From Gammaproteobacteria bacterium (GTDB lineage Bacteria > Pseudomonadota > Gammaproteobacteria > JAJDYQ01): a DNA stretch of 64,000 bases. The notes beneath the pieces were generated by a model. It was not told the DNA's origin. It made no database searches and was given only the letters and a program-made list of their open reading frames with translations. Of this stretch, positions 1-64,000 are shown one piece after another (the first letter of the stretch is position 1; each line of letters begins with the position of its first letter). The stretch is taken from the NCBI GenBank assembly GCA_963662865.1, contig OY759969.1, positions 2,287,742-2,351,741 of the forward strand, given 5' to 3'. The position numbers were made by a program, and so were the translations under genes.

Positions 1-867
1 ATTGATGTCGGCTTGGATAAGTACGGCAAAGGATTAGATAAATTCATATCTTGGGGTTATCTGCCTCATGAAGATAAATATAACAAACCCACGATTGATG
101 GACGTAACTCAGCGGTGCAGATGCCCAGCGGCGTCTTCGATGGTGCGTCAGGTACGCATAAACTGATGGATCAAGGCATGGCAAGGGAAGATACAACACA
201 TGCCTGGTATGACGAAAGTGGTACAGTTCATCCGTTCAACCGCACTACCAACCCCATCCAGAAAAATGTATATGACTTTGATAACAATTACTCATGGGCA
301 ACTGCGGTAATTCATGCCGAGCATGGTCATCTGGAAGCAGGGCCATTGGCTCGTGAGCTGGTCTATGGCGGCAACCATATGCAGGATTGGCAGCATCAGG
401 ATGGTCTGGTACTGGATATGTACAAAAAAATGGGCGGCGCCAGCGTCCTGCTGCGTCACTTTGCGCGCATGCACGAATTCAAATGTATCTATCGCCAGAT
501 GGAGCAATGCCTGCGTGAGTTCAAGCTGGATGAGCCCTTCTATATCAAGCCTAAAGAACAGGATGGAAAAGGATGGGGCGCAACCGAGGCGATTCGCGGG
601 GCATTATGCCACTGGATCGAAATTGAAGACAGCAAGATCAAGAACTATCAGATAGTGGCACCGACAACCTGGAACGTAGGTCCCCGGACCGAGCAGGGAG
701 AGCGCGGACCGATTGAAGAAGCCTTGATTGGAACACCTATTGAAGACCCGGGTGACCCGGTAGAAGTTGGTCATGTTGCTCGATCTTATGACTCATGTTT
801 GGTATGTACAGTGCATGCACATGATGCCAAGACTGGCGAAGAACTGGCAAGATTTAAAACGGCTTAA
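1..867 (+). CDS. [NiFe]-hydrogenase large subunit, C-terminal portion (gene continues upstream of window)
   Basis: Frame-1 ORF open from nt 1. The C-terminal nickel-site motif is present (YDSCLVCTVH, a variant of DPCxxCxxH), followed by a short roughly 16-aa tail of the kind removed by the maturation protease. A HupD-type protease gene follows downstream. Confidence 0.8.
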   Translation: MDVGLDKYGKGLDKFISWGYLPHEDKYNKPTIDGRNSAVQMPSGVFDGASGTHKLMDQGMAREDTTHAWYDESGTVHPFNRTTNPIQKNVYDFDNNYSWATAVIHAEHGHLEAGPLARELVYGGNHMQDWQHQDGLVLDMYKKMGGASVLLRHFARMHEFKCIYRQMEQCLREFKLDEPFYIKPKEQDGKGWGATEAIRGALCHWIEIEDSKIKNYQIVAPTTWNVGPRTEQGERGPIEEALIGTPIEDPGDPVEVGHVARSYDSCLVCTVHAHDAKTGEELARFKTA

Positions 868-987
868 TGTCATCTTTCCCCTTATCCAACTGGCTACATG
901 GCCAGTTGACTGATTTTCGGGGGTAATTAATCCGTGAAAATGCGGAATGTTTTGACATTTATTCCATGTTGGCGATAGGGAGCACAT

Positions 988-1302
988 GTGTCTAAATCCG
1001 ACGATGATTCATTGCGGGACCTCATCGGCCAAATGATGGAAGATGGCTTGGAGACCCAAACCGAACCATTTCCCAAAGACAATCACGAGTTCGAAAATCT
1101 GCTTGTTAAATTGCGCGAGCTTGATGCAGATGATCTTGAGGGCAAACTGGTTATATCGGGTTTCGTAGATCGTCCTTACGGAGAAGACGAACAGCGCTGT
1201 TTAGAATGCATGTATTACCTTGTGCATCGAAAGTGGTGTGACCTGCCGGAATTGGCTGTACCCGTAGAACCGGAGTGGTGGTGCCGTCTCTGGAGGATAT
1301 AA
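988..1302 (+). CDS. small 4-Cys protein, hydrogenase-cluster associated (paralog A)
   Basis: 104-aa ORF. C-terminal motif CxxC-x9-C-x15-C ending PEWWCRLWRI. Tandem paralog of the next ORF. Family not recognised. Confidence 0.5.
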   Translation: MSKSDDDSLRDLIGQMMEDGLETQTEPFPKDNHEFENLLVKLRELDADDLEGKLVISGFVDRPYGEDEQRCLECMYYLVHRKWCDLPELAVPVEPEWWCRLWRI

Positions 1303-1331
1303 CCGGACTCAGATTAATTCGAGGTTAGAGC

Positions 1332-1679
1332 ATGAGCGAGAATGCGATCTCTGAAGAGCGACATGCTGCGGACGATTCACTGCGCAAGGATATCAAGTCG
1401 TTTTTAAGGAACGGCCTGGAAGTTGAAATTGAACCGCGAGCCTACTCCCATGAACAGGTCACGAATGTAGTAGCGCGTTTACAAGGCCTTGAAGATGATG
1501 ATTACATCAATAAACTGATTATTGGTGGATTCACCCTGACACCGTATATGGCCGATGACGATGATAAGCAGGCATGCGAAACCTGTATGTACTATAAAGT
1601 TCATCGGCAGTTTTGTGAGCTCCCTGAGCTCATGGTTCCTGTTGAACCGGAATGGTCTTGCAGACTCTGGCGTATTTAA
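1332..1679 (+). CDS. small 4-Cys protein, hydrogenase-cluster associated (paralog B)
   Basis: 115-aa ORF with the same C-terminal block (CETCMYYKVHRQFCELPELMVPVEPEWSCRLWRI) as 988..1302. Confidence 0.5.
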   Translation: MSENAISEERHAADDSLRKDIKSFLRNGLEVEIEPRAYSHEQVTNVVARLQGLEDDDYINKLIIGGFTLTPYMADDDDKQACETCMYYKVHRQFCELPELMVPVEPEWSCRLWRI

Positions 1680-1764
1680 GGATACGCTGATTAATTCAGA
1701 GTTTCCTGCATCACCTGATGATAAGTACTCTTAAGCGTACTAGTAACAAAGCCTTCATATAGCA

Positions 1765-2232
1765 ATGTTATCAATCATCGGCTGTGGCAATACCAATCGA
1801 AGAGATGACGGTGTAGGAGTACACGTAGCACACCACCTGAAAGCATATCTGGATGGGCGCCCTTCTCACTCTGTAACGGTTTATGATGCCGGAACCAGCG
1901 GTATGGATGTGATGTTTCAAGCCAAAGGCAGTAAGGCACTAATAATCATTGATGCTAATTTCAGTGGTTCAGCCCCAGGCGATATCTTTAAAGTCCCCGG
2001 AGAAGAACTGAGCAATATAAAAGACCCCGGTTATAACCTGCATGATTTTCGATGGGATCATGCCTTATATGCAGGTAAAAAAATATTCAAACAGGAATTT
2101 CCCGATGACATTACAGTGTTTTTGATCGAAGTGGAAAATACTGATATGGGACTGGACCTAACACCTGTAGTCCGCCAATCGGCAGATCGTGTCGTTGAGC
2201 TTATAAAAAACAGGATCACGGCATGGACGTAG
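1765..2232 (+). CDS. hydrogenase maturation endopeptidase (HyaD/HybD/HupD family)
   Basis: N-terminal IIGCGNTNRRDDGVGVHV, typical of the large-subunit C-terminal processing protease. 155 aa. Lies immediately downstream of the large subunit. Confidence 0.8.
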   Translation: MLSIIGCGNTNRRDDGVGVHVAHHLKAYLDGRPSHSVTVYDAGTSGMDVMFQAKGSKALIIIDANFSGSAPGDIFKVPGEELSNIKDPGYNLHDFRWDHALYAGKKIFKQEFPDDITVFLIEVENTDMGLDLTPVVRQSADRVVELIKNRITAWT

Positions 2233-2540
2233 TGGCTATAATCCAAATCAGACACGGCAATATATATATTGACTCCGATATCCATGACAAATATTTCAGC
2301 GGCTTGGAAAGTGTTGCACTATTAAATAGAGACGGATATACATACATAATGCCACTCCGATCAGGTTCCTCAGGCGGACTGCTATTGAAAATGCGTAACG
2401 CTAAAGGTGACCGAGTTATACACAGTATAGAATATTTGAATGAACTGGGAATTCCCTACGAAGACGAGTTACAGGTTGAGGCTAAATGGGACGCTGCGAT
2501 GTCAGGTTTATGTCTTGATATTCCCAAGGTAGAACAATGA
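2223..2540 (+). CDS. hypothetical protein (overlaps protease gene end, probably co-operonic)
   Basis: 105-aa ORF with a 10-nt overlap onto the upstream gene. No recognisable motif. Confidence 0.35.
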   Translation: MDVVAIIQIRHGNIYIDSDIHDKYFSGLESVALLNRDGYTYIMPLRSGSSGGLLLKMRNAKGDRVIHSIEYLNELGIPYEDELQVEAKWDAAMSGLCLDIPKVEQ

Positions 2541-2572
2541 TACCTCAGGCCACCGCTTAATAAAAGCATTCA

Positions 2573-3347
2573 TTACGACCATAATAACAGTAATCGTCGC
2601 AGAATTAAGCAATCCCTATAACCATGCCGGCTTTTCTTTACCGCCGGTACCTGTATGAGTCCGCCGCATATCGCACTTTTTGTTGCTAATAATGTAATGC
2701 GCCGGAGCTTGTAACCCCAGCCCTTTGTGTGGTCGGCAAGCTGGTTGCATTTGACCAGCCAATCGGCCAGCTTTTCGTTAAGCAAGCCCAAGTCTGCAAA
2801 CAATGGGCCTTCATGGAAGTCAACAAACTGTTCTTGGGCAATCCGGCTAAAACGAGAGTGTTCAATAATATGCGTGGTCAACAAGTGCTATAATGCAAGG
2901 ATGAAAAAGTCTATCGCACTCGCTCTCGCACTTTTGTCGTTCCCGCTCGGTGCTACCGAGCGAGTGCTGCTGGACTCACAAATCATCGCCAATCTGCCGA
3001 TAGATCGCCCGCAATCGCTCGACGAGATCGCACACGGCAAGTGGGGCTATGCGATTTTTGACCCCGAAAAGGTTCCGGTGTCAACCCGATACAAAATCGT
3101 CTCCGATCAAAGCAGACAATGCCTGACTCTGCGTTGAAGCAGACACTCTCCCCTTGACGGCCAAATCCGTTAAAAACGCCTCCATTTCCGCCTTGCCCAA
3201 CTCGACGGGATGGCGTTTATTGTGAAACAGGATATAGCGCTTAATCCAATTCAAGTAACTTTGTTCAGTCCTGATCGAATAATTCAATCGCTGCAAGCGC
3301 TCTCGCACCTGACTCAAGAAGGGAGATTTCATTTCTTTATTTTGCAT
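2573..3347 (-). pseudogene. intI: integron integrase (intI) pseudogene: N-terminal fragment (3130..3347) and a weak C-terminal-like fragment (2573..2884), separated by an inserted duplicated segment
   Basis: ORF 3081..3347 translates to VRERLQRLNYSIRTEQSYLNWIKRYILFHNKRHPVELGKAEMEAFLTDLAVKGRVSASTQSQALSAL. This matches the conserved N-terminal SAM-like region of integron integrases ([34 protein letters not shown]...VSVSTHRQALAAL). The ORF then runs into the antisense of the inserted repeat. ORF 2573..2884 contains HIIEHSRFSRIAQEQFVDF, weakly resembling the IntI segment HHMYDQTFQRAFKRAVEQ. The central roughly 170 aa of the integrase are absent. Confidence 0.65.
2885..3130 (+). repeat. duplicated copy (about 90% identity) of the 5' end plus 20 bp upstream of the DUF3047-like gene at 8186..8905 (original about 8659..8912, opposite strand)
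   Basis: ORF 2727..3137 encodes MKKSIALALALLSFPLGATERVLLDSQIIANLPIDRPQSLDEIAHGKWGYAIFDPEKVP. ORF 8186..8992 encodes MKSSIALVLTLLSLPLGAAERVLLDSQIIANLPIDRPQSLDEIARGKWGYAIFDPDKVP. The DNA aligns including the TATAAT-containing leader. Confidence 0.85.
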
Positions 3348-3516
3348 GATTTCGGCAAGATAAAATACGATTTAAAAACAAAAAATTGAATTAAATCAAT
3401 GGCATAAATAAATATCAATATTTCTTAATGCCAGAAACAGACGAATAATTTTAACACAAAAATTTTGTATCTGTCTGCATTCCATGATAGATTGGGAGAT
3501 CTACTAGTAGTTAGCA
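3348..3516 (+). other. putative attI / integron promoter region with a GTTAGCA crossover-like site at 3510
   Basis: AT-rich non-coding stretch between the intI start codon and the first cassette ORF. It ends in GTTAGCA, similar to the GTTAG(G/C)C cores of the downstream attC sites. Confidence 0.4.
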
Positions 3517-3539
3517 GGTAAAAACTTGAAGGGTGACTC

Positions 3540-3899
3540 ATGAGTAAACGATTAAGAGGTTCCTTCAGTGTCTACAAAGAAACCAATAAGTATAAAAACT
3601 TTGTGCAAGTTGAGATGCTTATCATTTCAATCATTATTGGCTATTCAGCATCATCCTGGTTTGTTTGGCTCATTTCATGTTTTTTGCTAGTAGGCGCACT
3701 TGGGACAAAAATCGAAATGATCATTGGCTGGGTTGTCACAATTTTATTGGCGATTTTGTCTACACTACTTTTATTCGAAGGCTCACAAAACCTAGAATTT
3801 AGTCTAGTTTTTGGTTTTTTACTGGGTGGAGTGTCTTGGTATATACATGATTGTGGAAACATATACTGGCGTGACTTTGTTGAGGCTGAATGGTGGTAA
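3540..3899 (+). CDS. small membrane protein (cassette 1, first ORF)
   Basis: 119 aa with three or four hydrophobic helices. AT-rich. Preceded by the RBS-like GAAGGG. Confidence 0.45.
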   Translation: MSKRLRGSFSVYKETNKYKNFVQVEMLIISIIIGYSASSWFVWLISCFLLVGALGTKIEMIIGWVVTILLAILSTLLLFEGSQNLEFSLVFGFLLGGVSWYIHDCGNIYWRDFVEAEWW

Positions 3900-3912
3900 T
3901 TAAAAAGAAAAA

Positions 3913-4632
3913 TTGAAAATTATCATGCCAGACCATAGCCAGGCAAATATATTTGATGTGCACCCATCACAAGAAATGGTAGCACTTTTTAAAGACAAAC
4001 CATTTCAAGGCCAATCACCCGAAAAAGCCTCCATTATATTTCTGAGCTCTGATGCAAATTATTCTCCAGAAATTTCAAACCATCCTTTTTTCAATTTTAT
4101 TTTGGAGTACCAGAAAAATGGAATTGCATTTTGGAAAAAATATGACTGCCATCATCCCTTCCTTTTATCAAACTATCCATTCAACAAAAATACAGGTGGC
4201 GTTCCTTTTCATCGGAATTTTAGGAAAATAGGGCTCAGCACTACCCATATTGAAAACATCTCATTCCTGGAACTTCTGGATATACCAACAATAGGGAACA
4301 AGTCAAAAAACAAAAAACTCTTTTATGATCTCGTCTCAAAATCTCACCTTGCGTACATAGAAAACCTTATGATGGGAGACTCCAGCAAATTATTTTTTGT
4401 ATCTAATGGTGTTTTGAAAGATATTGAAAAGTTAAAAAAACGGTTTCCAGTATTTAAATGGCTGGATCTGCCAGTGACGGGGCGACTTTCAAAAGGAATT
4501 AAAAGCAATAAAATCGAAGAGATTTATCATTTTTCTTCTTGGCAAATACATGGTCAACTTGCTGAAATTTCAACAATAATAAATAAATGGCTGGAAAAAT
4601 CTGCTAACAAATCACTTCAGCGGATGGCGTGA
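3913..4632 (+). CDS. hypothetical protein (cassette 1, second ORF)
   Basis: 239-aa ORF, AT-rich. Its 3' end overlaps attC-1. No family recognised. Confidence 0.45.
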   Translation: MKIIMPDHSQANIFDVHPSQEMVALFKDKPFQGQSPEKASIIFLSSDANYSPEISNHPFFNFILEYQKNGIAFWKKYDCHHPFLLSNYPFNKNTGGVPFHRNFRKIGLSTTHIENISFLELLDIPTIGNKSKNKKLFYDLVSKSHLAYIENLMMGDSSKLFFVSNGVLKDIEKLKKRFPVFKWLDLPVTGRLSKGIKSNKIEEIYHFSSWQIHGQLAEISTIINKWLEKSANKSLQRMA

Positions 4633-4693
4633 ACGTCGGCGGCGCTGACGCGGCAAGGTCGGGTGGCGCCACCGCTGAGTTCAAACGTTAGCC
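4602..4693 (+). other. attC site 1
   Basis: GCTAACAAATCA ... imperfect palindrome (TGAACGTCGGCGGCGC / GCGCCACCGCTGAGTTCA) ... GTTAGCC. Confidence 0.65.
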
Positions 4694-4733
4694 CCTTTAG
4701 GGAAATTGCATAAAACAGAAGTGCCATTAAATT

Positions 4734-5471
4734 ATGGAACTGTTCTTTCTCCTTCTGCTAATTTTTATCGTTTTACCCCTGGTATTTAGCTCGGCAAAGT
4801 ACAAGGGGTATGCGGGTGAAAGAAAAGTTGTACGTAAGCTTGGAAAATTTATCGATTCGATCGAGGGGGGTAAAGCATTCCATAATGTAACATTAGCAAC
4901 GCTCGATGGAACCACTCAAATTGATCATGTTCTTTTAGCCCCCCAAGGTATTTTCGTTATTGAAACTAAAAATATGACGGGATGGATATTTGGAGGGGAG
5001 TGGCAAAAAAGATGGACACAAACCATATATAAGAAAAAAGTAAATTTCCAAAATCCTATCCACCAAAACTACAAGCACGTAAAAGCACTGGAAAAACTGC
5101 TAGAAGCGAACCCTGAAATCATATTCAATGTTGTTGTTTTTGTAGGTGATGCCAAGTTTAAAACTGCTATGCCTGACAATGTTATGAAATTAAGAGGGCT
5201 GTTACCTTATATAAATTCGCATTCTGAGCACGTTTTAACCGGCAGAGACATTGAAAAGTATGATTCATTGATAGATCGAACCATTTCAGGCAACGTGGTA
5301 TCTGATAAACAGCACGTGCATAATGTTAAGAGAAATCGTGAGAACCCTATTTGTCCAAGGTGTGGAAGCTCTATGGTGCTGCGCACAGCGAAAAAAGGAA
5401 AGAATAAAGGCTCACAATTTTGGGGGTGCTCTGGTTTTCCATCATGCAGGGCAGTCAAGAAAAAGGGCTAA
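4734..5471 (+). CDS. NERD-domain protein with C-terminal topoisomerase-type C4 zinc finger (cassette 2)
   Basis: N-terminal TM segment. The NERD-like core is GERKVVRKL...IDHVLLAPQGIFVIETKN. C-terminal CPRCGSSMVLRTAKKGKNKGSQFWGCSGFPSCR matches the zf-C4 Topo-DNA-binding pattern. Confidence 0.7.
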   Translation: MELFFLLLLIFIVLPLVFSSAKYKGYAGERKVVRKLGKFIDSIEGGKAFHNVTLATLDGTTQIDHVLLAPQGIFVIETKNMTGWIFGGEWQKRWTQTIYKKKVNFQNPIHQNYKHVKALEKLLEANPEIIFNVVVFVGDAKFKTAMPDNVMKLRGLLPYINSHSEHVLTGRDIEKYDSLIDRTISGNVVSDKQHVHNVKRNRENPICPRCGSSMVLRTAKKGKNKGSQFWGCSGFPSCRAVKKKG

Positions 5472-5580
5472 CAATGGCGGTCGAGAGGGACTTACCTTCC
5501 GCGGTGTTCGTTTGTGCTTTACGCTACGCTAGCACAAGCCTCACCTCGCTACGGTAAGCCCCTCACCGCTAGCGTTAGGC
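5465..5580 (+). other. attC site 2
   Basis: GGCTAACAATGG ... inverted repeats ... CTCACCGCTAGCGTTAGGC. Confidence 0.7.
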
Positions 5581-5710
5581 TTTATACGCATATCGTTTGC
5601 AGCACCATTACTTTATGGAATAAGTAGACTATTACTACAGATCAAAGCCCAGAAAAGTGAATTTACTGGTAAATTTACGCATATTGGTTGTTTAAGAACT
5701 AGGAAATAGC

Positions 5711-6919
5711 ATGAGTAAATTAAAACTGGGAGTTATTGGAACTTCAAGAAAAGAAGATGAACGACGTTTCCCAATTCATCCAGAGCATTTGTCTCGTATT
5801 CCTGATGCTATTCGTCGTCAGCTAATATTTGAGGAGGGTTATGGAGCACCGTTTGATATTTCAGATTCAGAGATTGCTGCTCAGGCGGGTGGGATTGCAA
5901 CACGGCATGAATTATTAGCAGACATTGGCATGGTAATCATTTCAAAACCTGTACTGGCTGATTTATTGGAGCTCCGTGAAGGAGGAACGTTGTGGGGTTA
6001 TGTGCATTGTGTACAACAGCAGGATATCACTCAGGCTGCTTTGAACCGTAAGCAGACACTTATTGCCTTTGAGGATATGTTTGTTTGGTCTCCAAGCGGA
6101 CAACGATGTCGACATACATTCTATAAAAACAACGAATTAGCTGGTTATTGTGCGGTACTGCATGCCTTACAGCTTAAAGGAATCGATGGGCACTACGGCA
6201 ACCGCCGTAAAATAGTTATTTTCAGTTTTGGTGCAGTCAGTCGGGGAGCGATATACGCGCTCAAGGCTCATGGTTTTAGAGACATTACCATTTGTATTCA
6301 GCGCCCAGACCATGAAGTTCGTGAAGAGGTGCTTGATTGTCACTACGTTAAGGTTAGAGCGGGTAACGAAGACGAAGCGCGGATGATGGTGGTGGAGCAC
6401 GATGGAGCTAAAAGACCGTTGGCTGAACTCATTCTTGAAGCAGATATCATTGTAAATGGAACCTTTCAAGAAACGGATAATCCTACTGACTTTGTGATCG
6501 AAGAGGAAAGTTCGTGCCTTAAACCTCACAGTCTTATTATTGATGTCAGTTGTGATCAGGGAATGGGGTTCTTTTTTGCTAAACCAACCACATTTAAACA
6601 ACCGATATTTAAATATAAAACGATAGATTACTATGCTGTGGATCATACACCGAGCTTCCTTTGGGAAAGCGCAACTCGCTCAATTTCTGCCGCACTTATT
6701 GTATATTTATCAACGGTTCTATCGGGCCGTGATAGTTGGCAGAAAAATGAAACTATCAGATATGCTATAAATATTGATGGTGGTGTTATTAAAAAAACCT
6801 CAATTATTACGTTTCAAAATCGCGAATCGAATTACCCCCATAACCATATCAACCGACTTGAAAATAAATCCAAGAAGCCTAACAAATCAATCCAGCCGAC
6901 CGCCTTCGGCGGCGGCTGA
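5711..6919 (+). CDS. alanine dehydrogenase/PNT-family (N5-carboxyethyl-ornithine synthase-like) protein (cassette 3)
   Basis: 402 aa. N-terminal LKLGVIGTSRKEDERRFPIHPEH, followed by a Rossmann segment IVIFSFGAVSRGAIYAL. The family assignment is from pattern recall only. Confidence 0.45.
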   Translation: MSKLKLGVIGTSRKEDERRFPIHPEHLSRIPDAIRRQLIFEEGYGAPFDISDSEIAAQAGGIATRHELLADIGMVIISKPVLADLLELREGGTLWGYVHCVQQQDITQAALNRKQTLIAFEDMFVWSPSGQRCRHTFYKNNELAGYCAVLHALQLKGIDGHYGNRRKIVIFSFGAVSRGAIYALKAHGFRDITICIQRPDHEVREEVLDCHYVKVRAGNEDEARMMVVEHDGAKRPLAELILEADIIVNGTFQETDNPTDFVIEEESSCLKPHSLIIDVSCDQGMGFFFAKPTTFKQPIFKYKTIDYYAVDHTPSFLWESATRSISAALIVYLSTVLSGRDSWQKNETIRYAINIDGGVIKKTSIITFQNRESNYPHNHINRLENKSKKPNKSIQPTAFGGG

Positions 6920-6933
6920 TTGAGGCGTTAGGC
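6876..6933 (+). other. attC site 3
   Basis: GCCTAACAAATCAATCCAGCCGACCGCCTTCGGCGGCGGCTGATTGAGGCGTTAGGC, with a GCCTAAC inverse core and a GTTAGGC core around a short palindrome. Confidence 0.75.
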
Positions 6934-6956
6934 GCAAACCACAAACTAATGTTTTG

Positions 6957-8042
6957 TTAGGATTTTTCATTTAACAGAAACTCCATACCTGCCAACTCAT
7001 GTCCATTTACGATAATGCTAATCGAATGATTACCTGCATAATATTCTCTTGTTGAAATTTTCTTGAACGAAAAAGATTTCTTAACAGTTTTGTTATTACT
7101 ATCAACTTCTGACTCAGATATTTTGAATATTTTCCTTGATAAATTACCGCTTTTCTTAACAAAATCTATCGCATATTCAATTCTAAGCCTTCCGAGCTTT
7201 TGTTTTTGCGATTCAATTGTAAAAGAGAAATTCAGATTACCTTCCATTTCAACGGATTTTTGGGTTGTGAAATTTTTAATTTCAAGATGCTCTGGCTTTG
7301 AGAAGCCAAACAGATTCATTATCTCCGGCTGCCCTTGCTTTAGTAGCGTGCGACAAGCGTGCTTAATAATCCAGTCTGTTCGTTGATTGCTACCCAGCCA
7401 GCTCTTGGCTATCTCTATTACAATCTGTGGGTTATCTTTTGATATGTCATTCAGATTATTGGCAACGCTCCTTCTTACATATTCACTATCATCATTTTTC
7501 AGTTTTTCCAATATCGGCAGGATTTGGGATGGATCTCGCTTAAATTCAGGAAGTGCCATTGCCCAGGGTAAGCGAGGCCGACATCCTTCAGATGAAAGCC
7601 GACGTACATGGTGATTTTCTGATTCAGCCCATAATTCCATTTGTGCCATCATTTTCTTATTATGTTTTTTAATGAATGGTCGAACCGCAGACTCAGAACT
7701 TGCATACGAGGTGAAGTGCTCCAAAGCATGAATGGACTCTTCATACTGATCTAAGCCATACAGCTCCACAAAACCCGGAAAAAACATATACTGAAATCCA
7801 CTGAATTTTGATGACAATTTCATTAGTATTTGAATAGCATCAGAATAATCCATTGGTAAATATTGGTGCAATGATTCTGAAATATGTTTCATCCGCTCCT
7901 TTAGTTCTTTTTCTTTCCATTCATTATCAAATATATGAGAAGAAAACCCATCTTCATCAAAATTCTCATGCAGGCTTGACACTTGTTCGCACAAGGATTT
8001 TACAAGTTCAACGTTGTATAAGTTTTTTAATGGTTCCGGCAT
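6957..8042 (-). CDS. DNA alkylation repair protein (AlkD/AlkC-like HEAT-repeat glycosylase family) (cassette 4, reverse orientation)
   Basis: 361 aa. YVRRSVANNLNDISKDNPQIVIEIAKSWL matches the DNA_alkylation repair-enzyme family signature. Confidence 0.55.
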   Translation of the reverse strand: MPEPLKNLYNVELVKSLCEQVSSLHENFDEDGFSSHIFDNEWKEKELKERMKHISESLHQYLPMDYSDAIQILMKLSSKFSGFQYMFFPGFVELYGLDQYEESIHALEHFTSYASSESAVRPFIKKHNKKMMAQMELWAESENHHVRRLSSEGCRPRLPWAMALPEFKRDPSQILPILEKLKNDDSEYVRRSVANNLNDISKDNPQIVIEIAKSWLGSNQRTDWIIKHACRTLLKQGQPEIMNLFGFSKPEHLEIKNFTTQKSVEMEGNLNFSFTIESQKQKLGRLRIEYAIDFVKKSGNLSRKIFKISESEVDSNNKTVKKSFSFKKISTREYYAGNHSISIIVNGHELAGMEFLLNEKS

Positions 8043-8185
8043 GGTTGGTTTTGAATCCTAACATTGCCAATGAGCGGCTTATTTTTCAGTGGCAAGCGCA
8101 GCACAGCTACTGAAAAATAAGTCCGATTCAATTGGGCTTGTCAAGCTTTTTTCATAATATGGTATCGGATTCAGGCAAGAAAATG

Positions 8186-8905
8186 CTATTTTGCATCCGC
8201 GCTTTCGGCCAGTTTGATCTTCCGGAAGCGAGCGACTACCTTGCCCCCGGCATTGTCGGAGTCGGCCATCAGACCGATTCCGTCGATGATCGGGTCGGTT
8301 GCAAAAATCTCGCGCCACCACGCGGCGACATTGATCGCCTGACGATGCCATATACCGTTTTCTGCATCGGCATTGGCGAATGCGCGTATCTGTACCCGGT
8401 GCAGAAAGTTGTTATAGCGTTTATACGGGCTGGGCCATAGTGCGCCAACGGCTTTTTCGCGCGCACGCACCAGATTAAGCGTCCTTGAGCTTAATTTACC
8501 GCCGGCCGACAGGTAAATGCGAAAGGCGAAGTCATCGCCATCCCTGCTATCTTCGGGCGGCCCATTGGTCGGGGACTCATCGACACGCCAATCAAAGATC
8601 AAAAAGGGAGTTGCGCTCAGGTCGAGCGGCGTCTCGAACTTCAGGTAAAAAAACGACGCGCCCCCCATGGCAGTCGCTTGCAGTGCATGCCTGCCTTGAT
8701 CGGGGACGATTTCGTATCGGGTTGGTGCCGGGACCTTGTCGGGGTCAAAAATCGCATAACCCCACTTCCCGCGTGCGATCTCGTCGAGCGATTGTGGGCG
8801 ATCTATCGGCAGATTGGCGATGATTTGCGAATCCAACAGCACTCGCTCGGCAGCACCGAGCGGCAACGACAGCAGTGTAAGAACGAGTGCAATAGAGCTT
8901 TTCAT
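8186..8905 (-). CDS. secreted DUF3047-like protein
   Basis: Signal peptide MKSSIALVLTLLSLPLGAA. The likely start is ATG at 8905 rather than the upstream TTG of the track ORF. Its 5' end is duplicated at 2885..3130. Confidence 0.55.
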   Translation of the reverse strand: MKSSIALVLTLLSLPLGAAERVLLDSQIIANLPIDRPQSLDEIARGKWGYAIFDPDKVPAPTRYEIVPDQGRHALQATAMGGASFFYLKFETPLDLSATPFLIFDWRVDESPTNGPPEDSRDGDDFAFRIYLSAGGKLSSRTLNLVRAREKAVGALWPSPYKRYNNFLHRVQIRAFANADAENGIWHRQAINVAAWWREIFATDPIIDGIGLMADSDNAGGKVVARFRKIKLAESADAK

Positions 8906-8997
8906 CTCTGCATTATAGCTCTTGTCGGCCACGCATATATTGAAGCATGGCTTTATTACCGCTAACGTGTGTCTGAAATATAGCGAGGTCAATTATT

Positions 8998-9810
8998 ATG
9001 CAGGCACAAGAAATTAATCTGGAAGAATATTTTATCCAGGACGAGCCGTATTATGAGCCGGTTGGTAATGAAATCGTTGTTTTTGAGGCTGCCTACAACA
9101 ATGGTTTGCCGATTTTATTAAAAGGACCGACCGGCTGCGGTAAAACCCGTTTCATGGAACACATGGCCTGGAAGCTGGAACGTCCGCTGATTACCGTTTC
9201 CTGCCATGATGACCTGACAGCCTCCGATCTTGTCGGGCGATTTCTGGTAAAGGATGGTGAGACGGTTTGGGTGGATGGGCCACTGGCGCGTGCGGTGCGT
9301 GCCGGGGCGGTCTGTTATCTGGATGAGGTGGTGGAGGCCCGCAAAGACACGACCGTGGTCATTCATCCGCTTGCCGATGATCGCCGGGTGCTGCCGATGG
9401 AGAAGATCGGCCACCTGCTGGAAGCGGGGCCGGAGTTTTGTCTGGCCATGTCATATAATCCCGGTTATCAGAGTGTCCTGAAGGACTTGAAGCAGTCAAC
9501 GCGCCAGCGATTTATCGCTCTCGAATTTGACTATCCCGATGCGAATCTTGAAACCCGCATCGTCGAGAAAGAGGCGGATCTGGATGCGCAAATGGCGGGC
9601 TTGCTGGTCAGATTTGCCGGTATGACGCGCAATCTGAAAGGTAACGGGCTGGATGAAGGCGCCAGCACGCGCCTGTTGGTACATGCGGGCAAGCTGATGG
9701 CGGCCGGCGTGGACCCGGTATCAGCCTGTCAGAGCGCGATAGCCCAGGCGCTTACGGATGATCCGGAAATGCTGGCGGCAGTCAACGAGCTGTCCGCATC
9801 GTTATTCTGA
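8998..9810 (+). CDS. cbbQ: CbbQ/NorQ/NirQ-family AAA+ ATPase (RuBisCO activase subunit-like)
   Basis: [55 protein letters not shown] and [21 protein letters not shown]. Length 270 aa. Near-colinear match to CbbQ. Confidence 0.85.
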
Positions 9811-9898
9811 TCCTGCCGTTACGGAAGCGAATCCGCTGATTTGCCCGGATGATCGCCTTTAAGTCATTTTCCCGGTATCCTTCGCACCTTGTTGCTCC

Positions 9899-10507
9899 AT
9901 GGATACTATGACCATGCCTGATAGAGTCGCCAGCGTAAAACGCGACACGCTGGAAACACAAATCGAAGCCTCCCTGAACCTGGACGGAATCGGTGAATCC
10001 GAATTTGAGACCGGCATACCTTTTCTTGACCACATGATGGACCAGATTGCCCGTCATGGCATGATTGATCTGTCTGTGAAAGCCAATGGTGATACCGGGA
10101 TTGATGATCACCACACAGTTGAAGATATTGGCATTACCATCGGCATGGCGTTGAAAAAGGCCCTGGGAGACAAGCAGGGCATCCGTCGCTATGGCCATGC
10201 CTATGTCCCTCTGGATGAAGCCTTATCACGAGTGGTGATGGATTTTTCCGGACGGCCCGGCATGGTATTCTGCGCTGAATTCACGCGCGCCCGTATTGGG
10301 GATTTCGATGTGGATCTGTTCCATGAATTTTTTCAGGGATTGGTCAATCATGCCCTGATTACGTTGCACATTGATTGCATCCGCGGCCAGAACAGCCACC
10401 ATATTGCCGAAACGATTTTCAAGGCATTCGGGCGTGCCCTGCGTATGGCCATCGAACCGGACCCGCGTATGGCCGGGGTGATTCCCTCAACCAAAGGCAC
10501 GCTTTAG
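9899..10507 (+). CDS. hisB: imidazoleglycerol-phosphate dehydratase
   Basis: [19 protein letters not shown] ... [13 protein letters not shown]. 202 aa. Confidence 0.9.
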
Positions 10508-10531
10508 TTTCCTGCTTGCAGCTTCATTCTG

Positions 10532-11164
10532 ATGAAAGTGGCAATCATTGATTACGGCATGGGCAATTTGCGCTCGGTGTCCAAGGCGGTACAGCATGTT
10601 GCCAACGGCGCCGATGTGCAGGTCACGGACAGCCATGCGCAAATAAAGGCCGCGGACCGCGTTGTCTTCCCCGGTCAGGGTGCGGCACGCGACTGTATGG
10701 CGGCAATCGGCGATCACCAACTCAATCAGGCGATATTGGACGCCGCAAACAACAAGCCTTTTCTGGGTATCTGCATGGGTCTTGAGGTGTTGATGCGGCA
10801 TAGCCGGGAGAACGATGGTACCGATCTGCTCAATCTGCTGCCGGGTGAAGCAGTACGCTTCCCCCGTGATCTGAATCTGCGCGGCAAAAAACTCAAGGTC
10901 CCGCATATCGGATGGAACAAAGTTTCGCAAACCATGCAACACCCTCTGTGGAACGATATCGAAGACGGTTCACGCTTTTATTATGTCCACAGTTATTACG
11001 TAAAGCTCGAAGACATGTCCATACAGAGCGGAGAAACCGGCTATGGTATTCCTTTTACCTGCGCTATCGCACGGGACAATCTGTTTGCCGTACAGTTTCA
11101 CCCTGAAAAAAGTGCGCGCGCCGGACTCCGATTATTGCAAAACTTTATTGAGTGGGACATTTAG
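10532..11164 (+). CDS. hisH: imidazole glycerol phosphate synthase, glutamine amidotransferase subunit
   Basis: MKVAIIDYGMGNLRSV ... GICMGLEVL ... HPEKS. Confidence 0.9.
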   Translation: MKVAIIDYGMGNLRSVSKAVQHVANGADVQVTDSHAQIKAADRVVFPGQGAARDCMAAIGDHQLNQAILDAANNKPFLGICMGLEVLMRHSRENDGTDLLNLLPGEAVRFPRDLNLRGKKLKVPHIGWNKVSQTMQHPLWNDIEDGSRFYYVHSYYVKLEDMSIQSGETGYGIPFTCAIARDNLFAVQFHPEKSARAGLRLLQNFIEWDI

Positions 11165-11947
11165 ATGCTGCTGATTCCCGCTATTGATCTGAAGGACGGC
11201 AAGTGTGTTCGCCTGCGTCAGGGGCGTATGGATGATGAGACCATATTTGCCGATGACCCGGTTGCGATGGCGGGCAAATGGGTGGATGCGGGCTGCAACC
11301 GCCTGCATCTGATTGACCTCAATGGCGCCTTTGAGGGTAAGCCGGTCAATGCCGATGTGATTAATCGAATCTGCGATGCCTACCCCGATATTCCGATTCA
11401 GGTGGGTGGCGGCATTCGCACGGAAGACACCGTTGCTGCTTATTTGGATGCCGGGGCGCAGTTTGTCATTATCGGCACGCAGGCGATCAAGGCGCCGCGC
11501 TTTATCGCCGATCTGTGTAACAAGTTCCACGACCATATTATTATCGGTCTTGACGCCAAAAACGGGCGGGTCGCGGTGGAGGGTTGGGCGGAGATCACCG
11601 GCGAGCAAGCCATTGATGTTGCCAGGAAATTCGAGGACGCAGGCATCAGCGCCATTATTTATACCGATATTGCCCGTGATGGCATGATGGAAGGCGTCAA
11701 TGTTGAGGCGGTAAAGGCGCTGGCTGAAGCCGTCTCCATCCCTGTTATTGCATCGGGTGGCGTATCCCGGTACGCGGATATCCGCGCACTACAGGCTGTA
11801 TCAGACAGCGGCATCATAGGAGCCGTTATTGGCCGCGCAATATATGAAGGAACCATTGATCTGGTAACAGCGCAGGAAATCATCAACCAACCGCAGAAAG
11901 CTATTGATCCGGCGACAGAGCAAGAAGCTATCATGCCATCACCATGA
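11165..11947 (+). CDS. hisA: 1-(5-phosphoribosyl)-5-[(5-phosphoribosylamino)methylideneamino]imidazole-4-carboxamide isomerase
   Basis: [20 protein letters not shown]. Gene order is hisH-hisA-hisF. Confidence 0.9.
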
Positions 11948-11962
11948 ATCGGAAGGCAGAAT

Positions 11963-12751
11963 ATGTCTGCGGCGGTTTCCATGCTGGCTAAACGCATTAT
12001 CCCCTGCCTGGATATTGACGCCGGTCGTGTCGTCAAGGGCGTCCGGTTTGTTGATATACGTGATGCGGGTGACCCGGTTGAAGCCGCGCGCCGCTACGAC
12101 GAGCAGGGCGCGGATGAAATTACCTTTCTTGATATCACGGCCACATCCGATGCCCGCGATACTATGGCGCGTGTTGTCGAGGAAGTTGCCGCGCAGGTCT
12201 TTATCCCGCTCACGGTCGGCGGAGGTATCCGCACGGTTGATGATATTCGGCGCCTGCTCAATGCGGGCGCCGACAAGGTAGGTATCAATTCCGCTGCTGT
12301 GAAACGGCCCGAATTCGTCAAAGAAGCCGCCGACAGGGTCGGTTCGCAATGTATCGTATTATCTATCGACGCCAGGCGCGTAAACACCGATGATAAAACG
12401 CCACGTTGGGAAATTTTTACCCATGGCGGCCGTCAGGGTACAGGGATTGATGCCGTGGAATGGGCCATTCGTATGACAGAGTACGGCGCCGGTGAAATCC
12501 TGCTGACCAGCATGGACCGTGATGGCACCCGTGATGGCTTTGATCTGGAGCTAACGCGCACCGTCTGCGACGCGGTTGATGTCCCTGTTATCGCCTCCGG
12601 AGGCGTCGGCAGCCTGGACCACCTCGTGGCCGGAGTGACTGAAGGCGGGGCCGACGCAGTGCTGGCCGCCAGTATTTTCCATTTCAGCGACTACACCGTG
12701 CGACAGGCAAAGGAGTATATGGCCGGTAAGGGCATAGAAGTCAGGTTATAA
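11963..12751 (+). CDS. hisF: imidazole glycerol phosphate synthase, cyclase subunit
   Basis: [22 protein letters not shown] ... [10 protein letters not shown]. Confidence 0.9.
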
Positions 12752-12753
12752 AA

Positions 12754-13071
12754 ATGGACGATACTCTGCAAAAACTCGCCGGAATTTTGCAATCGCGCAA
12801 GGCCGAAGACCCGGAGAAATCCTATGTCGCCGGCCTTTATGTAAAAGGTATGGATAAAATCCTGCAGAAGGTTGGTGAAGAGGCCACTGAGCTTATTATT
12901 GCCGCGAAAGATAACGACAGAGACCAGATTATCCACGAAACCGCTGACCTGTGGTTTCATACCCTGGTCATGCTGGTTCAGGCCGGCCTCGGTCCAGACG
13001 ATGTTCTAAAGGAGCTGGAACATCGTTTGGGCACTTCAGGGCATGACGAAAAAGCCTCAAGAAATCAATAG
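12754..13071 (+). CDS. hisE: phosphoribosyl-ATP pyrophosphatase
   Basis: 105 aa. [26 protein letters not shown]. Confidence 0.85.
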
Positions 13072-13166
13072 CCTGCGCTGGCCTTGCCCCGAATCCCTTA
13101 TCCGGCATCGCCTCCGGCGTTTGCCTGAAATGGAGCGACACGAAAACCGGCTATTTCCCGCGTATT

Positions 13167-13817
<651 letters not shown>

Positions 13818-13942
13818 TTAACAGATTGATTCACCCGGCACCGACTTAGGCGGTCGTTCCTGGTTTACCCCATAGAGGCTTGTTGTCGCCACCGGCTGAG
13901 AGTATCTTTGCGGTAGTTGGGATACAGTAACGTGGACGAAAA

Positions 13943-14917
13943 ATGTCACGCATAGAGAGCATCTGTGTATTAGGGGGAACCGGGTTTGTCGGCCATGCCG
14001 TTGTTCAGCAGTTGGTGACAACCGGTCGTAAAGTCATTGTCTTGAGCCGTCGCCCGGAACGGGCCCGTGATCTTTTGCCTAATCCCGGTGTTCGCCTCAT
14101 CAAGGCCGATATTCATCAGCAGAAAGTCCTGGAAAGATATTTCCAGGGCATGGATGCGGTAATCAACCTTGTCGGTATTCTCAATGAATTTCGCCATCAG
14201 TCTTTTCGTGATGCCCATGTCAAACTGCCCGGAAGTGTCATGCGTGCTTGCTGGAAGGCCGATGTTCCGCGCCTTTTGCATATGAGCGCACTAGGGGCGG
14301 ACGCGGGTACCGGCAAAAGTGAATACCTGCGTACCAAGGGCGAAGCCGAGCAATTGCTGTATATTGATTCCGGCGATGACCTGCACGTTACCCGTTTTCG
14401 CCCATCGGTTATCTTCGGGCAAAACGATCAGTTTTTTAATCGCTTTGCCCGGCTATTGCGCTATACACCCTGGCTGTTTCCGCTGGCCTGCGGCAATGCA
14501 TCACTGGCGCCAGTGTATGTCGAAGATGTCGCCCGCGCATTTGTCACCTCTCTGGAAGACTCCGGCACGTACAATCAACGCTATGATCTGTGTGGCCCAA
14601 GTGAGTACTCACTGCGCGAACTGGTAGAATACACGGCGCAATTGCTCGGTCTCAGGCGCAGGGTAATCCCATTACCGGAGCGTGTTGCCATGTTGCAGGC
14701 GTTTTTCCTGGAAATGGTTCCGGGCAAACCTTTCAGCCTGGATAATTTCTACTCCCTGAAAACTGCCAGCCGCTGTGAAAACGATGGACTGCAATGTCTG
14801 GGTATTCAAGCCACACCACTTGAGGCAGTTGTGCCTCAGTATATGTTGGGGAAAACGCATTGTTCGCGCTACGACCGATTTCGCAGATATGCCGGACATG
14901 GTAAAGACAACGCTTAA
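13943..14917 (+). CDS. NAD(P)-binding epimerase/dehydratase-family protein (complex-I NDUFA9-like)
   Basis: ICVLGGTGFVGHAVVQQLV N-terminal Rossmann motif. 324 aa. Confidence 0.6.
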   Translation: MSRIESICVLGGTGFVGHAVVQQLVTTGRKVIVLSRRPERARDLLPNPGVRLIKADIHQQKVLERYFQGMDAVINLVGILNEFRHQSFRDAHVKLPGSVMRACWKADVPRLLHMSALGADAGTGKSEYLRTKGEAEQLLYIDSGDDLHVTRFRPSVIFGQNDQFFNRFARLLRYTPWLFPLACGNASLAPVYVEDVARAFVTSLEDSGTYNQRYDLCGPSEYSLRELVEYTAQLLGLRRRVIPLPERVAMLQAFFLEMVPGKPFSLDNFYSLKTASRCENDGLQCLGIQATPLEAVVPQYMLGKTHCSRYDRFRRYAGHGKDNA

Positions 14918-14931
14918 CGAGGCCCTCTGAC

Positions 14932-16158
14932 TTGATACAGGCCTACCTTGTCGGCGGAGCGGTCCGTGATTCACTGCTGGGTCGAACTGTCAGTGAAAAG
15001 GACTGGGTTGTCGTTGATGCTACACCTGAAGAAATGATCAATGCCAGCTTCAAGCCGGTCGGCAGGGATTTCCCGGTATTCCTGCACCCTGAAACCCATG
15101 AGGAATACGCATTGGCCCGTATTGAGCGAAAAACTGCGCCCGGCTACCATGGTTTCAGCTTTCATGCCGCCCCCGACGTCACGTTGGAAGAAGACCTCAA
15201 GCGCCGCGACCTGACCATTAACGCCATCGCGCAAAGTGACGATGGTCAATTAATTGACCCTTATGGTGGGGTTGCAGATATTGAAAAGCGAGTGCTGCGG
15301 CACGTCTCTGATGCCTTTGCCGAGGACCCCGTTAGAATTCTGCGAGTCGCCCGCTTTGCTGCACGCTTTCACAGACACGGCTTTACCATCGCCGATAAAA
15401 CCCAGCATCTGATGAGCCAAATGACGGACCAGGGAGAAGCGGATGCGCTGGTGCCTGAGCGTGTCTGGGCGGAAACCCGCAAGGCCCTGTCCGAAGACAA
15501 GCCCTCCGTATATTTTGAGGTTTTACGGGCCTGCGGTGCCCTCCAGAGACTATTTCCGGAGCTGGAGCGTTTATGGGGCGTCCCGCAACCCGGATACTGG
15601 CACCCCGAAATAAATACCGGTGTGCACGTGATGATGGCGCTGGATATGGCCGCCCGTTTAACCGGAGATGTTCAAGTGCGCTTTGCCGTTCTGACACATG
15701 ATCTGGGCAAAGGCGCAACCTCGACGGACATCCTCCCCTCCCATCGTGGCCATGAGCAACGCAGCGTTGAGCTGACCAGAAAAATGTGCAGTCGTTACAG
15801 GATACCCAGGCAATACCGCGATCTGGCCCTGGTGGCTGCGAAGTATCATGGCCATTTTCACCGGGTCGCCGAAATGAAGTCATCAACCATTCTAAAAGTC
15901 CTGCACGGTATTGACGCATTTCGGAAACCGGCGCGTTTCCGCCAATACGTGCTGGCCTGTGAAGCCGATTCACGGGGTAGAACCGGGTTCGAGGAGACTA
16001 TTCCACAACAGGCAGAGCAGATACAGGCATGCTATGAGGCCGCCACCTCGGTGGATATCCCGACAATTATCCGGGGACTCAAGGGGGAACAGGCAAAAAT
16101 TGCTATTGATAATGCTCGTATTGCGGCAATTGACAAACTGGGGTTGCGGCAGAGCTGA
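14932..16158 (+). CDS. cca: multifunctional CCA tRNA nucleotidyltransferase with HD domain
   Basis: [22 protein letters not shown] and an HD segment THDLGKG. 408 aa. Probably a TTG start. Confidence 0.85.
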
Positions 16159-16235
16159 TTTATATTATTCCGTCCAACACGTCCCGGGGAGTTCTGATAA
16201 AATGGGCGTATTCGCATCAATCAAAGGAATACACC

Positions 16236-16619
16236 ATGCCAACCATTATTGCCACAGACAAGGCACCCCAGGCCATTGGCACTTACTCTCAGGCCGTAAA
16301 AGCCGGTAATACCGTCTATATTTCCGGGCAGATTCCACTGGTACCTGAAACCATGCAGCCGGTTGCAGGCGATATGGAAGCCAGTATCCGTCGCGTGTTT
16401 GAAAGTCTCAAGGCCATCTGCGAGCAAGCAGGCGGTTCCCTGACCAATATCGTTAAGCTGAATATTTTCCTGACGGATCTCGGCAATTTCGCATTGGTAA
16501 ACGAGGTCATGGCGACCTACTTTGAACAGCCTTACCCAGCGCGGGCGGCAGTGGAAGTGGCTGCACTTCCCAAAGGCGTCGAAGTCGAAATGGATGCTGT
16601 CATGGTTATTGATGGTTGA
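16236..16619 (+). CDS. ridA: RidA-family reactive enamine/imine deaminase
   Basis: [25 protein letters not shown] ... [19 protein letters not shown]. Confidence 0.85.
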
Positions 16620-16682
16620 TCTGTATCCCAACCATCAGGTCACAGCCCCCCGCTGCTCGCCTCTTATATGGTGAATGTGTAA

Positions 16683-18770
16683 TTGGGTCCCTCGACAGAT
16701 CTGAAATTCCCTGTTACCGCATTGCGCGGTGTTGGCAGTCGGATTGCTGAAAAGCTACAGGACCTGGGCATTGAAACTATCCAGGACCTGTTATTTCATT
16801 TGCCCTCGCGTTACGAGGATCGTACGCGCATCGTACCTCTGGACAGTCTACGGCATGGCCACCGGGTGGCAATAGAAGGCCGAATTGAATCCACCGAGAT
16901 CGTCTATCGGCGTCGACGTATGATGCTTTGTCGCCTCTTTGATGGGACAGGTTCCATTACACTGCGCTTCTTTCACTTCAGCCAGCAACAGAAGAAGGGT
17001 CTGTCACGTGGTACGCGACTGCACTGTTACGGTGAGGTGCGCAGTGGTTTTGATGGGTTCGAGATGGTACACCCGGAATACCAGCGGTTGATTGACGGCG
17101 AGATTCAGCAGATGGAAGAATCGCTGACCGCAATCTACCCCGCTACAGAGGGTGTCCACCAGCTAACGCTGCGCAGATTGATAGATCAGGCGCTGGCCTT
17201 GATCGATAAAAATACCGCCGTTGAGGAATTAATACCTGCCGGACTGTATCACGATGACAGCGGCCTTACCCTGGCAGAGGCGCTGCAATACCTGCACCGA
17301 CCACCGCCGGATGCCCCCCAGGAATTAATGAAAGACCGATGTCACCCTTGCCAGAGGCGGCTCGCCTTCGAGGAACTGTTGGCACATAATGTCAGTCTGC
17401 GCCTCATGCGAAAACGCATACAGCGACATGTTGCTCCGGCCATGGGTGACGGTATGAACCTGTATAAAAAACTGCTGTCGCGGCTGGATTTTGAGCTGAC
17501 CGGTGCTCAAACTCGGGTGATCTCGGAAATTATCGAGGATCTGAAGCGGGCGCACCCCATGATGCGTCTGGTACAGGGCGATGTCGGCTCCGGCAAAACG
17601 GTCGTCGCGGCCATTGCCGCACTACAGACCATCGAGAGTGGATATCAGGTCGCACTCATGGCCCCAACCGAAATATTGGCCGAGCAACATTTCCGCAACA
17701 TGGACAACTGGTTCACGCCACTCGATATCGAGCTGGCCTGGTTATCCGGAAAACAAAAAGGCAAGGCCCGCCAGCAGGCCCTGTACAAAGTCGAAAGTGG
17801 CGAAGCCAGGCTGATCGTGGGAACCCATGCCCTGTTCCAGGAAGAGGTGATATTCAGCAAACTGGGATTGATGATTGTCGATGAACAACATCGCTTTGGT
17901 GTACACCAGCGATTAAAGCTGATGGAAAAAGGCGCACAGGATGACGCACGGCCGCATCAAATGATTATGACCGCCACGCCAATACCGCGAACCCTGGCGA
18001 TGACCGCCTATGCCGATCTCGATACCTCAATTATTGATGAGATGCCGCCCGGGCGACAACCGGTAATGACTGCGATTATTGCCGAAGAGCGGCGCAATGA
18101 AATTATTGAACGCGTTAAGCAGGCCTGTGTACAGGGCCGCCAGACCTATTGGGTCTGTCCGTTAGTCGAGGAATCCGAAGCGCTACAGGCGCAGGCCGCC
18201 ACAGAAACCGAAGCCACACTGAAAGAACAGCTGCCGGATCTGAAAATCCGGCTCATACACGGTCGCTTAAAAACAATGGAAAAAGAACAAATCATGCAAA
18301 GCTTCAAGGCCGGAGATATTGATTTACTGGTTGCGACGACGGTCATTGAAGTCGGTGTCGATGTGCCCAATGCCTCATTAATGATCATCGAAAATGCCGA
18401 ACGCCTCGGACTTTCCCAACTCCACCAGCTACGCGGACGTGTTGGACGAGGCAGCGAAAAAAGCTCCTGTGTATTGATGTATAAATCACCATTAGGGGTT
18501 ATCGCCAAAGAAAGGCTGTCCATTATGCGAAAGACCAGTGACGGCTTTGAAATCGCCAGACGGGACCTGGAAATACGTGGCCCCGGCGAAGTGCTCGGCA
18601 CACGCCAGACGGGTGTGCTTGATCTCAGAATCGCCGACTTGATACGTGACCAGGAAATGATGCCAATGGTAGTGAATGCCTCGAAAGCTGTATTTGATAA
18701 ACATCCGGAAATGATTGAACCGTTATTGCATCGGTGGCTGAAACAGGGGTTACAATTTGCCGGAGTATAA
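16683..18770 (+). CDS. recG: ATP-dependent DNA helicase RecG
   Basis: LPSRYEDRT wedge region. Helicase motifs GDVGSGKT and DEQHRFGV. 695 aa. TTG start. Confidence 0.9.
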   Translation: MGPSTDLKFPVTALRGVGSRIAEKLQDLGIETIQDLLFHLPSRYEDRTRIVPLDSLRHGHRVAIEGRIESTEIVYRRRRMMLCRLFDGTGSITLRFFHFSQQQKKGLSRGTRLHCYGEVRSGFDGFEMVHPEYQRLIDGEIQQMEESLTAIYPATEGVHQLTLRRLIDQALALIDKNTAVEELIPAGLYHDDSGLTLAEALQYLHRPPPDAPQELMKDRCHPCQRRLAFEELLAHNVSLRLMRKRIQRHVAPAMGDGMNLYKKLLSRLDFELTGAQTRVISEIIEDLKRAHPMMRLVQGDVGSGKTVVAAIAALQTIESGYQVALMAPTEILAEQHFRNMDNWFTPLDIELAWLSGKQKGKARQQALYKVESGEARLIVGTHALFQEEVIFSKLGLMIVDEQHRFGVHQRLKLMEKGAQDDARPHQMIMTATPIPRTLAMTAYADLDTSIIDEMPPGRQPVMTAIIAEERRNEIIERVKQACVQGRQTYWVCPLVEESEALQAQAATETEATLKEQLPDLKIRLIHGRLKTMEKEQIMQSFKAGDIDLLVATTVIEVGVDVPNASLMIIENAERLGLSQLHQLRGRVGRGSEKSSCVLMYKSPLGVIAKERLSIMRKTSDGFEIARRDLEIRGPGEVLGTRQTGVLDLRIADLIRDQEMMPMVVNASKAVFDKHPEMIEPLLHRWLKQGLQFAGV

Positions 18771-18813
18771 AATTCACGGGCCCGCGATCTGAGCCCTATA
18801 TTCTGCCCTGACG

Positions 18814-19800
18814 TTAATCATCGCGCCCACAGACACCGACGCTATCCGGCAGCCTCAAGGCCCCGGTCAAATCACCAATAGACCCAATCTCCATGCCATC
18901 CATATACTCGACCAGACCGTTGTTGATCCGCTTACAGACGATGGGGTCATAGAACAGGGCAGTACCAACCCCAATTGTGGTTGCGCCGGCCAGTAAAAAT
19001 TCCACGGCATCATTCGCCGAGGCGATGCCGCCCTGGCCAATAATCGGAATATTGTGTTTCTTTGCTACCTGATAAACCTCATGCACCTTGAGTAACGCAA
19101 TTGGTTTTATAGCCGGGCCGGAGAGTCCCCCCTGCACACTGCCGATAATCGGTACCCGGTTCTCAATATCAACAGCCATTCCAACCAGAGTATTAATAAC
19201 AGCAAGGCCATCGGTGCCGGCATCAATACAGCGTCGGGCATTTTCAGCAATATCGGTCTGATTTGGGGACAGCTTGGTAATGATTGGTTTACTGGTAACG
19301 GCCCGGCAGGCCCCGACCACCCTTGCCGACATGTCCGGGTCATTTCCAAATGCCGCACCGCCCTGTTTGACATTCGGGCAGGAAATATTGATCTCAATGG
19401 CATCTACGGGGGAGCCATCAAATCTGTGCACGACATCGACGTATTCCGCTACAGTCGAACCCGAGGCATTGGCGAAGAATCTGGTTTCTTCGAAATCCAG
19501 CGTCGGCAGGATATCGTCGATAACGGCATCAACTCCGGGATTTTGCAGGCCAATGGCGTTGATCACGCCCGCCGGAACCTCAGCCAGACGATGCGGAGGA
19601 TTCCCCAGACGCGCCGTTCCCGTCGTTCCCTTCAGGCAGACTGCGCCGACATCACGATTACTGAATCCTTCTATACGTGTGTACTCCTCGCCGAACCCGA
19701 CACAGCCGGAAAGCAGTACAATAGGACTACCCAGCTCAATACCACAAAAGGATACCTTTAATCGCGAGTCTAGCTCATGCTGCATGTTGTGCTCTATCAA
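18814..19800 (-). CDS. dihydroorotate dehydrogenase-family (class 1 PyrD / PreA-like) flavoprotein
   Basis: [14 protein letters not shown] and [30 protein letters not shown]. Confidence 0.65.
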
Positions 19801-20238
19801 CCGGAAATCCCCCCGAATACAGGCAACATTATACGGTTATGCGCCAATACAGGCGCGACCTTACACCTGATTCATCCACTTGGTTTTTCCCTTGAGGGGA
19901 AAAAACTGCGACGGGCTGGCCTGGACTACCATGAATGGTGCGATGTACAGGAATACCTCAACTGGCAGGAATTTCTAATAACGGCGAAGCCATCACGGTT
20001 ATTGGCCTTTTCAACCAAAGGGGAGAAAGTCTATTCGGAACATCGCTTTGCGGAAGGCGATGCCCTGATATTCGGTCCCGAAACTCGTGGATTACCGGCA
20101 GAAATTCTGGAATCTTTACCGGCAAACCGGCGTCTGCGCCTGCCGATGCTGGCGCACAGCCGCAGCCTGAATCTCTCTAACACGGTCGCGGTGGCGCTTT
20201 ATGAAGCCTGGCGCCAACTGGGTTTCGCTGCCGATTAG
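19777..20238 (+). CDS. trmL: tRNA (cytidine/uridine-2'-O)-methyltransferase TrmL (SpoU family)
   Basis: [32 protein letters not shown]. Confidence 0.85.
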
Positions 20239-20367
20239 ATTAGCAACAGTTTAATGGAACTTAGTCCGGATCCTGGACTCAAACTCCCTACGACGCTTTG
20301 ACCATGAGCGTTTTCCCGCGTTCCTCCCTGAGCGGGACCCGGCACATACCCCCGCCGGGCTTTATTT

Positions 20368-20406
20368 GCCCTGATATTTTCTCAAATATCGGGGCACTTC
20401 TTTTTT
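20368..20406 (+). terminator. rho-independent terminator-like hairpin followed by a T-run
   Basis: GCCCTGATATTT-tctc-AAATATCGGGGC followed by ACTTCTTTTTT. Confidence 0.5.
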
Positions 20407-21013
20407 AATAAGGCAGGGGCTGCCCAAGCCACTGTTCGATTTTCTCCCTGGCCTCATTCAACCCGCGCCTGTCTGCGGCTGAAAACAACTGCATACTGAT
20501 ATTGGTGTCTGTTTTCGCCAGCCGGGAACGAACACTGCACAGCGTTGCGCTTGCCGGGCCATGCCTTAATTTATCGCTTTTAGTCAGCAAACAGTGGATC
20601 GGTATCCCGATATCCGAGACCCAGTTGATCAGTTGCAGATCCAGATCTTTCAGTGGATGTCGAACATCCATTATCACCAGCAGCCCCACCAGACCGGCAC
20701 GGGTTTCAAAATACGCTCCGAGCGTCTGATCCCAATGCTGGCGCAACTTTGGCGGCACCCTGGCATAGCCATACCCCGGTAAATCCACCAGATAGCGTCG
20801 TTCGGCCAGCTCAAAATAATTAATCTGTCGGGTTCGTCCCGGTTGCTTGCCGGTCCTTGCCAGACCACCAATTCCGGTAATCACGTTTAAGGCGCTGGAT
20901 TTGCCGGCGTTAGAACGCCCGGCAATTGCGACCTCCAGGCCAGTATCCGGCAGGCACTGGTCGAGACTGTGCGCACCCCGGATAAAGCGGGCTTGTGAGA
21001 AATTGATCGGCAT
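20405..21013 (-). CDS. engB: ribosome biogenesis GTP-binding protein YihA/EngB
   Basis: EVAIAGRSNAGKSSALN, DLPGYGYA and LLTKSDKL. Confidence 0.9.
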   Translation of the reverse strand: MPINFSQARFIRGAHSLDQCLPDTGLEVAIAGRSNAGKSSALNVITGIGGLARTGKQPGRTRQINYFELAERRYLVDLPGYGYARVPPKLRQHWDQTLGAYFETRAGLVGLLVIMDVRHPLKDLDLQLINWVSDIGIPIHCLLTKSDKLRHGPASATLCSVRSRLAKTDTNISMQLFSAADRRGLNEAREKIEQWLGQPLPY

Positions 21014-21198
21014 AAAGCTTTATTATTTTTTGGAGAACCCTTGCTTAAATCGGGTCTCCCCTGAGACGGTATCCGGACTGTCTGCCACTGTCAACGCAAT
21101 GTCCAGATTCAGTCCCTGAAGCGCCCATACATGCCCTTGCCTGGGTGCCGCAAAATCCGTACTCTATGCGATCTGTCTTTATGCAGGAGTGACGAATT

Positions 21199-21849
21199 AT
21201 GGATGCCGAGCTGGCCCGTTTTAACATGGTGGAGCAGCAAATCCGAACCTGGGACGTGCTGGATGACCGTGTGCTGAACCTTGTCAGCCGCGTGCAGCGC
21301 GAGCGCTATGTGCCTGAAAAATACCAGGAACTTGCCTTCGCAGACATGCGGCTCCCTCTCAGCCCCGAAGCCAGCATGATGGAACCCAAACTCGAAGCCC
21401 GCATCCTGCAGTCGCTGGATATCCGAGAGGATAGTCGAGTGCTTGAAATTGGCACCGGCAGTGGCTATCTGACCGCCTGTCTGGCCGAACTGGCCGATTC
21501 GGTCGTCAGCTATGAAATTGATAAGAGCCTACACAGGCGGGCAGGCTACAATCTGGCGGACGACGGCTATGAGAATCTATCCCTTCGCATTGGTGACGCC
21601 ATGAATCTGCAATTAAATGAGCAATTCGACATCATTGTGCTCACCGGCTCATTACCGATCATGGACAAACGCTTTCATGGCCTGCTCAAAATCGATGGCA
21701 GGATGTTTATGATTGTCGGGGAAGAGCCGGCCATGGAGGCTCTGTTGATTACTCGCGTCGGCAAAAAGGAGTGGTCCCGGGAAAGCCTGTTTGAGACAGA
21801 GCTTGCCCCTCTGATAAATGCCAGGGCACCGTCGTCTTTCAAACTTTAG
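21199..21849 (+). CDS. protein-L-isoaspartate O-methyltransferase-family protein
   Basis: VLEIGTGSGYLTACLAELA SAM-binding motif in a PIMT-like layout. Confidence 0.65.
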   Translation: MDAELARFNMVEQQIRTWDVLDDRVLNLVSRVQRERYVPEKYQELAFADMRLPLSPEASMMEPKLEARILQSLDIREDSRVLEIGTGSGYLTACLAELADSVVSYEIDKSLHRRAGYNLADDGYENLSLRIGDAMNLQLNEQFDIIVLTGSLPIMDKRFHGLLKIDGRMFMIVGEEPAMEALLITRVGKKEWSRESLFETELAPLINARAPSSFKL

Positions 21850-22009
21850 CAGGCCGTTGAAATTCGCTCAGGCGAGTGCGAGACAAGACAAAAATGGCCG
21901 AAAAGCGCAGTTTACACAGAGTCAATGAGCATTTTGAGGTCATTTTTAACGCCATATCGTACCGCGGTAGAATTTCAATCACCTGTTAGGCACCCGGGCG
22001 GATAGCAGC

Positions 22010-22324
22010 ATGCACCACTTTACAGCGTCTGAGCTGGCGGCTTATCTGGAAACTAATAAGCCACTATTGCTGGATGTGCGAGAGCCGTGGGAATACCGGC
22101 TTTGTCATATTGATGGTTCGCGGCACGTCCCCATGCGACATATCCCGGAAATAATGGATCAACTGCCCACGGACGGGGATATTATTGTCATCTGTCACCA
22201 CGGTATACGCTCACAAGCGGTATGTAACTACCTGGAGCAACAGGGGATTCGCAATACCATTAACCTTACTGGCGGAGTGGACGCCTGGGCCAGACAGGTC
22301 GATACCTCAATGCAAACTTACTGA
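22010..22324 (+). CDS. rhodanese-domain sulfurtransferase
   Basis: 104 aa. The active-site loop is CHHGIRS. Confidence 0.8.
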   Translation: MHHFTASELAAYLETNKPLLLDVREPWEYRLCHIDGSRHVPMRHIPEIMDQLPTDGDIIVICHHGIRSQAVCNYLEQQGIRNTINLTGGVDAWARQVDTSMQTY

Positions 22325-22389
22325 CTCGAATGATTGTAGGTTTTAAACTGGTAAGCATAATAACCAAACTGAACAACCCGGGAAATATC

Positions 22390-23715
22390 ATGCCATCCTT
22401 AAGATTCGTATTAGTCGCTGCTTTACTCTTTGCTTCGAGCGTCCTGCACGCCCGCAACAACCTGCTGGATATCTATCGGGTTGCCCAGCAATCCGACCCC
22501 GTGTGGTTGGCGCAGGTCGCGGCAAACATGGCGGCTCAGGAGGCCATCGTACAGAGTTCTGCCAACTTCCGCCCGAATATCCGTTTTTCGGCCGACACAA
22601 CCAGCAATTTCAATAACTCTCAATCATTCAATCCGTCGATTGCTGATCGTCGTGAAAAATATAATTCCAATAGCTGGACATTGAGCCTCACTCAACCGAT
22701 TTTCCGAATGTCAAATTACGCGCAGCATCGTCTGGCGAAGGCAAGCGTACAGCGGGCAAATGCGGAATTGACTGCATCCGCGCAGGACCTCATGCTGCGC
22801 GTTGCCCGGGCCTACTTCGACATCCTGACCGCAGAGTCCGAGTTGACAGCGGCGCAAGCGGAAAAAAAGGCGATTGAGCGCCAACTGGACCAGGCCCAGA
22901 GGCGTTTTGAGGTCGGGATGGTTGCGATTACAGACGTGCATGAAGCTCAGGCCAGTTTTGACCTGGCAGTGGCCAATGAACTGGCGGCACAGAATCAACT
23001 GTTACTGGCAAAAGAGTCACTCAGCGAAATAACCGGAGACACCTACGACTCGCTTAAGCCGTTAAAGGACCGGATCAGGCTGGCCTCGCCGGAGCCCGAT
23101 AATATCGATGAATGGGTAAAACGCGCCCTGGAAAACAACCATACACTTGAGGCCGACAAAGCCGCCGTAGAAGTTGCCCGGCAGAATATCGAAGCACAGA
23201 AAGCAGGCCATTATCCGACCCTGGATCTGGTCGCTACGGGCCAGAACAATACCAGCCACGGCGGCAATTTCGGTAGCGATGCAGACAGAGAAATGCTCGG
23301 CCTGCAACTTACATTGCCTGTCTATTCAGGCGGCTTAACCGCATCCAGAGTGCGGCAGGCCATAGCCGAACTACAACAGGCACAAGAGGGATTGACCCGA
23401 ACCCGGCGCGCTACTGAAAGACAGGCCCGCGACGCCTATCTGAGGGTTATTAGTGCCATCAGTAGAATACAGGCCTTGCGTCAGGTCATGGTCTCTTCCC
23501 AAAGCGCCCTGGATGCGACGCAAGCCGGTTTTGAAGTTGGCACCCGTACTATTGTCGATATACTCAATGCGCAACGCACGCGATACAGCTCCGTTTCTGA
23601 CTTTCAGCAGGCGCGCCACAACTATATCATCAACAGCCTGGAACTAAAGCAGGCATCCGGGTCCTTATCTGAAGAAGATATCAGCCGTGTGGATCAAATG
23701 CTAAAGGCTAATTAA
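22390..23715 (+). CDS. tolC: TolC-family outer-membrane efflux protein
   Basis: Signal peptide MPSLRFVLVAALLFASSVLHA. Two repeats of the TolC architecture. Start moved to the ATG at 22390, which has a GGAAAT RBS. Confidence 0.85.
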   Translation: MPSLRFVLVAALLFASSVLHARNNLLDIYRVAQQSDPVWLAQVAANMAAQEAIVQSSANFRPNIRFSADTTSNFNNSQSFNPSIADRREKYNSNSWTLSLTQPIFRMSNYAQHRLAKASVQRANAELTASAQDLMLRVARAYFDILTAESELTAAQAEKKAIERQLDQAQRRFEVGMVAITDVHEAQASFDLAVANELAAQNQLLLAKESLSEITGDTYDSLKPLKDRIRLASPEPDNIDEWVKRALENNHTLEADKAAVEVARQNIEAQKAGHYPTLDLVATGQNNTSHGGNFGSDADREMLGLQLTLPVYSGGLTASRVRQAIAELQQAQEGLTRTRRATERQARDAYLRVISAISRIQALRQVMVSSQSALDATQAGFEVGTRTIVDILNAQRTRYSSVSDFQQARHNYIINSLELKQASGSLSEEDISRVDQMLKAN

Positions 23716-23839
23716 GCGAAACTGTAAATTTTCATGTTCCAATGAGATTGTGGCAGGCCCGTAATTTCCGCAAGACCGGCGTCAGGATCAAACCAGAATC
23801 TGCATAAGCCATTTTGTCAGATGGACCTGACTGACGCAG

Positions 23840-23866
23840 AATTTTGAATGCCATCCATCGGGCATT
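23840..23866 (+). terminator. rho-independent terminator after tolC
   Basis: ATGCC-ATCCATCG-GGCAT followed by TTTATT. Confidence 0.5.
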
Positions 23867-26623
23867 TTATTCCGTAAGGATGTCTTTTATGTCCGATGCT
23901 TTTTTTGAAACCGCAAACTTCCATTTGCCGAATCTGCCGTTTTCGTTGACGGCTTTAATCCATTCTTTCATGTATGCGTGTTTTGTATCGTCTTTTTCTT
24001 TTTGCTGGCCCTTGGTTTCCAGCACAAGCAATTCTCCCGATTTCATCCGCACAAGAAAATCGGGGCGGTATTTTTTCACAATGCCATTGTAGATATATAA
24101 AACCTCAAAACCGAGATGGTCATTTTTAACCCACGCCTCAACCGCTTTATTTCTATCAAGCTCGAAAGATTCTGATGCTTCCCAGGTGCTGTCATAAACA
24201 CAGTAATTGATATGGCTTCTTTTCGCGGCTTTGCAGGGTTTGCCGGTCCGCCATGGGCGCATGTCGCCGGTTGATCGAATCGGATGGTTGTCATCAAGCA
24301 CAAGAGCGGTTTTCTCTGTATTGTTAAATTCTATTGCCTGCCAGAAATGACGAATGATCTTTGACATATTGAGCGTTATCACAAGATGTCTTCTCTTTAC
24401 ATCCTGATTAAAGAGAGCGGGCATTATCTGTATGCGGTCTGAATCCAGAAACTGTTCCGCAAGACGCACAAGTTCTGCCATCAATAGCGGCGCAGATGCC
24501 GGCCATTCAGGTTTCATTTCCTGCCAGACGATTTGTGCCGCCTTGAATACAAGGGTTTGTTTGCGGAATTTTTTCGCCAGCTTTTCAATATCAATGTCTT
24601 CAATTTGGGAAACGTCAGGCTTGTTATTTACCGTGGGCGCGATCTCCGCTATTTCAACGGTTGTTGAAGTATCCAGTTCCAGTTTTTTTATTTTTTTCCA
24701 ATCAATGGCAAGTTCGGGCCTGTAAGTTCTGTCTATGCGGATGACATTGGGCCACGAAATGGCAAACTGTCTCTTTTCATCCACAGGCCGAATGATCGTT
24801 TTCGGCGGCGGAGGCGGTGGAGGTTTATCCATGTCTTCGTGTGGCAGAAAGCTGAACGGCACACCGAAAACATTGACATATTCGGCATCAAATAATCCCG
24901 TGTCTTCATTGATTTCATAAGAAGCACGGCGTAGCCCACGCCCGATAATCTGCTCACATAACAATTGACTTGTGAATGCCCGCAGCCCCATAATCTGCGT
25001 CACTGTCCTTGCATCCCAGCCTTCGGACAACATTCCAACGGATATAACATTCTGTACTTGATCACCAGGTTTCCCTTCCTGCCCGACCGTGTTCACTTTT
25101 TCACGCAGAATTTCAGCCTGTTCTTTTTTCGTTGCTTTGCGACTACCTTCCCTGCCTGCTTTTGTTGTGCCCGGTTCCGGCTCTTTTTCCTCGGCTTTTT
25201 TCAGCACTTCCGAGTCGATATGCAAAATCCCATTGGGAGCGCATAACTCATGAATGCTAATGTCCTTATTGTCAAAGGCATACTTGATTCTGGCTGCTGT
25301 TTCCGTGCGGTTTGCGACCGTAATCATCACCGGCGGCGTTTTCGCCCCTTGTCCCTCCCATATTTCTTTTGTTTTTAACCAATCGTAACCGAGCAGGAGA
25401 TAGGCGTTTCTTACAAGGTCGGGAGGCGGTTCATGCGGTTCAGCCTTTCTGTTCAGGTCATCTTTGACTTCCTCTTCGTTGTAGATGTGATACAGGCGGG
25501 ATTTATGGGTACTGGCATTTGGCAGAGCGTCATCACGCACAACAACACGGGGTGTTTTGACAAGCCCTGATTCTATGGCGTCACTGAGTCCGAAATCGCT
25601 GACAATCCAGGGGAACAACATCTCTTCCGATGTCTTCTTGCCGCTTGGTGCAAATGGCGTAGCAGAAAAATCAAAGCAATTCAAAATCCCCCTGGTTTTG
25701 TGTATGCGGTCAAGGCCACCAACCCATTTTGTGGCCTCGTCTATTTCCTCTTTCCTGACACCTGCTATTTTTGACTGTGCCGGAACACGCCAGGCATGAT
25801 GGGCCTCATCGTTAATCACAATCAGATTTCTGGCATTGGCCATATCACCGAGAACTTCGCGGGTATATGCCTCATCGCTTTTCGCGCCGCGTTTATCCAC
25901 CCCTTTCTTCTTTTTGATTTTTTCCTCACTTTCCCAGTTCAGGGTATGCCAGTTTCTTATGAGAACCTTTGCCTGTCTCAGCTTTTCGAGCAGGGACAAC
26001 GGCACAATACCGAACTCATCGTAATAGTTCTGCCTGTTTGATGGCATCAAAACAGAAAGACGCTCCCTGACGGTCAGATTAGGCGCGACAATAAAAACAT
26101 TTTGTGAAAACCGCCTGTCTTGAGGGTAAGTGGCGCGATTGATGGCCTGCCACGCAATCAGCATGGCCATGACAACGGTCTTCCCTGTACCAGTGGCGAG
26201 CTTGGAGCACAAACGGCTCAGTTCTCTGTCCTTTGCAATTTCAATTCCGGTCTTTTCCGAGTCGGGAGTTTCAATAAACCATATCAGCGTTTCAATCGCT
26301 TCCATCTGGCAGAAGAAAAACGGGAAATCTCTTTGCTCGTTGTCCCTCCAGTGTTCAAGCAGGGCTTTGGTAATACCCGTAATTCCGGGGCAGCCCGCTT
26401 TGCACCAGGAGTCAACACGTTTACGGATTTGGTTGACGGTCGGCAGGGGAACAAAAATGCCCTTGTCCTGATGCGGTTTTGCCTTCGGGTCGGCAACCAT
26501 ATAACCCGCTTCACGACGACCCTCCACACGCTCAAGCGGGGCGTCTTCCTCGACGAACTTCCAGTGCTTGGAAGGTGCAGAGCAGGGGGAGTTGATTATG
26601 AGTGATGAGGATTTTTCAGGCAT
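23867..26623 (-). CDS. res: Type III restriction endonuclease subunit (Res): SF2 helicase plus C-terminal PD-(D/E)xK nuclease
   Basis: Helicase motif I LATGTGKTVVMA and motif II VINDEAHHAW. C-terminal endonuclease motif YRPDFLVRMKSGELLVLETKG. 918 aa. Confidence 0.85.
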   Translation of the reverse strand: MPEKSSSLIINSPCSAPSKHWKFVEEDAPLERVEGRREAGYMVADPKAKPHQDKGIFVPLPTVNQIRKRVDSWCKAGCPGITGITKALLEHWRDNEQRDFPFFFCQMEAIETLIWFIETPDSEKTGIEIAKDRELSRLCSKLATGTGKTVVMAMLIAWQAINRATYPQDRRFSQNVFIVAPNLTVRERLSVLMPSNRQNYYDEFGIVPLSLLEKLRQAKVLIRNWHTLNWESEEKIKKKKGVDKRGAKSDEAYTREVLGDMANARNLIVINDEAHHAWRVPAQSKIAGVRKEEIDEATKWVGGLDRIHKTRGILNCFDFSATPFAPSGKKTSEEMLFPWIVSDFGLSDAIESGLVKTPRVVVRDDALPNASTHKSRLYHIYNEEEVKDDLNRKAEPHEPPPDLVRNAYLLLGYDWLKTKEIWEGQGAKTPPVMITVANRTETAARIKYAFDNKDISIHELCAPNGILHIDSEVLKKAEEKEPEPGTTKAGREGSRKATKKEQAEILREKVNTVGQEGKPGDQVQNVISVGMLSEGWDARTVTQIMGLRAFTSQLLCEQIIGRGLRRASYEINEDTGLFDAEYVNVFGVPFSFLPHEDMDKPPPPPPPKTIIRPVDEKRQFAISWPNVIRIDRTYRPELAIDWKKIKKLELDTSTTVEIAEIAPTVNNKPDVSQIEDIDIEKLAKKFRKQTLVFKAAQIVWQEMKPEWPASAPLLMAELVRLAEQFLDSDRIQIMPALFNQDVKRRHLVITLNMSKIIRHFWQAIEFNNTEKTALVLDDNHPIRSTGDMRPWRTGKPCKAAKRSHINYCVYDSTWEASESFELDRNKAVEAWVKNDHLGFEVLYIYNGIVKKYRPDFLVRMKSGELLVLETKGQQKEKDDTKHAYMKEWIKAVNENGRFGKWKFAVSKKASDIKDILTE

Positions 26624-26649
26624 TGAGTTAGCGTGTATTTTGAATGCTT

Positions 26650-27444
26650 CTAATGAAGATACGACTCTATGTTTTGCTCAATGGGCTTCCTTGAATCTAT
26701 TGAACTGACTTGTGAGCCTGCAATATTTGCATCTATCAATCTACTTAAATGTTTGGATGGAATTTCTTCCTGGTTTTCAAAAATAAGCAGCGTAGATTTT
26801 TGTATCTCGTGAATAAAAAAATGTTGCAAGGTTATGGTAACTAACTTTGCTTTGTCCTGATTCGGAATTCCAAACAGAAAAAGAGGGATTCCTTCTTCTT
26901 TTTTCAGATAATAATCAATGATGTAATTCTCAGAGTTGTCTAAATCAGGCACCTGATAATCCTGCTCTAATTTAATATCAGGCTTATCGCTGATGATCTG
27001 TTCCAATAGCTCCTTTAAGTCTCTGTAAAAAGTGGATGAAAATCGATCTCTGTTCAGATAAGACAAGTCATAAACCTGATTCAGTGCCTGGCTTAAGCGA
27101 AAGATGCCTTGAGAGATTTGTTCAACTGAAACATCCACATAAAAATTGCCATTGTCCTCGTTGATTTGATTTTCAGCGAGTATCTGGTTCATCAATTTCC
27201 CTTTGTTACCTTTGAAGTACCCATCAACATTTGGAGTGTAGTAGCTCAATCTCATCATGGTATCTGCCCCATCGCTAATACGTACTTTGCCAACGTCAGT
27301 TTCCTGTAAATAGATAGAGTAATGGTCGCCATCCGGATATGAGAATGGGTTTGAGATCATTTTCTTTCCATTCTGACGCTCTATCAGTTTGATGTCGGTA
27401 CATAATTGACGGCAGAGTTCTTTCTGTAATTGATCTTTATTCAT
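26650..27444 (-). CDS. hypothetical protein (tentatively DUF1828/DUF1829-like), embedded between mod and res
   Basis: 264 aa, AT-rich. Overlaps the upstream ORF by 4 nt, so likely translationally coupled. The DUF assignment is from memory of FSYPDGDHYSIYL-type N-terminal domains and is unverified. Confidence 0.45.
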   Translation of the reverse strand: MNKDQLQKELCRQLCTDIKLIERQNGKKMISNPFSYPDGDHYSIYLQETDVGKVRISDGADTMMRLSYYTPNVDGYFKGNKGKLMNQILAENQINEDNGNFYVDVSVEQISQGIFRLSQALNQVYDLSYLNRDRFSSTFYRDLKELLEQIISDKPDIKLEQDYQVPDLDNSENYIIDYYLKKEEGIPLFLFGIPNQDKAKLVTITLQHFFIHEIQKSTLLIFENQEEIPSKHLSRLIDANIAGSQVSSIDSRKPIEQNIESYLH

Positions 27445-27920
27445 GCTAAAAAACCCTCAAAGAGATTCTGTTGTGGAGAATTCGAATGTATGCTGTAGTC
27501 TTCACATAAGCATTTGAATGCGCCATCCAGGTTTTCATACCTTTTGGTTGTTTGCGTGTCTTCATGCTCTGGGCTTCTATCGCCTCTATTGATACTTTCA
27601 GGAGTGGCATGATGGATGTGGCATTCATGGCTCGCCACATTGTTTTCATGGTTAGAACCGTTATAGCGGGAAAGCATGATGTTCTTACCGTCTTTTTCAA
27701 CAAGACGAATGCCACAAGAGAAATTCTCCATATTTGATTCATTTTGTCGGGCAAAAACCTTTATAGATAAATCAGACAAGTGATCAGGCTTATCGACACC
27801 GTCAAACTGAACATCAAAATTCCATTGCTGACTTCCTCTTTGGCTGGATTTTTGCTCCTCTTCTATGGTTTTGGGAATTTCTCTAATTGATTTCAATATT
27901 TCCTCTGAAATTTCCATCAC
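27441..27920 (-). CDS. hypothetical His/Cys-rich protein (HECHIHH motif), embedded between mod and res
   Basis: 159 aa. SRYNGSNHENNVASHECHIHHATPE is a possible metal site. The ORF starts immediately after the remnant ORF stop. Confidence 0.45.
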   Translation of the reverse strand: MMEISEEILKSIREIPKTIEEEQKSSQRGSQQWNFDVQFDGVDKPDHLSDLSIKVFARQNESNMENFSCGIRLVEKDGKNIMLSRYNGSNHENNVASHECHIHHATPESINRGDRSPEHEDTQTTKRYENLDGAFKCLCEDYSIHSNSPQQNLFEGFLA

Positions 27921-28192
27921 TCCACCTCTACAATCTCCATCACCTTCAAACTCTCAATCCTTCGATCATCCATGGTTCGAATGGTTTCAATTGCCTCACT
28001 CCGGCGGAAAAAGAATGGGAAATTCCTTTGTTCATCGTCCTGATGCAGTTTTGCCTTCGGGTCGGCAACCATATAACCCGCTTCACGACAGCCTTTCACA
28101 CGCTCAAACGAGGCGTCTTCCTCGATGAACTTCCAGTGTTTGGAAGGTGCGGCGTAGAGGGAGTTGATTATGAGAGATTTTAGGGCTAACAT
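27917..28192 (-). pseudogene. chimeric remnant: res 5' end (with an internal deletion) fused to a mod-3'-end-like sequence
   Basis: The 91-aa ORF MLALKSLIINSLYAAPSKHWKFIEEDASFERVKGCREAGYMVADPKAKLHQD|DEQRNFPFFFRRSEAIET|IRTMDDRRIESLKVMEIVEVE aligns to Res aa 8-52, then Res aa 93-112. Its tail resembles the Mod C-terminus VKIVDDRGIESLKVINVIQRK. The DNA at 28000..28192 is roughly 85-90% identical to 26318..26623. Confidence 0.8.
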
Positions 28193-28758
28193 TTTAAATC
28201 GCTGAAGGAAATTTTTTCCAAAGAGTGGATAACTTTGAAGTTCTTACCTCTGTACCAGCACTCGCCTATCGGCTGAGGTATTATTCGTTGCTTATTCAGT
28301 CTTTCTCCTTTTTCCCCTTCTTTCTCTGCAAGAACAACAAAGTGTTTTTTAATTTCAAGTTTAATATCAAAATGAGCCCACATCATTGAGACCAGATATT
28401 CCCAAACAGGAATAGTAAAAAGTATTTGTTTGCATGCTTCTCTAGGAATGCCATTTTTATCGGGAGACAAAGTTTCTTTTATCTCTAGAAAATAAATATC
28501 CATACCATTTTCATTCTGCGGCACTATAACCAGAAAATCACAAGATTTCTTGTAATCTTTTTGAATCTTTATTATCCTCGAGTGGGCTTTTCCTCCTGCC
28601 GGAATAGAAAGTTTAAGCCCATTATCAGGTGATTCAATTATTGTAAATCTAACTCGATTTCCTTCTTTCAACTCAAAACAGTTATTTTTTATAATTTTAC
28701 ATTGAATTTTTAGAAGTCTTTGTATTGCCTCCATGGGGTCAGTCATCTTTTGAATCAT
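28186..28758 (-). CDS. small PD-(D/E)xK-type nuclease-like protein
   Basis: 190 aa. SCDFLVIVPQNENGMDIYFLEIKET has the D...E-x-K spacing and resembles the Res endonuclease motif RPDFLV...LVLETKG. AT-rich. Overlaps the upstream ATPase gene end. Confidence 0.5.
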   Translation of the reverse strand: MIQKMTDPMEAIQRLLKIQCKIIKNNCFELKEGNRVRFTIIESPDNGLKLSIPAGGKAHSRIIKIQKDYKKSCDFLVIVPQNENGMDIYFLEIKETLSPDKNGIPREACKQILFTIPVWEYLVSMMWAHFDIKLEIKKHFVVLAEKEGEKGERLNKQRIIPQPIGECWYRGKNFKVIHSLEKISFSDLKC

Positions 28759-30121
28759 CCCTTTTCATATAGGTAAGCTCCGCAGATATCTGATTAATGC
28801 CATCAATCGCATTATCAAAAACCGTCATACCATCAATGCCCTGTTTATCTATAGTGCATTGTCTTAAGCCGCCTTTCTCACAAAGATAAGCTCTAACAGA
28901 TTTTGGGTCAAGATGATCAATCTCTGTATATTCTCTTTTATGCTTCACAAGAAACTCTTTTTTTCTGTCAAAATCACCGTGCAGCATAATCAGATTATTA
29001 ATTTCTTTGATTATGTAATCGCTGTAGGTTGTTATAAGAACTTTAATTCCTGCATTAACACAAAATACCAAGAGTCGTGCCATTAGAATTTGATTGGTCG
29101 GGCTAAGATGGCTTTCGGGCTCATCAATGATAAGGAGTTGATTTGGCGCAGCTTTGTGTTTTAAATAAAAATATAAATCAGAAAGCCCTCTTGCCGAGGA
29201 TGAAGCCAGATGTAATGGTATATTAAATTTATCCTTCCTTTTTCTTGAAATAAATCTGATTTCATCTTTTATCATCTTATAGTAGCCATCCATCATATAT
29301 CTTATTGGAACGACTGTATCATCTATCAATTCACTTTTTTGTCTTTGTATGTTTGACAAATCCCTGGTGAAGTCTATATTATCTTTTATGGGCTGTGCAT
29401 AACGTGCACTTTGTTTTTCAATAAAAATAAACGGATCAGAATGCCTATCGTCTGACAATTTTTGCAGCTCCTCAACCAACCTGTTCTTGGTAAAATCCAG
29501 TTCTTTATAAAACAATGAAATACCAAATCTTTCTGCGGATAAAATATGGAGATTGAGACCAATATTAAGTGCTGTTCTTGCAAGTAATCTGCATACACCA
29601 CTCTCAATGACCGATGACGGCATACTTTCTAAACCATCAGCTTCAAATATCAAATTTCTATCATCCTGAAAAAAGGATTTCATCGTTGCCTTATCTTTTG
29701 AAGGGAACTTGATTGCATCTGATGTCGTTTGATGGTCTTTTCCCCAGTCAAGTTGGAAATGTGCCCCTTCAAATTCGCTTCTTGGAGAGCTGAATACCTG
29801 ATGAATAATTTCTTGAGAAAAGAATTGATATGCTCTGTTGATCAACTCATTACGTATTTTTTCGTATTCTTCTAATTCAATACGTGCTGTGCCTGTCTCT
29901 TCTATCTGTCGTGTGACCTCTTCTATTTTTTCCTCAAACCATTCAGGGAAATCAATTATATCATAAAGGGGAAATCCATTTTTACAAAAATCTAAAAACC
30001 CATAAAGGGTATAAACAAGGTAAGTTTTACCGGTATTATTCTGCCCTGCAATGATCGTTAAATCTCCCAATTCCAGTTCGGCATCCTTGATTGGCCCGAT
30101 ATTTTTGAAGGTTGCTTTCAT
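28739..30121 (-). CDS. ABC-type AAA ATPase (AAA_15/AAA_21-like, OLD/Septu/PARIS-type) without a fused nuclease domain
   Basis: Walker A IIAGQNNTGKTYL near the N-terminus. A distal Walker B/D-loop LLIIDEPESHLSP, with a long insert between. Start placed at the ATG at 30121 (MKATFKNIGP) with an AGAGGAAAT RBS, 5 nt after the mod stop. Confidence 0.7.
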   Translation of the reverse strand: MKATFKNIGPIKDAELELGDLTIIAGQNNTGKTYLVYTLYGFLDFCKNGFPLYDIIDFPEWFEEKIEEVTRQIEETGTARIELEEYEKIRNELINRAYQFFSQEIIHQVFSSPRSEFEGAHFQLDWGKDHQTTSDAIKFPSKDKATMKSFFQDDRNLIFEADGLESMPSSVIESGVCRLLARTALNIGLNLHILSAERFGISLFYKELDFTKNRLVEELQKLSDDRHSDPFIFIEKQSARYAQPIKDNIDFTRDLSNIQRQKSELIDDTVVPIRYMMDGYYKMIKDEIRFISRKRKDKFNIPLHLASSSARGLSDLYFYLKHKAAPNQLLIIDEPESHLSPTNQILMARLLVFCVNAGIKVLITTYSDYIIKEINNLIMLHGDFDRKKEFLVKHKREYTEIDHLDPKSVRAYLCEKGGLRQCTIDKQGIDGMTVFDNAIDGINQISAELTYMKRDDSKDD

Positions 30122-30125
30122 GCTT

Positions 30126-32741
30126 TCATTTCCTCTGAATAACATTAATGACTTTGAGGCTCTCAATCCCACGGTCATCCACTATTTTAACCGCGATTCG
30201 GCTGTTTTTGCCCAATTCAAACGGCAGTGACACCGTGCCTTGGTAGGATTCTATCAGGCCTTCGTCTATTTCGGCCCTCAGGTTTCTGGCGAGTTTTGTC
30301 CAGCCGCCTTTGTCGTCTGCCATTGGGAAGAACACCTGACTCGGATACAGGCTTCTGCCGTCGTAGTCGGTGTCCAGCATCCAGACGGCGATTTTGTTTT
30401 CATCACCGGATTCCAGTTTGCCGGTTCGGGTATTGAAATAGTCAAAGCCGTTCATGTGCACCTGCCATTGCCCCATCAGTTCGCCTTTTCTGATTTGTTC
30501 TACCGCGATGTCCGGCTGGCCTATCAGCCAGAAACTTTCATTGCCTGACCGTTTCTTTTTCAGATCATCGGTTTGCAGGTCGGCGTTCATTTGCGCTTTC
30601 AGTGGTGTCACCCCGGGCCAGTTGGTTTCGTCTATATCCCTGGCGGCTTCGGGATCAAACTGAAAGGCGGCGAACACAACCATTTCAGGCTTTGGCATCA
30701 GGGTTGCCGCTTCCTGCAAGGCGTTTTCTACCTGTCGCGCTTCCAGCGGGGCGTGTTCCGGGCCGAAGGAGATCACCGCACGGCGGGGTTTATAGGCGGT
30801 TGCGGTTTCTCTTACTGCATCTGTACCGGAATCATCCGGTCTGGTTTCGGCGTCTGCATGCAGCCAGCGGCACGGCAGGGGGTCAATACGGGAAAATGAA
30901 ATGCGCTGTCCGCCCTTGCCGCGTATGCCGGTTTTCAGCAGTTCATCACGCCATTCGCTCTGGCGCAGGGTTTCGCCGGTGCGGGCAATGGTTGCATCTG
31001 CCGGAACAGGCGGCGCCTGTATATTATCAATCGGCTGCACGGTCGGAGACGGCACGGCTTCCGCGGTAAAGGGGCCGGTAACACGTGCCCGTTTACTGTC
31101 TTTTTCCGGTTGATCAAACAGGGTTTCCCTTGTAGATGGCTTTACGCCAATCAAAACGCTTGGGGATACCTTCGGAACATATTTATATTCAAACCCGCCT
31201 CCCACGCCTTCATCGGGCCAGGCCAGTTTGTAATAGTCAAATGTGGCGGTCATCAGTCGTTGTTTGGCGAGGGTCAATGCCACACGCGAAGTGTCGCAGG
31301 TGATCCAGCGGCGCCCCCATTGCTCGGCCATAGTGGCGGTTGTGCCGGAACCGCAGGTCGGGTCAAACACCAGATCGCCCGGGTCGGTCGTCATCAGGAG
31401 GCAGCGTTGTATGGCCTTAACCGAAGTCTCCACAACATATCTCTTTTCACTCGGATACATCTGCGCCGGCCAGATATTATTGATACGCCGTCCCGGCACT
31501 TCATCTTCGTACTTTTTCCACCTGAGAGAGTCCTGTTTTTCAAGTGCTTCCAGCCGCCCCATTTCTGCCAGTTTGTCCAAGCCCTGTTTTGAAACAGACC
31601 AGTGTCTGTTTTTTGAACATCGGAAAATTCTGCCCTTCCATTGATAGGGTTCGGACCTTCCGGTGGTAGAAACGCCCTGCGAGTCCAGTCCTGTGCGCTG
31701 ATAGATGCGCGCCCCCTCGGGCAGGAATTTATCGGGGTTGAAACGTTCTTCATCGGTTAATTTCCGGCAGGTGCCATCAGACAGTTCCACCGCCACATAA
31801 GAGCTAAAGTAATCCACGATTTCCGGTCGTGTCAGTGGTTCGTACAACTGCCGATACTTCGCTTGGTTTTTGTCTTTTGCATACCAGAGCAGGTAGTCCG
31901 AGACCTGCGGCAGGTGTTGTGTGGAACTGCCACTGGTAGTCGCAAATGAAATGGTGGCGATACGATTCTCCGCGCCAAAAATATCGTCCATCACGGTCCC
32001 GACTCGATGCACATTTTCATCGCCAATCTGCACAAAGCACGAACCGCTTTCGGTCAGCAATTCACTTGCCAGCAAAAACCGGTCACGCAGATAGGTCAGA
32101 TACGAATGAATACCCAGTTCCCAGGTGTCGCGGAACGCCTTGATCATTTCCGGTTCAGAGGTTAAGTCCTCATCTTTGCCATCCCGTACCTCGCGTTTAC
32201 CCACAAACGGCTGAAAATTGGAGCCGTATCTAATGCCATATGGCGGGTCCATATAGACACACTGCACCTTGCCTGCCATATTCTCTTTTTGCAGCAGCGA
32301 GTTCATCACCAGCAGCGAATCACCGGCAATCAGGCGGTTGCTCCAGTTGTTGGCGTGTTGGTAAAACTCGATCGCTTGGCGCAGCGGGATGCTCTGCTCT
32401 TCTTCAAAAAGCGACGCCTGTCTGCCGTTACCGCCGTTGCTGTTTCTGACCGCTTCGATGATGGTGCGCGGGTCAATGCGCTCGTGGACATGCAACGATT
32501 GGGTCGGCACGGCAAAAGATGTGTGCTCGGCCTTGCCGGCCCATTGCAGTTGCGGGTCCAGGTGCGGGTCGTGTTGCCAGGTCTTTTTTTCTCCTTTGTC
32601 CGGGTCGGTTTTGGGCGTTACCAGCCCGGCGGGCGGATTGTTTGCCCTTTCCTCGCCTCCATGAGAGTAGGATTCGATTTTGCGTTTTTTCGGCGGCAAG
32701 TTTGTACACACCTTTTGATGATTCCTCCCATGGTACCGCAT
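30126..32741 (-). CDS. mod: Type III R-M N6-adenine DNA methyltransferase (Mod, beta-class) with a long C-terminal extension
   Basis: LIAGDSLLVMNSLL...GKVQCVYMDPPYGIRYGSNF (motif IV) precedes motif I LVFDPTCGSGTTATMAEQWGRRWITCD. 871 aa versus about 600-650 for typical Mod proteins. Confidence 0.8.
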   Translation of the reverse strand: MRYHGRNHQKVCTNLPPKKRKIESYSHGGEERANNPPAGLVTPKTDPDKGEKKTWQHDPHLDPQLQWAGKAEHTSFAVPTQSLHVHERIDPRTIIEAVRNSNGGNGRQASLFEEEQSIPLRQAIEFYQHANNWSNRLIAGDSLLVMNSLLQKENMAGKVQCVYMDPPYGIRYGSNFQPFVGKREVRDGKDEDLTSEPEMIKAFRDTWELGIHSYLTYLRDRFLLASELLTESGSCFVQIGDENVHRVGTVMDDIFGAENRIATISFATTSGSSTQHLPQVSDYLLWYAKDKNQAKYRQLYEPLTRPEIVDYFSSYVAVELSDGTCRKLTDEERFNPDKFLPEGARIYQRTGLDSQGVSTTGRSEPYQWKGRIFRCSKNRHWSVSKQGLDKLAEMGRLEALEKQDSLRWKKYEDEVPGRRINNIWPAQMYPSEKRYVVETSVKAIQRCLLMTTDPGDLVFDPTCGSGTTATMAEQWGRRWITCDTSRVALTLAKQRLMTATFDYYKLAWPDEGVGGGFEYKYVPKVSPSVLIGVKPSTRETLFDQPEKDSKRARVTGPFTAEAVPSPTVQPIDNIQAPPVPADATIARTGETLRQSEWRDELLKTGIRGKGGQRISFSRIDPLPCRWLHADAETRPDDSGTDAVRETATAYKPRRAVISFGPEHAPLEARQVENALQEAATLMPKPEMVVFAAFQFDPEAARDIDETNWPGVTPLKAQMNADLQTDDLKKKRSGNESFWLIGQPDIAVEQIRKGELMGQWQVHMNGFDYFNTRTGKLESGDENKIAVWMLDTDYDGRSLYPSQVFFPMADDKGGWTKLARNLRAEIDEGLIESYQGTVSLPFELGKNSRIAVKIVDDRGIESLKVINVIQRK

Positions 32742-32884
32742 ACTTGACCGTTTAACACTCCCTTAATCGGCATCTTGGTGAATCGTGATTTTCCATTCAG
32801 TATCTCCCGGACCCGATTGCCAGGATTAGTCAGAGTTTCCATAATGCCATTACCGAAGTTTCCTGCATTCTCTTCAAAAATTCC

Positions 32885-34144
32885 TTAATACCTCGCAATG
32901 ATTGTGATCAATCGTTGCAATGCGCCACGATTGGATTCGACATAGGCCCTGCCGTTGATGCCCAGTTCATAGCGTAAATCGGCGTCTTTCAATAATTCCT
33001 GTACGGTCAGGGCCAGTGTCTGGCTATCGGTGACCATTCTTGCTGCGTCTGCCTGTAATAATTGCTGGCTTATATCATGAAAATTAAACAGGTGTGGCCC
33101 AAACACCACAGCGATGCCCTGGGCCGCGGCCTCAATCATGTTATGCCCTCCAATCGGCATCAGGCTGCCGCCGATGAAGGCCACGTCGCCGGCGGAATAA
33201 AACTGCGGCAGTTCTCCCAATGTATCCACCAGATAGATATCCGACACGTCATCATGGGCTGTTTCCAGTGTGCGACGGATCACTTTCCAGTGATTTTTCC
33301 GGCACAACCGTTCAACATCGTCTGCACGTTCAGGGTGGCGGGGGATCAGCACCAGCAGGGCATCATTCACTGTTTTCTTCAGTATCGCATGGGCTTTCAG
33401 CACCTGTTCTTCTTCTCCGACATGTGTACTTGCAGCAATCCATACCGAACGATCAACCCCCAGCCGGCGCCGGAGCACCTCGCCCTGTTCGCGCAGCTCG
33501 GCAGGCGGATTGATATCCATCTTTATATTGCCCGTAACGATGACCTGCTCCGGGTTTGCGCCCAGGCCCATGAATCGCAGCCGGTCACTCTCGGTCTGGG
33601 CGGCGATACAGGAAATACGGCTTATCGCCTGATACGTCAGGCCCCGAATCCGCTGGTATCCCTTTGCGGAATGTCCTGAAAGCCTTGCATTGACCAACAG
33701 CAGAGGGACGTTGCGCTGATGGCACCAGCTAATTATGTTGGGCCATATTTCGGTCTCCATAATAATCGCCCGTGCCGGGTTGATCCGATTCAGAAAGCGA
33801 CTGACGGCACCGGACAAGTCATAAGGGGCATACACGTGATGCACTCGGCCACCAAACAGAGACGTTACCCGCCGCGAACCCGTAGGGGTCATCGTTGTTA
33901 TAACGACCGGCGTTTGCGGGTCAGAACGCAGGAAATACTCAATCAATGGGGCACTGGCCTGTACCTCGCCAACGGATACGGCGTGTATCCAGGTAGAGTC
34001 CATCAACTCAGGTAGCCTGTTAAAGCCAAAGCGTTCCGGCCAGCGATACCAGTATTCCCGGTCCCGAAAGCCACGACGCAACAGTCGCCATAAAAACAAA
34101 GGCACAAGCAGATACATCAACGCGCTGTATGCAAAGCGTGCCAT
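32885..34144 (-). CDS. waaA: 3-deoxy-D-manno-octulosonic acid transferase
   Basis: WIHAVSVGEV, MTPTGS and the glycosyltransferase C-terminal ETEIWPN...IGGSL. Confidence 0.85.
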   Translation of the reverse strand: MARFAYSALMYLLVPLFLWRLLRRGFRDREYWYRWPERFGFNRLPELMDSTWIHAVSVGEVQASAPLIEYFLRSDPQTPVVITTMTPTGSRRVTSLFGGRVHHVYAPYDLSGAVSRFLNRINPARAIIMETEIWPNIISWCHQRNVPLLLVNARLSGHSAKGYQRIRGLTYQAISRISCIAAQTESDRLRFMGLGANPEQVIVTGNIKMDINPPAELREQGEVLRRRLGVDRSVWIAASTHVGEEEQVLKAHAILKKTVNDALLVLIPRHPERADDVERLCRKNHWKVIRRTLETAHDDVSDIYLVDTLGELPQFYSAGDVAFIGGSLMPIGGHNMIEAAAQGIAVVFGPHLFNFHDISQQLLQADAARMVTDSQTLALTVQELLKDADLRYELGINGRAYVESNRGALQRLITIIARY

Positions 34145-34953
34145 TAGTCTGGTTTTACGACTGACAGGAAGGTGTCAATATTCTGCCGTAAGTGCCTCGG
34201 GTCAACCGTACCAATAATCAAACTGCTGACCGCCTGCTGTAGAAAAATGTGAGCATAAGACGCACTTAACGGATTAGCTACTCCGACCTTTGCCAGATGG
34301 CCACTCATCAAACCTTTTTTAATAAAGATCCCTTTCCCTGCGGCCCCTGCGGCCTGAATGACAGGCAATTCATTCGTTTCAGCAAGATTGTACATACACA
34401 TAATGACATCCAGAAATTGCACTGCCAGCAGTCCCCCTGCAATCGTTTTACTGGAGATCCCTGTCGCCTTTATTTTGCCCTGTTCCCTCATTCTCAATAA
34501 TGTTTCCACGACCGGTGTATTTTGCAGAATATTCATGTCGTTACCGTTCGAGTGTATCAGCACGATATCCAGGACATCACGTTTCAGTTCCCGCAGACTG
34601 TTTTCTATGGTGGATACCGTTGTTGACTCGCCGTAATCATATATTGACTGCCCATTAATAAACTGCTCACCCACCTTACTACAGATCACCCAGTCATTGT
34701 CTGCCCCAATAAGTTTGCCAATTCTGCCTTGCGCCGTGCCGTAAGCAGGGGCCGTATCCAGTAAATTCATACCGGCTTCATGGGCCTGGGATAACAGGGA
34801 TACCACGGTTTTATCATCGGGTATCTCAAAATGTCCCGGATATTTCACTGCTTCATTGCGGCCGAATTTGACGGTGCCAAGACCAAGCGCACTCACCGTA
34901 ATTCCGCTATCGGAAAGACTTTTTAATGGGATGCCTGCCATATTCAAATACAA
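34144..34953 (-). CDS. aldo/keto reductase-family oxidoreductase
   Basis: LGLGTVKFG ... LLDTAPAYG AKR signature. Confidence 0.75.
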   Translation of the reverse strand: MYLNMAGIPLKSLSDSGITVSALGLGTVKFGRNEAVKYPGHFEIPDDKTVVSLLSQAHEAGMNLLDTAPAYGTAQGRIGKLIGADNDWVICSKVGEQFINGQSIYDYGESTTVSTIENSLRELKRDVLDIVLIHSNGNDMNILQNTPVVETLLRMREQGKIKATGISSKTIAGGLLAVQFLDVIMCMYNLAETNELPVIQAAGAAGKGIFIKKGLMSGHLAKVGVANPLSASYAHIFLQQAVSSLIIGTVDPRHLRQNIDTFLSVVKPD

Positions 34954-36129
34954 TTATCCACGTTGCCACGCAACAAGCTCCCATGGATACCGGCCTGTAT
35001 CCGCCTGCGGCAATCCGATAGCGGCGTCACCGGTTCCCGACCTGTTTATCGGCATTGCCTCGACAAGGTTTAACACGTCATCAGCCACCACTGGGGCGAA
35101 AACCAGCTTTGTAGGCCATACCGTTATCTGACGCCCGCACTGCCTGATCACCGGCTTATCCGGCCTTTTCTTACCAGTCTGGACGCCCTCCGCACGATTG
35201 ATACTCAGCGTCGCCCAGCTAAGCGAGTCCGGTTTCATATCTGGAAATATTTTTTTCAATTCCTGTCCGGCCGCCGAAATCTGCTCTTCAGTCGAACAGG
35301 TAACACCATCTTCAGCCAGTTGTCCCCCGAGGTACCAGACAATTCCTCCTTCGGTACATTGATGGGATGTGATGGTCAAACGCGGATTCATGCCGGCCTC
35401 AATAACGTGGCCCCACAGTTCAGGCAAATCACCTTTAACCATGACCATCTGCAATGATCGACGCTGCATTGTATACGTCTGAATCCCTTCGTTACCCTCA
35501 CCGGCGGCACACACCAGGGCCTGGGCACTAAGATAGCGTGTTTCATTATTCGCCCTCACTTCAAGCAGCACATGATTGTTATCCACTTCAGAGCGGACGG
35601 CTTCGGCACTGAACAATCTGCCCTTGCTGAAATCGGCGAGACATTGCACCAGACTTGAGACATTGAGAACCGGTTCATGCAGACGATAGACCGTCTTCGC
35701 CTTAAGCATCTCAGGTAATTCCCGTCTTTCAACCGGCGTTACGCGACCGGACATCAGCTTGCCGGCCAAAAAGCTCGATACCCTTGACGGAATATCCCCG
35801 GCGCCCCACATCCACTGATGTTCGCTGTTTCGATGAACGCCGCTTAAGTCCGGAAATCGATGGCCCGACAAATGCTCGGTCCACCGCTCCGGCATGCCAC
35901 GCACCGCTTCGGAAGAACCCGTTACATTACCGATAAGCGCATATTTTGTGCCGCCATGAATAATGCCCTGCGAAGCCAGAGTCTGCCTGCCGCCAAGAGA
36001 CTCCTTCTCAACAAGGATGGCATCGTAACCGGCCTTACGCAGACTCGACAATACCCACAGGCCCGCAATGCCGCCTCCGACCACGATCACGTCAACAGAA
36101 GGTACCTGCCGATTACTGATCGCCTTCAC
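34954..36129 (-). CDS. FAD-dependent oxidoreductase (LhgO/DAO-like)
   Basis: VDVIVVGGGIAGLWVL dinucleotide-binding motif. GIIHGGTKY resembles the hydroxyglutarate-oxidase GVIHAGVYY motif. Confidence 0.55.
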   Translation of the reverse strand: MKAISNRQVPSVDVIVVGGGIAGLWVLSSLRKAGYDAILVEKESLGGRQTLASQGIIHGGTKYALIGNVTGSSEAVRGMPERWTEHLSGHRFPDLSGVHRNSEHQWMWGAGDIPSRVSSFLAGKLMSGRVTPVERRELPEMLKAKTVYRLHEPVLNVSSLVQCLADFSKGRLFSAEAVRSEVDNNHVLLEVRANNETRYLSAQALVCAAGEGNEGIQTYTMQRRSLQMVMVKGDLPELWGHVIEAGMNPRLTITSHQCTEGGIVWYLGGQLAEDGVTCSTEEQISAAGQELKKIFPDMKPDSLSWATLSINRAEGVQTGKKRPDKPVIRQCGRQITVWPTKLVFAPVVADDVLNLVEAMPINRSGTGDAAIGLPQADTGRYPWELVAWQRG

Positions 36130-37537
36130 GTATCTGGCTGATGATGTTTGTTGTTGAACGGCCCTCGATGTAATCCAGCACTATCACCTGCCCGCCGGTT
36201 TCTCTTACGCACCGTGCGCCGGGGATCCTGTCGGGGTCGTTATCTCCTCCTTTCACCAGATAATCAGGTCTTATCTCGCAAATCAGGCGCTCCGGGGTCT
36301 CTTCTGAAAAAGGCACAACCCAATCCACGGTGGCCAGACCCGCCAGTACGGCCATGCGTGACTCAAGAGAATTGACAGGACGACCTTCACCTTTTAATAT
36401 CCTGACTGCTTCGTCAATATTAACCGCAACAATCAGGTGGTCTCCAAGCCCCGCAGCCTGATTCAGATAATGGACATGTCCCGCGTGTAATATATCAAAG
36501 CAACCGTTCGTCATAACGATGCTTTCGCCACTTGCCCGCGTTTCAGCCACGAGCTGCAATAATTCATTTTCAGTAACTATTCCATGGCGGCCCCGTTGTG
36601 CGTGACTGGCACGTTTTAATTCGGGCACGGATACCGTGGCGGAACCCAGCTTTGCCACAGTGACCCCCGCCGCCAGATTTGAGAGAAGAACGCCCTGTTC
36701 AAGATCTGTTCCGGCGGCCAGAGCCGCAGCCAGTGTGGCGATCACCGTATCACCCGCGCCAGTCACGTCAAAAACCTCCCTGGTCTGAGCGGGTATATGC
36801 GTCGCCTCCCCTTCAGCCGGTATAAAGCTCATTCCTGCCTCGCCCCGGGTTACCAGCAGACCTTCCAGTCCCGCTTTCCTGATAAGCCGTACAGCACTAC
36901 GGTGTATTTCTCGGTCATCGGAGCATTCTCCCACGATTTCCTGAAATTCCTTGAGATTAGGCGTTATCAGGCTGGCACCGCGATAGCGGTTAAAGTCACC
37001 ACCCTTTGGATCAACAATGGCCTTTTTCCCGGCTTCACGACATTGATCGATCCATTTCCCGATATTAGTCAGCGTGCCTTTACCATAGTCAGAAAACACA
37101 ACGACGTCATGATTGGCTATCAGATCGTCAAGTCCTTCAGCAAGAACATCGCTTTCGGGAACGATGCCGTCTTCAATATCCAGTCTTATGAGTTGCTGGT
37201 TCCGGCTGAGTACCCTCAACTTGGTGATCGTGTCGAAACCATTGACCCTGTGTATTTTTGCCTGCACCCCGCTGTTTTCAAGATAATCGCAGAGCGACCT
37301 GCCGTTTTTATCATTTCCGACGACAGCCAGCAGTGTGCATTTTGCTCCCAGCGCCGTGACATTTAGCGCGACGTTGCCGGCCCCACCGGGTCTATCGGTG
37401 ATATCGTCAATCTGAACGACAGGAACAGGGGCTTCCGGTGAAATGCGTTGCGTAGTACCCGTCCAGTACTGGTCCAGCATAAGGTCGCCAATCACCAGTA
37501 CACTGGCATTTTTAAAATCAGGGATATCCAGGTTCAT
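36113..37537 (-). CDS. hldE: bifunctional D-beta-D-heptose 7-phosphate kinase / D-beta-D-heptose 1-phosphate adenylyltransferase
   Basis: VLVIGDLMLDQYW, a ribokinase-like domain, and a C-terminal cytidylyltransferase-like segment TNGCFDILHAGHV. Confidence 0.9.
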   Translation of the reverse strand: MNLDIPDFKNASVLVIGDLMLDQYWTGTTQRISPEAPVPVVQIDDITDRPGGAGNVALNVTALGAKCTLLAVVGNDKNGRSLCDYLENSGVQAKIHRVNGFDTITKLRVLSRNQQLIRLDIEDGIVPESDVLAEGLDDLIANHDVVVFSDYGKGTLTNIGKWIDQCREAGKKAIVDPKGGDFNRYRGASLITPNLKEFQEIVGECSDDREIHRSAVRLIRKAGLEGLLVTRGEAGMSFIPAEGEATHIPAQTREVFDVTGAGDTVIATLAAALAAGTDLEQGVLLSNLAAGVTVAKLGSATVSVPELKRASHAQRGRHGIVTENELLQLVAETRASGESIVMTNGCFDILHAGHVHYLNQAAGLGDHLIVAVNIDEAVRILKGEGRPVNSLESRMAVLAGLATVDWVVPFSEETPERLICEIRPDYLVKGGDNDPDRIPGARCVRETGGQVIVLDYIEGRSTTNIISQIREGDQ

Positions 37538-37675
37538 TAAATCAAGCGGGCGCAGTCAGACAAACCAGTTACGGTATCATATCACAGCGCTTCACGAGCC
37601 CATGGCAGGGCTACAATATGGCGTACCATGGCTGCGGCCATTCTGGGATAGAATACACAATCGTCTTCAGCTTGT

Positions 37676-38590
37676 TTGGAAATGCGGGAACAGGGCAATC
37701 ATAATTTTTACACGCCAGGGCATTGGTTGCTGTGGCTGCTATTTGGCTTACTGTATCTGGTGACTCGTTTACCTTTGAGTATGCAGCACTGGGTTGGTCG
37801 CCGACTGGGAAGCCTGCTTTATCTGTTTGGTCGCCGCCGACGCCACATTGCTGCGGTCAATCTGCGGCTATGCTTCTCCGGGTTGCAGGCATCCCAGCGG
37901 CACACACTGCTGAAAAGACACTTCGCCTTATATGGCGTCAGCGTCATTGAGTGTTTTACTGCATGGTGGAGCAAGCCGGAAATCATCAACCGGCACACTG
38001 AATACACCGGCCTTGAAAACTTTGAACAGGCTCTCGCCGAAAAACGCGGCATATTGTTACTGAGTGGGCACTTCACTACACTGGAAATCGGTTCACGCCT
38101 GCTGGGGCAGAAGATTCCGTTTTCAGGTATGTATCGGAAACATAAAAACCCGCTGTTTGAGCGCATCATGTCCGAGGGCAGGGAAAGATGGATAGCCGGC
38201 AGGTCCTATGATCGAAGGGATGTAAGAGGCATCCTCAAAAGCCTCAAGGCGGGTAATGCCATATGGTACGGCCCGGATCAGGACTATGGTCGAAAGCACA
38301 GCATATTTGTCCCCTTCATGGGTGTTACCGCAGCGACCGTAACCGGCACCAGCCGATGGGCCAGGCTGACAAATGCCATCGTCCTGCCGTACTTCGTGGA
38401 ACGCACCGAAAGCGGTTACCACGTCAGGGTATTCCCTCGGCTGGAAAATTTCCCGACCAGCGACCAGGAAGCCGATGCCATCCGAATCAATCAGATTATC
38501 GAAAAACAGATATGCGTATCACCGGAAAACTATCTATGGACCCACCGTCGCTTCAAAACACGTCCGGCCGGGGAACTCCGCCCATACTGA
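37676..38590 (+). CDS. lpxL: lipid A biosynthesis lauroyl/myristoyl acyltransferase
   Basis: LLSGHFTTLEIG and YGPDQDYG, typical of the LpxL/HtrB family. 304 aa. Confidence 0.8.
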   Translation: MEMREQGNHNFYTPGHWLLWLLFGLLYLVTRLPLSMQHWVGRRLGSLLYLFGRRRRHIAAVNLRLCFSGLQASQRHTLLKRHFALYGVSVIECFTAWWSKPEIINRHTEYTGLENFEQALAEKRGILLLSGHFTTLEIGSRLLGQKIPFSGMYRKHKNPLFERIMSEGRERWIAGRSYDRRDVRGILKSLKAGNAIWYGPDQDYGRKHSIFVPFMGVTAATVTGTSRWARLTNAIVLPYFVERTESGYHVRVFPRLENFPTSDQEADAIRINQIIEKQICVSPENYLWTHRRFKTRPAGELRPY

Positions 38591-38591
38591 G

Positions 38592-39464
38592 ATGGAAGAC
38601 CTGCCCACACAGCGCTCGGTACACACCTTTCATGGTCAGGTCTTTATGTGCAAACCTGAATGGCAGAGTAAACTAAAGAAGATCGGGCTATCAAAAGCCG
38701 AAGACTGGACAGCGTTAACCGGCAACCACGCAGTCAGCCGCTCGTACAGCACCCGCATCTCTCGTCTCAGGGTCGATAACCATACAGCGATATATTTCAA
38801 ATGCTATGCATATGAAAAACCCAAATTAAAACACTGGTTCCAGCCGACAAAAGCCGCCGTAGAAGCCGCTGGCTTACATGAATTAAGAAAACTGGGCATC
38901 CCCACAGTCAACATCATCGCATACGGCGAGCGGCGCCGGTTTGGCTTTACCAGGGCCACATTCATCGTGACCGAGGCCATACCCGGCCAGCTTGCAATGG
39001 ATCGTTACCTGACACAAATCCGGTTCCAGTTACCCTACCGCAGAAAAAGAGATGTGTTTGATAAACTACAGCCAATAATAATCGGGCAATTGCAAAAGAT
39101 ACACCGAGCCGGTTTTTTTCACTGGGATCTAAAACTCAGAAACCTGCTGATTACAATACCGGTATCAGACAGACCGTCTATTACGTGGATAGACTGCCCG
39201 CGTTTTCGCCGCAGTTCTCCGGATCGTTTTTTCGGTGTTGTCAAAGACCTGGCTGACATGGCACGTGTCGGTGCCAGGGTATTAACGACAGGACAGCAGT
39301 TTCGTTTTCTGCTTGATTACTGTAACGGAGACAAAACACAGGCAAGAAAATTATACCTCGCCATTGCGAACAGGCTGAAAAAAAATCCGCCCAAATCTTA
39401 CCGGCAGCTCCTGGCAAAAATGAACCTGAACACGTCAAAATGCAAAAGAGAGCGCCTTGATTAG
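38592..39464 (+). CDS. lipopolysaccharide kinase (InaA/Kdo-kinase family) protein
   Basis: FFHWDLKLRNLL catalytic-loop-like motif. The start ATG is 2 nt after the lpxL stop. Confidence 0.6.
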   Translation: MEDLPTQRSVHTFHGQVFMCKPEWQSKLKKIGLSKAEDWTALTGNHAVSRSYSTRISRLRVDNHTAIYFKCYAYEKPKLKHWFQPTKAAVEAAGLHELRKLGIPTVNIIAYGERRRFGFTRATFIVTEAIPGQLAMDRYLTQIRFQLPYRRKRDVFDKLQPIIIGQLQKIHRAGFFHWDLKLRNLLITIPVSDRPSITWIDCPRFRRSSPDRFFGVVKDLADMARVGARVLTTGQQFRFLLDYCNGDKTQARKLYLAIANRLKKNPPKSYRQLLAKMNLNTSKCKRERLD

Positions 39465-40098
39465 TCGGTCACCCAACAAACTGCCCGTTGAGAATATCAG
39501 CTGGCAACAACTGAAGGATCTGACTGATCAAGCCAGGCTCATGGTTGCCGACGGTGCCGGCCTCAAGGTGCTGGAGACCCCGCAGAGCACCATCATCAAA
39601 CTTTTTCGCCGTAAACGCTGGTTCAGTTCGGCGATGTTCGCCCCGTATGCCGTGAGATTCGTAAATAATGCCCTGCGAATAAAAGAACTCGACATCCCCA
39701 CGATTACCCCATTATCCATCAGACACTGCAAGACATCCCGTATCCATGTCGTCGAATATGTAAGGCTCCGCGGCAGGCTGCTCCGGGGAGAGCTTGAGCA
39801 AAATCGGGAACCACAACTGTTCGTGAAGACTGCACAGTTCATCGCCGATTTACACTACAAAGGCATTTACTTCCGTTCCCTGCACTTTGAAAATATTGTT
39901 GTCGCCGATGATGGCCTCGGACTCATTGATGTAGCGGACATGAAAATTTATCCTGAACCACTGAGCACCTCTTTGAGAAAAAGAAATTTTCAGCATTTTC
40001 TGCGTTACCCGCAGGACAGGAGGTTGCTCAACGCCTATGGCATGGAGCACTTTAACAACCAATACGACACACATCTGAAATCATTGATAAATACCTGA
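39457..40098 (+). CDS. Kdo/LPS-core kinase-like protein (KdkA/RfaY-like)
   Basis: HYKGIYFRSLHFENIVV ... LIDVADMK kinase-like core. 213 aa. Confidence 0.5.
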   Translation: MISRSPNKLPVENISWQQLKDLTDQARLMVADGAGLKVLETPQSTIIKLFRRKRWFSSAMFAPYAVRFVNNALRIKELDIPTITPLSIRHCKTSRIHVVEYVRLRGRLLRGELEQNREPQLFVKTAQFIADLHYKGIYFRSLHFENIVVADDGLGLIDVADMKIYPEPLSTSLRKRNFQHFLRYPQDRRLLNAYGMEHFNNQYDTHLKSLINT

Positions 40099-40313
40099 TT
40101 ATCAGCCGCCTTTCTAACGGGTTATACTGGCATCGTGGACAGTACGCTACCAGGGATCTCCCATATACCCATCATCGACGACAATCGTCGGGTTGTTGCC
40201 ACTTTACCTGTTAGCTTCACGAAACAAGCCGGACCCGCGTCGGATAAACCGCAATCAACAACCGCTTCCAACCGATCGGCACTCAGCTCAAACCCACGCC
40301 CCCGCCACAAAGT

Positions 40314-41195
40314 ATGAAATCGGCAGACGATCCCGGACCCAACACGCCGCTGCCGGATACCCGGGGCATGACAGAATTAGGCAAGTACAGCATACAGGCC
40401 TGTATCGGCAAAGGTGCCACAGCGTGGGTTTACCGGGTGATCCGCAAAACCGACAACAAAATCATGGCGCTAAAACTATATCGGCCTGGGACTTCCAAGG
40501 ACCCGGAATCACGCAACCGGTTTATCCGCGAGTTTGAGCTCATCAAGGGTATAGATCATCCGAATATCGTCAAGATGTACGAACTCGGCGTACAAAACAA
40601 CAATATTTACTCTGTCATGGAGATATTGCCGGCCGGCGCCCTCAAACAAAAGATGGCCAGCGGTTTGTCCATGGGGCAAGCCGTTCATTATGCCGCACAT
40701 ATTGCCGCTGCGTTGTATGCGATCCATCAGTGTGGCGTCATCCACCGGGATCTCAAACCGACCAACATCCTGCTCCGTGAAGATGGATCACTGGCCCTGA
40801 TTGACTTTGGAATCGCAAAATTAATCAGAAGCGACAGCTCCACACAGATTAACCCAGGTACAGTGGTCGGCACCCCTACCTATGTCAGCCCGGAACAGGC
40901 CATGGGAAATGAGCTGGATGGCCGTACCGACTTATATACACTTGGTATTATTCTTTACGAAATGCTTGAAGGCCGGAGACTTTTTTACGGTGCCTCGGCA
41001 ATGGACGTCATGTATGCACATGTCAACTCACCGGTACCCGGACTATCTCAGGATTACGGTGGACTGAACAACATCGTGATGCGCCTGCTGGAGAAACAAC
41101 CGCATAATCGCTATGCCACTGGTCTGGAGGTACTACAGGCACTACAGCGGTCATGCCCGGACCACGTTGACAAACTGCTTTTCAGGATATTGTGA
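40314..41195 (+). CDS. Hanks-type serine/threonine protein kinase
   Basis: GKGATAWVYRV, ALKLY, HRDLKPTNILL, DFGIAK and SPEQ. An alternative start is MTELGKYSI at 40365. Confidence 0.85.
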   Translation: MKSADDPGPNTPLPDTRGMTELGKYSIQACIGKGATAWVYRVIRKTDNKIMALKLYRPGTSKDPESRNRFIREFELIKGIDHPNIVKMYELGVQNNNIYSVMEILPAGALKQKMASGLSMGQAVHYAAHIAAALYAIHQCGVIHRDLKPTNILLREDGSLALIDFGIAKLIRSDSSTQINPGTVVGTPTYVSPEQAMGNELDGRTDLYTLGIILYEMLEGRRLFYGASAMDVMYAHVNSPVPGLSQDYGGLNNIVMRLLEKQPHNRYATGLEVLQALQRSCPDHVDKLLFRIL

Positions 41196-42006
41196 CGACA
41201 TTGTCGGCAACAGCCTCGGGTCTGGCATCGCCTCGGATCGACTGACAAATCGGGCATTTTGGGTCAACGGCGATCTTTATTTCACGCCACCGCAGACCCA
41301 GGGCATCAAGAATCTGCAAACGTCCGGATAATGTAGTACCGATTCGCGTAATCAGCTTAATGGCTTCCAGGGCCTGCATACTGCCGATAATACCAACCAG
41401 GGGCGCAATGATACCATTTTGACTACAGGTCTCTTCCACCTCGCCCGTAACCGGATAGAGACATTGATAACAAGGACTGCTTTCCTGTCGAGGGTCATAT
41501 ACCATCACCTGCCCCTCAAATCGTATCGCCGCCCCTGAAACCAGCGGCACCCGACAGGTGACACAGGCGCGATTAATGGCAAAGCGGGCCTCAAAGTTAT
41601 CGGTGCAGTCGAGGACGGCGCTGACCCGAGGCACAAGCCTGGCAAGCTGTTCTGAATCAATACGACCAGCGACCGCATCAACGGTGCACTCCGGATTGAT
41701 AGCGCCCAGCGAGGCCTTGAGGGACTCGGCCTTTAACCGGCCAAGATCAACCATGGTATGCGCCAGTTGCCTTTGCAGGTTCGTCAGTTCAACCTTATCG
41801 TCATCGGCAATAATAATCCCGCCGATCCCGGAAGCCGCTAGATACATGGATACCGGGCAACCCAGGCCGCCCGACCCCACTACCAGCACACTGGCCTCGC
41901 GCAGCCGCTGTTGACCCTCTATCCCAAGCTGCGGCAGCATAATCTGACGAGAATAACGCAGCAATTGCTCGTCGTTCATCCCATTCTGGCTGGCGGCATC
42001 AATCAT
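41182..42006 (-). CDS. moeB: molybdopterin-synthase adenylyltransferase (ThiF/MoeB family)
   Basis: VLVVGSGGLGCPVSMYLAASGIG and the CxxC pairs of the E1-like family. Confidence 0.85.
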   Translation of the reverse strand: MIDAASQNGMNDEQLLRYSRQIMLPQLGIEGQQRLREASVLVVGSGGLGCPVSMYLAASGIGGIIIADDDKVELTNLQRQLAHTMVDLGRLKAESLKASLGAINPECTVDAVAGRIDSEQLARLVPRVSAVLDCTDNFEARFAINRACVTCRVPLVSGAAIRFEGQVMVYDPRQESSPCYQCLYPVTGEVEETCSQNGIIAPLVGIIGSMQALEAIKLITRIGTTLSGRLQILDALGLRWREIKIAVDPKCPICQSIRGDARPEAVADNVVTIS

Positions 42007-42898
42007 TATCAGGACCCCTGGCCTGTGTTACACGCTCATTTCCGGCCAGGTCCAAAGCGGTCCGGATATTACCGTACCCGGCCTGTCCGAGTAAGCCGCG
42101 CACGGCCTCTGCCTGGTTATAACCATGCTCCATCACCAGCCAGCCGCCCGGTTTGAGGAATTTCAGGGCATTGTCGATCAGGTAACGGATGCAATCCAGG
42201 CCATCCTCCCCCGCAATCAGGGCATCGTCGGGGTCAAAGCGCACATCGCCCCGCAGCAGGTGCGGGTCGCCTTCGGCAACATAAGGAGGATTACTGACGA
42301 TGGCATCAAAGCCATGGGGCCTGTACCCCGCCAGAGAATCGGTACACCTGAAAAGGATATGCGGAGTATGGGTTAAAGCCGCATTCTCCGCAGCCACTTT
42401 CAATACCGCCTCTGACATATCCATGGCATGGACCTGCCAGGCGGGCCTTTCATGCACGAGCGCGATGGCGACGGCACCGCTTCCCGTGCCAAAATCCAGG
42501 ATACTCGCCTTCTCAGGCAGATTCAGCGACAGAGTCCGTTCAACCAGATGTTCGGTTTCCGGCCTGGGGATCAAGGTATCCGGAGTCACTTTCAGCCGCA
42601 GACCCCAGAACTCGCGACAGCCGGTTAAATGGGCCACCGGCCTTCCTTGAGCGCGCTCATCAATTAAGCGCCGAAACTCCTCCAGTACATCAACCGGGAA
42701 TTCATCATCCGAGTGCGCGATGAACCACGCCCGGTCCCGTTGCAACACATGGCCGGCCAGCGCCCGCACATCCGCATAAGGTTCATCGGTAAAGGCAGCC
42801 AGCCTGGAACCGGCTGCATCCATTGCCTGTTTAACAGAATCCGTCACCGCGCAAATAAAATCACAACAGCGACGCCCAGTCGCGGGACGTATCCGCAA
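41999..42898 (-). CDS. prmC: peptide chain release factor N5-glutamine methyltransferase
   Basis: LDFGTGSGAVAIAL ... SNPPY. Confidence 0.85.
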   Translation of the reverse strand: MRIRPATGRRCCDFICAVTDSVKQAMDAAGSRLAAFTDEPYADVRALAGHVLQRDRAWFIAHSDDEFPVDVLEEFRRLIDERAQGRPVAHLTGCREFWGLRLKVTPDTLIPRPETEHLVERTLSLNLPEKASILDFGTGSGAVAIALVHERPAWQVHAMDMSEAVLKVAAENAALTHTPHILFRCTDSLAGYRPHGFDAIVSNPPYVAEGDPHLLRGDVRFDPDDALIAGEDGLDCIRYLIDNALKFLKPGGWLVMEHGYNQAEAVRGLLGQAGYGNIRTALDLAGNERVTQARGPDND

Positions 42899-43655
42899 TC
42901 ACCATAAAATGCGGATTCAAGAGAGACTCTTTCATATTGTATCGCATGGGCTGCATATCCAATGTCACCAGCCGACCACCGGCCGCCTCCACAATAGCCT
43001 GCGCAGCCGCCGTATCCCACTCGGACGTTGACCCAAAACGTGGGTAAATATCGGCCTTCCCCTCGGCAATCAGACAGCTTTTCAAAGAACTGTCCATACT
43101 GATCAGTTGATAGTCACCGACTTTTCCTAGAAATTCTTCCAGTGTGTCGCCACGATGCGAGCGACTACCGAGGATTATCAGAGGACCTTCCGGTAACTCT
43201 CGGACCGTAATTGTTTCTTTCGTACCCCCGCCTGCCTGTTTCCAAGAACCGAAGTCTCTGGCTCCAGCGTAGGTAATATCCGGTACCGGCGCATAAATCA
43301 CCCCCATAGTGGGTTGACTACCCTCAATCAGCGCGATATTTACCGTGAACTCATCGCTGCGCCTGACGAACCCGCGTGTACCGTCCAGAGGATCGACCAG
43401 CCAATAGGTCTGCCATTGTGACCGGGTTGCAAACGAGATACCGGTGGACTCCTCTGACAGCACGGGTATGGTCGGCGTAAGCACCCCCAGCCTCTCTACA
43501 ATCAAGTTATGTGCCGCCATGTCAGCCGCCGTCAGAGGGGACTTATCATCCTTTTTTTCAACATCGAAATCAGTCTGGTAGATCTCCAGGATTTTGCTGC
43601 CCGCCTCCATGCCGATGTCCATCACGGCGGGCATTAATTCGGAATAGTCAATCAT
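42861..43655 (-). CDS. cysQ: 3'(2'),5'-bisphosphate nucleotidase
   Basis: WLVDPLDGT inositol-monophosphatase-family motif. 264 aa. Confidence 0.85.
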   Translation of the reverse strand: MIDYSELMPAVMDIGMEAGSKILEIYQTDFDVEKKDDKSPLTAADMAAHNLIVERLGVLTPTIPVLSEESTGISFATRSQWQTYWLVDPLDGTRGFVRRSDEFTVNIALIEGSQPTMGVIYAPVPDITYAGARDFGSWKQAGGGTKETITVRELPEGPLIILGSRSHRGDTLEEFLGKVGDYQLISMDSSLKSCLIAEGKADIYPRFGSTSEWDTAAAQAIVEAAGGRLVTLDMQPMRYNMKESLLNPHFMVIADTSRDWASLL

Positions 43656-43748
43656 AATAAATCCGTTTATCCCTCAAAAATCAGTCGGGCCATGAGCCAC
43701 TCCAAGCCATCCTGAATAAAAGCCCGACGGGCAAAACATAATAACCCG

Positions 43749-44153
43749 CTACCCCCTCCAACCCTTAAATTTCTTTCGGCAATAGCGGTTGATCGAATCG
43801 TAATCAGGGAAGTGCAACAACCAGTGTTTATCAGCCGGCTCATCATACTCACACCAGTCATTCGAATAATCCCGGCAAACCTGTGGACGGGTTTCATAGA
43901 TACCGCAACGACCGTCGGGCAATAATTTTTCACAGGTTGTGGTGAAGATCACGTACCACGTCTTATCAGAGTCCTTATAAACTTCAACGCCTTTGTGTAA
44001 TACCTGCCAGGCCAGAACCTCGAATTCATACCGGGTTCCGGGCGGATCAATTTCCTGAGTAACATAATGACAGCATTTTGCCCCTTCACAAAAGCTGCAT
44101 TTATTGTCGGCGCTAACCTCAACCTTGAGTTTCCTGTTTTTTCCCTTCGGCAC
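43749..44153 (-). CDS. YkgJ/UPF0153-family cysteine-cluster protein
   Basis: CSFCEGAKCC ... DGRCGIYETRPQVCRDY. Confidence 0.6.
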   Translation of the reverse strand: MPKGKNRKLKVEVSADNKCSFCEGAKCCHYVTQEIDPPGTRYEFEVLAWQVLHKGVEVYKDSDKTWYVIFTTTCEKLLPDGRCGIYETRPQVCRDYSNDWCEYDEPADKHWLLHFPDYDSINRYCRKKFKGWRG

Positions 44154-44256
44154 GGTAGAAGAAATTCAATAACAAAAAGTTTATAATACGCACACCTTAC
44201 ATGAATTGAACCAAAATGCGAACCACCCTGAAAACCACCTCGCCGGGAGTCCAGCC

Positions 44257-45069
44257 ATGAGCTGGTGGGGAAAAGTTGTCGGTGGCGCTGTCGGCCTGAT
44301 GATGGGCGGTCCTTTGGGAGCCGCGCTTGGTGTGGCATTGGGGCATCAGTTCGATCACGGTTTTCAAGAAGTACTATCAGACAGTAACCCCAGTCAGGCC
44401 GACATGGAAAAAATCCAGGCGGCGTTTTTTACTGCCACCTTTTCCGTTATGGGCCATCTCGCAAGAGTTGACGGTCGTATCAGTAAAGACGAAATCAATA
44501 TGGCTGAACAGGTCATGCAACAAATGCAGCTCAATAATGACCAGCGCAGGGCTGCAATAAATCTCTTTAACGAAGGCAAAAATCCGGACTTCATCATTGA
44601 TGAAGCACTGCGACAATTCCGTCAAGTGGCACACCGCCGTACCAACCTGCTGCAAATGTTCCTTGAAATCCAGGTCTATGCCGCCTTCGCCGACGGGTTG
44701 CTACACCCCAGGGAAGAGGAAATGTTGCAGCATATTTTCCGCATGCTCGGCTTTAGTCATTTCGACTTTGAAATCATTGTCGGACGTGTACAGGCCGAGA
44801 TGCACCTCGGTGATCGTCAGCAACGCCAGTCCGGCCCGACAACTCAATCCATCGTCAGCGACCAGGACGCCTACACCATACTCGGCGTGCACCAAAACGC
44901 AGACAACAAAGACATCAAAAAAGCCTACCGCCGTTTAATGAACCAACACCACCCCGACAAACTGGTTGCTAAAGGTCTGCCGGAAGAAATGATTGAAATG
45001 GCGACCACAAAGACCCATAAAATTCGTGCGGCATATGACCATATCAAATTATTGCGCGGATTAAAGTAA
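44257..45069 (+). CDS. djlA: co-chaperone DjlA (TM segment, TerB-like domain and C-terminal J domain)
   Basis: MSWWGKVVGGAVGLMMGGPLGAALGVALGHQFD ... J-domain DAYTILGVHQNADNKDIKKAYRRLMNQHHPDK. Confidence 0.85.
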   Translation: MSWWGKVVGGAVGLMMGGPLGAALGVALGHQFDHGFQEVLSDSNPSQADMEKIQAAFFTATFSVMGHLARVDGRISKDEINMAEQVMQQMQLNNDQRRAAINLFNEGKNPDFIIDEALRQFRQVAHRRTNLLQMFLEIQVYAAFADGLLHPREEEMLQHIFRMLGFSHFDFEIIVGRVQAEMHLGDRQQRQSGPTTQSIVSDQDAYTILGVHQNADNKDIKKAYRRLMNQHHPDKLVAKGLPEEMIEMATTKTHKIRAAYDHIKLLRGLK

Positions 45070-45127
45070 AATCCTTATCCCGGACCGCAAAAACATATTG
45101 GCCGGAAAACCCCGATTAATGCAGAAC

Positions 45128-45154
45128 ACAAAAAACGCACGGCTGTTTTCCGTG
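45128..45154 (-). terminator. rho-independent terminator for the hydrolase gene
   Basis: Minus-strand hairpin CACGGAAAACAGCCGTG followed by CGTTTTTTGTGTT. Confidence 0.5.
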
Positions 45155-45216
45155 TCCTGAAATACAAGCAAGTCGGCGGCCCCTGTAAAAGGTCAATCGC
45201 CCAAAAGGCCGATCAC

Positions 45217-46023
45217 CTACAAACTCTCCAGCCATTTCAGGATCTCGTCACCCAGCGCATCAACATCCCTCTGCATACTGTAATAGTGATCCGCGCCATT
45301 GATCATGACCTGCTCAGACTTGTCATTGCCCGCTTTGCGCAGCATGGACCGGCGATCCAGAGCGAGCCTGCGTACCGCCGGAAAATCGTTACTGCCATAG
45401 ATATCCAGTATCGGCTTGCCGATCCTGTCCAGCGGCAAAGGCCGTCTCATTGGCTGCCTGTAATCAGTGGCGCCCATGCCGACACCAATATAGGCGTCAA
45501 AATCCCCATCGCCATTTTCACGGACATAGCTCATGGCCATATGAGTACCACAACTATGCGCCAGTATGACCACGCTCCCATAGCCCGAGTCACGCAGATA
45601 TCGAATTCCCGCCGCAATTCGCCCCCGCGCCTCAGGAAAGACAGGCACATAATCATAATATCTGGCCTCCTTACCGAGTACAGGCATTTGCAGGGATAAA
45701 GTCGCCCAGCCCTCTTCCGGTAGCCTCTCGCGCAGCGGCTGCACAACAGCCGGCCATACCGGATGGTAACCACGACCATGCAGAATCAGAACCGCACCTT
45801 TCAGCTGGTCGGCATCCGATTCGGTCATGACCGCGAGAAAATCGCGCTCACCGTCGTTCAGGTCAATCGGGTCGCCGACCACAATGGCATCGACAATCTC
45901 ATCTCTGAGACGCAGCTCCCGGTCATAATCAGGCGCATTGGCAGCCTGCAACGATAACGCCGATGAAGTGCAGGCGATGAGTAACATCCCGGTCAGACCG
46001 TTCTTTGTTAAACACACTGTCAT
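45217..46023 (-). CDS. secreted alpha/beta-hydrolase-fold protein
   Basis: Signal peptide. ILAHSCGTHMAMSY nucleophile-elbow-like motif. Confidence 0.6.
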   Translation of the reverse strand: MTVCLTKNGLTGMLLIACTSSALSLQAANAPDYDRELRLRDEIVDAIVVGDPIDLNDGERDFLAVMTESDADQLKGAVLILHGRGYHPVWPAVVQPLRERLPEEGWATLSLQMPVLGKEARYYDYVPVFPEARGRIAAGIRYLRDSGYGSVVILAHSCGTHMAMSYVRENGDGDFDAYIGVGMGATDYRQPMRRPLPLDRIGKPILDIYGSNDFPAVRRLALDRRSMLRKAGNDKSEQVMINGADHYYSMQRDVDALGDEILKWLESL

Positions 46024-46200
46024 TCCCCTTCCTCATGCACAGGCAAACCCAGGGACACGCCGATAATACCAGAATCATGGCCGGGATGACGCCCCCCAAC
46101 AGCGACCACCTGAACGAAAGGAGCGTACAGCATGAGCCGGGTTTAAGACCCAGGCAGGCCGGAAAATCGGATAGTCTGGTAATCAACACACAGTATGATT

Positions 46201-46250
46201 AAGACTGGCCTGCAAGCATCCACGCAGGCTGCGACTTTGTCTCATGGCAA
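46201..46250. repeat. left imperfect direct repeat flanking the dCD-like gene insertion
   Basis: AAGACTGGCCTGCAAGC...CACGCAGGCTGCGACTTTGTCTCATGGCA versus AAAACTGGCCTGGAACGCC...CCATGCAGGTCGCGACTTTGTCTCATAGCA at 47531..47602. Confidence 0.7.
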
Positions 46251-46509
46251 CTAATCAGGAAAGGTTTACAATGTGTTCCGGAAGGGATACCCTCGCTCAC
46301 ATGACAGTTATGGACCCGCAACCGGCCCAATAGCCGGCCGAAACAGCGGGTTGACATATTCGTAAAATGCACCACAAGCGCCATAGACAATATAATCCGC
46401 GTCGGCCCTGCCGCCCGGATCTGCCTCCGTCGCCGCTCAGACGGTCAATGCCGACGGTTTCCGCACCGTTATTCGGCCCGCCAATAGTATGGTACGCGCA
46501 TAGCCGGGT

Positions 46510-47496
46510 TTGATCATGTCAAAATTAATTGCAGACCGGGAAATAAGTCAGTTAATCGGTAGCGTCCTGATCGATGCCGATGAAAGTTACTTAAATCCTA
46601 ATGGTATTGAGCTTCGCTTGGGGAAACACATTTACTTCCATTCGACTAATGAGGAATGTGAACTGGCACCTGAGCAATTTTTAGTTGTCAGGCCAGGTGA
46701 AAATGTCATTATTACAAGCCATGAAGAGATTGATTTCTCTGAAAAAACCGTTCAACAACACTTTCCGGATTGCATGCTGATGGGTTGGGTGACACCAACG
46801 ACAACGATGATGAGAGAAGGGATTTCCCAGATTACCACAAAAGTGGATTCTGGCTATGTCGGCCAGCTTAACTGGAGGCTGCGTAATGGTTCGACAAAAG
46901 ATCTCATTCTCGGTTATGGGGAACCCGTCTATAAACTAACCCTGGAATTGCTTAAAGAAGATGAAAAGCCTGACAAGCCTTATGGAGAACGGGAACGGGA
47001 CACCTATCAGGACAATAAAGGCATCAAGCATTCTACCCGGCAAATACCCGCACAAATCCCCGAGAATAAAAAAGTAAAATCCAGCTTTGAAAGCTCTGAC
47101 CCGGTCAAACAGCTAAAAGACGCAGGATATCCCTTCAACCACATCAGTACTGAACTGATCGCATTGCGAGGTGATATCGAAACCGTATCGAAAGATTTCG
47201 GCAACTTGAAAAGAGAAATTGACCAGCTCGGCAATAAAATAGATAAAGAAACCAAAACACTGGCCGATAAAATTCAGGAAGCACAGCAAAACCTTATGCA
47301 AAATGCAGAAAATTTATTCAATAATAAATTCAATAAAATAACAGGCATCCTTATAGGCTCGTTAGTCATTATAGCAAGCGTTACTGCCTACTTCTCGAAA
47401 AGCAACATCGACGATAACGTCTTATTATTAGGAGGATTAATTGCTGGTATTATGATTATCCTCATAATAGTCGGCCTCAATAAAGCCGATAAATAA
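46510..47496 (+). CDS. dCTP deaminase/dUTPase-fold domain protein fused to a coiled-coil and two C-terminal transmembrane helices
   Basis: N-terminal roughly 160 aa are colinear with Dcd: LIADREISQLIGSVLI, IELRLGKHIYF, VRPGENVIITSHEEIDFS, WVTPTTTMMREGISQITTKVDSGYVGQLNWRLRN and GEPVYKLTLEL. This is followed by a KE-rich coiled-coil and the hydrophobic segments ITGILIGSLVIIASVTAYF and LLLGGLIAGIMIILIIVGL. Confidence 0.7.
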   Translation: MIMSKLIADREISQLIGSVLIDADESYLNPNGIELRLGKHIYFHSTNEECELAPEQFLVVRPGENVIITSHEEIDFSEKTVQQHFPDCMLMGWVTPTTTMMREGISQITTKVDSGYVGQLNWRLRNGSTKDLILGYGEPVYKLTLELLKEDEKPDKPYGERERDTYQDNKGIKHSTRQIPAQIPENKKVKSSFESSDPVKQLKDAGYPFNHISTELIALRGDIETVSKDFGNLKREIDQLGNKIDKETKTLADKIQEAQQNLMQNAENLFNNKFNKITGILIGSLVIIASVTAYFSKSNIDDNVLLLGGLIAGIMIILIIVGLNKADK

Positions 47497-47530
47497 CATT
47501 AAACTATCCGAACGCTTGGTGCCGGGAGGA

Positions 47531-47602
47531 TAAAACTGGCCTGGAACGCCCATGGACGACCGACAGCAACCCATGCAGGTCGCGACTTTGTCTCATAGCA
47601 GG
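47531..47602. repeat. right imperfect direct repeat flanking the dCD-like gene insertion
   Basis: See the left copy at 46201..46250. This copy carries a 20-bp insertion between the two conserved blocks. Confidence 0.7.
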
Positions 47603-47777
47603 CGGTTACCGATGCGGCCAGCCAGTTCAAGAGTGAGTTCGACCATCTGAGAAAGGGCACTATATGGTGGACTCATACAGCACCTGGACAACAATTAGCG
47701 GCTTCATATAGAATGCCCCGCCTTTTCACCGCCACCGATGTCGGCGGACATAATTAACCGTTTTTTCGAGGTGCGAC

Positions 47778-48482
47778 ATGCAGAACTATGCCATTGCCCC
47801 ATCCATTCTTTCAGCCGATTTTGCCAGACTGGGCGATGAAGTGAACAGGGTTATTGCCTCTGGTGCCGATATCGTGCATTTCGACGTAATGGATAATCAC
47901 TATGTTCCCAACCTGACTATCGGGCCTCTGGTCTGCGATGCACTGCGCAAGCACGGCGTAACGGCTGAAATTGATGTTCATCTGATGGTCAAACCGGTGG
48001 ACCGCATCATTCCTGATTTCGCCAAAGCCGGTGCCAGTTACATCACCTTCCATCCGGAAGGTTCCGAGCATATTGATAGTTCCCTGCAACTCATCAAAAA
48101 AGAAGGCTGTAAATGTGGCCTGGTATTCAATCCGGCAACGTCGCTGGACTACCTGCGTTACACCATCGACAGGATCGACATGGTGCTGCTGATGTCCGTA
48201 AATCCGGGTTTTGGGGGCCAGAGCTTCATTTCCACCGCGCTGGATAAACTGCGTGAAGCCCGCCGCATCATCGACCAGTCCGGCCGTGACATCCGCCTGG
48301 AAATCGACGGCGGTGTGAAGATCGACAATATCCGTAAAATCGCTGAGGCGGGTGCCGATACTTTCGTAGCCGGTTCCGCCATTTTCGGCGCGGCCTGCGG
48401 CAGCGATCCAAACAGTTACGATACCGTTATCAAGGCGATGCGGAACGAGCTTGCGAAAGCCGAGGTCGTTGGAGCGGCCTGA
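47778..48482 (+). CDS. rpe: ribulose-phosphate 3-epimerase
   Basis: [31 protein letters not shown] and SVNPGFGGQ. Confidence 0.9.
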
Positions 48483-48543
48483 CCATCAGTTCATCGAACC
48501 ATACAGGCGCGACCCGGATCACCAGAACCCGCCTTTTTCCATT

Positions 48544-49221
48544 ATGTTGAAAAAACCTGAACTGATTCTGATTGATGTCGATGGTACACTGGTTGACAGT
48601 CTCCCCGACCTCGCCCACTGCGTCAATTCCATGCTGTTTGAGCTCGGCATGGAAAGGCATCCCGAGGACAGGATTCGTGAATGGGTTGGCAATGGCGTTG
48701 AGCGCCTTACTCGCCGTGCACTGGCGGGCCAACTGAACGGTGAGCCGGACAACACCCTGTTCCACAAAGGTTATCCTCTGTTCCTTGACTGTTATGCCGA
48801 AAACACTTCCAGACGCAGCGCACTTTATCCGGGCATCCGTGAAGGAATCAATAAATTGCACTCACTTGGCTTCACTTTGGGCAGTGTTACCAACAAGGCC
48901 GCACAGTTCACGATTCCATTGCTAAAGGAACTGGACGTTTATGACGATTTCGCGGTTGTTATTGCCGGCGACACACTGGAAAAACAGAAACCCGATCCCG
49001 CGCCACTGCTGTATGCGGCGGAGCAGACGGGTACTGATCCGGAAAACTGTCTGATGGTGGGTGACTCCGTCAGTGACGTGAAAGCCGCACGTGCCGCAGG
49101 CTTCCAGATTGTCTGCATGCGTTATGGCTATAACCATGGCAATGATATCTGCGAAGCCAACCCGGACGCAGTCATTGATTCACTGGAGCAACTGGATACA
49201 CTGTTTACCGAGACACCATAA
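48544..49221 (+). CDS. gph: phosphoglycolate phosphatase (HAD superfamily)
   Basis: LILIDVDGTLVDS motif I and DSVSDV motif. Lies directly downstream of rpe, as is usual. Confidence 0.8.
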   Translation: MLKKPELILIDVDGTLVDSLPDLAHCVNSMLFELGMERHPEDRIREWVGNGVERLTRRALAGQLNGEPDNTLFHKGYPLFLDCYAENTSRRSALYPGIREGINKLHSLGFTLGSVTNKAAQFTIPLLKELDVYDDFAVVIAGDTLEKQKPDPAPLLYAAEQTGTDPENCLMVGDSVSDVKAARAAGFQIVCMRYGYNHGNDICEANPDAVIDSLEQLDTLFTETP

Positions 49222-49411
49222 AGCCTCCGGGGCATGTACTATTGCGCACATCCGCTTGCCCGGATATTTTTACCCTGTTTTGTGCCACCTGAGAAACCTC
49301 ACAGCAAGAAAGACAAACCGATGTTAGCCAAACAAACATATCGCCGGTGATGGTGAACACTGACTTCGGCCCACCCCCACCGCATCTTTTTAATAACGAC
49401 TGGATTGCCCC

Positions 49412-50902
49412 GTGAATAAAGAAGAATTCCTTGCTCTCGCTGAAAAGGGCTACAACAAAATACCGATAACCAGCGAAGTGCTCGCCGATCTTGAGACCCC
49501 GCTCAGTGCCTTTCTAAAGCTGGCGGCCCAGCCCAACACCTATCTGTTTGAATCAGTACAGGGCGGGGAAAAATGGGGGCGCTATTCCATTATTGGTCTT
49601 CCCTGTAACTCACGAATCGAGGTTTACGGAAACCGGGTGGACCTTGTTGTCGATGGGCAGGTTACTGAATCGGAAACCGTGGACGACCCTTTAGACTGGA
49701 TTGAGCAGCGGTACAACCGCTTCAACGTCGCTCCGACGGAAAGCGCGCCCCCATTTACCGGCGGACTGGTTGGATATTTCGGCTTCGATACCATTCGATA
49801 TATCGAGCCACGACTGGCCGGAGGGGAAAACAGGGATACCCTGGGTACGCCGGATATCGTGTTATTCATCTCCGAAGAGGTTGTCGTTTTTGACAACCGG
49901 CACGGTAAACTGTTTTTTGTCGTACTGGCCGATACCAATGCAACGGCTTACGACCGGTGTCAGGAACGATTGCATTTTCTCAGTAAGCAGCTTCGCGGTA
50001 ACTGTGAGGATTACCGCTGGATCAAGGAGGGCGAAGCTATCATCAGGGAAGAAGACTTCATATCGGAATTTACCCGGGATGAATTCAAGGCCGCCGTTGA
50101 CCGCGTCAAGCAATACATCAAATCCGGTGACGCCATGCAGGTCGTATTGTCGCAGCGCATGTCTATCCCGCTGAACGTCGCCGCTCTGGATGTTTATCGC
50201 GTCCTGAGGAGTTTGAATCCTTCCCCGTACATGTTCTATATTGACCTGGGCGACTTCCAGATTGCAGGTTCCTCTCCGGAAATTCTGACACGGGTTGAAA
50301 ACGGCATCGTTACCGTGCGCCCGATCGCGGGTACCCGTCCCCGAGGAAAGGATGAGGTGGAAGACAAGGCCCTGGAAAAAGAATTGCTCGCCGACCCCAA
50401 GGAGCTTGCCGAACACTTGATGCTCATTGACCTCGGACGGAACGATACGGGCCGCGTGAGTAAAATCGGCACGGTGCAGCTGACAGACCGGATGATCGTC
50501 GAACGCTATTCCCACGTCATGCACATCGTGTCCAATGTCACCGGTGAACTGGACAGGTCGCATAGCCTTATGGGTGCGCTGCGTGCCACGTTTCCGGCAG
50601 GGACCGTTAGTGGTGCGCCTAAAATCAGGGCACTCGAAATTATTGATGAACTTGAGCCGATTAAACGCGGGATTTATTCCGGTGCCGTCGGTTATCTATC
50701 GTGGAGCGGCAATATGGATACGGCTATCGCCCTGCGCACTGCGGTGGTGAAAGACAACCGCCTGACCATCCAGGCGGGTGCGGGTATTGTTGCCGACTCC
50801 GACCCCGGCAAAGAGTGGGAAGAAACCATGAACAAGGGACGCGCCATGTTCAGGGCGGTCGCACTGGCTGAATCAGGCTTTATGCCGAAAGGAGGTGAAT
50901 GA
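49412..50902 (+). CDS. trpE: anthranilate synthase component I
   Basis: LESV.GGE, the chorismate-binding C-terminal half [20 protein letters not shown]. 496 aa. Confidence 0.9.
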
Positions 50903-51480
50903 TGATTCTCATGATCGATAATTATGACTCATTCACCTATAATCTTGTGCAATATCTGGGCGAGCTGGGCGCACATACCGAGGTGTATCGCAACGACAGG
51001 ATTACGTTGGATGAAATCACCGAACTGGCTCCGGAAAAGATAGTGATTTCCCCGGGTCCGTGCACACCGAATGAAGCCGGCATATCCGTCGAAATAATCA
51101 AGCGGTTCGCAGGTAAAGTGCCGTTGCTCGGTGTTTGTCTGGGCCACCAGAGTATCGGGCAGGCATTTGGCGGCCACATCACCCGAGCCCGGCAGATCAT
51201 GCACGGCAAGACCTCAATGATTTATCACGACGATACCGGGCTGTTCAAAGGACTACCCAACCCTCTCCAGGCCACCCGCTACCACTCACTCATTATTGAG
51301 CAGTCCTCGCTGCCCGACAACCTTCGGGTCAACGCCTGGACACGTCTTGGAGACGGCTCAAGAGATGAGATTATGGGTGTCACACATAAAAATCATATCG
51401 TCATTGGCATACAGTTTCATCCGGAGTCCATCCTGACACCGGAAGGCCATGACATGTTGAGAAACTTTCTGGAGATGTGA
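50899..51480 (+). CDS. trpG: anthranilate synthase component II (glutamine amidotransferase)
   Basis: [19 protein letters not shown] ... GVCLGHQ ... HPES. Confidence 0.9.
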
Positions 51481-51489
51481 CAATACACC

Positions 51490-52135
51490 GCCACACAACC
51501 AGATAATCAAGCCAGACCAGCGAAAAAAGACTAGAACCTATCTCAAGTGTTATCCCAACTACAAAACGGTCCATCGGCGTTTTCAAAAATGGTGCGAAGA
51601 CCATGTGATTCGTGACATGATGGTGGAGCTTGTCAATACATTGAGAGCGCAAAATGACTTAAGATGAATTGGAATGTTTTATTGACGGCATGTTTTCTCC
51701 AGCCAAAGGTGGAGGCGAAGAAATTAGGTTGACCAAGCGCGGAAAAGGCATTAAAATCATGGCGATAGTGGACAAACACGGATTGCCTTTGTCGGTCAGT
51801 CCTCATGCGGCCAGTCACCATGAAGTGACATTAGTTCAACTGAGTTTTGATTTTTACATGATTGAGGCGAGGCCGGAAAAACTGATTGGAGATAAGTCGC
51901 TATGACAGCGCTCCGTTTGATGAAGAACTGGCAGAACAAGGAATAGAAATGATTGCGCCGCACAAGCGAAATCGAGTCAAGCCAAGTACTTAAAATGGGC
52001 GAAAACTCAGGCGCTATCAATGGCGCTGGTTGGCCGAATATTTTCGGTGGGAGTATTATGCTGCTAATTTCCTGGGCTTTGTTCAACTGGCTACTGTTAA
52101 TATCCTGCTTAAACAATTTTGATATAGGTCTTAAT
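51490..52135 (+). mobile_element. IS5-family DDE transposase gene remnant (frameshifted and 5'-truncated)
   Basis: Pieces in three frames: YKTVHRRFQKWCEDHVIRDMM; ECFIDGMFSPAKGGGEEIRLTKRGKGIKIMAIVDKHGLPLSVS...EARPEKLIGDKSYDS; [17 protein letters not shown]...RRYQWRWL. The IS5/IS1031-type C-terminal region carries a deletion relative to the second copy. Confidence 0.75.
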
Positions 52136-53219
52136 GGCAAGGAAGACGAGAAAAAGAATGTATTATATGCTGAAAAAAGCCTTATATCCATACTACGGCA
52201 TTAGAGTCACAATAAAGCGCTTGAATTATATATGGAAATTAGCGTTTTACCCGTTAATTATTCAAGTTGGGAGAAGAAAAGAGCCAGGCATAAATGAGAA
52301 TAAAAGTACACGAACAGTAAAAATTTTACATTGCTCCTCAAGAATAAATTTCACCACGTTAAAGAAGCAATTTAATACAGAAAAAGGATGGGGGAATATA
52401 GAATTCACAACAGACAGATATGCTGATTATTATCTTATAGTGGATCATCCGCTGAATGGTCAACTGTCATACTACAATCCGAAGCGAACGTTGCTTTATT
52501 TTGGAGAGCCTTCAGGATCTTCAATGCCAATGTTTAGAAGAATGTTCATGAAGGCATGGAGCGAGCTTGATAAAGAAAGCTTTTTTCATGTGTCACAAAT
52601 GCCGCACAGACGAATGTTTACGATCTGGCATCTCTCAAAGTCATACCATTGGTTGAAAGAAAACTCAATCCGTAAAACAAAGGTGTGTTCCACGGTAACA
52701 TCAGATCAGAGCCTGCTTCCTCTTCATAAAAAAAGATTGCAGTTCGTCACAATGCTGGATGAGCAGATCAGCATAGACATATATGGAAAAGTGAACAGGT
52801 TCAGGTCGCCACTAAAAGCCTGTTCGCAATATCAAGGGGAACTGCCGCCTATTGGAAAAGACAAAGGACTGTTTCCATACAAATATCATTTTGCTTCTGA
52901 GAACAACATTGAAGATAATTACATTACGGAGAAGCTAACGGATGCAATTCTGGCGGAGTGTTTATGCTTTTATTATGGGACGAAGACAGCTAAAGACTGG
53001 ATAGATAGCGAGGCATTTATCCATATAGATATAATGAGGCCTGCTGAGGCGATTAGCCTTATAAAAAAGGCAATTGAAAATAAAGAGTGGGAAAAGCGCA
53101 TCCACATTATACGCAAAGAAAAGCAGAAAATACTGGATGAAATGCAGCTATTTGCTGACATTGAGAATGTAATAAATCACAATGAAAAATTTATGCAGTA
53201 TAAAAAATTGAGAAAGTAA
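52134..53219 (+). CDS. GT10-family alpha-1,3-fucosyltransferase-like glycosyltransferase (AT-rich cargo between IS remnants)
   Basis: YHFASENNIEDNYITEKLTDAILAECLCFYYGTKTAKDWIDSEAFIHI matches the conserved FxxxFENSxxxxYxTEK block of alpha-1,3-fucosyltransferases such as the H. pylori FutA motif FENSQGYGYVTEKIIDAYFSHTIPIYWG. The true start may be an internal Met at about 52161. Confidence 0.7.
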   Translation: MARKTRKRMYYMLKKALYPYYGIRVTIKRLNYIWKLAFYPLIIQVGRRKEPGINENKSTRTVKILHCSSRINFTTLKKQFNTEKGWGNIEFTTDRYADYYLIVDHPLNGQLSYYNPKRTLLYFGEPSGSSMPMFRRMFMKAWSELDKESFFHVSQMPHRRMFTIWHLSKSYHWLKENSIRKTKVCSTVTSDQSLLPLHKKRLQFVTMLDEQISIDIYGKVNRFRSPLKACSQYQGELPPIGKDKGLFPYKYHFASENNIEDNYITEKLTDAILAECLCFYYGTKTAKDWIDSEAFIHIDIMRPAEAISLIKKAIENKEWEKRIHIIRKEKQKILDEMQLFADIENVINHNEKFMQYKKLRK

Positions 53220-53295
53220 ATGATGTGATAATTGATATTGATTGTAAAAAATAGAAGAAGGTTTGTGGGGGATGAGGAGGTCCTATAGTATCTAT

Positions 53296-53640
53296 GATTT
53301 TTCAAAACACTTTTGAGTTTTGATTTTTACATGATTGAGGCGAAGCCGGAAAAACTGATTGGAGATAAGGCCTATGACAGCGATCCGCTTAATGTAAGGG
53401 CTGGCAGAACAAGGAATAGAAATGATTGCGCCACACAAGAGAAATCAAGTTAAGCCAAGTACTCAAGATGAACGAAAGCTCAGGCGCTATCAGCGCCGCT
53501 GGTTGGTTGAACGTTTTTTTGCCTGGATACAATGGCAAAGACGCTTCCTTGTTCGATGGGAATATCATGCTGCCAATTTCCTGGGCTTTGTTCAACTGGC
53601 TACTGTTAATATCCTGCTTAAACAATTTTGAGATAGGCTC
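53296..53640 (+). mobile_element. second, partial copy of the IS5-family transposase 3' end (direct repeat of 51850..52135)
   Basis: [74 protein letters not shown] is about 88% identical to the first copy and ends 5 bp before the trpD ATG. Confidence 0.75.
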
Positions 53641-53644
53641 TACT

Positions 53645-54670
53645 ATGAATTTACAACAAGCTATTGCGACCGTCATTGACGGACGGGACCTGTCGCACGA
53701 CGACATGAAAAATGTCATGCGTCTCATCATGACCGGCGAGGCAACCGCGGCCCAGATCGGTGGTTTCCTGATTGGTCTGCGCATGAAAGGGGAAACAGTG
53801 GACGAGATCGCGGCGGCGGCGAAGGTGATGCGCGACCTCGCACACAAGGTTGATGTTTCCGGTGACCATATTGTCGATATTGTCGGCACCGGCGGCGACG
53901 GTTCCGGCACATTCAATATCTCCACGGCCTCCTGTTTTGTGGTTGCTGCGGCAGGCGGCAAGGTCGCCAAACACGGCAACCGTTCAATCTCCAGCAAGTC
54001 CGGCAGTGCCGATTTACTCGAAGCTGCCGGCGTCAACCTCGATCTGACCCCTGAACAGATCGAACAATGTATCGAACGGGTCGGTGTTGGTTTTATGTTT
54101 GCCCCCAGGCACCATAGCGCCATGAAACATGCGATCGGCCCTCGTAAAGAAATGGGGGTGCGCACCATATTCAATATCCTGGGACCGCTCACCAATCCCG
54201 CCGATGTGCCTAATCTGGTCATGGGCGTCTTTTCTCGAAAACTGGTGGAACCACTGGCGCACGTATTCAAGGCATTGGGCAGCAACCACGTCATGGTCGT
54301 GCATTCGGATGATGGGCTGGATGAAATCAGCACTGCCGCCAATACCCATGTTGCCGAATTGAGAAATGGTGAAATCACCACCTGGGAGATTGACCCCGCT
54401 GATTATGGATGCCAGGCCGACAGCCTTGAACCAATCAAAGTGGAGAGTGCAGAGGAAAGTCTCGAGCTGGTGTACTTGGTACTGGCCGGCAAGCCGGGCC
54501 CCGCGCTGGACATCGTTGTACTTAACGCCGGAGCCGCAATCTACGTCTCAGGCCTTGCGGATTCCATGGCAGCCGGCGTTGCCAGGGCGCGAGAGGTTAT
54601 TGAGTCGGAAGATGCCGCAGAAAAAATGGCGCAGCTTGTTTCCGTATCCAACATGTCTGCCGTCGTATAG
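53645..54670 (+). CDS. trpD: anthranilate phosphoribosyltransferase
   Basis: [51 protein letters not shown] ... [17 protein letters not shown]. The upstream part of the track ORF is the IS fragment in frame. Confidence 0.9.
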
Positions 54671-55016
54671 GTGCCGGAACAGACTGATTCATGCTGCGCA
54701 ATTACTCCGGTGCAGACCGGAGCGTGTCAGATGGGGAGATACTCGTCTGCAAGGTGTACAGACCATCATCAAGAGGTAAAAGGGGGGTGTTTTCTGAGAG
54801 CCACGATAACGACTTCCTCTTCGGTTGCCGGTACCATGGAACGGGCATCCTGCGGCCCCGGCCCGATGTCTTCAACACTGTGGCGTTTGCGCCACTTCGC
54901 CGCGGCCTCTTCATTGATGCCATAGCGCTGACTTAACTCTTTGAGCAAAGCCGTTGATCACTGTATTGACGTTCGGATCACATATGTTGTCGTGGTGCTT
55001 GCATGTAATAGCTGAC

Positions 55017-55913
55017 CTATAAATCCTCCTGTTCAAATGGCTTAAAAAACTTGGGATCAATATCATAAGTTGTACGAGGCTTTACACCCAATTCTAGTTT
55101 TTCAAACATCTCCACTAGCTTCTCGCCATCTACCAGTTCTATTGGCCGAGCGCCATCGCGCATGGCTTCTCTTTTTGCATCAGATGTAAAACTTCCGGTG
55201 GTGAGCACTATGCCTTTTTCGGCGCGCCCCTCCATTGCGCCGCGAAAATCGCGTATTTGCGACGAGGTAACACTGCCTTTATATCGCTTACATTGGAACA
55301 CTACCTGGAAGCTGACGAGCGGATTAATCTGCAGGATCCCATTACCATCTATGCCTCCATCACCTGACCGACCGGTTACTTCCACGTTTTCGAAACCTGC
55401 TTCCCTTAAAAGCCTTTGGCATACACGCTCAAAACCAAAGGATGGTAGAGATTTTAATATTCTGAGTAATTCCTCTCTGTAGCTCGTATCCGACATATCA
55501 GAAAAAATAGTTTCATCGGATTTCTGTGAAAAATTTTGTTCATGATTATCTGTAGATTTTCTTGTTTTCGTCTTCGCTGATGCGTTTCTAGTACTTTTAG
55601 TAATTTCTTCTATCTCTTCTTCAGATAGTTGGTGAGCACGCTGCCCCTTTTCTGTTAAAGCCCAAACTCCCCTTGGCGAGGAATTATCAAGATAACCCGT
55701 TTTAACCAAATGAAATCTTGCCCAGTGAACTTGATCTTTATAATGGGATTGACCATTTTTTAGCGTTTTATCAAGAACATCATCACTTAAAGATAGATCA
55801 TTAGCAATTCTTGCGCAGACTTCATCTGGTCTAGCAGATCCTCCCAATTTCTTCAGCGCGGATATAAGTGGATTCATGTAAACTGCAAACGCTGGTCCAG
55901 CCATTCTTACCAT
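55017..55913 (-). CDS. mrr: Mrr-family restriction endonuclease (N-terminal winged helix plus Mrr catalytic domain)
   Basis: FERVCQRLLREAGFENVEVTGRSGDGGIDGNGIL ... QCKRY ... catalytic core of the Mrr_cat type. AT-rich. Lies between trpD and trpC on the opposite strand. Confidence 0.75.
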   Translation of the reverse strand: MVRMAGPAFAVYMNPLISALKKLGGSARPDEVCARIANDLSLSDDVLDKTLKNGQSHYKDQVHWARFHLVKTGYLDNSSPRGVWALTEKGQRAHQLSEEEIEEITKSTRNASAKTKTRKSTDNHEQNFSQKSDETIFSDMSDTSYREELLRILKSLPSFGFERVCQRLLREAGFENVEVTGRSGDGGIDGNGILQINPLVSFQVVFQCKRYKGSVTSSQIRDFRGAMEGRAEKGIVLTTGSFTSDAKREAMRDGARPIELVDGEKLVEMFEKLELGVKPRTTYDIDPKFFKPFEQEDL

Positions 55914-56206
55914 TCCTCTGGGTTAATAGGCATAACTATTAATAGTATGGCCTAGCCTACCACAAAATGCGAATAGGCGCAAAAATCGTGTGCTAAAATG
56001 ATTCACTCGCTTCTAGCCCAAAATATATTTATATTAAAGTGTCTGCTTCAACGCAAAATCAGGCCCGGGATGCCATCTTTCCCGCATGGGCTGGCTGATG
56101 GGCCAGTCAATACAATAGCATATGACCACACAAGGGGCTGGGATTACAAGCCCGAATGCGGTACATTGTCAGCAGAGAAAATGCAATATGTAGGAGATTT
56201 ATACAC

Positions 56207-57004
56207 ATGCCCGATACGCCTGATATCCTGCTGAAAATACTTGACTGCAAGCGCCAGGAGATTGCCGCACGCAGCGCATCTATATCGCTGGCCGATCTGG
56301 AAGCAAAGACAGGTCAGGCACCTCGGCCACGCGGCTTTGTTGCCGCAATACGGCGCTCCGTTGCCGATGGCCGTGCGGCCGTTATTGCCGAAGCAAAGAG
56401 GGCATCACCCAGTAATGGTATCGTGCGGAGAGATTTTGATATCGTGCAGATTGCCAAAAGCTACCAGGCCGGCGGTGCCAGTTGCATGTCGGTCCTCACC
56501 GACAAAGACTTCTTCCAGGGCAGCGACGACTATCTGAAACAGGCGCGTACAGCCTGCGACCTGCCGCTGATACGCAAAGACTTTATTATTGATCCTTACC
56601 AGGTCCATGAGGCACGCATCATAGGGGCTGACTGTATTTTACTGATTGCCGAGGCCCTCGAAGATGCACAAATGGCCGAATTGACTCGGCTCGCAGGGCA
56701 ATTGGAACTGGACGTGCTGATTGAAGCCCATGACGGTAATGAACTGGAGCGTGCGCTGCAACTCGACCAGACCCTGGTAGGTATCAATAATCGCAACCTG
56801 CATACCTTCAAAACAACACTGGACACCACCATCAACCTGCTTGATCAGGTCCCCAAAGATCGGATTGTTGTTACCGAAAGTGGTATTCATACACGGGAAG
56901 ACGTAAAACGGATGCAGGATAATAATGTGAACGCCTTTTTGGTTGGAGAGGCATTTATGCGGGTGCCTGAACCGGGAGAGAAATTGAGAGAACTGTTCTT
57001 TTGA
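56207..57004 (+). CDS. trpC: indole-3-glycerol phosphate synthase
   Basis: [15 protein letters not shown] ... [13 protein letters not shown] ... LIGINNRNL. Confidence 0.9.
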
Positions 57005-57132
57005 TGTTTCCGGCTCGATGTGCCTTTGCAATCAACATAAAAAACTCTCCGGGCTGCCGGATAACATATGTGCCATGCCAGGAAAATACCAGGTAATCGA
57101 TATTATAAGAGAACAGTAAGGCACGAAAAATC

Positions 57133-57861
57133 ATGGGTTGCAAAGATACGATCTACGACAAGCCGACGGGCGAACCAGGCTCATTTGTCTTCAATGAAGC
57201 AGTCGCACGAGTTTTTCCCGACATGATAAGGCGTTCGGTTCCCGGTTATGCGAGTGCCATTGCCGGTACCGGGCTGATTAGCGGTGATTACATACAGCCG
57301 AAGTCCAATGCCTACGACCTCGGCTGTGCTGTGGGTGCGTCCACTCTCGCCATGCTACAGCATATTACGTGTGATGATTTCAGTATTATTGCGATTGACA
57401 ACTCGCCGGACATGATCGAACGCTGCCAGGAAAATATTCAAGATTCCAGCAATACAGACAGAGTCAGCTACCGGTGTGAAGACATGCTCGACATGGATAT
57501 CAGCAATGCGTCGGTTGTGGTGCTGAACTATACTCTGCAATTTATTCCGCCGGAGCGGCGCACTGCTCTGCTTGTAAAAATCTACATGGGTATGAGACCA
57601 GGCGGTGTTCTTGTGCTCTCGGAAAAAATAGCCTTCGATAACAAGGCCGAACAAATCCGGCAAACGGCCCTGCATGAATCCTTCAAGCGTGCCCAGGGTT
57701 ATTCCGAGCTGGAGATCAGCCGGAAACGTGCGGCACTGGAAAATATTCTGACTCCGGAATCATGCGCCACTCATCTTGGTCGATTAAACGGCATCGGCTT
57801 CCATGACGCGCAACTCTGGTTTCGCAGTATTAACTTCGCTTCCATGCTGGCATGGAAATAG
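57133..57861 (+). CDS. cmoA: carboxy-S-adenosyl-L-methionine synthase
   Basis: FNEAVARVFPDMIRRSVPGY ... DLGCAVGAST. 242 aa. Confidence 0.85.
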   Translation: MGCKDTIYDKPTGEPGSFVFNEAVARVFPDMIRRSVPGYASAIAGTGLISGDYIQPKSNAYDLGCAVGASTLAMLQHITCDDFSIIAIDNSPDMIERCQENIQDSSNTDRVSYRCEDMLDMDISNASVVVLNYTLQFIPPERRTALLVKIYMGMRPGGVLVLSEKIAFDNKAEQIRQTALHESFKRAQGYSELEISRKRAALENILTPESCATHLGRLNGIGFHDAQLWFRSINFASMLAWK

Positions 57862-58826
57862 TTGACTTCAAACATCTGAACCAGATACTAAAGGACCACG
57901 ATCTATGGGGATGGGGATATGATATTGAAAGAATTAGCAGGCGGTTTTTAGAAAATAATCCACACGGGCACACATCTATCTGGCTGGAAACCATCAGTAA
58001 ATTTCCTCAACTCAATATAACCGGCAGAGATATAAACAGCCCTGCCATTACCGTTCGTACCGAACAGGACTTTGACCGCGAATCTCTGGAAACGGAACTG
58101 AGAAGGATGCTTCCTTGGCGCAAGGGGCCTTTTGATATTCATGGAATTTACATGGATACCGAATGGCGCTCCGACTGGAAATGGCAGCGACTGATCGGAG
58201 ACATTACACCGCTTGCAGGACGAAAGGTTCTTGATATTGGCTGTGGCAATGGCTACTACCTGTGGCGTATGCTGGGGGCCGGTGCACGTTGCGCGCTGGG
58301 CGTTGATCCGGTGCGCCTGTTTGTCGCACAATTTCAGGCCATACGACATTTTATGGGCAGAGACCTGCCTGCCGCCATACTGCCCACCGGCATCGACGAA
58401 CTGCCTTTTCATATGCCGGCGTTTGACACCATATTTTCAATGGGTGTGCTCTATCACCGCCGCGACCCTCGGGCACATATCGAACGACTCAAATCGCTGC
58501 TGCTTTCCGGTGGGGAACTGATACTCGAAACCCTGATTATCGAGAATGATGACATATCCATACTTAAACCCGCGGGACGCTATGCCAAAATGCGCAATGT
58601 ACACAGGATTCCGTCAATACCATTGTTGCAGCAATGGCTGAAAAATATCGGCATGCAAAATATCAGAATAATTGATATTTCACCGACCACGCCGAACGAA
58701 CAACGAACAACCGGCTGGATGCCATTTGAGTCATTAAAGGATTTTCTCGACCTGGCGGACCCATCAAAAACCATAGAAGGCTATCCCGCACCGGTTCGCG
58801 CCATTATCGCGGCAACTGGGGAATAG
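57852..58826 (+). CDS. cmoB: tRNA U34 carboxymethyltransferase
   Basis: Overlaps cmoA by 10 nt. VLDIGCGNGYYLWRMLGAGA. 324 aa. Confidence 0.85.
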   Translation: MEIVDFKHLNQILKDHDLWGWGYDIERISRRFLENNPHGHTSIWLETISKFPQLNITGRDINSPAITVRTEQDFDRESLETELRRMLPWRKGPFDIHGIYMDTEWRSDWKWQRLIGDITPLAGRKVLDIGCGNGYYLWRMLGAGARCALGVDPVRLFVAQFQAIRHFMGRDLPAAILPTGIDELPFHMPAFDTIFSMGVLYHRRDPRAHIERLKSLLLSGGELILETLIIENDDISILKPAGRYAKMRNVHRIPSIPLLQQWLKNIGMQNIRIIDISPTTPNEQRTTGWMPFESLKDFLDLADPSKTIEGYPAPVRAIIAATGE

Positions 58827-58837
58827 CTCGTCAGCGG

Positions 58838-60955
58838 TCAGGTCGTCAGCTTTCTGTAGATATCGGACACCTTGAGCGGCAGTCGAGTGACATCATCGAC
58901 CAGCGTATAATTGACCGCGCCGTACATACGCGGCAGATACTCAGGCCCATGTCGGTCTATCGTGATACAGAATGGATGGATGCCGGCATACCGGGCTTCA
59001 ATTAACGCCTTACGGGTATCTTCAATGCCATAATCACCGCGATAATGGTCAATATCGTCCGGCTTACCATCGGATAGCGTTATCAACATGCGCGTCTTGG
59101 CCACCTGTTCCTTTAATAGCTTTGTGAGATGGCGGATAGTCACGCCCATACGGGTATATTCCTGCGGTTCGATATTCGCGATACGCGCCTTCACATCGTC
59201 TGTATAACTTTCTGCAAAGGACTTTATTCGGTACAACTCGCATTTTTTACGGGTATTGCCGGAGAAGCCATAAATCGCATAACGGTCGCCAAGGCATTCT
59301 AGTGCCTCACACAACAGGATCAGGGACTCACGTTCGGCGTCGTTAATCCAGCCACGGGTTGAACCACTCATATCCACCATAAAAGCAACCGCGATATTCC
59401 GTTCACTACGATGCATACGGGTAAACAGCCGATCAGTCATTTCAGCCCCGTCCCTGGCGGCTGCCATGGCCTCAATCAGGGCGTCAATATCGACGTCACT
59501 GCCATTGGCCTGGCGTTTTAACAGGCGGTCTTCGTCGCGCATGGCCTCAAATGTTTTACGTAAACGCCCGGTCAGTCCATGATATTTTGCGATGGTATGA
59601 CGGGCGAACTCACGGTCACCTGGCTCTACCTCCCGTTCACGTAACACACACCAACGCTTGCGGTAATGACCACGTTTTACGTCCCATTCATCATAAAACT
59701 CGGCATCTCCTTCGTGCCAGATGCCTTGCCAGGCCTCATCAGGGATGGCCTCGTGGAACAGGGTCGGGTCATACTCGCCGTCACCCGCCGGTGTCAGGTA
59801 TTCGTCCGGGATTCGGCCGAAATCAAGTTGTATTGACGTGAACAGATTTCGCACCGCTGTCGGCGGTGCAATGGACACATCATCCAGCGTGAGCTCATAC
59901 ATGCCCGGCTCAAGGATATCGTTTTCGTCCCGTTGGCCGGGTTCCCTTGCCTTTTCCTTCAGGCCAAACCTGCGATCCTCCTTTCTCCTGCCATCAGGCG
60001 TAACCTCATCGAGCATGTCGGCAAGCTTCAGGCGAAGCAATGCCTTTTCATGTTCGATACGCGCCCGCATGACCTCTTCAGTCTCGTGTAATCGCAGCTC
60101 ACCCTGGTAGCAAACCGGCGAGGGGAGTTCTGATGCATAAAACCGTTCAACCAGACTGAGCGAGTCCGCCGCGGTGGCATCGGTGTTGCCAAGCAGGGTA
60201 AGCCCATCCTGCCATTCCTGCGGGCAGGTTCGCTGTCCCAGCTGATTTTTTATATCCAGCATACGACGATAAAGCCCCGGCAGTTCACGCTCAATACAGG
60301 CCTCCAGTCGATAAGTCTCTAACTGATGATACAACGCAATCGCCTTGTCATTATCCTCATACTGCTGCAATACACCAAGCGGTTGGTGGCGAAAGGTACC
60401 AAAGCGGGTCTGTGCCCATTGCAAAGTCACGATTGACTTGAACAGATTGAAATTATCCTCTCTGGTTTCCAGGACTGAGACCACTTTCGGCAGATACAGC
60501 GTCTCGCTATCCGTATAGGTATGGTCTTTTAATTCAAGTTTTAATTCGCGCCCGGAAAGCCCATGGACAAAATTGCCCAGAACACCGCGTACCTCGCTAT
60601 AAACGCTGCCTACCTTTCGCTGACGGCTCAGTTCAACATAGTCTTCAACCTGACGTATAACTTCCATGGCGGGGTACAGCCCGGAAGTGTCATAAACGTC
60701 AAGCGTATAGACCGCCCATTCCTCAATGGTCTGACGATCCATATCGTCAATGACCCGCACGACATTGGCAATAAACTGATGCGCCAACTCCACCTGGGTA
60801 CTCGCCAGACTCTTTCCCCAGGCGAGTATAAAACTCTGATGCCGTTCTTCCAGCGGCAACAATACCCGGGCAAGCTCATCCGTACGTATAAACGTAAATT
60901 CGGCTTCCAGATATTCATCAAGCCGCGCGATAATCTCCTGCTCAGTCAGTTTCAC
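58838..60955 (-). CDS. cbbO: CbbO/NorD-type von Willebrand factor A domain protein (partner of CbbQ/NorQ ATPases)
   Basis: C-terminal VWA domain VAFMVDMSGST ... LITLSDGKPDD. The long alpha-helical N-terminal region is typical of CbbO/NorD. 705 aa. Confidence 0.65.
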   Translation of the reverse strand: MKLTEQEIIARLDEYLEAEFTFIRTDELARVLLPLEERHQSFILAWGKSLASTQVELAHQFIANVVRVIDDMDRQTIEEWAVYTLDVYDTSGLYPAMEVIRQVEDYVELSRQRKVGSVYSEVRGVLGNFVHGLSGRELKLELKDHTYTDSETLYLPKVVSVLETREDNFNLFKSIVTLQWAQTRFGTFRHQPLGVLQQYEDNDKAIALYHQLETYRLEACIERELPGLYRRMLDIKNQLGQRTCPQEWQDGLTLLGNTDATAADSLSLVERFYASELPSPVCYQGELRLHETEEVMRARIEHEKALLRLKLADMLDEVTPDGRRKEDRRFGLKEKAREPGQRDENDILEPGMYELTLDDVSIAPPTAVRNLFTSIQLDFGRIPDEYLTPAGDGEYDPTLFHEAIPDEAWQGIWHEGDAEFYDEWDVKRGHYRKRWCVLREREVEPGDREFARHTIAKYHGLTGRLRKTFEAMRDEDRLLKRQANGSDVDIDALIEAMAAARDGAEMTDRLFTRMHRSERNIAVAFMVDMSGSTRGWINDAERESLILLCEALECLGDRYAIYGFSGNTRKKCELYRIKSFAESYTDDVKARIANIEPQEYTRMGVTIRHLTKLLKEQVAKTRMLITLSDGKPDDIDHYRGDYGIEDTRKALIEARYAGIHPFCITIDRHGPEYLPRMYGAVNYTLVDDVTRLPLKVSDIYRKLTT

Positions 60956-61423
60956 TCAAGTACCTCTGAACCAGCTACAGGATGCCGGCAGTAATCGTTA
61001 TTCACGGAAATTCAGTAGGAGACAGCGTCATTCATGGAATGCGGCTTTTAATTACACCATAATTTAAGGAAGCTCTGAACCGGTCCATCCTGGGCCTGAG
61101 CAAAGCACGGGCGGACTCATTGCCGGGCTTGTCCAGAATTTCTCCGGATGAACGCGCATAATGAACGCTGTAATCGCACCCGCCAAGGGGCAGCCTGTCG
61201 ATTTCCATGAAGATCGGTTATTCACCAGACTTTCAGGCATTTAACCGGCGTCTGGTGGGTGGACTGATTGTTTGCAATACTGTTCTGCCATGCCGTAGTT
61301 TCGGCCTCCAACCTCTGCTACAATGGTTCACTCGACATTATCCCAAGTGCTAGAGGCACTGGTCAAATACAATGATTGTCAAGGAACTGGAATACGATAT
61401 AGAAAACGATCTATGGGGCTTGA

Positions 61424-62479
61424 TTGATAGTGCCATATGATCAGTTACTCATGGTTGCAATATTATTCATGATGTTTATGGCCTCTTGGGCCATAACGTA
61501 TCATTTATCGTGCAGCCAATCAAAGCTGCGGATTATGGACGAACCAAACAGCCGCTCCCTGCATACAACGCCGACCCCTCGGACAGGAGGACTGGCTATT
61601 TATATCACTGTACTATCGGGTATTTTTTGTAACTACTTCATGTACGATCAGGCATCGCTTTTAATATTGTATGGCTTGCTGGCTACCATGCTGACGATAG
61701 TTGCTTTTGCGGACGACCTCTATGATTTATCCGCCCTTATAAGATTGATTGTCCATGTGGTAGTGGCTGGATATATCGTGTGGAAAGGTATGGTGCTTTC
61801 TGTAATATCATTTCCCGGAATTCAATGGGCACTTGCAGACTGGTTATCGATTATGGTGACCATCATATACATTGTCTGGATTATCAATTTGTATAATTTC
61901 ATGGACGGCATGGATGGGCTTGCCGGCGGCATGTCTGTTATTGGTTTCGGCACTTACGCCGTATTGTCCTATATCAAGGGCGACGATTTGTTGTTATTTA
62001 TGAGTTTAGGCCTGACTGTATCGACCGCAGGATTTCTTCGCTATAATCTGCCGCCTGCAAAGATATTTATGGGCGATGTGGGTTCTTGTTTGCTTGGTTT
62101 TTCGGTTGCCATATTATCCCTGTATGCGCATAATGAAGATGTTATCCCTATCTGGTTGTCAGTTATTATTTTCTCCCCTTTTATTATTGATGCATCGCTG
62201 ACGTTGATTAAGCGCATATATCGAAGAGAAAGATTCTGGCAGGCTCATAAAAGCCATTATTTTCAAATAACAGTTCGGTCAGGGTGGGGACATACCAAGA
62301 CGGTACTTGCCGAGTACATCATTATGCTGACTGTCTCTTTATGTGCGATATTCATCATTGATGCGGAGGTTTCTGTCCAGATAATCGTTTTTTCACTTTT
62401 ATTAATGGCTTATATGATGATTATTTTTTTGATAGAAACCAAACTCATAAAATACCTGAGGACAGAGGAAACACCTTGA
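61424..62479 (+). CDS. glycosyltransferase family 4 polyprenyl-phosphate sugar-phosphate transferase (WecA/WbpL/MraY family)
   Basis: Polytopic membrane protein with FADDLYD and INLYNFMDGMDGLAGG motifs. Confidence 0.75.
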   Translation: MIVPYDQLLMVAILFMMFMASWAITYHLSCSQSKLRIMDEPNSRSLHTTPTPRTGGLAIYITVLSGIFCNYFMYDQASLLILYGLLATMLTIVAFADDLYDLSALIRLIVHVVVAGYIVWKGMVLSVISFPGIQWALADWLSIMVTIIYIVWIINLYNFMDGMDGLAGGMSVIGFGTYAVLSYIKGDDLLLFMSLGLTVSTAGFLRYNLPPAKIFMGDVGSCLLGFSVAILSLYAHNEDVIPIWLSVIIFSPFIIDASLTLIKRIYRRERFWQAHKSHYFQITVRSGWGHTKTVLAEYIIMLTVSLCAIFIIDAEVSVQIIVFSLLLMAYMMIIFLIETKLIKYLRTEETP

Positions 62480-62543
62480 AGCAATATTCAGGAAAACGCT
62501 TTGTGTTATTTTTACATGATATTACGGCGGCACCGATATCATC

Positions 62544-63446
62544 ATGACACAATCGACCATCAGCAAGGCCGTTTTTCCTGTTGGCGGGCTTGGCACTCGT
62601 TTTCTGCCGGCAACCAAAGCGATTGCAAAGGAGATGCTGCCCATAGTGGATAAGCCATTAATCCAGTACGCAGTTGAAGAAGCGATGGAGGCGGGCTGCA
62701 CCAATATGATTTTCATAACCGGACGAACTAAAAGATCCATTGAAGATCATTTTGATGCGGCTGTAGAGTTGGAAAACGAACTGGAGATAAAACAAAAGAC
62801 CGAGCTCCTGGAGATTATCCGCAACATTATTCCATCGTATGTAAGCTGTAGTTTCATACGACAATCCCATCCTCGGGGTTTAGGTCATGCGGTATTATGC
62901 GCCAGACCGATTGTCGGCAATGATCCCTTTATGGTGGTACTGTCGGATGACATGATTGATTCTGAAACAGGCTGTTTGAAACAGATGATCGATGTACAGC
63001 GCCAGACCGGTGGTAATATGATCGCAGTAGATGAAGTGCCCATGGAAAATATCACGGCTTATGGTGTAGTTGATGTTGATAACACCGAAAGTAATCCTAT
63101 GCGCCTGCAACACATTATCGAGAAACCATCGCAGACACAAGCACCATCAAATCTGGCCGTTATCGGGCGCTATATTCTGCAACCCGGGATATTCCCTATC
63201 CTCGAAAAGATCAGACCAAGCATTGGCAGTGAAATCCAGTTAACCGATGCCATAGAAATCCTGGCCCGGCAGCAGGCTGTTCATGCCTTCCGCTTTGACG
63301 GAACCCGATATGACTGTGGGTCGAAACTTGGCTTCTTAAAAGCGATGGTCAAGTATGCGATGAAACATCCGGACCTGGCTGGCGACTTCAAGAAGTATCT
63401 TAAGTCTACGGTCGGGGCTGCGGATGAAACGAAAAAGGCCACATAA
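62544..63446 (+). CDS. galU: UTP--glucose-1-phosphate uridylyltransferase
   Basis: KAVFPVGGLGTRFLPATKAIAKEMLPIVDKPLIQY. Confidence 0.9.
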   Translation: MTQSTISKAVFPVGGLGTRFLPATKAIAKEMLPIVDKPLIQYAVEEAMEAGCTNMIFITGRTKRSIEDHFDAAVELENELEIKQKTELLEIIRNIIPSYVSCSFIRQSHPRGLGHAVLCARPIVGNDPFMVVLSDDMIDSETGCLKQMIDVQRQTGGNMIAVDEVPMENITAYGVVDVDNTESNPMRLQHIIEKPSQTQAPSNLAVIGRYILQPGIFPILEKIRPSIGSEIQLTDAIEILARQQAVHAFRFDGTRYDCGSKLGFLKAMVKYAMKHPDLAGDFKKYLKSTVGAADETKKAT

Positions 63447-63458
63447 AGAGGCCTTTTC
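63432..63458 (+). terminator. bidirectional rho-independent terminator between galU and tRNA-Asn
   Basis: AAAAAGGCC-acataaagaG-GCCTTTT. Confidence 0.6.
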
Positions 63459-63464
63459 GTTGAA

Positions 63465-63540
63465 TGGCTCCCCCGGCCGGGCTCGAACCAGCGACCCAAT
63501 GATTAACAGTCATTTGCTCTACCAACTGAGCTACAGGGGA
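63465..63540 (-). tRNA. tRNA-Asn (GTT)
   Basis: Reverse complement TCCCCTGTAGCTCAGTTGGTAGAGCAAATGACTGTTAATCATTGGGTCGCTGGTTCGAGCCCGGCCGGGGGAGCCA. GTT anticodon in the CTGTTAA loop, with an encoded CCA end. The plus-strand ORF 63424..63660 (…LLYQLSYRG…) is the usual tRNA translation artefact. Confidence 0.9.
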
Positions 63541-63642
63541 TTGGTAAGAGAATTAATCCTACTGAAACAGCGTGATTTTCGCAATCCCTGGAAGATATTT
63601 TTTACTAATTCCGGAGGGGAGCCTGATTTAATCAGAACCCCC

Positions 63643-64000
63643 TTAAGTCAATGCAGATAATATCCTTTGAACTGCGGATTCCAGGTTCTCCATACTGGTT
63701 GCAAAAGATACGCGAAAATTACCCGGAGAACCAAAGGCGCTGCCCGGCACGATTGCAACACCTCCTTCATTAATCAGAAAAGAAGCCAACTCAAGGTCAT
63801 TTTCCAAATCGGGCTTATTCGCTATTGCCTCGCTGGCATTGGGGAAAGCATAAAAAGTGCCATCGCCGGTCAGACAGGATATTCCCAGGATCTGGTTAAA
63901 GGCATCAACGACGTAATCATGACGCCTTTTGAATTCAGCAACCATACTGGCAACACATGTCTGACTGCCGTTCAGGGCCGCTACAGATGCCGCTTGGGAA
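63643..64000 (-). CDS. class I/II aminotransferase, C-terminal part (gene continues beyond window end)
   Basis: C-terminal sequence GGVAIVPGSAFGSPGNFRVSFATSMENLESAV, typical of aspartate/aromatic aminotransferases. Confidence 0.7.
   Translation of the reverse strand, partial: SQAASVAALNGSQTCVASMVAEFKRRHDYVVDAFNQILGISCLTGDGTFYAFPNASEAIANKPDLENDLELASFLINEGGVAIVPGSAFGSPGNFRVSFATSMENLESAVQRILSALT

Follow-up and report, generated by a model that had tools for sequence, protein, structure and literature searches.

A CALIN with an intI pseudogene, an intact attI and four cassettes in the genome of an uncultured gammaproteobacterium

The 64,000-nucleotide stretch of Gammaproteobacteria DNA analysed here, which we call the window, very probably carries a real but degraded sedentary chromosomal integron whose integrase has been lost. 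The locus is an element of an ordinary kind, a CALIN, with an intI pseudogene, an intact attI and four cassettes (Table 1). A CALIN is recognised by at least two attC sites within 4 kb and by the lack of an integrase detectable with intI_Cterm and PF00589; here 3.6 kb contain three to four attC sites, and the original prediction of a CALIN-like degraded chromosomal integron, an attC cluster without a functional integrase, holds. The features originally described are all there, well beyond what chance would produce. The integron adjoins the DUF3047-moxR-his genes in the window and in two related genomes, L001 and L002, as expected of a sedentary chromosomal integron at a conserved locus. The long array of highly similar attC sites that also marks such integrons is not present, as there are only four cassettes, with attC sites of 57, 92, 115 and 91 nt and differing L boxes. 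The composition of the integron is foreign, with 35-45% GC versus 52-56% in the surrounding genome.

Table 1. Features of the integron and its flanks; bits and E-values of attC sites refer to the class 1 covariance model described in the text
Feature	Position	Strand	Basis or characteristics
IS481-family transposase, C-terminal fragment	2573-2884	-	tblastn vs plasmids
DUF3047 gene, inverted partial copy (promoter region and ~72 codons)	2861-3118	+	inverted repeat, blastn
intI stub, codons 1-81	3105-3347	-	TIGR02249, 2a3v, IntI1 alignment
attI region	3348-3516	+	core GTTAGCA at 3510-3516; window/L001 identity breakpoint
Cassette 1	3511-4687	+	first bases TTAGCA complement own R'' TGCTAAC
attC 1, 92 nt	4602-4693	+	R'' TGCTAAC, R' GTTAGCC; 26.6 bits, E 3e-4
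Cassette 2	4688-5574	+	TTAGCC at start complements R'' GGCTAAC
attC 2, 115 nt	5466-5580	+	R'' GGCTAAC, R' GTTAGGC; 20.7 bits, E 0.011
Cassette 3	5575-6927	+	Pfam AlaDh_PNT_N/C; shared with L001
attC 3, 57 nt	6877-6933	+	R'' GCCTAAC, R' GTTAGGC; 44.9 bits, E 7e-9
Spacer, 29 nt, last direct attC to cassette 4	6928-6956	+	TTAGGCGCAAACCACAAACTAATGTTTTG; same sequence in L001
Cassette 4, AlkD-like (DNA_alkylation/HEAT) gene 6957-8042	6957-8140	-	Pfam DNA_alkylation E 1.3e-7
attC 4	8056-8146	-	inner box TCCTAAC 8056-8062, long imperfect stem, outer box GTCAAGC 8140-8146; folding
DUF3047 gene, core-genome right flank, source of the 2861-3118 copy	8186-8992	-	Pfam E 6.6e-28

A non-functional N-terminal fragment of intI had been predicted on the minus strand, and it is there. 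The remnant lies in an ORF spanning 3081-3347 (-), where a full integron integrase would have about 320 aa. In a profile search, positions 1-72 of the 315 of TIGR02249, 'integron integrase', match ORF residues 10-81 with an E-value of 1.2e-24; the ORF also matches Pfam Phage_int_SAM_4 (E 3.6e-24) and VchIntIA 2a3v (IntI4; E 3e-18). Full-length IntI1 aligns to the window over residues 17-87 only, with about 55% identity across the 71 common residues, and as a query it finds no match to the IntI C-terminal, catalytic domain anywhere in the 64 kb; nor is there a Pfam Phage_integrase domain (PF00589) in any ORF of the integron region. The full intI of a complete integron, with PF00589 and the IntI-specific C-terminal insertion, is thus missing, and since only codons 1-81, without the catalytic domain, are left, the locus cannot recombine by itself.

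The attC sites were sought with a covariance model built solely from five class 1 plasmid attC sites, a surrogate for IntegronFinder's attC model. An R''/L''...L'/R' layout had been proposed at three sites, and the model finds just those three, attC 1-3, on the + strand and with their ends placed exactly; it has no further match in the 64-kb window at E<=10. For attC 3 the score drops from 44.9 bits on the + strand to 16.7 bits on the - strand. The match to attC 2 is marginal (E 0.011), and with the filters off only a fragment is found. Besides matching this surrogate model, the sites have R'' (RYYYAAC) and R' (GTTRRRY) boxes, an L''/L' stem and an unpaired spacer. By chance, a CTAACAA with a CGTTAG 35-96 nt further on would turn up 0.01-0.03 times in a window, and all four CTAACAA in the 64 kb fall inside 4604-6960. 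Folded as had been proposed, the bottom strands form hairpins with extrahelical bases, with z-scores of -1.9, -4.0 and -7.3 for attC 1, 2 and 3. The extrahelical bases are on the R''/L'' side, in the 3' arm of the folded bottom strand: a T and an A in attC 1, a 3-nt bulge in attC 2, and a T and a G six bases apart in attC 3. Do the three sites form one conserved family, as was claimed? An L box, TCAGCSG...CSGCTG, is common to attC 1 and 3 and bears this out in part; attC 2 lacks it, and the lengths of 57, 92 and 115 nt do not fit a uniform family. Of the three, attC 3 is a textbook site, resembling the class 1 aadA1, aadB and aadA5 sites in length (57 vs 57-60 nt), in its R boxes GCCTAAC/GTTAGGC and in its 3-nt apical loop, and the aadA1 and aadB sites also in the six-base distance between the extrahelical T and G of its L box. 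Unlike class 1 integrons, the locus lacks resistance genes, a Tn402/sul1 context and a working IntI1.

IntI is a tyrosine recombinase. On insertion it makes the bottom strand of a circular cassette's attC, in folded form, recombine with double-stranded attI at G|TT; on excision it recombines two attC sites with each other. A gene cassette is accordingly a circularly permuted unit whose opening TTRRRY complements its own R''. Of the nine cassettes in the window and a related genome, eight, among them 4 of 4 in the window, open with six bases that complement their own R'' exactly, and when this 6/6 boundary match was put to a permutation test, 0 of 200,000 permutations reached 8/9. At attI, which adjoins the start of intI, the near-identity of window and L001 runs from that start to ...TAGTAGTTA; past that point the two are unrelated, the first cassettes being different. 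The crossover position G|TT therefore falls between G3510 and T3511, which substantiates the attI-like region that had been suspected; a simple scan detected no outward promoter Pc. The permutation rule and the breakpoints of homology with L001 likewise support the predicted cassette boundaries at G|TTAGSC, and three direct cassettes, with their attC sites on the + strand, run rightwards from the stub as described. attI and these three cassettes are intact and bear the exact footprints that IntI recombination leaves.

What has happened to the array since the integrase was lost? In L001, cassette 3 is 99-100% identical but stands at another array position, with different neighbours, and its homology with the window ends at the R' cores (GTTA) on both sides; the proposed search for the same cassettes in other integrons was thus rewarded. 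Apart from cassettes 3 and 4 the two arrays differ, and L001 additionally holds a methyltransferase/endonuclease-like cassette. L001 and L002 share a junction between intI, at about codon 130, and the qmoA upstream region, with about 83% identity, yet their cassettes are unrelated. The original integron locus lay between DUF3047 and qmoA. As these two related genomes have an older intI truncation in common and different arrays, the sequences suggest that cassette content kept changing after the death of intI. After that loss, the array might have been altered by an integrase supplied in trans; alternatively, whole array segments might have been imported by homologous recombination through conserved flanks.

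The latter possibility, that the array differences arose in strains with a working integrase and came in as blocks, with no integrase acting on the dead locus, has in our view nearly an even chance of being right. The flanks would be the intI stub and attI on one side and DUF3047-moxR on the other. From 3105 to about 10200 the window and L001 are 92-100% identical (96% between their intI stubs), while their his operons are only about 80% identical, a sign of recent exchange, though between metagenome-assembled genomes tracts of such high identity might in principle be artefacts of assembly. Whole-array transfer between species is reported in Xanthomonas (bioRxiv 10.1101/2025.06.18.660453), and block import also agrees with the transformation-driven cassette shuffling that is reported for chromosomal integrons (PMC12614218). 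Inside the high-identity tract, however, entire cassettes differ, both at attI and on the downstream side of cassette 3, and the breaks fall exactly at the cores, so that several nested imports, or else site-specific events, would be needed.

A second puzzle is cassette 4. At least three cassettes had been predicted and four are found; the proposed right end at 8130 does not stand, as attC 4 reaches 8146. The AlkD-like gene is indeed reverse-oriented, and its stop codon lies within a box TCCTAAC (6962-6956, - strand). The TCCTAAC at 8056-8062 is matched by an exactly complementary TTAGGA at the boundary. L001 has this cassette and L002 does not. The 29-nt spacer before it likewise follows the last direct attC in L001, despite different preceding cassettes, and probably represents either what was once the right half of attI or the end of the array. 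The final six bases of the 91-nt attC 4 are chromosomal flank, and the flank motif CTTGAC is found also in L002, which is without the site. The covariance model does not detect attC 4, and the outer box reads GTC, where GTT or GWT is expected at a crossover. The site folds at z -3.8 to -4.4, and with both boxes restored at -7.2 with every bulge on the 3' arm of the + strand. Judged by the predicted folding, the structural polarity of attC 4 is opposite to that of attC 1-3, and cassette 4 was most likely acquired when its 'wrong', top strand recombined at the R'' box.

One might think that cassette 4 is ordinary, a usual insertion with its gene backwards and attC 4 of the same polarity as the others, and that no wrong-strand event took place. 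Backward-encoded genes occur in many toxin-antitoxin cassettes, the boundaries at 6957 and 8140 satisfy the permutation rule equally well this way (TTAGGA vs R'' TCCTAAC), and flank sequence, as here, normally forms the end of an array's final attC. We nevertheless regard an ordinary cassette 4 as somewhat improbable. In every other local attC and in the class 1 sites, the arm that bears all the bulges of attC 4 marks the recombined bottom strand; the stop codon lies within the minus-strand CTAACAAA box exactly as in the direct cassettes; and in the + reading R'' is followed by ATT, as against AAR in 9 of 9 other local sites. A bolder proposal, that arrays beside long-dead stubs are still being rewritten at exact attI/attC crossovers by an integrase acting in trans, with cassette 4 as the wrong-strand product at a non-canonical site beside attI, is possible but unlikely. 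If it is true, 'integrase-less' arrays would be live cassette stores, served by an integrase in trans.

The left end of the locus bears on how intI was broken. The locus was originally given a left end at 2573, but about 530 bases, 2573-3104, prove to be not intI but an IS481-like fragment and a fragment of the DUF3047 gene. In tblastn against plasmids, 2573-2884 matches 65 records (best E 5e-5), the features matched being annotated 'IS481 family transposase' or 'integrase core domain'; because neither Pfam nor NCBIfam gives a match for this segment, the IS481 assignment is weak but consistent. The DUF3047 fragment shows up as an inverted repeat (2868-3118 and 8688-8938, 88%), and in blastn the 258 nt of 2861-3118 match 8944-8688 at 87.6%; the source gene is found in synteny in L001 (94% aa) and L002 (82% aa). 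Where intI breaks off, it is fused to the partial copy at a microhomology of about 11 nt, CAAAGCAGACA, at 3108-3118, and we infer that illegitimate recombination produced the left junction, which is its scar. Might intI be intact in the real genome, the broken gene and the inverted DUF3047 copy being an assembly chimera at the repeat? The junction is at the end of the 258-nt inverted repeat, and the source chromosome is metagenome-derived. The repeat copies are, however, only 88% identical, too divergent to mislead a long-read assembler; two other genomes have intI truncated at this locus, at different points, and two further stubs in the same genome are differently truncated, all of which makes a chimera very improbable. 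That the palindromes are terminators or REP-like repeats and the integrase ORF a fragment of a phage or Xer-type recombinase has a negligible chance and is effectively refuted by the class 1-trained model, which is specific for the sites, by the permutation rule and by homology that breaks exactly at cores: each hairpin does sit at a gene 3' end, typical for a terminator, and a standard Rfam scan returns nothing (Rfam has no attC family), but no terminator-like T-runs follow the hairpins, and the stub's match to IntI is better, by more than 20 orders of magnitude, than its match to XerA-type recombinases.

What do the direct cassettes carry? The proteins originally listed were all found, and two can now be described more closely. 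Cassette 1 encodes a predicted membrane protein of 119 aa (3540-3899) and, at 3913/3925-4632, a 239-aa protein without a Pfam family, formerly an 'unknown'. The latter has no sequence-level match to any PDB chain or Pfam family; its AlphaFold model (pLDDT 93) has UDG/TDG/MUG structures as all of its top ~35 Foldseek matches in the PDB (E 3.5e-3 or worse, TM ~0.45), and its predicted alpha/beta fold is uracil-DNA-glycosylase-like. The family is widespread (56-78% identity) and occurs also outside integrons, and no attC was detectable beside four sampled homologues. The cassette 2 gene, 4734-5471, whose stop codon is within R'', encodes a NERD nuclease-related domain and a C4 zinc ribbon (Pfam NERD E 4.5e-31, Zn_ribbon_Top1 E 2e-9). 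In cassette 3, the ORF 5711-6919, which extends into attC, encodes the expected AlaDH/PNT-family enzyme, now placed in the N5-(carboxyethyl)ornithine synthase family, a name given by the sources; no attC was detectable beside three sampled homologues. Integron cassettes store anti-phage genes, including UDG-like glycosylases (bioRxiv 10.1101/2024.07.02.601686, 10.1101/2025.10.29.685425), and the predicted UDG-fold, NERD nuclease-domain and AlkD-like glycosylase-family proteins, known here from sequence or models, are of a similar kind. In PADLOC, however, they give only partial domain matches, where the cassette 2 protein matches the N-terminal region of PglW (E 1.8e-9), and the UDG-fold family is not confined to integrons.

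Among described systems, the integrons of Xanthomonas, with an ancestral locus downstream of ilvD and widespread lineage-specific inactivation of intI (bioRxiv 10.1101/2025.06.18.660453), are similar in their conserved locus, early intI inactivation, lineage-differing arrays and signs of interspecies array transfer. The present host differs in being an uncultured gammaproteobacterium whose genome has about 2.5 Mb. Inactivation of intI is reported to stabilise arrays in Xanthomonas (same source), whereas here arrays differ despite a shared old truncation, and two ~2.5-Mb genomes hold three intI stubs each. The likeness to CALIN is in at least two clustered attC sites without a functional integrase, an adjoining IS fragment, and a small array in which most cassettes have no known resistance function. 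In the survey of Cury et al. 2016 (PMC4889954), 38% of CALIN had a neighbouring IS, and a search by the C-terminal domain found a recognisable intI pseudogene in 15 of 279. Unlike a typical CALIN, the present locus keeps the intI N-terminal domain and an intact attI; as the surviving piece of intI is N-terminal, a screen based on the C-terminal domain would miss it and call the locus a plain CALIN.

IntI inserts an integron cassette as a circle that has been opened between the G and TT of its core, and therefore the first six bases of the cassette must complement its own R'' box. All four cassettes of the window fit this rule at 6/6 positions (TTAGCA/TGCTAAC, TTAGCC/GGCTAAC, TTAGGC/GCCTAAC and TTAGGA/TCCTAAC). 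Two related loci of uncultured Gammaproteobacteria that are syntenic with the window, L001 (OZ243932.1) and L002 (JAPYNQ010000017), were found with the DUF3047 protein as query. When the cassettes of L001 are added, 8/9 are perfect, a result reached by none of 200,000 random re-pairings. The alignment of the window with L001 stops exactly at the GTTA of attI, and for cassette 3 it stops at both flanking R' cores, again at GTTA. Breaks at these positions are direct sequence evidence for cassettes as the units and for crossover at the cores, and with the complement rule they bear out the proposed attI region and cassettes abutting within GTTAGSC, after the G.

Principal features of the integron region (window coordinates)
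Feature	Position	Strand	Remarks
IS481-family transposase C-terminus	2573-2884	-	weak resemblance
Inverted copy of DUF3047 promoter and first ~72 codons	2861-3118	+	88% identical
intI stub ORF	3081-3347	-	88 aa
239-aa ORF of cassette 1	3913-4632		UDG fold predicted
attC 1	4602-4693	+	R1 26.6 bits, E 3e-4
attC 2	5466-5580	+	R1 20.7 bits, E 0.011
attC 3	6877-6933	+	R1 44.9 bits, E 7e-9
AlkD-like gene of cassette 4	6957-8042	-	
attC 4 hairpin	8056-8146		no R1 match

The attC sites were scored with a covariance model, R1, that serves as a five-sequence surrogate for IntegronFinder's attC model. Six class 1 integrons were taken from plasmids and their attC sites extracted; because MAFFT alignments of the local sites, which are of unequal length, and of eight class 1 sites were both too poor for modelling, five short class 1 sites (aadA1, aadB, an orf cassette, aadA5 and blaOXA-198) were aligned, with the structure set by hand and the R and L boxes alone paired. 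Searched on both strands of the window and the two related loci (105.6 kb), R1 found the three attC candidates of the original prediction with their ends exactly as predicted by eye, all on the plus strand, and nothing further in the window at E<=10; on the opposite strand attC 3 scored no more than 16.7 bits. By chance a window would contain the composite pattern CTAACAA...CGTTAG 0.01-0.03 times, and the four CTAACAA heptamers of the window all lie between 4604 and 6960. As anticipated, the bottom strands of attC 1-3 fold as attC-like hairpins (z of -1.9, -4.0 and -7.3, respectively) with paired R boxes, a short unpaired spacer and the extra bases on the 3' arm. For attC 3 these extra bases are T and G, six bases apart, identical to those of the aadA1 and aadB sites. 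A loose scan for R''/R' pairs plus folding yielded some 15 false positives across the window, and the TAAC...GTTAG boxes were present in the three real sites only. Rfam has no attC family, and scans of the region (by E-value) and of the whole window (by gathering threshold) returned noise plus one tRNA gene at 63468-63540 (minus strand), the sole match above its gathering score.

The intI remnant lies on the minus strand, as proposed. Residues 10-81 of the stub match positions 1-72 of the 315 in the integron-integrase model TIGR02249 (E 1.2e-24), the next unrelated recombinase model being of the XerA type at E 0.003; the stub also matches Pfam Phage_int_SAM_4 and the solved Vibrio IntI4 (2a3v, E 3e-18). 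Of full-length IntI1, taken from a plasmid, only residues 17-87 could be aligned with the window, and this alignment found no resemblance to the catalytic domain across all 64 kb, so that, judged from sequence, the integrase is an 81-codon stub that cannot be active, as had been supposed. In a promoter scan, nothing directed outward rose above chance. By IntegronFinder's definitions the element is a CALIN, an attC cluster without functional integrase; the stub, the attC model, the recombination footprints and the L001 breaks together support the earlier interpretation of a CALIN-like, degraded chromosomal integron. An intI pseudogene is recognisable near only 5% of CALIN, in a screen that targets the C-terminal domain (PMC4889954).

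The integron forms a low-GC island at 3100-8180 (35-45%, versus 52-56% in the surrounding genome region), with a hydrogenase-maturation cluster on its left and DUF3047-moxR-hisBHAFE on its right. On the left, downstream of the hydrogenase large subunit, are tandem paralogous small ORFs (988-1302 and 1332-1679; 104 and 115 aa) that share the ending ...C(D/E)LPEL.VPVEPEW.CRLWRI and both have Cys pairs. The left boundary is where the original prediction has to be corrected, since the DNA from 2573, where the predicted element starts, is not intI and holds the IS481-like and DUF3047 fragments. The DUF3047 copy joins intI at codon 81 through about 11 nt common to both parents, CAAAGCAGACA at 3108-3118. 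This three-fragment mosaic looks, from its sequence, like a scar of illegitimate recombination, and as a consequence 258-nt inverted repeats bracket the integron. The ancestral left neighbours, qmoA and qmoB, are not in the window. Elsewhere in the window are an inverted repeat pair (51841-52128 and 53314-53637, about 290-325 nt, 80% identity) and a direct repeat pair (26465-26606 and 28037-28178, 142 nt, 90% identity).

How did cassette 4, with its reversed gene, come to the end of the array? On the minus strand, TCCTAAC AAA contains the stop codon of the AlkD-like gene, as is the case at the 3' end of direct cassettes, and the sole hairpin of the cassette, attC 4, is upstream of the gene. 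The box by the gene start, 8056-8062, reads TCCTAAC on the plus strand and GTTAGGA on the minus strand, and thus pairs exactly with the box at the 3' end of the gene. Of the outer box, GTCAAGC, the last six bases are chromosomal flank, because L002, which has neither hairpin nor gene, also carries CTTGAC downstream of DUF3047. With both boxes restored the site folds with a z of -7.2 and all its bulges are on the 3' arm of the plus strand, so that by the rule of all other local sites the plus strand would be the bottom strand, the reverse of attC 1-3. The most economical reading is that a single cassette, 6957-8140, was recombined through its top strand at R'' and would have come to lie 29 nt beyond the last core of the array, within TTAGGCGCAAACCACAAACTAATGTTTTG, which also comes after the last direct attC in L001. 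The recipient triplet is GTC, versus the GWT reported for genomic insertion sites. An ordinary cassette carrying its gene backward would fit the boundaries equally well, but we regard this as somewhat less likely, given that the bulges of attC 4 have the polarity opposite to those of attC 1-3. Derivation of attC 4 from a lost upstream cassette, with the AlkD attC truncated, is disfavoured by the outer CTTGAC, flank that L002 also has. On the top-strand reading, cassette 4 may offer a naturally occurring case of wrong-strand attC recombination. DUF3047 was also considered as a cassette, having CGTTAGC upstream, and was rejected: the box breaks the complement rule, the GC content is that of the core, and the gene is syntenic in L002 without an attC. 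At the same end of the array, in the position of cassette 4, L002 has another mobile insertion (10893-13630), whose ORFs (IS1595-like transposase, DNA methyltransferase, HNH-like) have a GC content like that of the core.

What order of events accounts for the present array? In L001 and L002 the intI remnant extends to about codon 130 and then joins sequence upstream of qmoA that the two loci share at about 83% identity, with one 72-nt indel. This identity is the same as that of the surrounding core, so the truncation at about codon 130 is, on this comparison, older than the split of the two lineages. The window's stub derives from the L001-type stub by further shortening. Comparison of the arrays found no cassette common to L001 and L002; with an old truncation in common and cassettes all different, it thus seems that cassette content changed after the local integrase was lost. 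The change would be due either to an integrase acting in trans or to block import by homologous recombination, the latter a possibility to which we give a little less than even weight. From 3105 to about 10200, a tract that takes in the intI stub, DUF3047, moxR and the start of hisB and ends at roughly 10200-10500, the window matches L001 at 92-100% identity; in the his operon identity is about 80%, a drop that indicates, at the level of sequence, that diverged lineages recently exchanged the whole integron region.

Within that tract the intI stub and attI are 96% identical, cassette 3 is 99-100% and cassette 4 95-99%. The attI of L001 is followed by two cassettes differing from the window's, and between cassettes 3 and 4 L001 has several others, including methyltransferase/endonuclease-like and SET-domain cassettes; an IS256-family element with a frameshifted transposase (L001 12130-13400) is inserted in the attC of the SET-domain cassette. 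A second array in L001, with attC at 20416-20476 and about 19495-19625, is found across the intI stub, directed towards a truncated qmoA. The window's genome and that of L001 each have three different N-terminal intI stubs, those outside the window being P0002 and P0005 on the same 2,573,357-bp contig and P0121, P0122 and P0123 on L001's 2,513,604-bp contig. The stubs are 59-175 aa long with 80-93% mutual identity, each truncated or frameshifted at a different point, which suggests several degraded integron platforms per ~2.5-Mb genome.

By itself the locus is another degraded chromosomal integron of an uncultured gammaproteobacterium, a help to annotation and no surprise. The three genomes, taken together, order the events, with integrase loss first and array change later, and this order is relevant to a question still debated, namely whether CALIN are relics or still serve as cassette stores. 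Biologically, the nearest parallel is the chromosomal integron of Xanthomonas, where intI was inactivated early at an ancestral locus and arrays have occasionally moved between species (bioRxiv 10.1101/2025.06.18.660453).

What do the cassettes encode? The 239-aa protein of cassette 1 belongs to a widespread, well-conserved family that has no Pfam domain, with 56-78% identity across Thiomicrorhabdus, Sulfuricurvum, Desulfobacterota and others and the invariant motifs SSDANYS, HHPF and HFS. Its model (pLDDT 93) matches, among solved structures, uracil/thymine-DNA glycosylases only, at modest scores, and a uracil-DNA-glycosylase (UDG) fold is predicted. The small membrane ORF of this cassette is not conserved beside the UDG-fold homologue in locus L012. 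Cassette 2 encodes a NERD and zinc-ribbon protein, cassette 3 a member of the N5-(carboxyethyl)ornithine synthase family and cassette 4 a DNA_alkylation/HEAT domain. UDG-like integron cassettes with anti-phage activity are on record (bioRxiv 10.1101/2024.07.02.601686, 10.1101/2025.10.29.685425), and by analogy the UDG-fold, NERD and AlkD-like genes are reasonable anti-phage candidates. As for the same cassettes in other integrons, cassettes 3 and 4 recur in the L001 array; among the homologues sampled, R1 found no attC beside those of the 239-aa protein (4 contigs) or the AlaDH-like protein of cassette 3 (3 contigs). Homologues of the latter at 80-91% identity are in ordinary chromosomal contexts. 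We note that on a metagenomic scaffold a copy of the cassette 3 gene at 88% identity lies between ispH and type IV pilus genes, with an IS66-like fragment before it and, after it, an eroded attC-like element, GCCTGAC...GTTATGT (L013 7168-7254; L014 1654-1740), of only 5.6 bits by R1; this copy may be a fossil single cassette.

What the first reader, a model, noticed from the sequence alone, without database searches (positions are those of the whole stretch)
26650..30121. Type III R-M locus with two foreign gene modules wedged between mod and res
On the minus strand the order is mod (871 aa) – AAA ATPase – PD-(D/E)xK-like 190-aa protein – [res5'/mod3' chimeric remnant] – 159-aa His/Cys-rich protein – 264-aa protein – res (918 aa). 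Canonical Type III systems are a compact mod-res pair. Here about 3.5 kb of visibly AT-rich DNA encoding four extra proteins sits inside the operon, with tight gene overlaps (4-nt overlaps, a 5-nt gap after mod) that suggest co-transcription with the R-M genes. Type I loci with embedded Abi genes such as prrC and rloC are known; the same arrangement in a Type III locus, with these particular partner proteins, is not something I recognise as described. The inserted modules are strong candidates for novel phage-defence or abortive-infection functions that exploit the R-M promoter and its genomic niche.
Basis: partly seen in the sequence, partly recalled or inferred. Interest (0 to 1): 0.85.

Follow-up and report, generated by a model that had tools for sequence, protein, structure and literature searches.

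The report
Defence-gene cassettes stacked inside restriction operon
A Type III-like restriction-modification operon carries two separate anti-phage gene pairs between its two genes, split by a decayed scar made of the operon's own gene ends; related genomes show this gap is a swap-site for many defence cassettes, which extends a known phenomenon rather than revealing a wholly new one.

Summary
On the minus strand lie mod (30126-32741), an ABC-type ATPase (28739-30121), a 190-aa protein, a 91-aa res5'/mod3' chimera, a 158/159-aa protein, a 264-aa protein and res (23867-26623). They are tightly packed, and the 3.5-kb insert has 34-42% GC against 45-58% in mod and res.

Module A is not novel: it belongs to the PD-T4-4 / PDC-M47 family (ABC ATPase plus PD-(D/E)xK nuclease). 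Module B (Cys/His protein plus DUF1828 protein) is a conserved, untested pair and only partly resembles the PADLOC candidate PDC-M24. Defence genes embedded in RM-type operons are already described for Type I RM, BREX, DISARM and Hma, but I found no such description for Type III.

New here: in 25 of 35 related loci from many phyla the mod-res gap holds co-oriented cargo, mostly known or candidate defence or toxin-antitoxin modules. In the window's closest relatives, cassettes are stacked. They are separated by copies of one junction element J (res codons 1-86 fused to mod codons 771-867 at an ACCAAAAC microhomology). J evolves almost neutrally, and cassette content and order differ between loci with ~98% identical flanks. 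The window's chimera is a decayed J. I infer cassette exchange by homologous recombination.

The parts
30126..32741 (-). mod: Type III-like N6/N4 DNA methyltransferase, 871 aa, apparently intact (DPPY and DPTCGSGTT motifs visible in the translation)
   Evidence: Pfam N6_N4_Mtase 4.7e-29. PADLOC MTase_III 2.4e-152. Translation. 48-72% identical, or 35-44% in L038, to the mod of 35 of the 39 related loci.
28739..30121 (-). Cassette A, gene 1: ABC-type (AAA_15/AAA_21) ATPase, 460 aa, Walker A GQNNTGKT and Walker B LLIIDEPE. Proposed sensor/regulator of the PD-T4-4 / PDC-M47 family.
   Evidence: PADLOC PD-T4-4_A 2.7e-108 over the full length; PDC-M47A 1.1e-89. Pfam AAA_15 2.9e-17. Homologues at 55-68% identity occupy the same slot right after mod or J in L042-L046, and one lies in L040. 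The 460-aa product is on record.
28186..28758 (-). Cassette A, gene 2: 190-aa PD-(D/E)xK-motif protein, proposed nuclease effector
   Evidence: PADLOC PDC-M47B 3.2e-8. Its syntenic homologues also hit PD-T4-4_B weakly (1.5e-4, 6.2e-5). D74, D87, E92 and K94 are invariant in the family alignment.
27917..28192 (-). Decayed junction element J: res 5' fragment (codons ~5-52 and ~93-110) fused to about 17 codons of the mod 3' end. Still an open 91-codon frame that bridges cassette A to cassette B.
   Evidence: blastn and the repeat finder: 142 nt at 90% to res, 57 nt at 75% to res, 34 nt at 76% to the mod 3' end. NCBIfam BPTD_3080 family 1.5e-7 on residues 5-68. Intact 179-190-aa J ORFs sit in the equivalent position in L041, L042, L044, L045 and L046.
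27441..27920 (-). Cassette B, gene 1: 158/159-aa protein with invariant C68, H90, E98, H100, H102 and C136. Predicted fold is beta-rich. Function unknown; proposed partner (sensor, regulator or antitoxin) of p264.
26650..27444 (-). Cassette B, gene 2: 264-aa DUF1828 protein with two domains. The fold resembles SfsA/NucS/Can2-type and restriction-endonuclease proteins. Proposed nucleic-acid-targeting effector.
23867..26623 (-). res: BPTD_3080-family restriction endonuclease, 918 aa (SF2 helicase with ATGTGKT and DEAH; C-terminal PDFLV...LETK nuclease motif), apparently intact
   Evidence: NCBIfam NF046055 at 1089 bits, cut-off 800. Pfam ResIII 1.7e-10. Translation.

Best explanation
Window 23867-32741 is an intact Type III-like R-M operon (mod plus a BPTD_3080-family res). 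Its mod-res junction serves as a landing and exchange site for independent anti-phage cassettes. Two cassettes are present. Cassette A (ATPase plus p190) is a PD-T4-4/PDC-M47-type nuclease-NTPase system. By analogy with PD-T4-4 and WonAB, the ABC ATPase senses infection and licenses the PD-(D/E)xK nuclease. Cassette B (p159 plus p264) is a conserved, uncharacterised two-gene module. Its DUF1828 protein has a nuclease-like fold and is the probable effector, with p159 as its partner. The 91-codon chimera between the cassettes is a decayed copy of a junction element J. J arose once, by illegitimate recombination at an ACCAAAAC microhomology between res codon ~86 and mod codon ~771. J places a copy of the mod 3' end upstream, and of the res 5' end downstream, of every cassette. 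Cassettes can therefore be added, lost, replaced or reordered by ordinary homologous recombination with incoming or resident copies of the locus, without an integrase. The cassettes are probably co-transcribed and translationally coupled with mod and res, but they act independently of restriction. Shown: gene content, family assignments, conservation, J anatomy, its recurrence and relaxed constraint, variable cargo, and allelic diversity. Inferred: the defence activity of either cassette, co-transcription, and recombination as the exchange mechanism.
For: The literature on PD-T4-4 and WonAB as ABC-ATPase plus PD-(D/E)xK systems was read. The cargo site is general. In 35 related loci where both genes are visible, 10 have mod and res adjacent and 25 have 0.6-5.5 kb between them, and in 22 of these 25 the cargo is co-oriented. 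GC is lower in the gap than in mod/res in 22 of the 25, and equal in L012, L013 and L033. The cargo includes HEC-01, Iet, SoFic, Uma2/PDC-S03, RmrA plus DUF4411, a Ppl-like protein, PDC-M68, PDC-S35 (TIR), MNT/HepT, PIN, a Type IIG RM, a KAP NTPase and SLFN_AlbA_2 proteins. J recurs in close relatives. L041, L042, L044, L045 and L046 carry intact J ORFs of 179-190 aa with the same boundaries (res 1-86 | mod 771-867). L042 and L044 hold four cassettes, with full J copies at the first two boundaries and a mod-C-terminal fragment alone at the third. The mod-derived parts of J copies in L041 and L042 share derived substitutions, which points to a single origin, and the junction lies in a shared ACCAAAAC. 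J evolves near neutrality (dN/dS 0.29-1.44), while the same segments in functional res and mod give 0.03-0.20. Three architectures occur at one chromosomal site in one sample; the flanks of L042, L045 and L046 are ~98% identical, and L044 shares L042's layout at ~94% identity: A|J|Iet|J|B|modC|AlbA (L042, L044), A|J|898-aa SMC_N/AAA ATPase|AlbA (L046), and mini-mod|B|J|A|mini-res (L045). Cassette order in L045 is B-J-A, the reverse of the window. The B cassette carries a mod 3' remnant even when it sits beside an unrelated Type III RM (L047). In the window, J is 90% identical to the resident res over 142 nt and then only 75%, a mosaic consistent with gene conversion. No transposase, integrase or tRNA flanks the locus, and the neighbours are housekeeping genes.
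Against: No experiment shows that either cassette defends against phage. The window's p190 itself does not reach the PD-T4-4_B model; it hits only PDC-M47B, at 3e-8. p264 lacks a canonical (D/E)xK in a beta strand, its structural matches have low TM-scores (0.25-0.32), and they may reflect fold rather than activity. p159 has no informative structural match. Co-transcription is inferred only from spacing; the promoter and terminator scan was uninformative (15 and 13 sites against 14.2 and 11.8 expected). J-bearing stacks were seen only in one subclade (window, L041-L046). All but the window are ENA metagenome assemblies, so the exchange model rests on a few related genomes. All J copies could descend vertically from one scar, with cassette changes arising by other means. 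Seven of seven full-length J ORFs are open, which is slightly odd for a purely neutral scar. I explain this by selection for continued translation through the operon, which is an inference.
Confidence: 0.72

Rival explanations
1. The inserted modules are functional accessories ('guardians') of this R-M system. Like PrrC in the EcoPrrI Type I locus or PARIS, they would sense phage anti-restriction proteins that block Mod/Res and trigger abortive infection. Their position between mod and res would then reflect functional coupling.
For: The modules are embedded and tightly packed inside the operon. The ATPase is an ABC ATPase that also matches AriA of PARIS (1.3e-18). PrrC is an embedded ABC-type guardian of a Type I system (PMC12707154). 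The p159/p264 pair is repeatedly found in or next to Type III-like RMs (L041-L044, L047, L048).
Against: The same two cassettes are retained in L045, where mod is cut to 75 codons and res is internally deleted. PD-T4-4 protects when cloned from an E. coli ICE with no such RM (PMC9519451). An ATPase homologue and a p264 homologue sit in another island without this mod/res (L040). The slot holds more than 15 unrelated cargo types, including TA pairs and another RM, which argues for a neutral landing site.
Confidence: 0.13
2. Cassettes are moved by an unrecognised site-specific or transposition mechanism (integron-like or a cryptic mobile element). On this view J is only a by-product, and homologous recombination plays no special role.
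For: The array of co-oriented cassettes separated by a repeated element resembles an integron superficially. Cargo has lower GC than its host in 22 of the 25 cargo-bearing loci.
Against: No integrase, transposase or recombinase gene lies in or beside the window locus or in L041-L046. No inverted repeats or att-like motifs occur at cassette borders in the window. The repeated element is made purely of the host operon's own coding ends. Cassette borders coincide with the native mod stop and res start.
Confidence: 0.08
3. J is not a scar but a functional small protein, for example an adaptor made of the Res N-terminal and Mod C-terminal interaction domains that regulates Mod-Res assembly or links cassettes to the R-M complex.
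For: All seven full-length J copies examined are open reading frames of 179-190 codons with coupled starts and stops. Nine J-like ORFs (one only 40% identical) with at least 93% coverage exist in the database.
Against: dN/dS is 0.29-1.44 against 0.03-0.20 for the parental segments. J copies show non-conservative changes at positions invariant in real mods (Y to C, G to D, P to S). J is truncated or reduced to short fragments in the window and in L043 with the cassettes intact.
Confidence: 0.05
4. The insert is decaying junk that has broken the operon, so neither the cassettes nor the R-M system is functional.
For: The DNA is AT-rich and looks foreign, and it contains an obvious pseudogene-like chimera.
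Against: All four inserted ORFs are intact and conserved, with many invariant residues. mod and res keep their catalytic motifs. The same arrangement is kept in several genomes.
Confidence: 0.02

Closest known systems
Defence systems 'embedded' in other defence operons (Payne, Hughes, Fineran & Jackson, bioRxiv 10.1101/2024.01.29.577857); the classic case is prrC inside the EcoPrrI Type I locus
   Same: Co-oriented defence genes are nested between the genes of a methylation-based defence operon. The cargo is highly diverse and rich in ABC-ATPase plus nuclease pairs. HEC and PDC families from that study recur here as cargo (HEC-01, PDC-M47, PDC-M68, PDC-S03, PDC-S09, PDC-S35).
   Different: [quoted passage not shown] In the text I read, it does not describe cassettes separated by repeated chimeric fragments of the host genes, nor stacks of up to four cassettes.
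PD-T4-4 (Vassallo et al. 2022, PMC9519451), PADLOC candidate PDC-M47, and the related WonAB (PMC12137116)
   Same: A two-gene operon of an ABC (AAA_15/21) ATPase followed by a small PD-(D/E)xK protein. The ATPase matches PD-T4-4_A at 2.7e-108 and PDC-M47A at 1.1e-89. p190 keeps the D...ExK motif.
   Different: p190 matches only PDC-M47B (3.2e-8), not PD-T4-4_B. Its relatives match PD-T4-4_B only weakly. The genomic context is an RM operon rather than an ICE or prophage. Activity is untested.
PADLOC candidate PDC-M24 (DUF1828-containing B component)
   Same: p264 matches PDC-M24B (1.2e-14) through its DUF1828 N-terminal half.
   Different: The match covers only residues 3-158. p159 matches no PADLOC model, so it does not match PDC-M24A. 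PDC-M24 itself is an untested candidate.
Integron cassette arrays
   Same: An array of promoterless, co-oriented cassettes separated by a repeated element. Content and order vary between close relatives. Expression probably comes from an upstream operon promoter.
   Different: There is no integrase and no attC-like structured site. The repeated element is a fusion of the host operon's own coding ends, and exchange would rely on general homologous recombination. This is an analogy only.
Defence hotspots flanked by conserved core genes, where exchange occurs through flanking homology
   Same: Conserved flanks (here the mod 3' and res 5' ends) bracket fast-turnover defence cargo.
   Different: The flanks are the two genes of one defence operon. 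Copies of both flanks are reiterated inside the array.

Membership tests
Type III restriction-modification system | Mod subunit: a DNA N6/N4 methyltransferase encoded upstream of res on the same strand | tested here: met
   Pfam N6_N4_Mtase 4.7e-29. PADLOC MTase_III 2.4e-152. DPPY motif in the translation. mod precedes res on the minus strand.
Type III restriction-modification system | Res subunit: an SF2 helicase-like ATPase (ResIII) plus a PD-(D/E)xK endonuclease domain | tested here: met
   Pfam ResIII 1.7e-10. RE_endonuc reached only 0.0052, below its cut-off. ATGTGKT, DEAH and PDFLV...LETK motifs are visible in the translation. NCBIfam BPTD_3080-family restriction endonuclease at 1089 bits against a cut-off of 800.
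Type III restriction-modification system | Membership of the classical EcoP15I/StyLTI Res family | tested here: not met
   NCBIfam PRK15483 scored only 20.6 bits against a cut-off of 564. I therefore call the system 'Type III-like'.
Type III restriction-modification system | Mod2Res complex that cleaves near inversely oriented unmethylated sites, ATP-dependently | not testable with these tools
   This needs biochemistry and a methylome.
PD-T4-4 (PADLOC/Vassallo) | A component: ABC/AAA_15-type ATPase matching the PD-T4-4_A profile | tested here: met
   PDLC04033 at 2.7e-108, residues 20-471 of the 479-aa ORF against profile positions 1-457 of 460.
PD-T4-4 (PADLOC/Vassallo) | B component: adjacent small PD-(D/E)xK protein matching the PD-T4-4_B profile | tested here: inconclusive
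   p190 shows no PD-T4-4_B hit at E<=0.1 but hits PDC-M47B at 3.2e-8. Homologues in L042 and L043 hit PD-T4-4_B at 1.5e-4 and 6.2e-5. The D74/E92/K94 motif is invariant.
PD-T4-4 (PADLOC/Vassallo) | Protection against phage when expressed | not testable with these tools
   This needs a phage challenge.
PADLOC PDC-M47 | Adjacent A and B components both matching the profiles | tested here: met
   PDC-M47A 1.1e-89 and PDC-M47B 3.2e-8 on adjacent, overlapping genes.
PADLOC PDC-M24 | B component (DUF1828 protein) matching over its full length | tested here: inconclusive
   PDC-M24B at 1.2e-14, but only residues 3-158 of 264 against profile positions 4-157 of 255.
PADLOC PDC-M24 | A component adjacent and matching the PDC-M24A profile | tested here: not met
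   p159 has no PADLOC hit at E<=0.1.
Embedded defence cassette (guilt-by-embedding definition) | Genes lie between the genes of a recognised multi-gene defence system, on the same strand, and are not mobilome or housekeeping genes | tested here: met
   The same holds in 22 related loci.
Integron | IntI tyrosine recombinase, an attI site and attC sites | tested here: not met
   No recombinase domain occurs in the operon or among its ten flanking ORFs. No structured inverted repeats occur at cassette borders.

The most novel reading that the evidence does not exclude
The BPTD_3080-type mod/res operon would be the chassis of an integrase-free cassette array. A single chimeric junction element (res codons 1-86 fused to mod codons 771-867) reiterates the operon's two ends around every cassette. 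Defence modules would then be captured, stacked, permuted and exported by ordinary homologous recombination, a 'homology-armed' analogue of an integron dedicated to immunity. In addition, the p159/DUF1828 pair it carries would be a new anti-phage system with a new Cys/His partner protein.
Probability: 0.4. Interest if true: 0.72.

Novelty: new variant of a known kind. Interest (0 to 1): 0.55.

Why it matters
If the reading is right, three things follow. First, Type III-like R-M operons join Type I RM, BREX, DISARM and Hma as hosts of embedded defence genes. The 'guilt-by-embedding' search could then be extended to a further widespread operon family, seen here in more than ten phyla with cargo in about 70% of loci. 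Several cargo proteins (L018, L024, L026, p159) match nothing known. Second, the junction element offers a concrete and testable mechanism for how embedded cassettes are stacked and swapped without dedicated recombinases. That bears on the open question of how defence repertoires turn over so quickly within species. Third, the p159/p264 pair is a well-conserved, compact candidate system that is ready for cloning. The finding does not reveal a new category of biology: module A is a known family, and embedding as such is already described.

Tried and rejected
- **E. coli genomes.** A megablast of the 9.5-kb locus against complete E. coli genomes found nothing, so the locus is not enterobacterial.
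- **Exact look-ups.** Look-ups of p264 and P0001 failed.
- **Promoter and terminator scan.** It showed no enrichment over shuffles and so says nothing about operon structure.
- **tRNA or integrase boundaries.** The only tRNA is at 63465, far from the locus. No integrase lies among the flanking ORFs. I rejected a genomic-island or prophage origin for the whole locus.
- **p264 sequence profile against PDB.** Nothing was significant. Only fold comparison gave nuclease-like hits.
- **Split mod hits in L013 and L030.** I first suspected cargo inside mod. They are in-frame insertions in long mod ORFs, so I rejected that idea.
- **J as a functional protein.** I considered this and ranked it low after the dN/dS test.
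- **Literature.** Searches for a prior description of Type III-embedded cassettes or of chimeric junction repeats found none. The library is incomplete, so this is weak evidence of absence. DUF1828 is essentially unstudied.

Full report
**1. Observation**

The minus strand of the window carries, in order:
- mod, 30126-32741, 871 aa
- an ATPase, 28739-30121, 460 aa from the ATG at 30121
- p190, 28186-28758
- a 91-codon ORF, 27917-28192
- p159, 27441-27920 (158 aa if the ATG at 27917 is used)
- p264, 26650-27444
- res, 23867-26623, 918 aa

GC falls to 0.34-0.42 between about 26500 and 30000. It is 0.44-0.51 in res and 0.51-0.58 in mod.

The genes are tightly packed:
- a 4-nt gap after the mod stop
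- a 20-nt ATPase/p190 overlap if the first ATG is used
- a 7-nt p190/chimera overlap
- TGATG at the chimera/p159 junction
- ATGA at the p159/p264 junction
- 26 nt before res

The 91-codon ORF is a true chimera. A 142-nt stretch is 90% identical to res codons ~6-53. After an internal deletion, 57 nt are 75% identical to res. Finally, 34 nt are 76% identical to the mod 3' end.

**2. The host operon**

mod is an N6/N4 methyltransferase (Pfam 4.7e-29; PADLOC MTase_III 2.4e-152). res has a ResIII helicase domain and scores 1089 bits on the NCBIfam 'BPTD_3080 family restriction endonuclease' model, whose cut-off is 800. It scores only 20.6 bits on the classical Type III Res model. The catalytic motifs can be read directly in the translations: DPPY in mod, and ATGTGKT, DEAH and PD...ETK in res. 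I call the system Type III-like and apparently intact. Its neighbours are housekeeping genes (a TolC-like OEP, rhodanese, PCMT, a GTPase, PyrD, RecG, WaaA and an HldE-like PfkB kinase/cytidylyltransferase). No integrase, transposase or tRNA lies nearby.

**3. Cassette A is a known kind**

The ATPase matches PADLOC PD-T4-4_A at 2.7e-108 over its full length and PDC-M47A at 1.1e-89. In Pfam it is AAA_15/AAA_21. p190 matches PDC-M47B (3.2e-8). Its syntenic homologues in L042 and L043 also touch PD-T4-4_B (1.5e-4 and 6.2e-5). D74, D87, E92 and K94 are invariant in the family, which is a classical PD-(D/E)xK signature.

PD-T4-4 was found by functional selection in E. coli (PMC9519451). It is classed as a PD-(D/E)xK nuclease plus P-loop NTPase system (10.1101/2025.07.10.664194). 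WonAB, an abortive-infection system in V. cholerae, is described as similar to PD-T4-4 and as part of a family of ABC-ATPase sensors paired with nuclease effectors (PMC12137116). I infer the same logic for cassette A.

**4. Cassette B is conserved but uncharacterised**

p264 has a DUF1828 domain (7.8e-18) and matches PDC-M24B only over its N-terminal half (1.2e-14). p159 matches nothing in Pfam, NCBIfam or PADLOC at E<=0.01. Both are real genes. p264 has 38 homologues, nearly all full length, at 40-77% identity with 21 invariant columns. p159 has 17 homologues at 48-69% identity with 37 invariant columns, including C68, H90, E98, H100, H102 and C136.

The two genes are adjacent and overlapping in every context I examined where both occur: L041, L042, L043, L044, L045 and L048. 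They are also adjacent in L047, where the partner is only 29% identical.

- **p159 model.** The model (pLDDT 80.7) is beta-rich and has no informative match.

I propose that p264 is a nucleic-acid-targeting effector and that p159 is its sensor or regulator. This is inference from fold and synteny only. DUF1828 is essentially unstudied.

**5. The mod-res gap is a general cargo site**

A scan of one genome per species with res returned 39 loci from many phyla, including Chloroflexota, Planctomycetota, Cyanobacteriota, Nitrospirota, Bacteroidota and an archaeon. Both genes are visible in 35 of these loci. They are adjacent in 10. In the other 25 they are separated by 0.6-5.5 kb, and in 22 of those the cargo is co-oriented. 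GC is lower in the gap than in mod and res in 22 of the 25.

The cargo is diverse:

| Locus | Cargo |
|---|---|
| L001, L031 | HEC-01A/B |
| L009, L034 | NsnB/PDC-M55A-like ABC ATPase plus a small protein |
| L010, L011, L014, L023 | DUF433/DUF5615, Uma2 (PDC-S03), SoFic |
| L004, L013 | PIN |
| L035 | RmrA-like M78 peptidase plus DUF4411 |
| L015 | Ppl-like ATPase |
| L019 | LmuB-like ATPase plus a deaminase fusion |
| L022 | IetA/IetS |
| L029 | PDC-M68A/B |
| L030 | CAP12-type TIR (PDC-S35) plus HepT |
| L032 | PD-T7-4-like protein plus MNT/HepT |
| L016 | a Type IIG RM |
| L021 | a KAP NTPase |
| L018, L024, L026 | proteins that match nothing |

This is the pattern called 'embedding' by Payne et al. 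(10.1101/2024.01.29.577857). [quoted passage not shown] Type III RM was not among the hosts it analysed. My other searches found no description of embedding in Type III RM.

**6. The chimera is a decayed copy of a recurrent junction element**

In the window's closest relatives (res 73-78% identical) the gap holds stacks of cassettes. Most boundaries between cassettes carry an element J.
- **L041:** mod | DUF6731 + 159 aa | J (187-aa ORF) | p159 + p264 | res.
- **L042, L044:** mod | A | J | IetA/IetS | J | p159 + p264 | mod-C fragment | SLFN_AlbA_2 | res. This is four cassettes in 9.5 kb.
- **L046:** mod | A | J | 898-aa SMC_N/AAA ATPase | AlbA_2 | res.
- **L043:** mod | A | short mod-C fragment | M78 peptidase | short mod-C fragment | p159 + p264 | res.

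Every full J has the same boundaries: res codons 1-86 joined in frame to mod codons 771-867. The joint lies in the octamer ACCAAAAC, which is shared by res (ATT ACC AAA ACA) and mod (AAC ACC AAA ACC GGC). The mod-derived parts of J copies in L041 and L042 share derived substitutions that real mods lack (ESDD, TDCD, FFSMADS). This indicates one founding illegitimate-recombination event followed by spread. Database searching finds about nine J-like ORFs.

**7. J behaves as a scar, not as a protein**

Pairwise dN/dS among seven J copies is 0.29-1.44, and about 0.9-1.4 for the closest pairs. The same segments in functional res and mod give 0.03-0.20. J is truncated in the window and reduced to short fragments in L043. 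Even so, all seven full copies, and the window's remnant, remain open and start/stop-coupled to their neighbours. My inference is that selection keeps the stretch translated, which would avoid polarity on downstream cassettes and res, but does not preserve the protein.

**8. Evidence for cassette exchange**

Four contigs from one sample share one chromosomal site. The flanks of L042, L045 and L046 are ~98% identical, while the mod-plus-cassette-A segment is only 88-91% identical between them; L044 matches L042 at ~94% identity. They carry three architectures. One of them, L045, reads mini-mod (codons 12-50 + 834-869) | p159 + p264 | J | A | mini-res (codons 1-53 + 818-917). In L045 both R-M genes are gutted, both cassettes are kept, and their order is the reverse of the window's.

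In L047 the p159/p264 pair sits upstream of an unrelated Type III RM and still carries a mod C-terminal remnant in front of it. In the window, J is 90% identical to the resident res over 142 nt and then 75%, a mosaic consistent with gene conversion.

Together these observations fit a model in which each cassette travels with a mod-3' arm and a res-5' arm. J reiterates those arms inside the array, and general homologous recombination adds, removes, replaces or permutes cassettes. No recombinase genes or att-like repeats were found. The mechanism remains an inference. The arrays come from a single subclade and mostly from metagenome assemblies. However, J copies within one locus differ by 8-20%, which argues against assembly artefacts.

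**9. Rivals**

- **Guardian role** (PrrC- or PARIS-like coupling to the R-M system). This is weakened by L045, by cassettes found outside this operon (L040, L047, and the E. coli ICE carrying PD-T4-4), and by the sheer variety of cargo.
- **Cryptic site-specific mobile element.** This lacks any recombinase or border motif.
- **Functional J protein.** This is disfavoured by dN/dS and by the decay of J.
- **Junk.** This is excluded by conservation.

**10. Verdict**

Module A is a known family, and embedding is a known phenomenon. The new elements are:
- a Type III-like host operon with cargo in about 70% of loci across phyla;
- the junction-element architecture that explains the tandem cassettes and suggests an integrase-free exchange mechanism;
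- the conserved, untested p159/DUF1828 pair.

I rate this a new variant of a known kind, with interest 0.55.

Noticed in passing
L045 8448-12941 (ENA ERZ25069326 ctg78841): Both R-M genes are internally deleted: mod is reduced to a 75-codon ORF (codons 12-50 + 834-869) and res to codons 1-53 + 818-917. The two defence cassettes and J between them stay intact, in the order B-J-A. So the cassettes outlive the R-M system that hosted them.
   Followed up: partly
L015 8817-10010, L018 8356-9768, L019 7885-9771, L026 8082-10001, L029 8093-9997, L042 10710-11906, L044 12264-13460, L046 13244-14440: A SLFN_AlbA_2 + HATPase_c_4 protein (398-639 aa, fused to a deaminase in L019) sits directly upstream of res in at least eight loci from different phyla. 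It may be a semi-permanent accessory of this R-M family rather than random cargo.
   Followed up: partly
L047 6418-7783 (Logan ERR7570006_1757): A diverged p159/DUF1828 pair lies upstream of an unrelated Type III RM (mod 541 aa, res 876 aa). It is preceded by a 39-codon remnant of the BPTD_3080-type mod C-terminus, a fossil of its previous location.
   Followed up: partly
L040 6282-10531 (ENA ERZ25070917): A p264 homologue (73% identical) is followed by a homologue of the window's ATPase (67.5%), in another defence island with Type I/IIG-like methylases and an ankyrin protein (PDC-M72A-like). Neither p159 nor p190 was detected there. The two 'large' genes of cassettes A and B thus co-occur without their small partners.
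   Followed up: no
one search hits P0076, P0077, P0085, P0092, P0116, P0149, P0160, P0161 and others: Many database proteins of 105-110 aa consist only of the mod C-terminal ~100 residues, and some are on contigs of 15-40 kb. They may be free-standing mod-3' arms next to cassettes (like the 84-aa ORF at L042 10383-10637) or fragments of broken mods.
   Followed up: no
L016 5814-8942: A complete Type IIG restriction-methyltransferase (PADLOC 1.1e-87) is nested between the mod and res of the Type III-like system. This is one R-M system inside another.
   Followed up: no
L018 5810-8248; L024 5996-9997; L026 4640-7755: Multi-gene cargo sets show no PADLOC hits and at most marginal Pfam hits (HATPase_c, NYN and pentapeptide, all below their cut-offs). 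They are candidates for further unknown defence systems.
   Followed up: no
L043 8777-8890: A 38-codon fragment resembling the N-terminus of the cassette-A ATPase lies between the M78 cassette and p159. It suggests a second ATPase cassette once sat there and decayed.
   Followed up: no
L013 6268-9552; L030 4878-8477: The mod genes of some relatives are much longer (1094 and 1199 aa) because of in-frame insertions near residues ~580 and ~750-770. These may be variable target-recognition or accessory domains.
   Followed up: partly
window 28739-28758: The public gene call for p190 does not use the first ATG, because the exact 190-aa product is not on record. The true start may be the ATG at 28746 or 28734, which would shorten or remove the 20-nt overlap with the ATPase gene.
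   Followed up: no

Follow-up and report, generated by a model that had tools for sequence, protein, structure and literature searches.

A two-gene cassette at the mod/res junction of a Type III-like restriction–modification operon, apparently a divergent clade of the defence candidate PDC-M24

Genes of the locus

The window, a 64,000-nucleotide stretch of gammaproteobacterial DNA, carries a restriction–modification (RM) operon in which two cassettes, PD-T4-4 and a gene pair termed here A–B, lie between mod and res and are parted from one another by a scar. The features that concern us are as follows.

23867–26623, minus strand: res, 918 aa, BPTD_3080-family restriction endonuclease with a ResIII helicase domain; 3' boundary of the hotspot
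26650–27444, minus strand: gene B, 264 aa, two domains
27441–27444, minus strand: 4-nt ATGA overlap of the A stop and the B start, read directly as ...TTAGCATGAATAAA...
27441–27917, minus strand: gene A, 158 aa from the ATG at 27917, a DUF6978-related alpha/beta protein with a conserved His cluster
27441–27920, minus strand: gene A as the ORF was called, 159 aa from a GTG
27917–28192, minus strand: scar pseudo-ORF, 91 aa, an in-frame res 5' fragment plus a mod 3' remnant
28186–30178, minus strand: first embedded cassette, PD-T4-4, an ABC ATPase and its partner
28186–28758, minus strand: 190-aa (B-like) PD-T4-4 partner, within the first embedded cassette
28739–30178, minus strand: PD-T4-4 A-type ABC ATPase (PADLOC PD-T4-4_A, 2.7e-108)
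30126–32741, minus strand: mod, 871 aa, Type III-type N6/N4 DNA methyltransferase; 5' boundary of the hotspot

The assignments of the flanking genes rest on matches of mod to PADLOC MTase_III (2.4e-152) and Pfam N6_N4_Mtase, and of res to NCBIfam NF046055 (1089 bits) and Pfam ResIII; the PD-T4-4 cassette also contains a match to PADLOC PDC-M47B at 3e-8. G+C content is 0.35–0.40 across both cassettes, versus about 0.52 in mod and 0.46–0.49 in res. A first-pass annotation of this DNA had described A and B as ORFs that overlap by 4 nt, and ORF calls, both on the minus strand, and direct reading agree with it; the ATGA overlap suggests that translation of the two is coupled. It had also described them as an embedded pair, which holds: they are cargo inside an RM operon and lie in the company of defence genes, here (PD-T4-4) and in related loci, where the neighbours include PD-T4-4-like ATPases, M78+PIN and SLFN/AlbA_2 proteins. 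The gap between the B stop and the res ATG (26623) is 26 nt rather than the 27 nt first given. The pair runs in the same direction as mod and res and is packed closely against them, so a shared transcript is probable, a reading taken from spacing only; a promoter and terminator scan gave results indistinguishable from shuffled sequence.

Gene A probably starts at the ATG at 27917 and not at the GTG of the 159-aa ORF originally reported, since GAGGTGGAG, a Shine-Dalgarno-like run, lies immediately 5' of this ATG, all gene A homologues begin with MEIS..., and the database copy of the protein (P0001) is 158 aa long.

Relationship of A and B to known families

The N-terminal domain of B is DUF1828 (PF08861; E = 7.8e-18, 65 bits against a cut-off of 22, residues 33–124), and all 33 B homologues match this family as well. 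An association with DUF1828/DUF1829 proteins had been proposed from the letters alone; its first half stands, while DUF1829 (PF08862) has no match at E <= 1 in B or in any of the 33 homologues. The sole literature context of DUF1829, DS-6B/HipAD, is thus not applicable to B. The protein also matches phrog_5059 at 5e-33 and, over residues 3–158 of 264 only, the PADLOC models of PDC-M24B (PDLC04539, E = 1.2e-14; PDLC04540, E = 1.8e-13). PDCs are defined by their embedding in defence systems ('guilt-by-embedding'), and the 145 described are candidates only (Payne et al. 2024, bioRxiv 10.1101/2024.01.29.577857).

The A protein matches phrog_27326 at 1e-22, and direct domain searches of Pfam, NCBIfam and PADLOC with it returned noise only: no PADLOC model, those of PDC-M24A included, was matched at E <= 0.1, nor was Pfam DUF6978 (PF22398). 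A search with the A1 profile recovered 753 cluster representatives, 78 of which were scanned against Pfam and PADLOC. Forty-eight of these 78 remote homologues match DUF6978 (40 of them at E <= 0.01; best 1.2e-12), and the three PDC-M24A models are matched by 26, 6 and 4, that is by up to 36 of the 78 (best 4.7e-9). Among 18 close homologues, one matches DUF6978 (1.9e-8). Profile E-values of 1e-13 to 1e-75 link the remote homologues to the query, and the tie of the window's A protein to DUF6978 and PDC-M24A therefore runs through profile search, not through a direct match. Since B matches PDC-M24B and the remote homologues of A match DUF6978 and PDC-M24A, the A–B pair is, by these sequence comparisons, a divergent clade of the PDC-M24 candidate. 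We would expect PADLOC not to call this locus as PDC-M24, because A is too divergent and the match of B is confined to its N-terminal part. A literature search turned up no paper on PDC-M24 and only passing references to DUF1828 and DUF6978; none of the three has a member of demonstrated function.

Sequence kinship of A with TumE (Pfam PF20126/DUF6516) was considered and rejected: matches at E of about 0.05 in two of the 18 close and one of the 78 remote members fall well below the gathering score and are noise.

Conserved residues and predicted folds

The dense potential metal site originally ascribed to A is conserved only in part. Across 124 family members H101 and H103 are 100% and H91 is 90% conserved; at position 93, where the family has its fourth histidine (91% conserved), the window protein has Asn, and no cysteine attains 85% conservation. 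Close relatives have C99 substituted, and (near-)invariance of C69 and C137 is confined to the 18-sequence close set. The conserved positions form a K/R/N/H cluster comprising K17, R58, R85, N87, H91, H101, H103 and Y128. The structure model of A (pLDDT 85.6, pTM 0.82) has helices at 6–14 and 131–141 and seven main strands, and Foldseek found no match to it at E <= 1e-3 in the PDB or BFVD.

That B is a two-domain protein, as first suggested, is supported by its AlphaFold model (pLDDT 87), in which the relative domain orientation is uncertain (pTM 0.51). In an alignment of 84 sequences, D38-G39-D40 and D58 of the DUF1828 domain are 100% conserved, while in the alpha/beta C-terminal domain D177 is invariant and D197-K198 near-invariant. 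Foldseek comparison of the whole model, the structural check that left A without a match, places B closest among PDB entries to SfsA (4dap; E = 1.1e-3, prob 0.99), NucS (2vld; E = 2e-3, prob 0.95) and EndoMS (5gke; E = 5.8e-3, prob 1.00, 112 columns, rmsd 4.6 A). These matches to nuclease folds are marginal (E 1e-3 to 6e-3), with global TM values of 0.25–0.30 that are low because of the uncertain domain orientation. The catalytic D...(D/E)xK pattern on consecutive strands was not found in the C-terminal domain of B: D177 lies on a beta-strand, the next strand (188–193, LFLFGI) has no (D/E)xK, and D197 and K198 are adjacent to each other at the N-terminus of a helix. PDB sequence-profile searches with A and with B gave nothing meaningful.

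Distribution of the pair

In a database of 5.8 billion proteins, the two proteins have 22 and 40 close homologues, and because these lie on the same contigs the pairing is far beyond chance. B immediately follows A, overlapping or abutting it, in all 51 species-level genome loci, which span many phyla; the same order is found in all six close-homologue contexts (L001–L006) and in phages. Searches of plasmids with A and with B returned no match.

The surroundings of this constant pair are variable. The neighbourhood survey suggested by the first-pass annotation showed a recurrent association with this type of mod/res, in eight of the 51 loci only (L007, L008, L009, L012, L038, L040, L042 and L054): 43 of the 51 have no homologue of the window's mod or res nearby, and 43 do not lie beside recognisable defence genes. 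Around 41 non-RM loci the neighbours are heterogeneous (138 Pfam families over 133 proteins, none occurring more than three times), and in L006 the pair stands by itself among housekeeping genes. In three phage or prophage contexts, those of Pseudomonas phage 5399 and relatives and of two IMG/VR contigs, it is co-oriented with and directly downstream of a cI-type repressor (HTH_3+Peptidase_S24), with no RM system present.

On balance we favour the view that A–B is an autonomous, horizontally mobile two-gene module of the divergent PDC-M24 clade, most likely an anti-phage or abortive-infection system that acts alone and is carried as cargo at a mod/res hotspot. The standalone copy and the heterogeneous neighbours of the non-RM loci attest to autonomy; the link to defence comes from the PDC-M24 matches, the RM embedding beside defence cassettes and the position downstream of cI in phages.

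Small overlapping two-gene operons in variable and often solitary contexts are also what a toxin–antitoxin (TA) or addiction module would present, and A–B might act by post-segregational killing, one protein being toxic and the other its neutraliser, with no direct anti-phage role, and incidentally stabilize the RM locus or prophage that hosts it. A classic MNT-HepT TA pair occupies the same mod–res junction in another locus (L087), and in L064 a B-like protein is partnered with a DUF2283 protein, which we take to be a typical small TA partner. Decay of the pair, however, shows no clear asymmetry: A is disrupted beside an intact B in L053, L056 and L057, B is disrupted beside an intact A in L012, and both are interrupted in L004, all of these loci being metagenome-assembled genomes in which sequencing errors are possible. 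Nor does either protein have a recognisable DNA-binding antitoxin domain, and the sequence link to TumE, one of 78 members at E = 0.05, is noise. We regard a pure addiction module as rather unlikely, although one pair could serve both in TA and in abortive infection.

Relationship to the restriction–modification genes

Given its place just before res, the pair had at first been suspected of modulating or sensing restriction, and A and B could be accessory subunits acting on Res or the Mod–Res complex, or in a variant a PrrC-like guard that the RM complex keeps inactive and that is freed when a phage inhibits restriction. The common strand and tight spacing, the 26 nt before res, and the recurrence of mod/res embedding, in the eight species-level loci and in five of the six close-homologue contexts, would all be expected of such a role, and an embedded guard system is already known in PrrC of EcoprrI (cited in 10.1101/2024.01.29.577857). 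Yet the place of the pair relative to res is not fixed. It adjoins res in the window and in L005, adjoins mod in L001, L003 and L004, and lies mid-way in a five-cassette array in L002; L012 and L040 have a second RM arrangement, res-A-B-mod. Over the RM loci as a whole the order may thus be mod-A-B-res, res-A-B-mod or A-B-mod...res, and other cassettes can intervene, as in L002, L003 and L004. Taken with the 43 loci that lack this RM system, the standalone copy, the phage copies that adjoin cI and the roughly two thirds of related RM operons in which mod and res overlap directly and hold zero cargo, this makes a modulator of restriction very unlikely, and the original suggestion is not borne out. 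A guard role in the embedded copies is conceivable, though not required by the data. Most likely A–B is no helper of the restriction enzyme: it would be co-transcribed with mod and res but independent of them.

The mod/res junction as a cargo site

In 31 of 45 related metagenome loci mod and res overlap or lie no more than 139 nt apart, while the other 14 (about 31%) hold 0.5–4 kb of cargo at the exact mod/res junction. Cargo found there without A–B includes PD-T4-4, MNT-HepT, Bro-N and ABC ATPases.

The scar between the two cassettes of the window is built of pieces of both boundary genes. Its res part consists of 28178–28037, 90% identical to res 26606–26465, and 28040–27984, about 75% identical to 26345–26289, with 120 nt missing; its mod part is a remnant of the mod 3' end at 27972–27939. 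The scar overlaps both of its neighbours, at its start the stop of the B-like PD-T4-4 gene and at its stop the gene A ATG. Equivalent scars occur in the five-cassette array of L002 (5390–5929, 9429–10001 and 11383–11637). The mod-3' remnant upstream of A is 83–87.5% identical to the mod ends found before A in other loci, versus 76% to the window's own. Values of pN/pS for the scars are 0.31–0.55, in which selection on the scars is inseparable from divergence predating recombination.

These res5'-mod3' scars suggest embedding by homologous recombination; the paper that defined the embedded candidates (10.1101/2024.01.29.577857) left the mechanism open. We propose that the normally overlapping mod/res junction of the Type III-like BPTD_3080-family RM operon is a recombination hotspot with A–B as its cargo, and that the pair, with its own mod-3' flank attached, probably came from another RM allele through homologous recombination, an event that would also have produced the scar between A–B and PD-T4-4.

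That the pair drives its own movement, with B a homing-type nuclease and A a helper that cut empty mod/res junctions or other targets so that recombinational repair copies the cassette in, we consider highly improbable: the resemblance of the B model to two-domain PD-(D/E)xK nucleases, the duplicated junction sequence flanking the cassette, its apparent travel with the mod-3' flank and its very diverse genomic contexts would suit such an element, but the other cargo (PD-T4-4, MNT-HepT, Bro-N, ABC ATPases) shows the same scars or the same insertion point without A–B, so that insertion at the junction is independent of the pair, no pair-specific repeats or target duplications were noticed outside RM contexts, in an inspection that was not systematic, and the position downstream of cI in phages fits a host-benefit gene expressed in lysogens better than it fits a homing element.

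Proposed mechanism and significance

For A–B as an autonomous anti-phage module, we envisage B as the nucleic-acid-handling component, in which a putative binding domain precedes an alpha/beta domain of nuclease-like character, because its model is NucS/SfsA-like and both domains carry invariant acidic residues. A would be the small partner, either a metal-binding or RNase-like effector or else a regulator of B. The ATGA overlap may ensure that the two are made in fixed proportion, and together they would act as a complex triggered by infection.

More tentatively, and as a joint proposition that we hold to be possible rather than probable, the mod-stop/res-start junction may be an integrase-free cassette array and A–B a genuine anti-phage system with a new effector. 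In such an array, the conserved ends of mod (3') and res (5') would let homologous recombination exchange defence and TA cargo and stack it, leaving between the cassettes in-frame, stop-free Res-N/Mod-C chimeric ORFs that may keep the operon translationally coupled. The new effector would be A, a His-cluster protein of about 160 aa for whose modelled fold no counterpart was found among solved or viral structures, working with a DUF1828 protein that resembles NucS/SfsA.

If A–B protects against phage, the PDC-M24 candidate becomes a real system, and a role would be assigned to three families of unknown function (DUF6978, DUF1828 and two PHROGs), one of them with a fold that has no match in the PDB or BFVD. 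The mod/res junction of BPTD_3080-family RM operons is a precise and recurrent insertion site, and a search for further cargo can take as candidates all ORFs that lie between a mod 3' end and a res 5' end in this family. The scars bear on how defence islands are assembled, with cassettes both embedded and stacked; the cassette array, if true, would supply a concrete mechanism for an embedding so far described only as a pattern. For annotation, A and B should not be labelled RM subunits.

Comparison with known systems

The window pair shares with PDC-M24 its architecture, a DUF6978-type protein of about 160 aa followed by a DUF1828 protein of about 260 aa, adjacent and co-oriented, and like all PDCs it is found embedded in a DNA-modification defence system. 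It differs in that A has diverged beyond the reach of every PDC-M24A model and the match of B is limited to the N-terminal 155 residues.

NucS/EndoMS and SfsA combine an N-terminal DNA-binding beta domain with a C-terminal PD-(D/E)xK nuclease. They are the top Foldseek PDB matches of B, which has an invariant aspartate, D177, on a beta-strand of its C-terminal domain. Unlike these proteins, with which it shares 7–10% identity and hence no sequence similarity, B is missing the canonical (D/E)xK of the following strand, and has as its N-terminal domain Pfam DUF1828, which carries an invariant acidic cluster, DGD...D, of its own.

In lambda lysogens the prophage exclusion genes rexA and rexB share a transcript with cI, and the phage copies of A–B have in common with them the position downstream of cI and the organization as a two-gene unit. 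RexA and RexB resemble A and B neither in sequence nor in fold; B is a soluble protein, nuclease-like by its model, and no membrane protein is evident in the pair.

The TumE–TumA superfamily fold, two helices on a seven-stranded antiparallel sheet with no PDB match (Durairaj et al. 2023, PMC10584680), resembles the A model in its verbal description, and the two were compared by description only. TumE and TumA are also, like A and B, small proteins of two-gene operons, but A is partnered by a DUF1828 protein of 264 aa, while the TumA genes were made as synthetic fragments of only 289–388 bp (PMC10584680).

Set beside other embedded defences, such as PrrC in EcoprrI and BrxU in BREX, A–B shows no sign of functional coupling to the host RM system and is mostly found outside such systems. 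Here, moreover, insertion is at one precise site, the overlap of mod stop and res start, and the cassettes are parted by res5'-mod3' scars.

A compact array between mod and res

In the window, the gene pair A–B lies in one closely packed array, on the minus strand throughout, between the methylase gene (mod) and the restriction gene (res) of a Type III-like restriction–modification (RM) operon.

Features of the array
30126–32741, minus: mod, 871 aa (PADLOC Type III MTase, 2.4e-152)
28739–30178, minus: PD-T4-4 A-type ABC ATPase (PADLOC PD-T4-4_A, 2.7e-108)
28186–28758, minus: partner of the ATPase, 190 aa
27917–28192, minus: res5'-mod3' scar ORF, 91 aa
27441–27920, minus: gene A, 159-aa ORF
26650–27444, minus: gene B, 264-aa ORF
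23867–26623, minus: res, 918 aa (NCBIfam 'BPTD_3080 family restriction endonuclease', 1089 bits)

The first-pass annotation had placed two overlapping ORFs directly upstream of res, and this holds with minor corrections: A and B are joined by an ATGA overlap, B ends 26 rather than 27 nt before the res ATG, and A probably has 158 aa. Its probable start is the ATG at 27917, just 5' of which lies GAGGTGGAG; this agrees with the MEIS... start of its homologues and of the database copy. The G+C content is 0.35–0.40 across both cassettes (ATPase plus partner, cassette 1; A–B, cassette 2), versus ~0.52 in mod and 0.46–0.49 in res. Low G+C at 3000–8000, 52000–53000 and 55000–56000 (0.37–0.42 versus ~0.52 elsewhere) suggests further horizontally acquired islands.

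The A and B proteins

Judged by sequence, A–B appears to be a divergent clade of PDC-M24, a PADLOC candidate phage-defence system, and a new divergent member of an already known, uncharacterised candidate family. Protein B matches phrog_5059 along its entire length (5e-33) and PDC-M24B over the N-terminal 155 residues only (1.2e-14). Its N-domain is DUF1828 (7.8e-18), as had been suspected; DUF1829, named alongside, matched neither B nor the homologues scanned. The two domains proposed earlier are present in its AlphaFold model, which is confident (pLDDT 87; pTM 0.51). Among PDB structures, Foldseek ranked SfsA (4dap/4dav), NucS (2vld) and EndoMS (5gke/5gkj) best, with probabilities up to 1.0 at E-values of only 1e-3 to 6e-2; the R.BspD6I small subunit was also matched. 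SfsA, NucS and EndoMS all combine a binding domain with a PD-(D/E)xK nuclease domain, and the B model may resemble them. Across 84 sequences D38-G39-D40, D58 and D177 are invariant, and D197, K198, R235, C11 and C15 exceed 90% conservation. Unlike PD-(D/E)xK nucleases, however, B lacks the canonical (D/E)xK, so that its putative nuclease activity is plausible but unproven.

Protein A has no direct match in Pfam, NCBIfam or PADLOC, and matches phrog_27326 at 1e-22. An 18-homologue profile recovered 753 cluster representatives; of 78 scanned, 48 match DUF6978 in Pfam (40 at E ≤ 0.01, best 1.2e-12), and the three PDC-M24A models are matched by 26, 6 and 4. In the A model (pLDDT 85.6, pTM 0.82), seven main antiparallel strands lie between a helix at the N-terminus and another at the C-terminus; the model has no Foldseek match in the PDB or BFVD. 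Residues K17, R58, S68, G70, R85, N87, G88, H91, H101, H103, Y128, A134 and D141 are conserved among 124 sequences, whereas the cysteines are not, and a fourth histidine (position 93, in 91% of the family) is Asn here; the His/Cys metal site first proposed is thus reduced to a histidine cluster (H91, H101, H103). A TumE-like toxin was considered because of two weak matches and a published verbal fold description resembling the A model (PMC10584680). As a relationship in sequence it was rejected, since one member in 78 matches, at the noise-level E-value of 0.05; the likeness in fold is one of description.

Distribution of the pair

Close homologues are few among 5.8 billion proteins searched (22 of A, 40 of B, on the same contigs).

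Contexts of close homologues (L001–L006) and of mod/res-flanked species-level loci (L007 onward)
L001: mod-[A-B]-res, no other cargo
L002: mod-[PD-T4-4]-scar-[AAA+S8 protease]-scar-[A-B]-scar-[SLFN/AlbA_2]-res
L003: mod-[A-B]-[M78+PIN]-res
L004: mod-[A-B, degraded]-[ABC ATPase+157 aa]-res
L005: mod-[ABC ATPase+180 aa]-[M78...]-[A-B]-res
L006: A-B solitary, flanked by shikimate-dehydrogenase-like and FemAB-like genes
L007, L008, L038, L054: mod-A-B-res
L009: A-B-res, on a contig that breaks off shortly before A
L012, L040: res-A-B-mod
L042: A-B-mod-PD-T4-4A-x-res

The Candidatus Poriferihabitaceae MAG (L002/L008, 5929–9436) holds four cargo units inside one mod-res operon: PD-T4-4; nSTAND3/AAA (330 aa) with an S8 peptidase (776 aa); A–B; and SLFN/AlbA_2+HATPase_c_4 (398 aa).

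When one genome per species was scanned, B immediately followed A in all 51 loci, which span many phyla and are nearly all MAGs; many carriers apparently trace back to shared long-read MAG studies. Homologues of the window's mod/res flank the pair in eight. L012 and L040 carry A–B within a more distant RM system of opposite order (res upstream, mod downstream), so that the pair is embedded in at least two RM architectures. Besides these eight loci, 41 of the 43 without this mod/res were surveyed (two near-duplicate contexts omitted): 138 Pfam families are represented among their 133 neighbour proteins, each at most three times, with a few defence-related neighbours (Eco57I/Type IIG, DrmMI, PDC-S27, PDC-S01, mads) and many housekeeping ones. 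Plasmid searches with A and with B gave no match. One chromosome (OZ252146.1, Candidatus Aldehydirespirator MAG; L053 and L013) has two A–B copies ~44 kb apart, one with a frameshifted A.

In Pseudomonas phages 5399, phita81A and 5371, A–B lies directly downstream of cI on the same strand, and two IMG/VR contigs likewise carry it behind an HTH_3+Peptidase_S24 repressor.

Temperate-phage A–B with a cI-type repressor, co-oriented
L058, 4323–6771 (Pseudomonas phage 5399)
L140, 4834–7244
L139, 5027–7116

An uncharacterised 84–85-aa ORF separates repressor and pair in L058 and L140, and B is frameshifted in L139. In lambda, this cI-adjacent position is occupied by rexAB, whose place the phage A–B shares.

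Recombination scars and a cargo hotspot

By its alignments, the 91-aa ORF at 27917–28192 is a recombination scar. Its segment 28178–28037 is 90% identical to the res start (26606–26465) and 28040–27984 is 75% identical to res 26345–26289, so that 120 nt of res are absent inside it; 27972–27939 is 76% identical to the last mod codons (30181–30148). These matches give the order mod, cassette 1, [res5'-mod3' scar], cassette 2, res. In sequence, the mod-3' remnant comes nearer to mod ends directly preceding A in other genomes (87.5% to L002, 87.5% to L038, 83% to L001) than to the window's own. The cassette thus seems to have come with its own flank, through homologous recombination with another RM allele; the route could have been one crossover, within the res-5' homology, to a molecule bearing mod3'-A-B-res5', or unequal exchange between two operons.

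Scars between embedded cassettes in L002 (res 5' fused to mod 3')
5390–5929
9429–10001
11383–11637

In each, ~240 nt of res 5' lead into ~285 nt of mod 3', and these are 79–90% identical to the real ends. All scars, in L002 and the window, are in-frame, stop-free chimeric ORFs whose starts and stops overlap the adjoining genes. Compared with the real gene ends they give a pN/pS of 0.31–0.55, which fits selection on the scars or pre-recombination divergence alike; they may be plain tolerated remnants, or kept for translational coupling.

A metagenome scan with a res alignment gave 45 loci holding both mod and res (within L059–L138). In 31 the two genes either overlap, as a rule by 4 or 1 nt, or are ≤139 nt apart; in the other 14 (31%) cargo of 480–4018 nt sits exactly at the junction, with ABC ATPases and uncharacterised proteins among it.

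Examples of junction cargo
L087: MNT+HepT TA pair
L120: Bro-N protein
L064: B-like DUF1828 protein and DUF2283, no A
L081: 572-aa ABC ATPase
L136: 771+486-aa pair with a res-5' scar

The B-like protein of L064 (8901–9956; E = 2.7e-45 to the B profile) lacks the C11/C15 pair, and the next gene encodes a DUF2283 protein of 88 aa, with gene A absent; DUF1828 proteins may therefore work with alternative small partners. L069 and L077, which have 8–10 kb upstream of res and no mod found there, may hold larger cargo arrays. The earlier description of A–B as embedded cargo is borne out. Of what this work turned up besides, the scars and the hotspot at one exact junction are the most original part.

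Role of the pair and relation to known systems

We favour, as somewhat the more probable reading, an autonomous, mobile defence-type module acting in defence or abortive infection, because the linkage between A and B is constant, and because the pair usually occurs without any RM system and in phages adjoins cI in the rexAB position. Within such a module, B, whether sensor or nuclease, would handle nucleic acid and A would be its catalytic or regulatory partner, a division of roles offered tentatively. A toxin–antitoxin or addiction module is unlikely; gene decay strikes A or B and does not discriminate among the rival readings. That A–B modulates or senses restriction by 'feeding into' res was suggested by its place in the window, but the idea fails, since gene order relative to res varies and res is missing from the surroundings of most copies; an RM modulator is very improbable. 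A homing or mobility function is the least credible reading of all. For embedded copies of the autonomous module, a PrrC-like guard role is possible. Type III-like operons were outside the scope of the screen that defined the PDC candidates (Payne et al., 2024, 10.1101/2024.01.29.577857), and it is in an operon of this kind that A–B is embedded in the window.

Follow-up and report, generated by a model that had tools for sequence, protein, structure and literature searches.

Nested defence genes serve the discovery of new immune systems, and the route by which such genes come to be embedded has so far been left open. Embedded defence genes in Hma, BREX, DISARM and Type I R-M systems were described by Payne et al. 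2024 (bioRxiv 10.1101/2024.01.29.577857), who excluded pseudogenes and explicitly left the origin of embedding open, and PrrC inside the Type IC EcoprrI locus is the classic case. The locus analyzed here raises the question of how a 91-codon open reading frame (ORF), which joins the start of a restriction gene to the end of a methyltransferase gene, came to lie between accessory genes in a Type III R-M operon. This operon is part of the window, by which we mean the whole stretch of 64,000 nucleotides that was analyzed from a gammaproteobacterial genome (GenBank assembly GCA_963662865.1, contig OY759969.1). We consider it probable that the 91-codon ORF is a recombination scar without a protein function of its own, lying inside an operon of the order mod-[A]-scar-[B]-res, where A and B are cassettes of accessory genes.

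The host operon and its chimeric reading frame

The seven ORFs from mod to res all lie on the reverse strand and are closely packed, with the embedded genes co-oriented with their hosts (Table 1). The mod gene does not directly precede res in the window, as 3.5 kb with four genes and the scar lie between them. Judged by domain and profile matches, mod and res are a Type III R-M pair, with an N6/N4 DNA methyltransferase domain in Mod and an SF2 helicase (ResIII) domain in Res; support for the C-terminal endonuclease of Res is weak (RE_endonuc match of 0.0052, below the cut-off). The 190-aa partner of the ATPase in cassette A (p190) has a weak match to PDC-M47B alone and leaves PD-T4-4_B unmatched, and in cassette B the DUF1828 protein matches PDC-M24B while the 159-aa protein (p159) matches no PDC-M24 component. 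GC content is 0.34-0.40 in the cassettes versus 0.48-0.54 in mod, res, and the scar. A promoter and terminator scan of 23500-33000 returned the counts expected from shuffled sequence, with no internal signals evident.

Table 1. Features of the operon and of the chimeric ORF, in window coordinates
Feature	Position	Strand	Evidence
mod, Type III methyltransferase, 871 aa, first gene of the operon	30126..32741	-	Pfam N6_N4_Mtase (PF01555) 4.7e-29; PADLOC MTase_III 2.4e-152
Cassette A gene 1, ABC/AAA_15-AAA_21 ATPase, 460 aa from ATG 30121	28739..30121	-	PADLOC PD-T4-4_A 2.3e-108 (full length), PDC-M47A 1e-89; Pfam AAA_15/AAA_21
Cassette A gene 2, 190-aa partner (p190)	28186..28758	-	PADLOC PDC-M47B 3.2e-8 (weak match)
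Chimeric res'-'mod scar ORF, 91 aa	27917..28192	-	mosaic alignment; annotated protein P0031 in source genome
Scar piece 1, copy of res codons 7-53	28037..28178	-	ungapped vs 26465-26606, 128/142 nt = 90%; direct repeat, spacing 1572
Scar piece 2, res codons ~94-112	27981..28040	-	44/60 = 73% to resident res
Filler, 8 nt TCGAACCA, at illegitimate res'/'mod join	27973..27980	-	sequence inspection
Scar 'mod tail, last ~18 codons of B-type mod allele + TGA	27917..27972	-	colinear with L040 3845-3898, onward into p159
Cassette B gene 1, p159 (158/159 aa), without known family	27441..27917	-	22 homologues; no Pfam/PADLOC match
Cassette B gene 2, DUF1828 protein, 264 aa	26650..27444	-	Pfam DUF1828 7.8e-18; PADLOC PDC-M24B 1.2e-14
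res, Type III restriction subunit, 918 aa, intact	23867..26623	-	Pfam ResIII (PF04851) 1.7e-10; PADLOC REase_III 5.5e-10

The longest ORF of the ATPase starts at ATG 30178, which would overlap mod by 53 nt and is unlikely to be the true start. The conserved MKATFKNIG begins at ATG 30121, 4 nt past the mod stop, and is the same in the related loci L044 and L049. The operon is flanked by a TolC-type outer-membrane gene (22330-23715), on which side it is syntenic with locus L043, and by a Kdo-transferase-like gene, assigned by sequence only (32885-34144). Res has its closest named relative (79% aa) in a Candidatus Oxydemutatoraceae MAG (Chromatiales).

The sequence-only reading had described the ORF as a mosaic of two res 5' pieces and a mod 3' tail, and alignment confirmed this composition, with res codons 7-53 and ~94-112 ahead of the tail. 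The 142-nt block shared by piece 1 and the resident res is the longest direct repeat within 23800-32800, and with 128 of 142 positions matching without a gap, chance or low-complexity similarity was rejected, as that reading had already concluded by eye. Its estimate of 85-90% identity over 28000-28192 holds for this block (90%) and not for the second res block, which reaches only 73%. The deletion between the two pieces is real and in frame, but smaller than the ~140 bp previously estimated: the block offsets (1572 versus 1695) give 123 nt, or 41 codons, and GGAC is common to both edges. The filler TCGAACCA at the join to mod imperfectly repeats the preceding GAAACCAT, with GAAACCAT/GAACCAT forming an imperfect duplication.

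The tail, p159, and the DUF1828 gene are colinear with their equivalent in L040 (78% over 1317 nt), the peptide in the mod tail reading DDRRIESLKV in the scar versus DDRGIESLKV in L040, and the scar tail is ~70-76% identical at the nucleotide level to the end of the window's own mod (30132-30181). Both ends of the ORF overlap a neighbor. At the start, the scar ATG shares bases with the stop codon of the 190-aa gene, and the scar TGA, which had been seen to meet the ATG of the 159-aa gene, overlaps that ATG (27915-27917) as TGATG, an arrangement of tail and start codon that is the same upstream of every p159 homologue examined.

The ORF has no Pfam match and lacks every Res and Mod domain. Piece 1 and the resident res give a dN/dS of 0.48 (14 substitutions), about what would be expected of one neutral and one constrained lineage, and true Res orthologues give 0.13-0.14. 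Scar-specific changes fall at Res-invariant residues (P to L, P to S, L to F, R to C, and P to L, as well as FCQ to FRR). At the level of sequence, and with small counts, this relaxed constraint and loss of invariant residues show that the scar is decaying as a protein.

A different view would be that the chimera is a functional small protein, with a Res N-terminal and a Mod C-terminal part, that acts as an adaptor or decoy and either regulates assembly of the Type III enzyme or links that enzyme to the embedded systems. The ORF is indeed open across two in-frame joins and has stop/start overlaps with both neighbors, and the chance of a neutral scar staying open across these joins is ~1 in 9, which counts against the scar reading. 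Res-invariant residues have nonetheless been replaced, and the exact chimera is without a close homologue among 5.8 billion clusters or 1.84 billion representatives, so that we regard a protein function as very unlikely. For a scar, an open and overlapping ORF would probably keep translation coupled to B and res and thereby avoid polarity. A word-indexed protein search with the 91-aa ORF returned only itself and truncated Res N-termini, and exhaustive search was needed to recover the further chimeras described below.

Single-cassette loci and exchange between relatives

According to the sequence-only reading, the inserted modules arrived by recombination between related Type III loci. Such an origin predicts parental loci with a single cassette, exchange at the junction in close relatives, and a scar tail derived from the native mod context of B, and we found all three. 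The arrangement mod-ATPase-p190-res is complete in L044, L045, and L046, and L043 has A-res on a contig that ends before mod; the 190-aa homologues always stand after the ATPase and before res in these four loci. The other parental arrangement, mod-p159-DUF1828-res, is present in L040, in L047, and in 15 of 50 distant metagenome loci, a position in the mod-res gap that suggests a long-standing functional tie of p159 to the Type III family. The scar tail, finally, is colinear with the L040 mod end and the B cassette that follows it.

In 48 of the 50 metagenome loci p159 is paired with DUF1828. These relatives were recovered only with an alignment query, and a metagenome scan with a single 158-aa sequence returned none of them. 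The invariant motifs of the p159 family are RQ..NFSCG, L.RYNG, H.H.A, and R..E (alignment A1). An apparently free-standing p159-DUF1828 pair occurs in L042 between shikimate dehydrogenase and FemAB-like genes. Upstream of it, 59 aa of the Mod C-terminus survive as a stub (7822-7998), and downstream lies a stub of 21 aa from the Res N-terminus (9259-9321); either the R-M genes eroded around this pair or the cassette moved with its flanks.

L043 is the syntenic orthologue of the window operon, at ~82% nucleotide identity across cassette A, res, TolC, and the gene beyond (82.8% over 2779 nt for res). Its 190-aa gene runs directly into an intact res, with neither scar nor B, and the window has ~1430 extra bases relative to L043 (26607-28036), bounded by the 142-nt direct repeat.

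Exchange between close relatives is most directly seen in L040 and L044, which come from the same study and occupy the same chromosomal site (an HTH gene upstream and dnaX and ybaB downstream). Their flanks, mod, and res are 97-98% identical, and L040 carries B where L044 carries A. Their homology breaks off directly after the conserved ...GGGATTGAGAG, at 35 nt upstream of the mod stop codon, and is restored from the res start codon onward; each cassette therefore travels with its own last ~11 mod codons. The last ~11 codons of the window's mod are an A-type tail, as in L044, and the scar tail is B-type, as in L040. In Microcoleus, six loci with flanks 91-96% identical have five cassette configurations, built from the separable modules DUF433+DUF5615, Uma2/PDC-S03, SoFic, and AAA_15+PIN. 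Together, these comparisons show that, in this R-M family, homologous recombination within the conserved coding sequence at the mod 3' and res 5' ends exchanges one cassette for another.

Across 33 relatives with both genes on the contig, a mod-res gap of 0.6-5.5 kb is present in 25, and mod and res are adjacent in 8. The gap genes are almost always co-oriented and are defence or TA modules, including HEC-01, PDC-S03, and SoFic. The view of the junction as a cassette-exchange site is thus sustained by the swaps between relatives, with the qualification that the exchange is not site-specific, since scar breakpoints vary. Comparison with homologous loci, which had been proposed as a means of reconstructing the insertion order, yielded the parental arrangements and did not fix the order of events.

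Two further differences among these relatives concern the host genes themselves. The res of L040 has a ~150-nt deletion relative to L044 (L040 5985-5996 versus L044 9214-9376) that splits it into 242- and 647-aa ORFs, and the L040 restriction gene may be inactive. The Microcoleus mod genes contain a ~500-nt central segment without homology (L010 5403-5941 versus L009, L011, L014, L023, and L034), the rest being 91-96% identical, which probably reflects target-recognition domain swapping beside cassette turnover.

Ancestry of the scar

At its upstream edge, where p190 ends and res starts, the scar is of the A type seen in L043 and L044, and the start of the resident res differs from it. Piece 1 and its resident partner are mutual closest relatives, since they are 90% alike and each is 82% identical to L043, and dS is 0.18 between piece 1 and the resident res and 0.66 between the window and L043. 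As both copies stand at 82% to L043, piece 1 is by sequence non-discriminating between donor and recipient. Piece 2 is closest to L044 (51/60, 85%), followed by L040 (48/60, 80%), the resident res (44/60, 73%), and L043 (42/60, 70%), and the resident res is L043-like throughout. These identity patterns would therefore place piece 2, the mod tail, and B in an L040/L044-like donor lineage, and cassette A, the scar start, and the res body in the recipient lineage, although for piece 2 the donor assignment is a thin one, made on 60 nt.

These patterns lead us to propose that the left part of the scar is the right-hand flank of A (the p190/res-start overlap and res codons 1-53 and ~94-112), which would come from a mod-A-res locus, and that the right part is the left-hand flank of B (the last ~18 mod codons, with TGATG leading onto B), which would come from a mod-B-res locus, the two flanks having been joined illegitimately. 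A cassette would then occasionally be added instead of replacing another, in a rarer event that needs one illegitimate join. A fragment consisting of the 'mod tail, B, and res 5' sequence might first be circularized or permuted through one microhomology join, after which one crossover between it and the res 5' sequence at an A-type locus would integrate it and would duplicate 142 nt of res in doing so. B would again be excisable through the direct repeat, as a predicted 1572-bp circle. L043 could represent such a revertant, as recombination in the 142-nt repeat would cleanly remove B and leave A-res.

The ancestry pattern is in line with a Campbell-type single-crossover integration of a permuted unit (res 5' remainder, mod tail, B, and res 5'), or alternatively with a scar-bearing donor. 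We infer the circular intermediate from this pattern, and a scar-bearing donor or a deletion between tandem loci would yield the same product. In the latter case the scar would be the remnant of tandem mod-A-res and mod-B-res loci that lost everything between res codon ~112 and mod codon ~-18, keeping the first mod and the second res. Such a deletion gives the res'-'mod order with one illegitimate join, and repeated deletions would be expected to produce recurrent res'/'mod joins with varied breakpoints. The ancestry pattern appears to fit it less well, as a tandem deletion predicts that the res sequence of the scar shares the ancestry of A and the resident res that of B, whereas A and the resident res are closest to L043 (82-83%), and piece 2 and B to L044/L040. 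There is also no intact tandem pair among 101 loci, and we judge a tandem deletion to be unlikely compared with integration by a single crossover.

A linear, one-ended illegitimate insertion, with all of the res sequence in the scar coming from the recipient, is likewise disfavored, given that piece 2 is L044/L040-like and the resident res L043-like.

Related spacers and cassette arrays in other genomes

Fragments of res 5' and mod 3' sequence between cassettes were sought at the DNA level in other loci, and an exhaustive protein search was performed with the 91-aa ORF as query. L048 carries an array of the order mod-A-spacer-(AAA+S8 peptidase)-spacer-B-spacer-(Schlafen/HATPase_c_4)-res, in which each of the three spacers joins res'(1-87) to 'mod(~100 aa) at one common breakpoint, a (C)ACCAAAAC microhomology; two of the spacers are complete ORFs of 179 and 190 aa that overlap their neighbors. 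L049 contains two spacers with a common breakpoint of their own (Res ~18 | Mod -25), distinct from that of L048, and in L019 a res' copy of 30 codons precedes the res-proximal cassette. The scar breakpoints upstream of B differ among the window, L048, and L049, indicating that A and B were stacked independently at least three times.

The mod-res gap of L048 (461-9934) holds about ten co-oriented genes, in which cassette A is followed by an AAA/nSTAND3 gene, an S8 peptidase gene, cassette B, and a Schlafen-AlbA_2/HATPase_c_4 gene. The order of A before B is common to the window, L048, and L049, even though their scars arose separately.

The exhaustive search added the independent chimeras P0042, P0048, P0057, P0035, P0079, and P0038, the last with a tail that is out of frame. 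P0042 lies inside the mod...res interval of L100, between a DUF4258-DUF2283 pair and an MNT-HEPN pair, and its halves are 88-89% identical to L100's own res 5' and mod 3' sequences; P0057 follows an AAA_15/DUF4276 pair in L101. Over all of these scars, breakpoints fall at Res codons ~18, 30, 55, 87, and 112 and leave Mod tails of 18-195 codons, and they are identical within an array and different between arrays, with microhomology at the joins. The occurrence of similar scars in unrelated genomes suggests that this is a general way in which such gene arrays are built. In Planctomycetota and most other multi-cassette relatives no scars were detectable at E<0.05, and scars are therefore either not universal or decaying. 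The short ORFs P0070 and P0084 result from internal deletions of res that join its N-terminal directly to its C-terminal coding sequence, a different route of decay in the same family.

The spacers also bear on whether the chimera might be a working protein. Other genomes contain analogous open frames of 80-243 aa, and dN/dS between two of the L048 spacers is 0.58, not 1, both of which speak for a function at the protein level. The breakpoints and the retained segments, however, differ in every lineage, no common protein is conserved, the tail of P0038 is out of frame, and protein databases show only ORFs, which makes the openness partly an ascertainment bias. On the scar reading, one illegitimate join would make a spacer, later additions would use the homology of that spacer to both flanks, and in-frame spacers would be favored.

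Tentatively, we take this one step further and ask whether the spacers are working parts of an integrase-free cassette array, a possibility that we hold to be less likely than not. With homology to both flanks in each spacer, any mod-X-res locus might then donate its cassette by a single crossover, mediated by the host, to the left or right of a spacer, which would explain why breakpoints are shared by the three spacers of L048 and by the two of L049. Cassettes might loop out as circles via res 5', and in-frame bridge ORFs may be selected. If this is true, the spacer is translated, coupling is kept, and polarity on the distal res is prevented.

Arrays of co-oriented, tightly packed cassettes with related spacers between them also recall integrons, and the junction could be imagined as an integron-like site-specific recombination site, with the scar as an att-type sequence. 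We give this hardly any credence, as no integrase or recombinase was found in or beside any array examined, breakpoints vary (Res codons ~18-112 and Mod tails of 18-195 codons), and the microhomology at the joins is typical of illegitimate recombination. With a recombinase absent from the window locus and from the annotated related loci, and with breakpoints variable, site-specific recombination of this kind was rejected. What the arrays share with those of integrons is an order of co-oriented, promoterless cassettes with related spacers, together with gain, loss, and a predicted loop-out of circles; unlike integrons, they have no integrase and no attC, their spacers are coding fragments of res and mod, and exchange is explained by host homologous recombination with rare illegitimate joins.

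Other known systems resemble this one in part. As in the embedded systems of Payne et al., the accessory genes of the window are nested on the same strand between host components, and its cassettes match PADLOC models from that work (PDC-M47 and PDC-M24) as well as PD-T4-4; here, in contrast, the host is a Type III system, a class that their survey did not include, arrays extend to ~10 genes, and the joining scars are physically preserved. Allelic exchange of the mod target-recognition region in Haemophilus (PMC1557822) similarly swaps a variable segment through conserved flanking coding sequence in the same operon, and the Microcoleus loci also vary in the central mod segment, but the unit exchanged here is the whole accessory cassette between genes and not a domain inside mod. 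Defence hotspots with anchor genes, such as the enterobacterial immigration control region (PMC12707154), likewise combine conserved anchors with highly variable defence content, whereas the anchors here are two genes of one R-M system and the content is cotranscribed with them. In a literature search of incomplete coverage, we found no description of Type III mod-res embedding or of res'-'mod chimeras.

The scars are a molecular record of stacking that preserves which flank was paired with which cassette and where the illegitimate join occurred, and they record that ordinary recombination in the conserved ends of mod and res swaps or stacks cassettes. The model predicts an excision circle of 1572 bp, polarity upon interruption of the scar, and addition versus replacement of cassettes upon transformation. 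Short ORFs that fuse a Res N-terminus to a Mod C-terminus offer a practical marker for delimiting cassettes. The Type III family is widespread, with members in Gammaproteobacteria, Cyanobacteria, Planctomycetota, Chloroflexota, Bacteroidota, and an archaeal MAG, and new defence genes could be sought in the interval between its mod and res.
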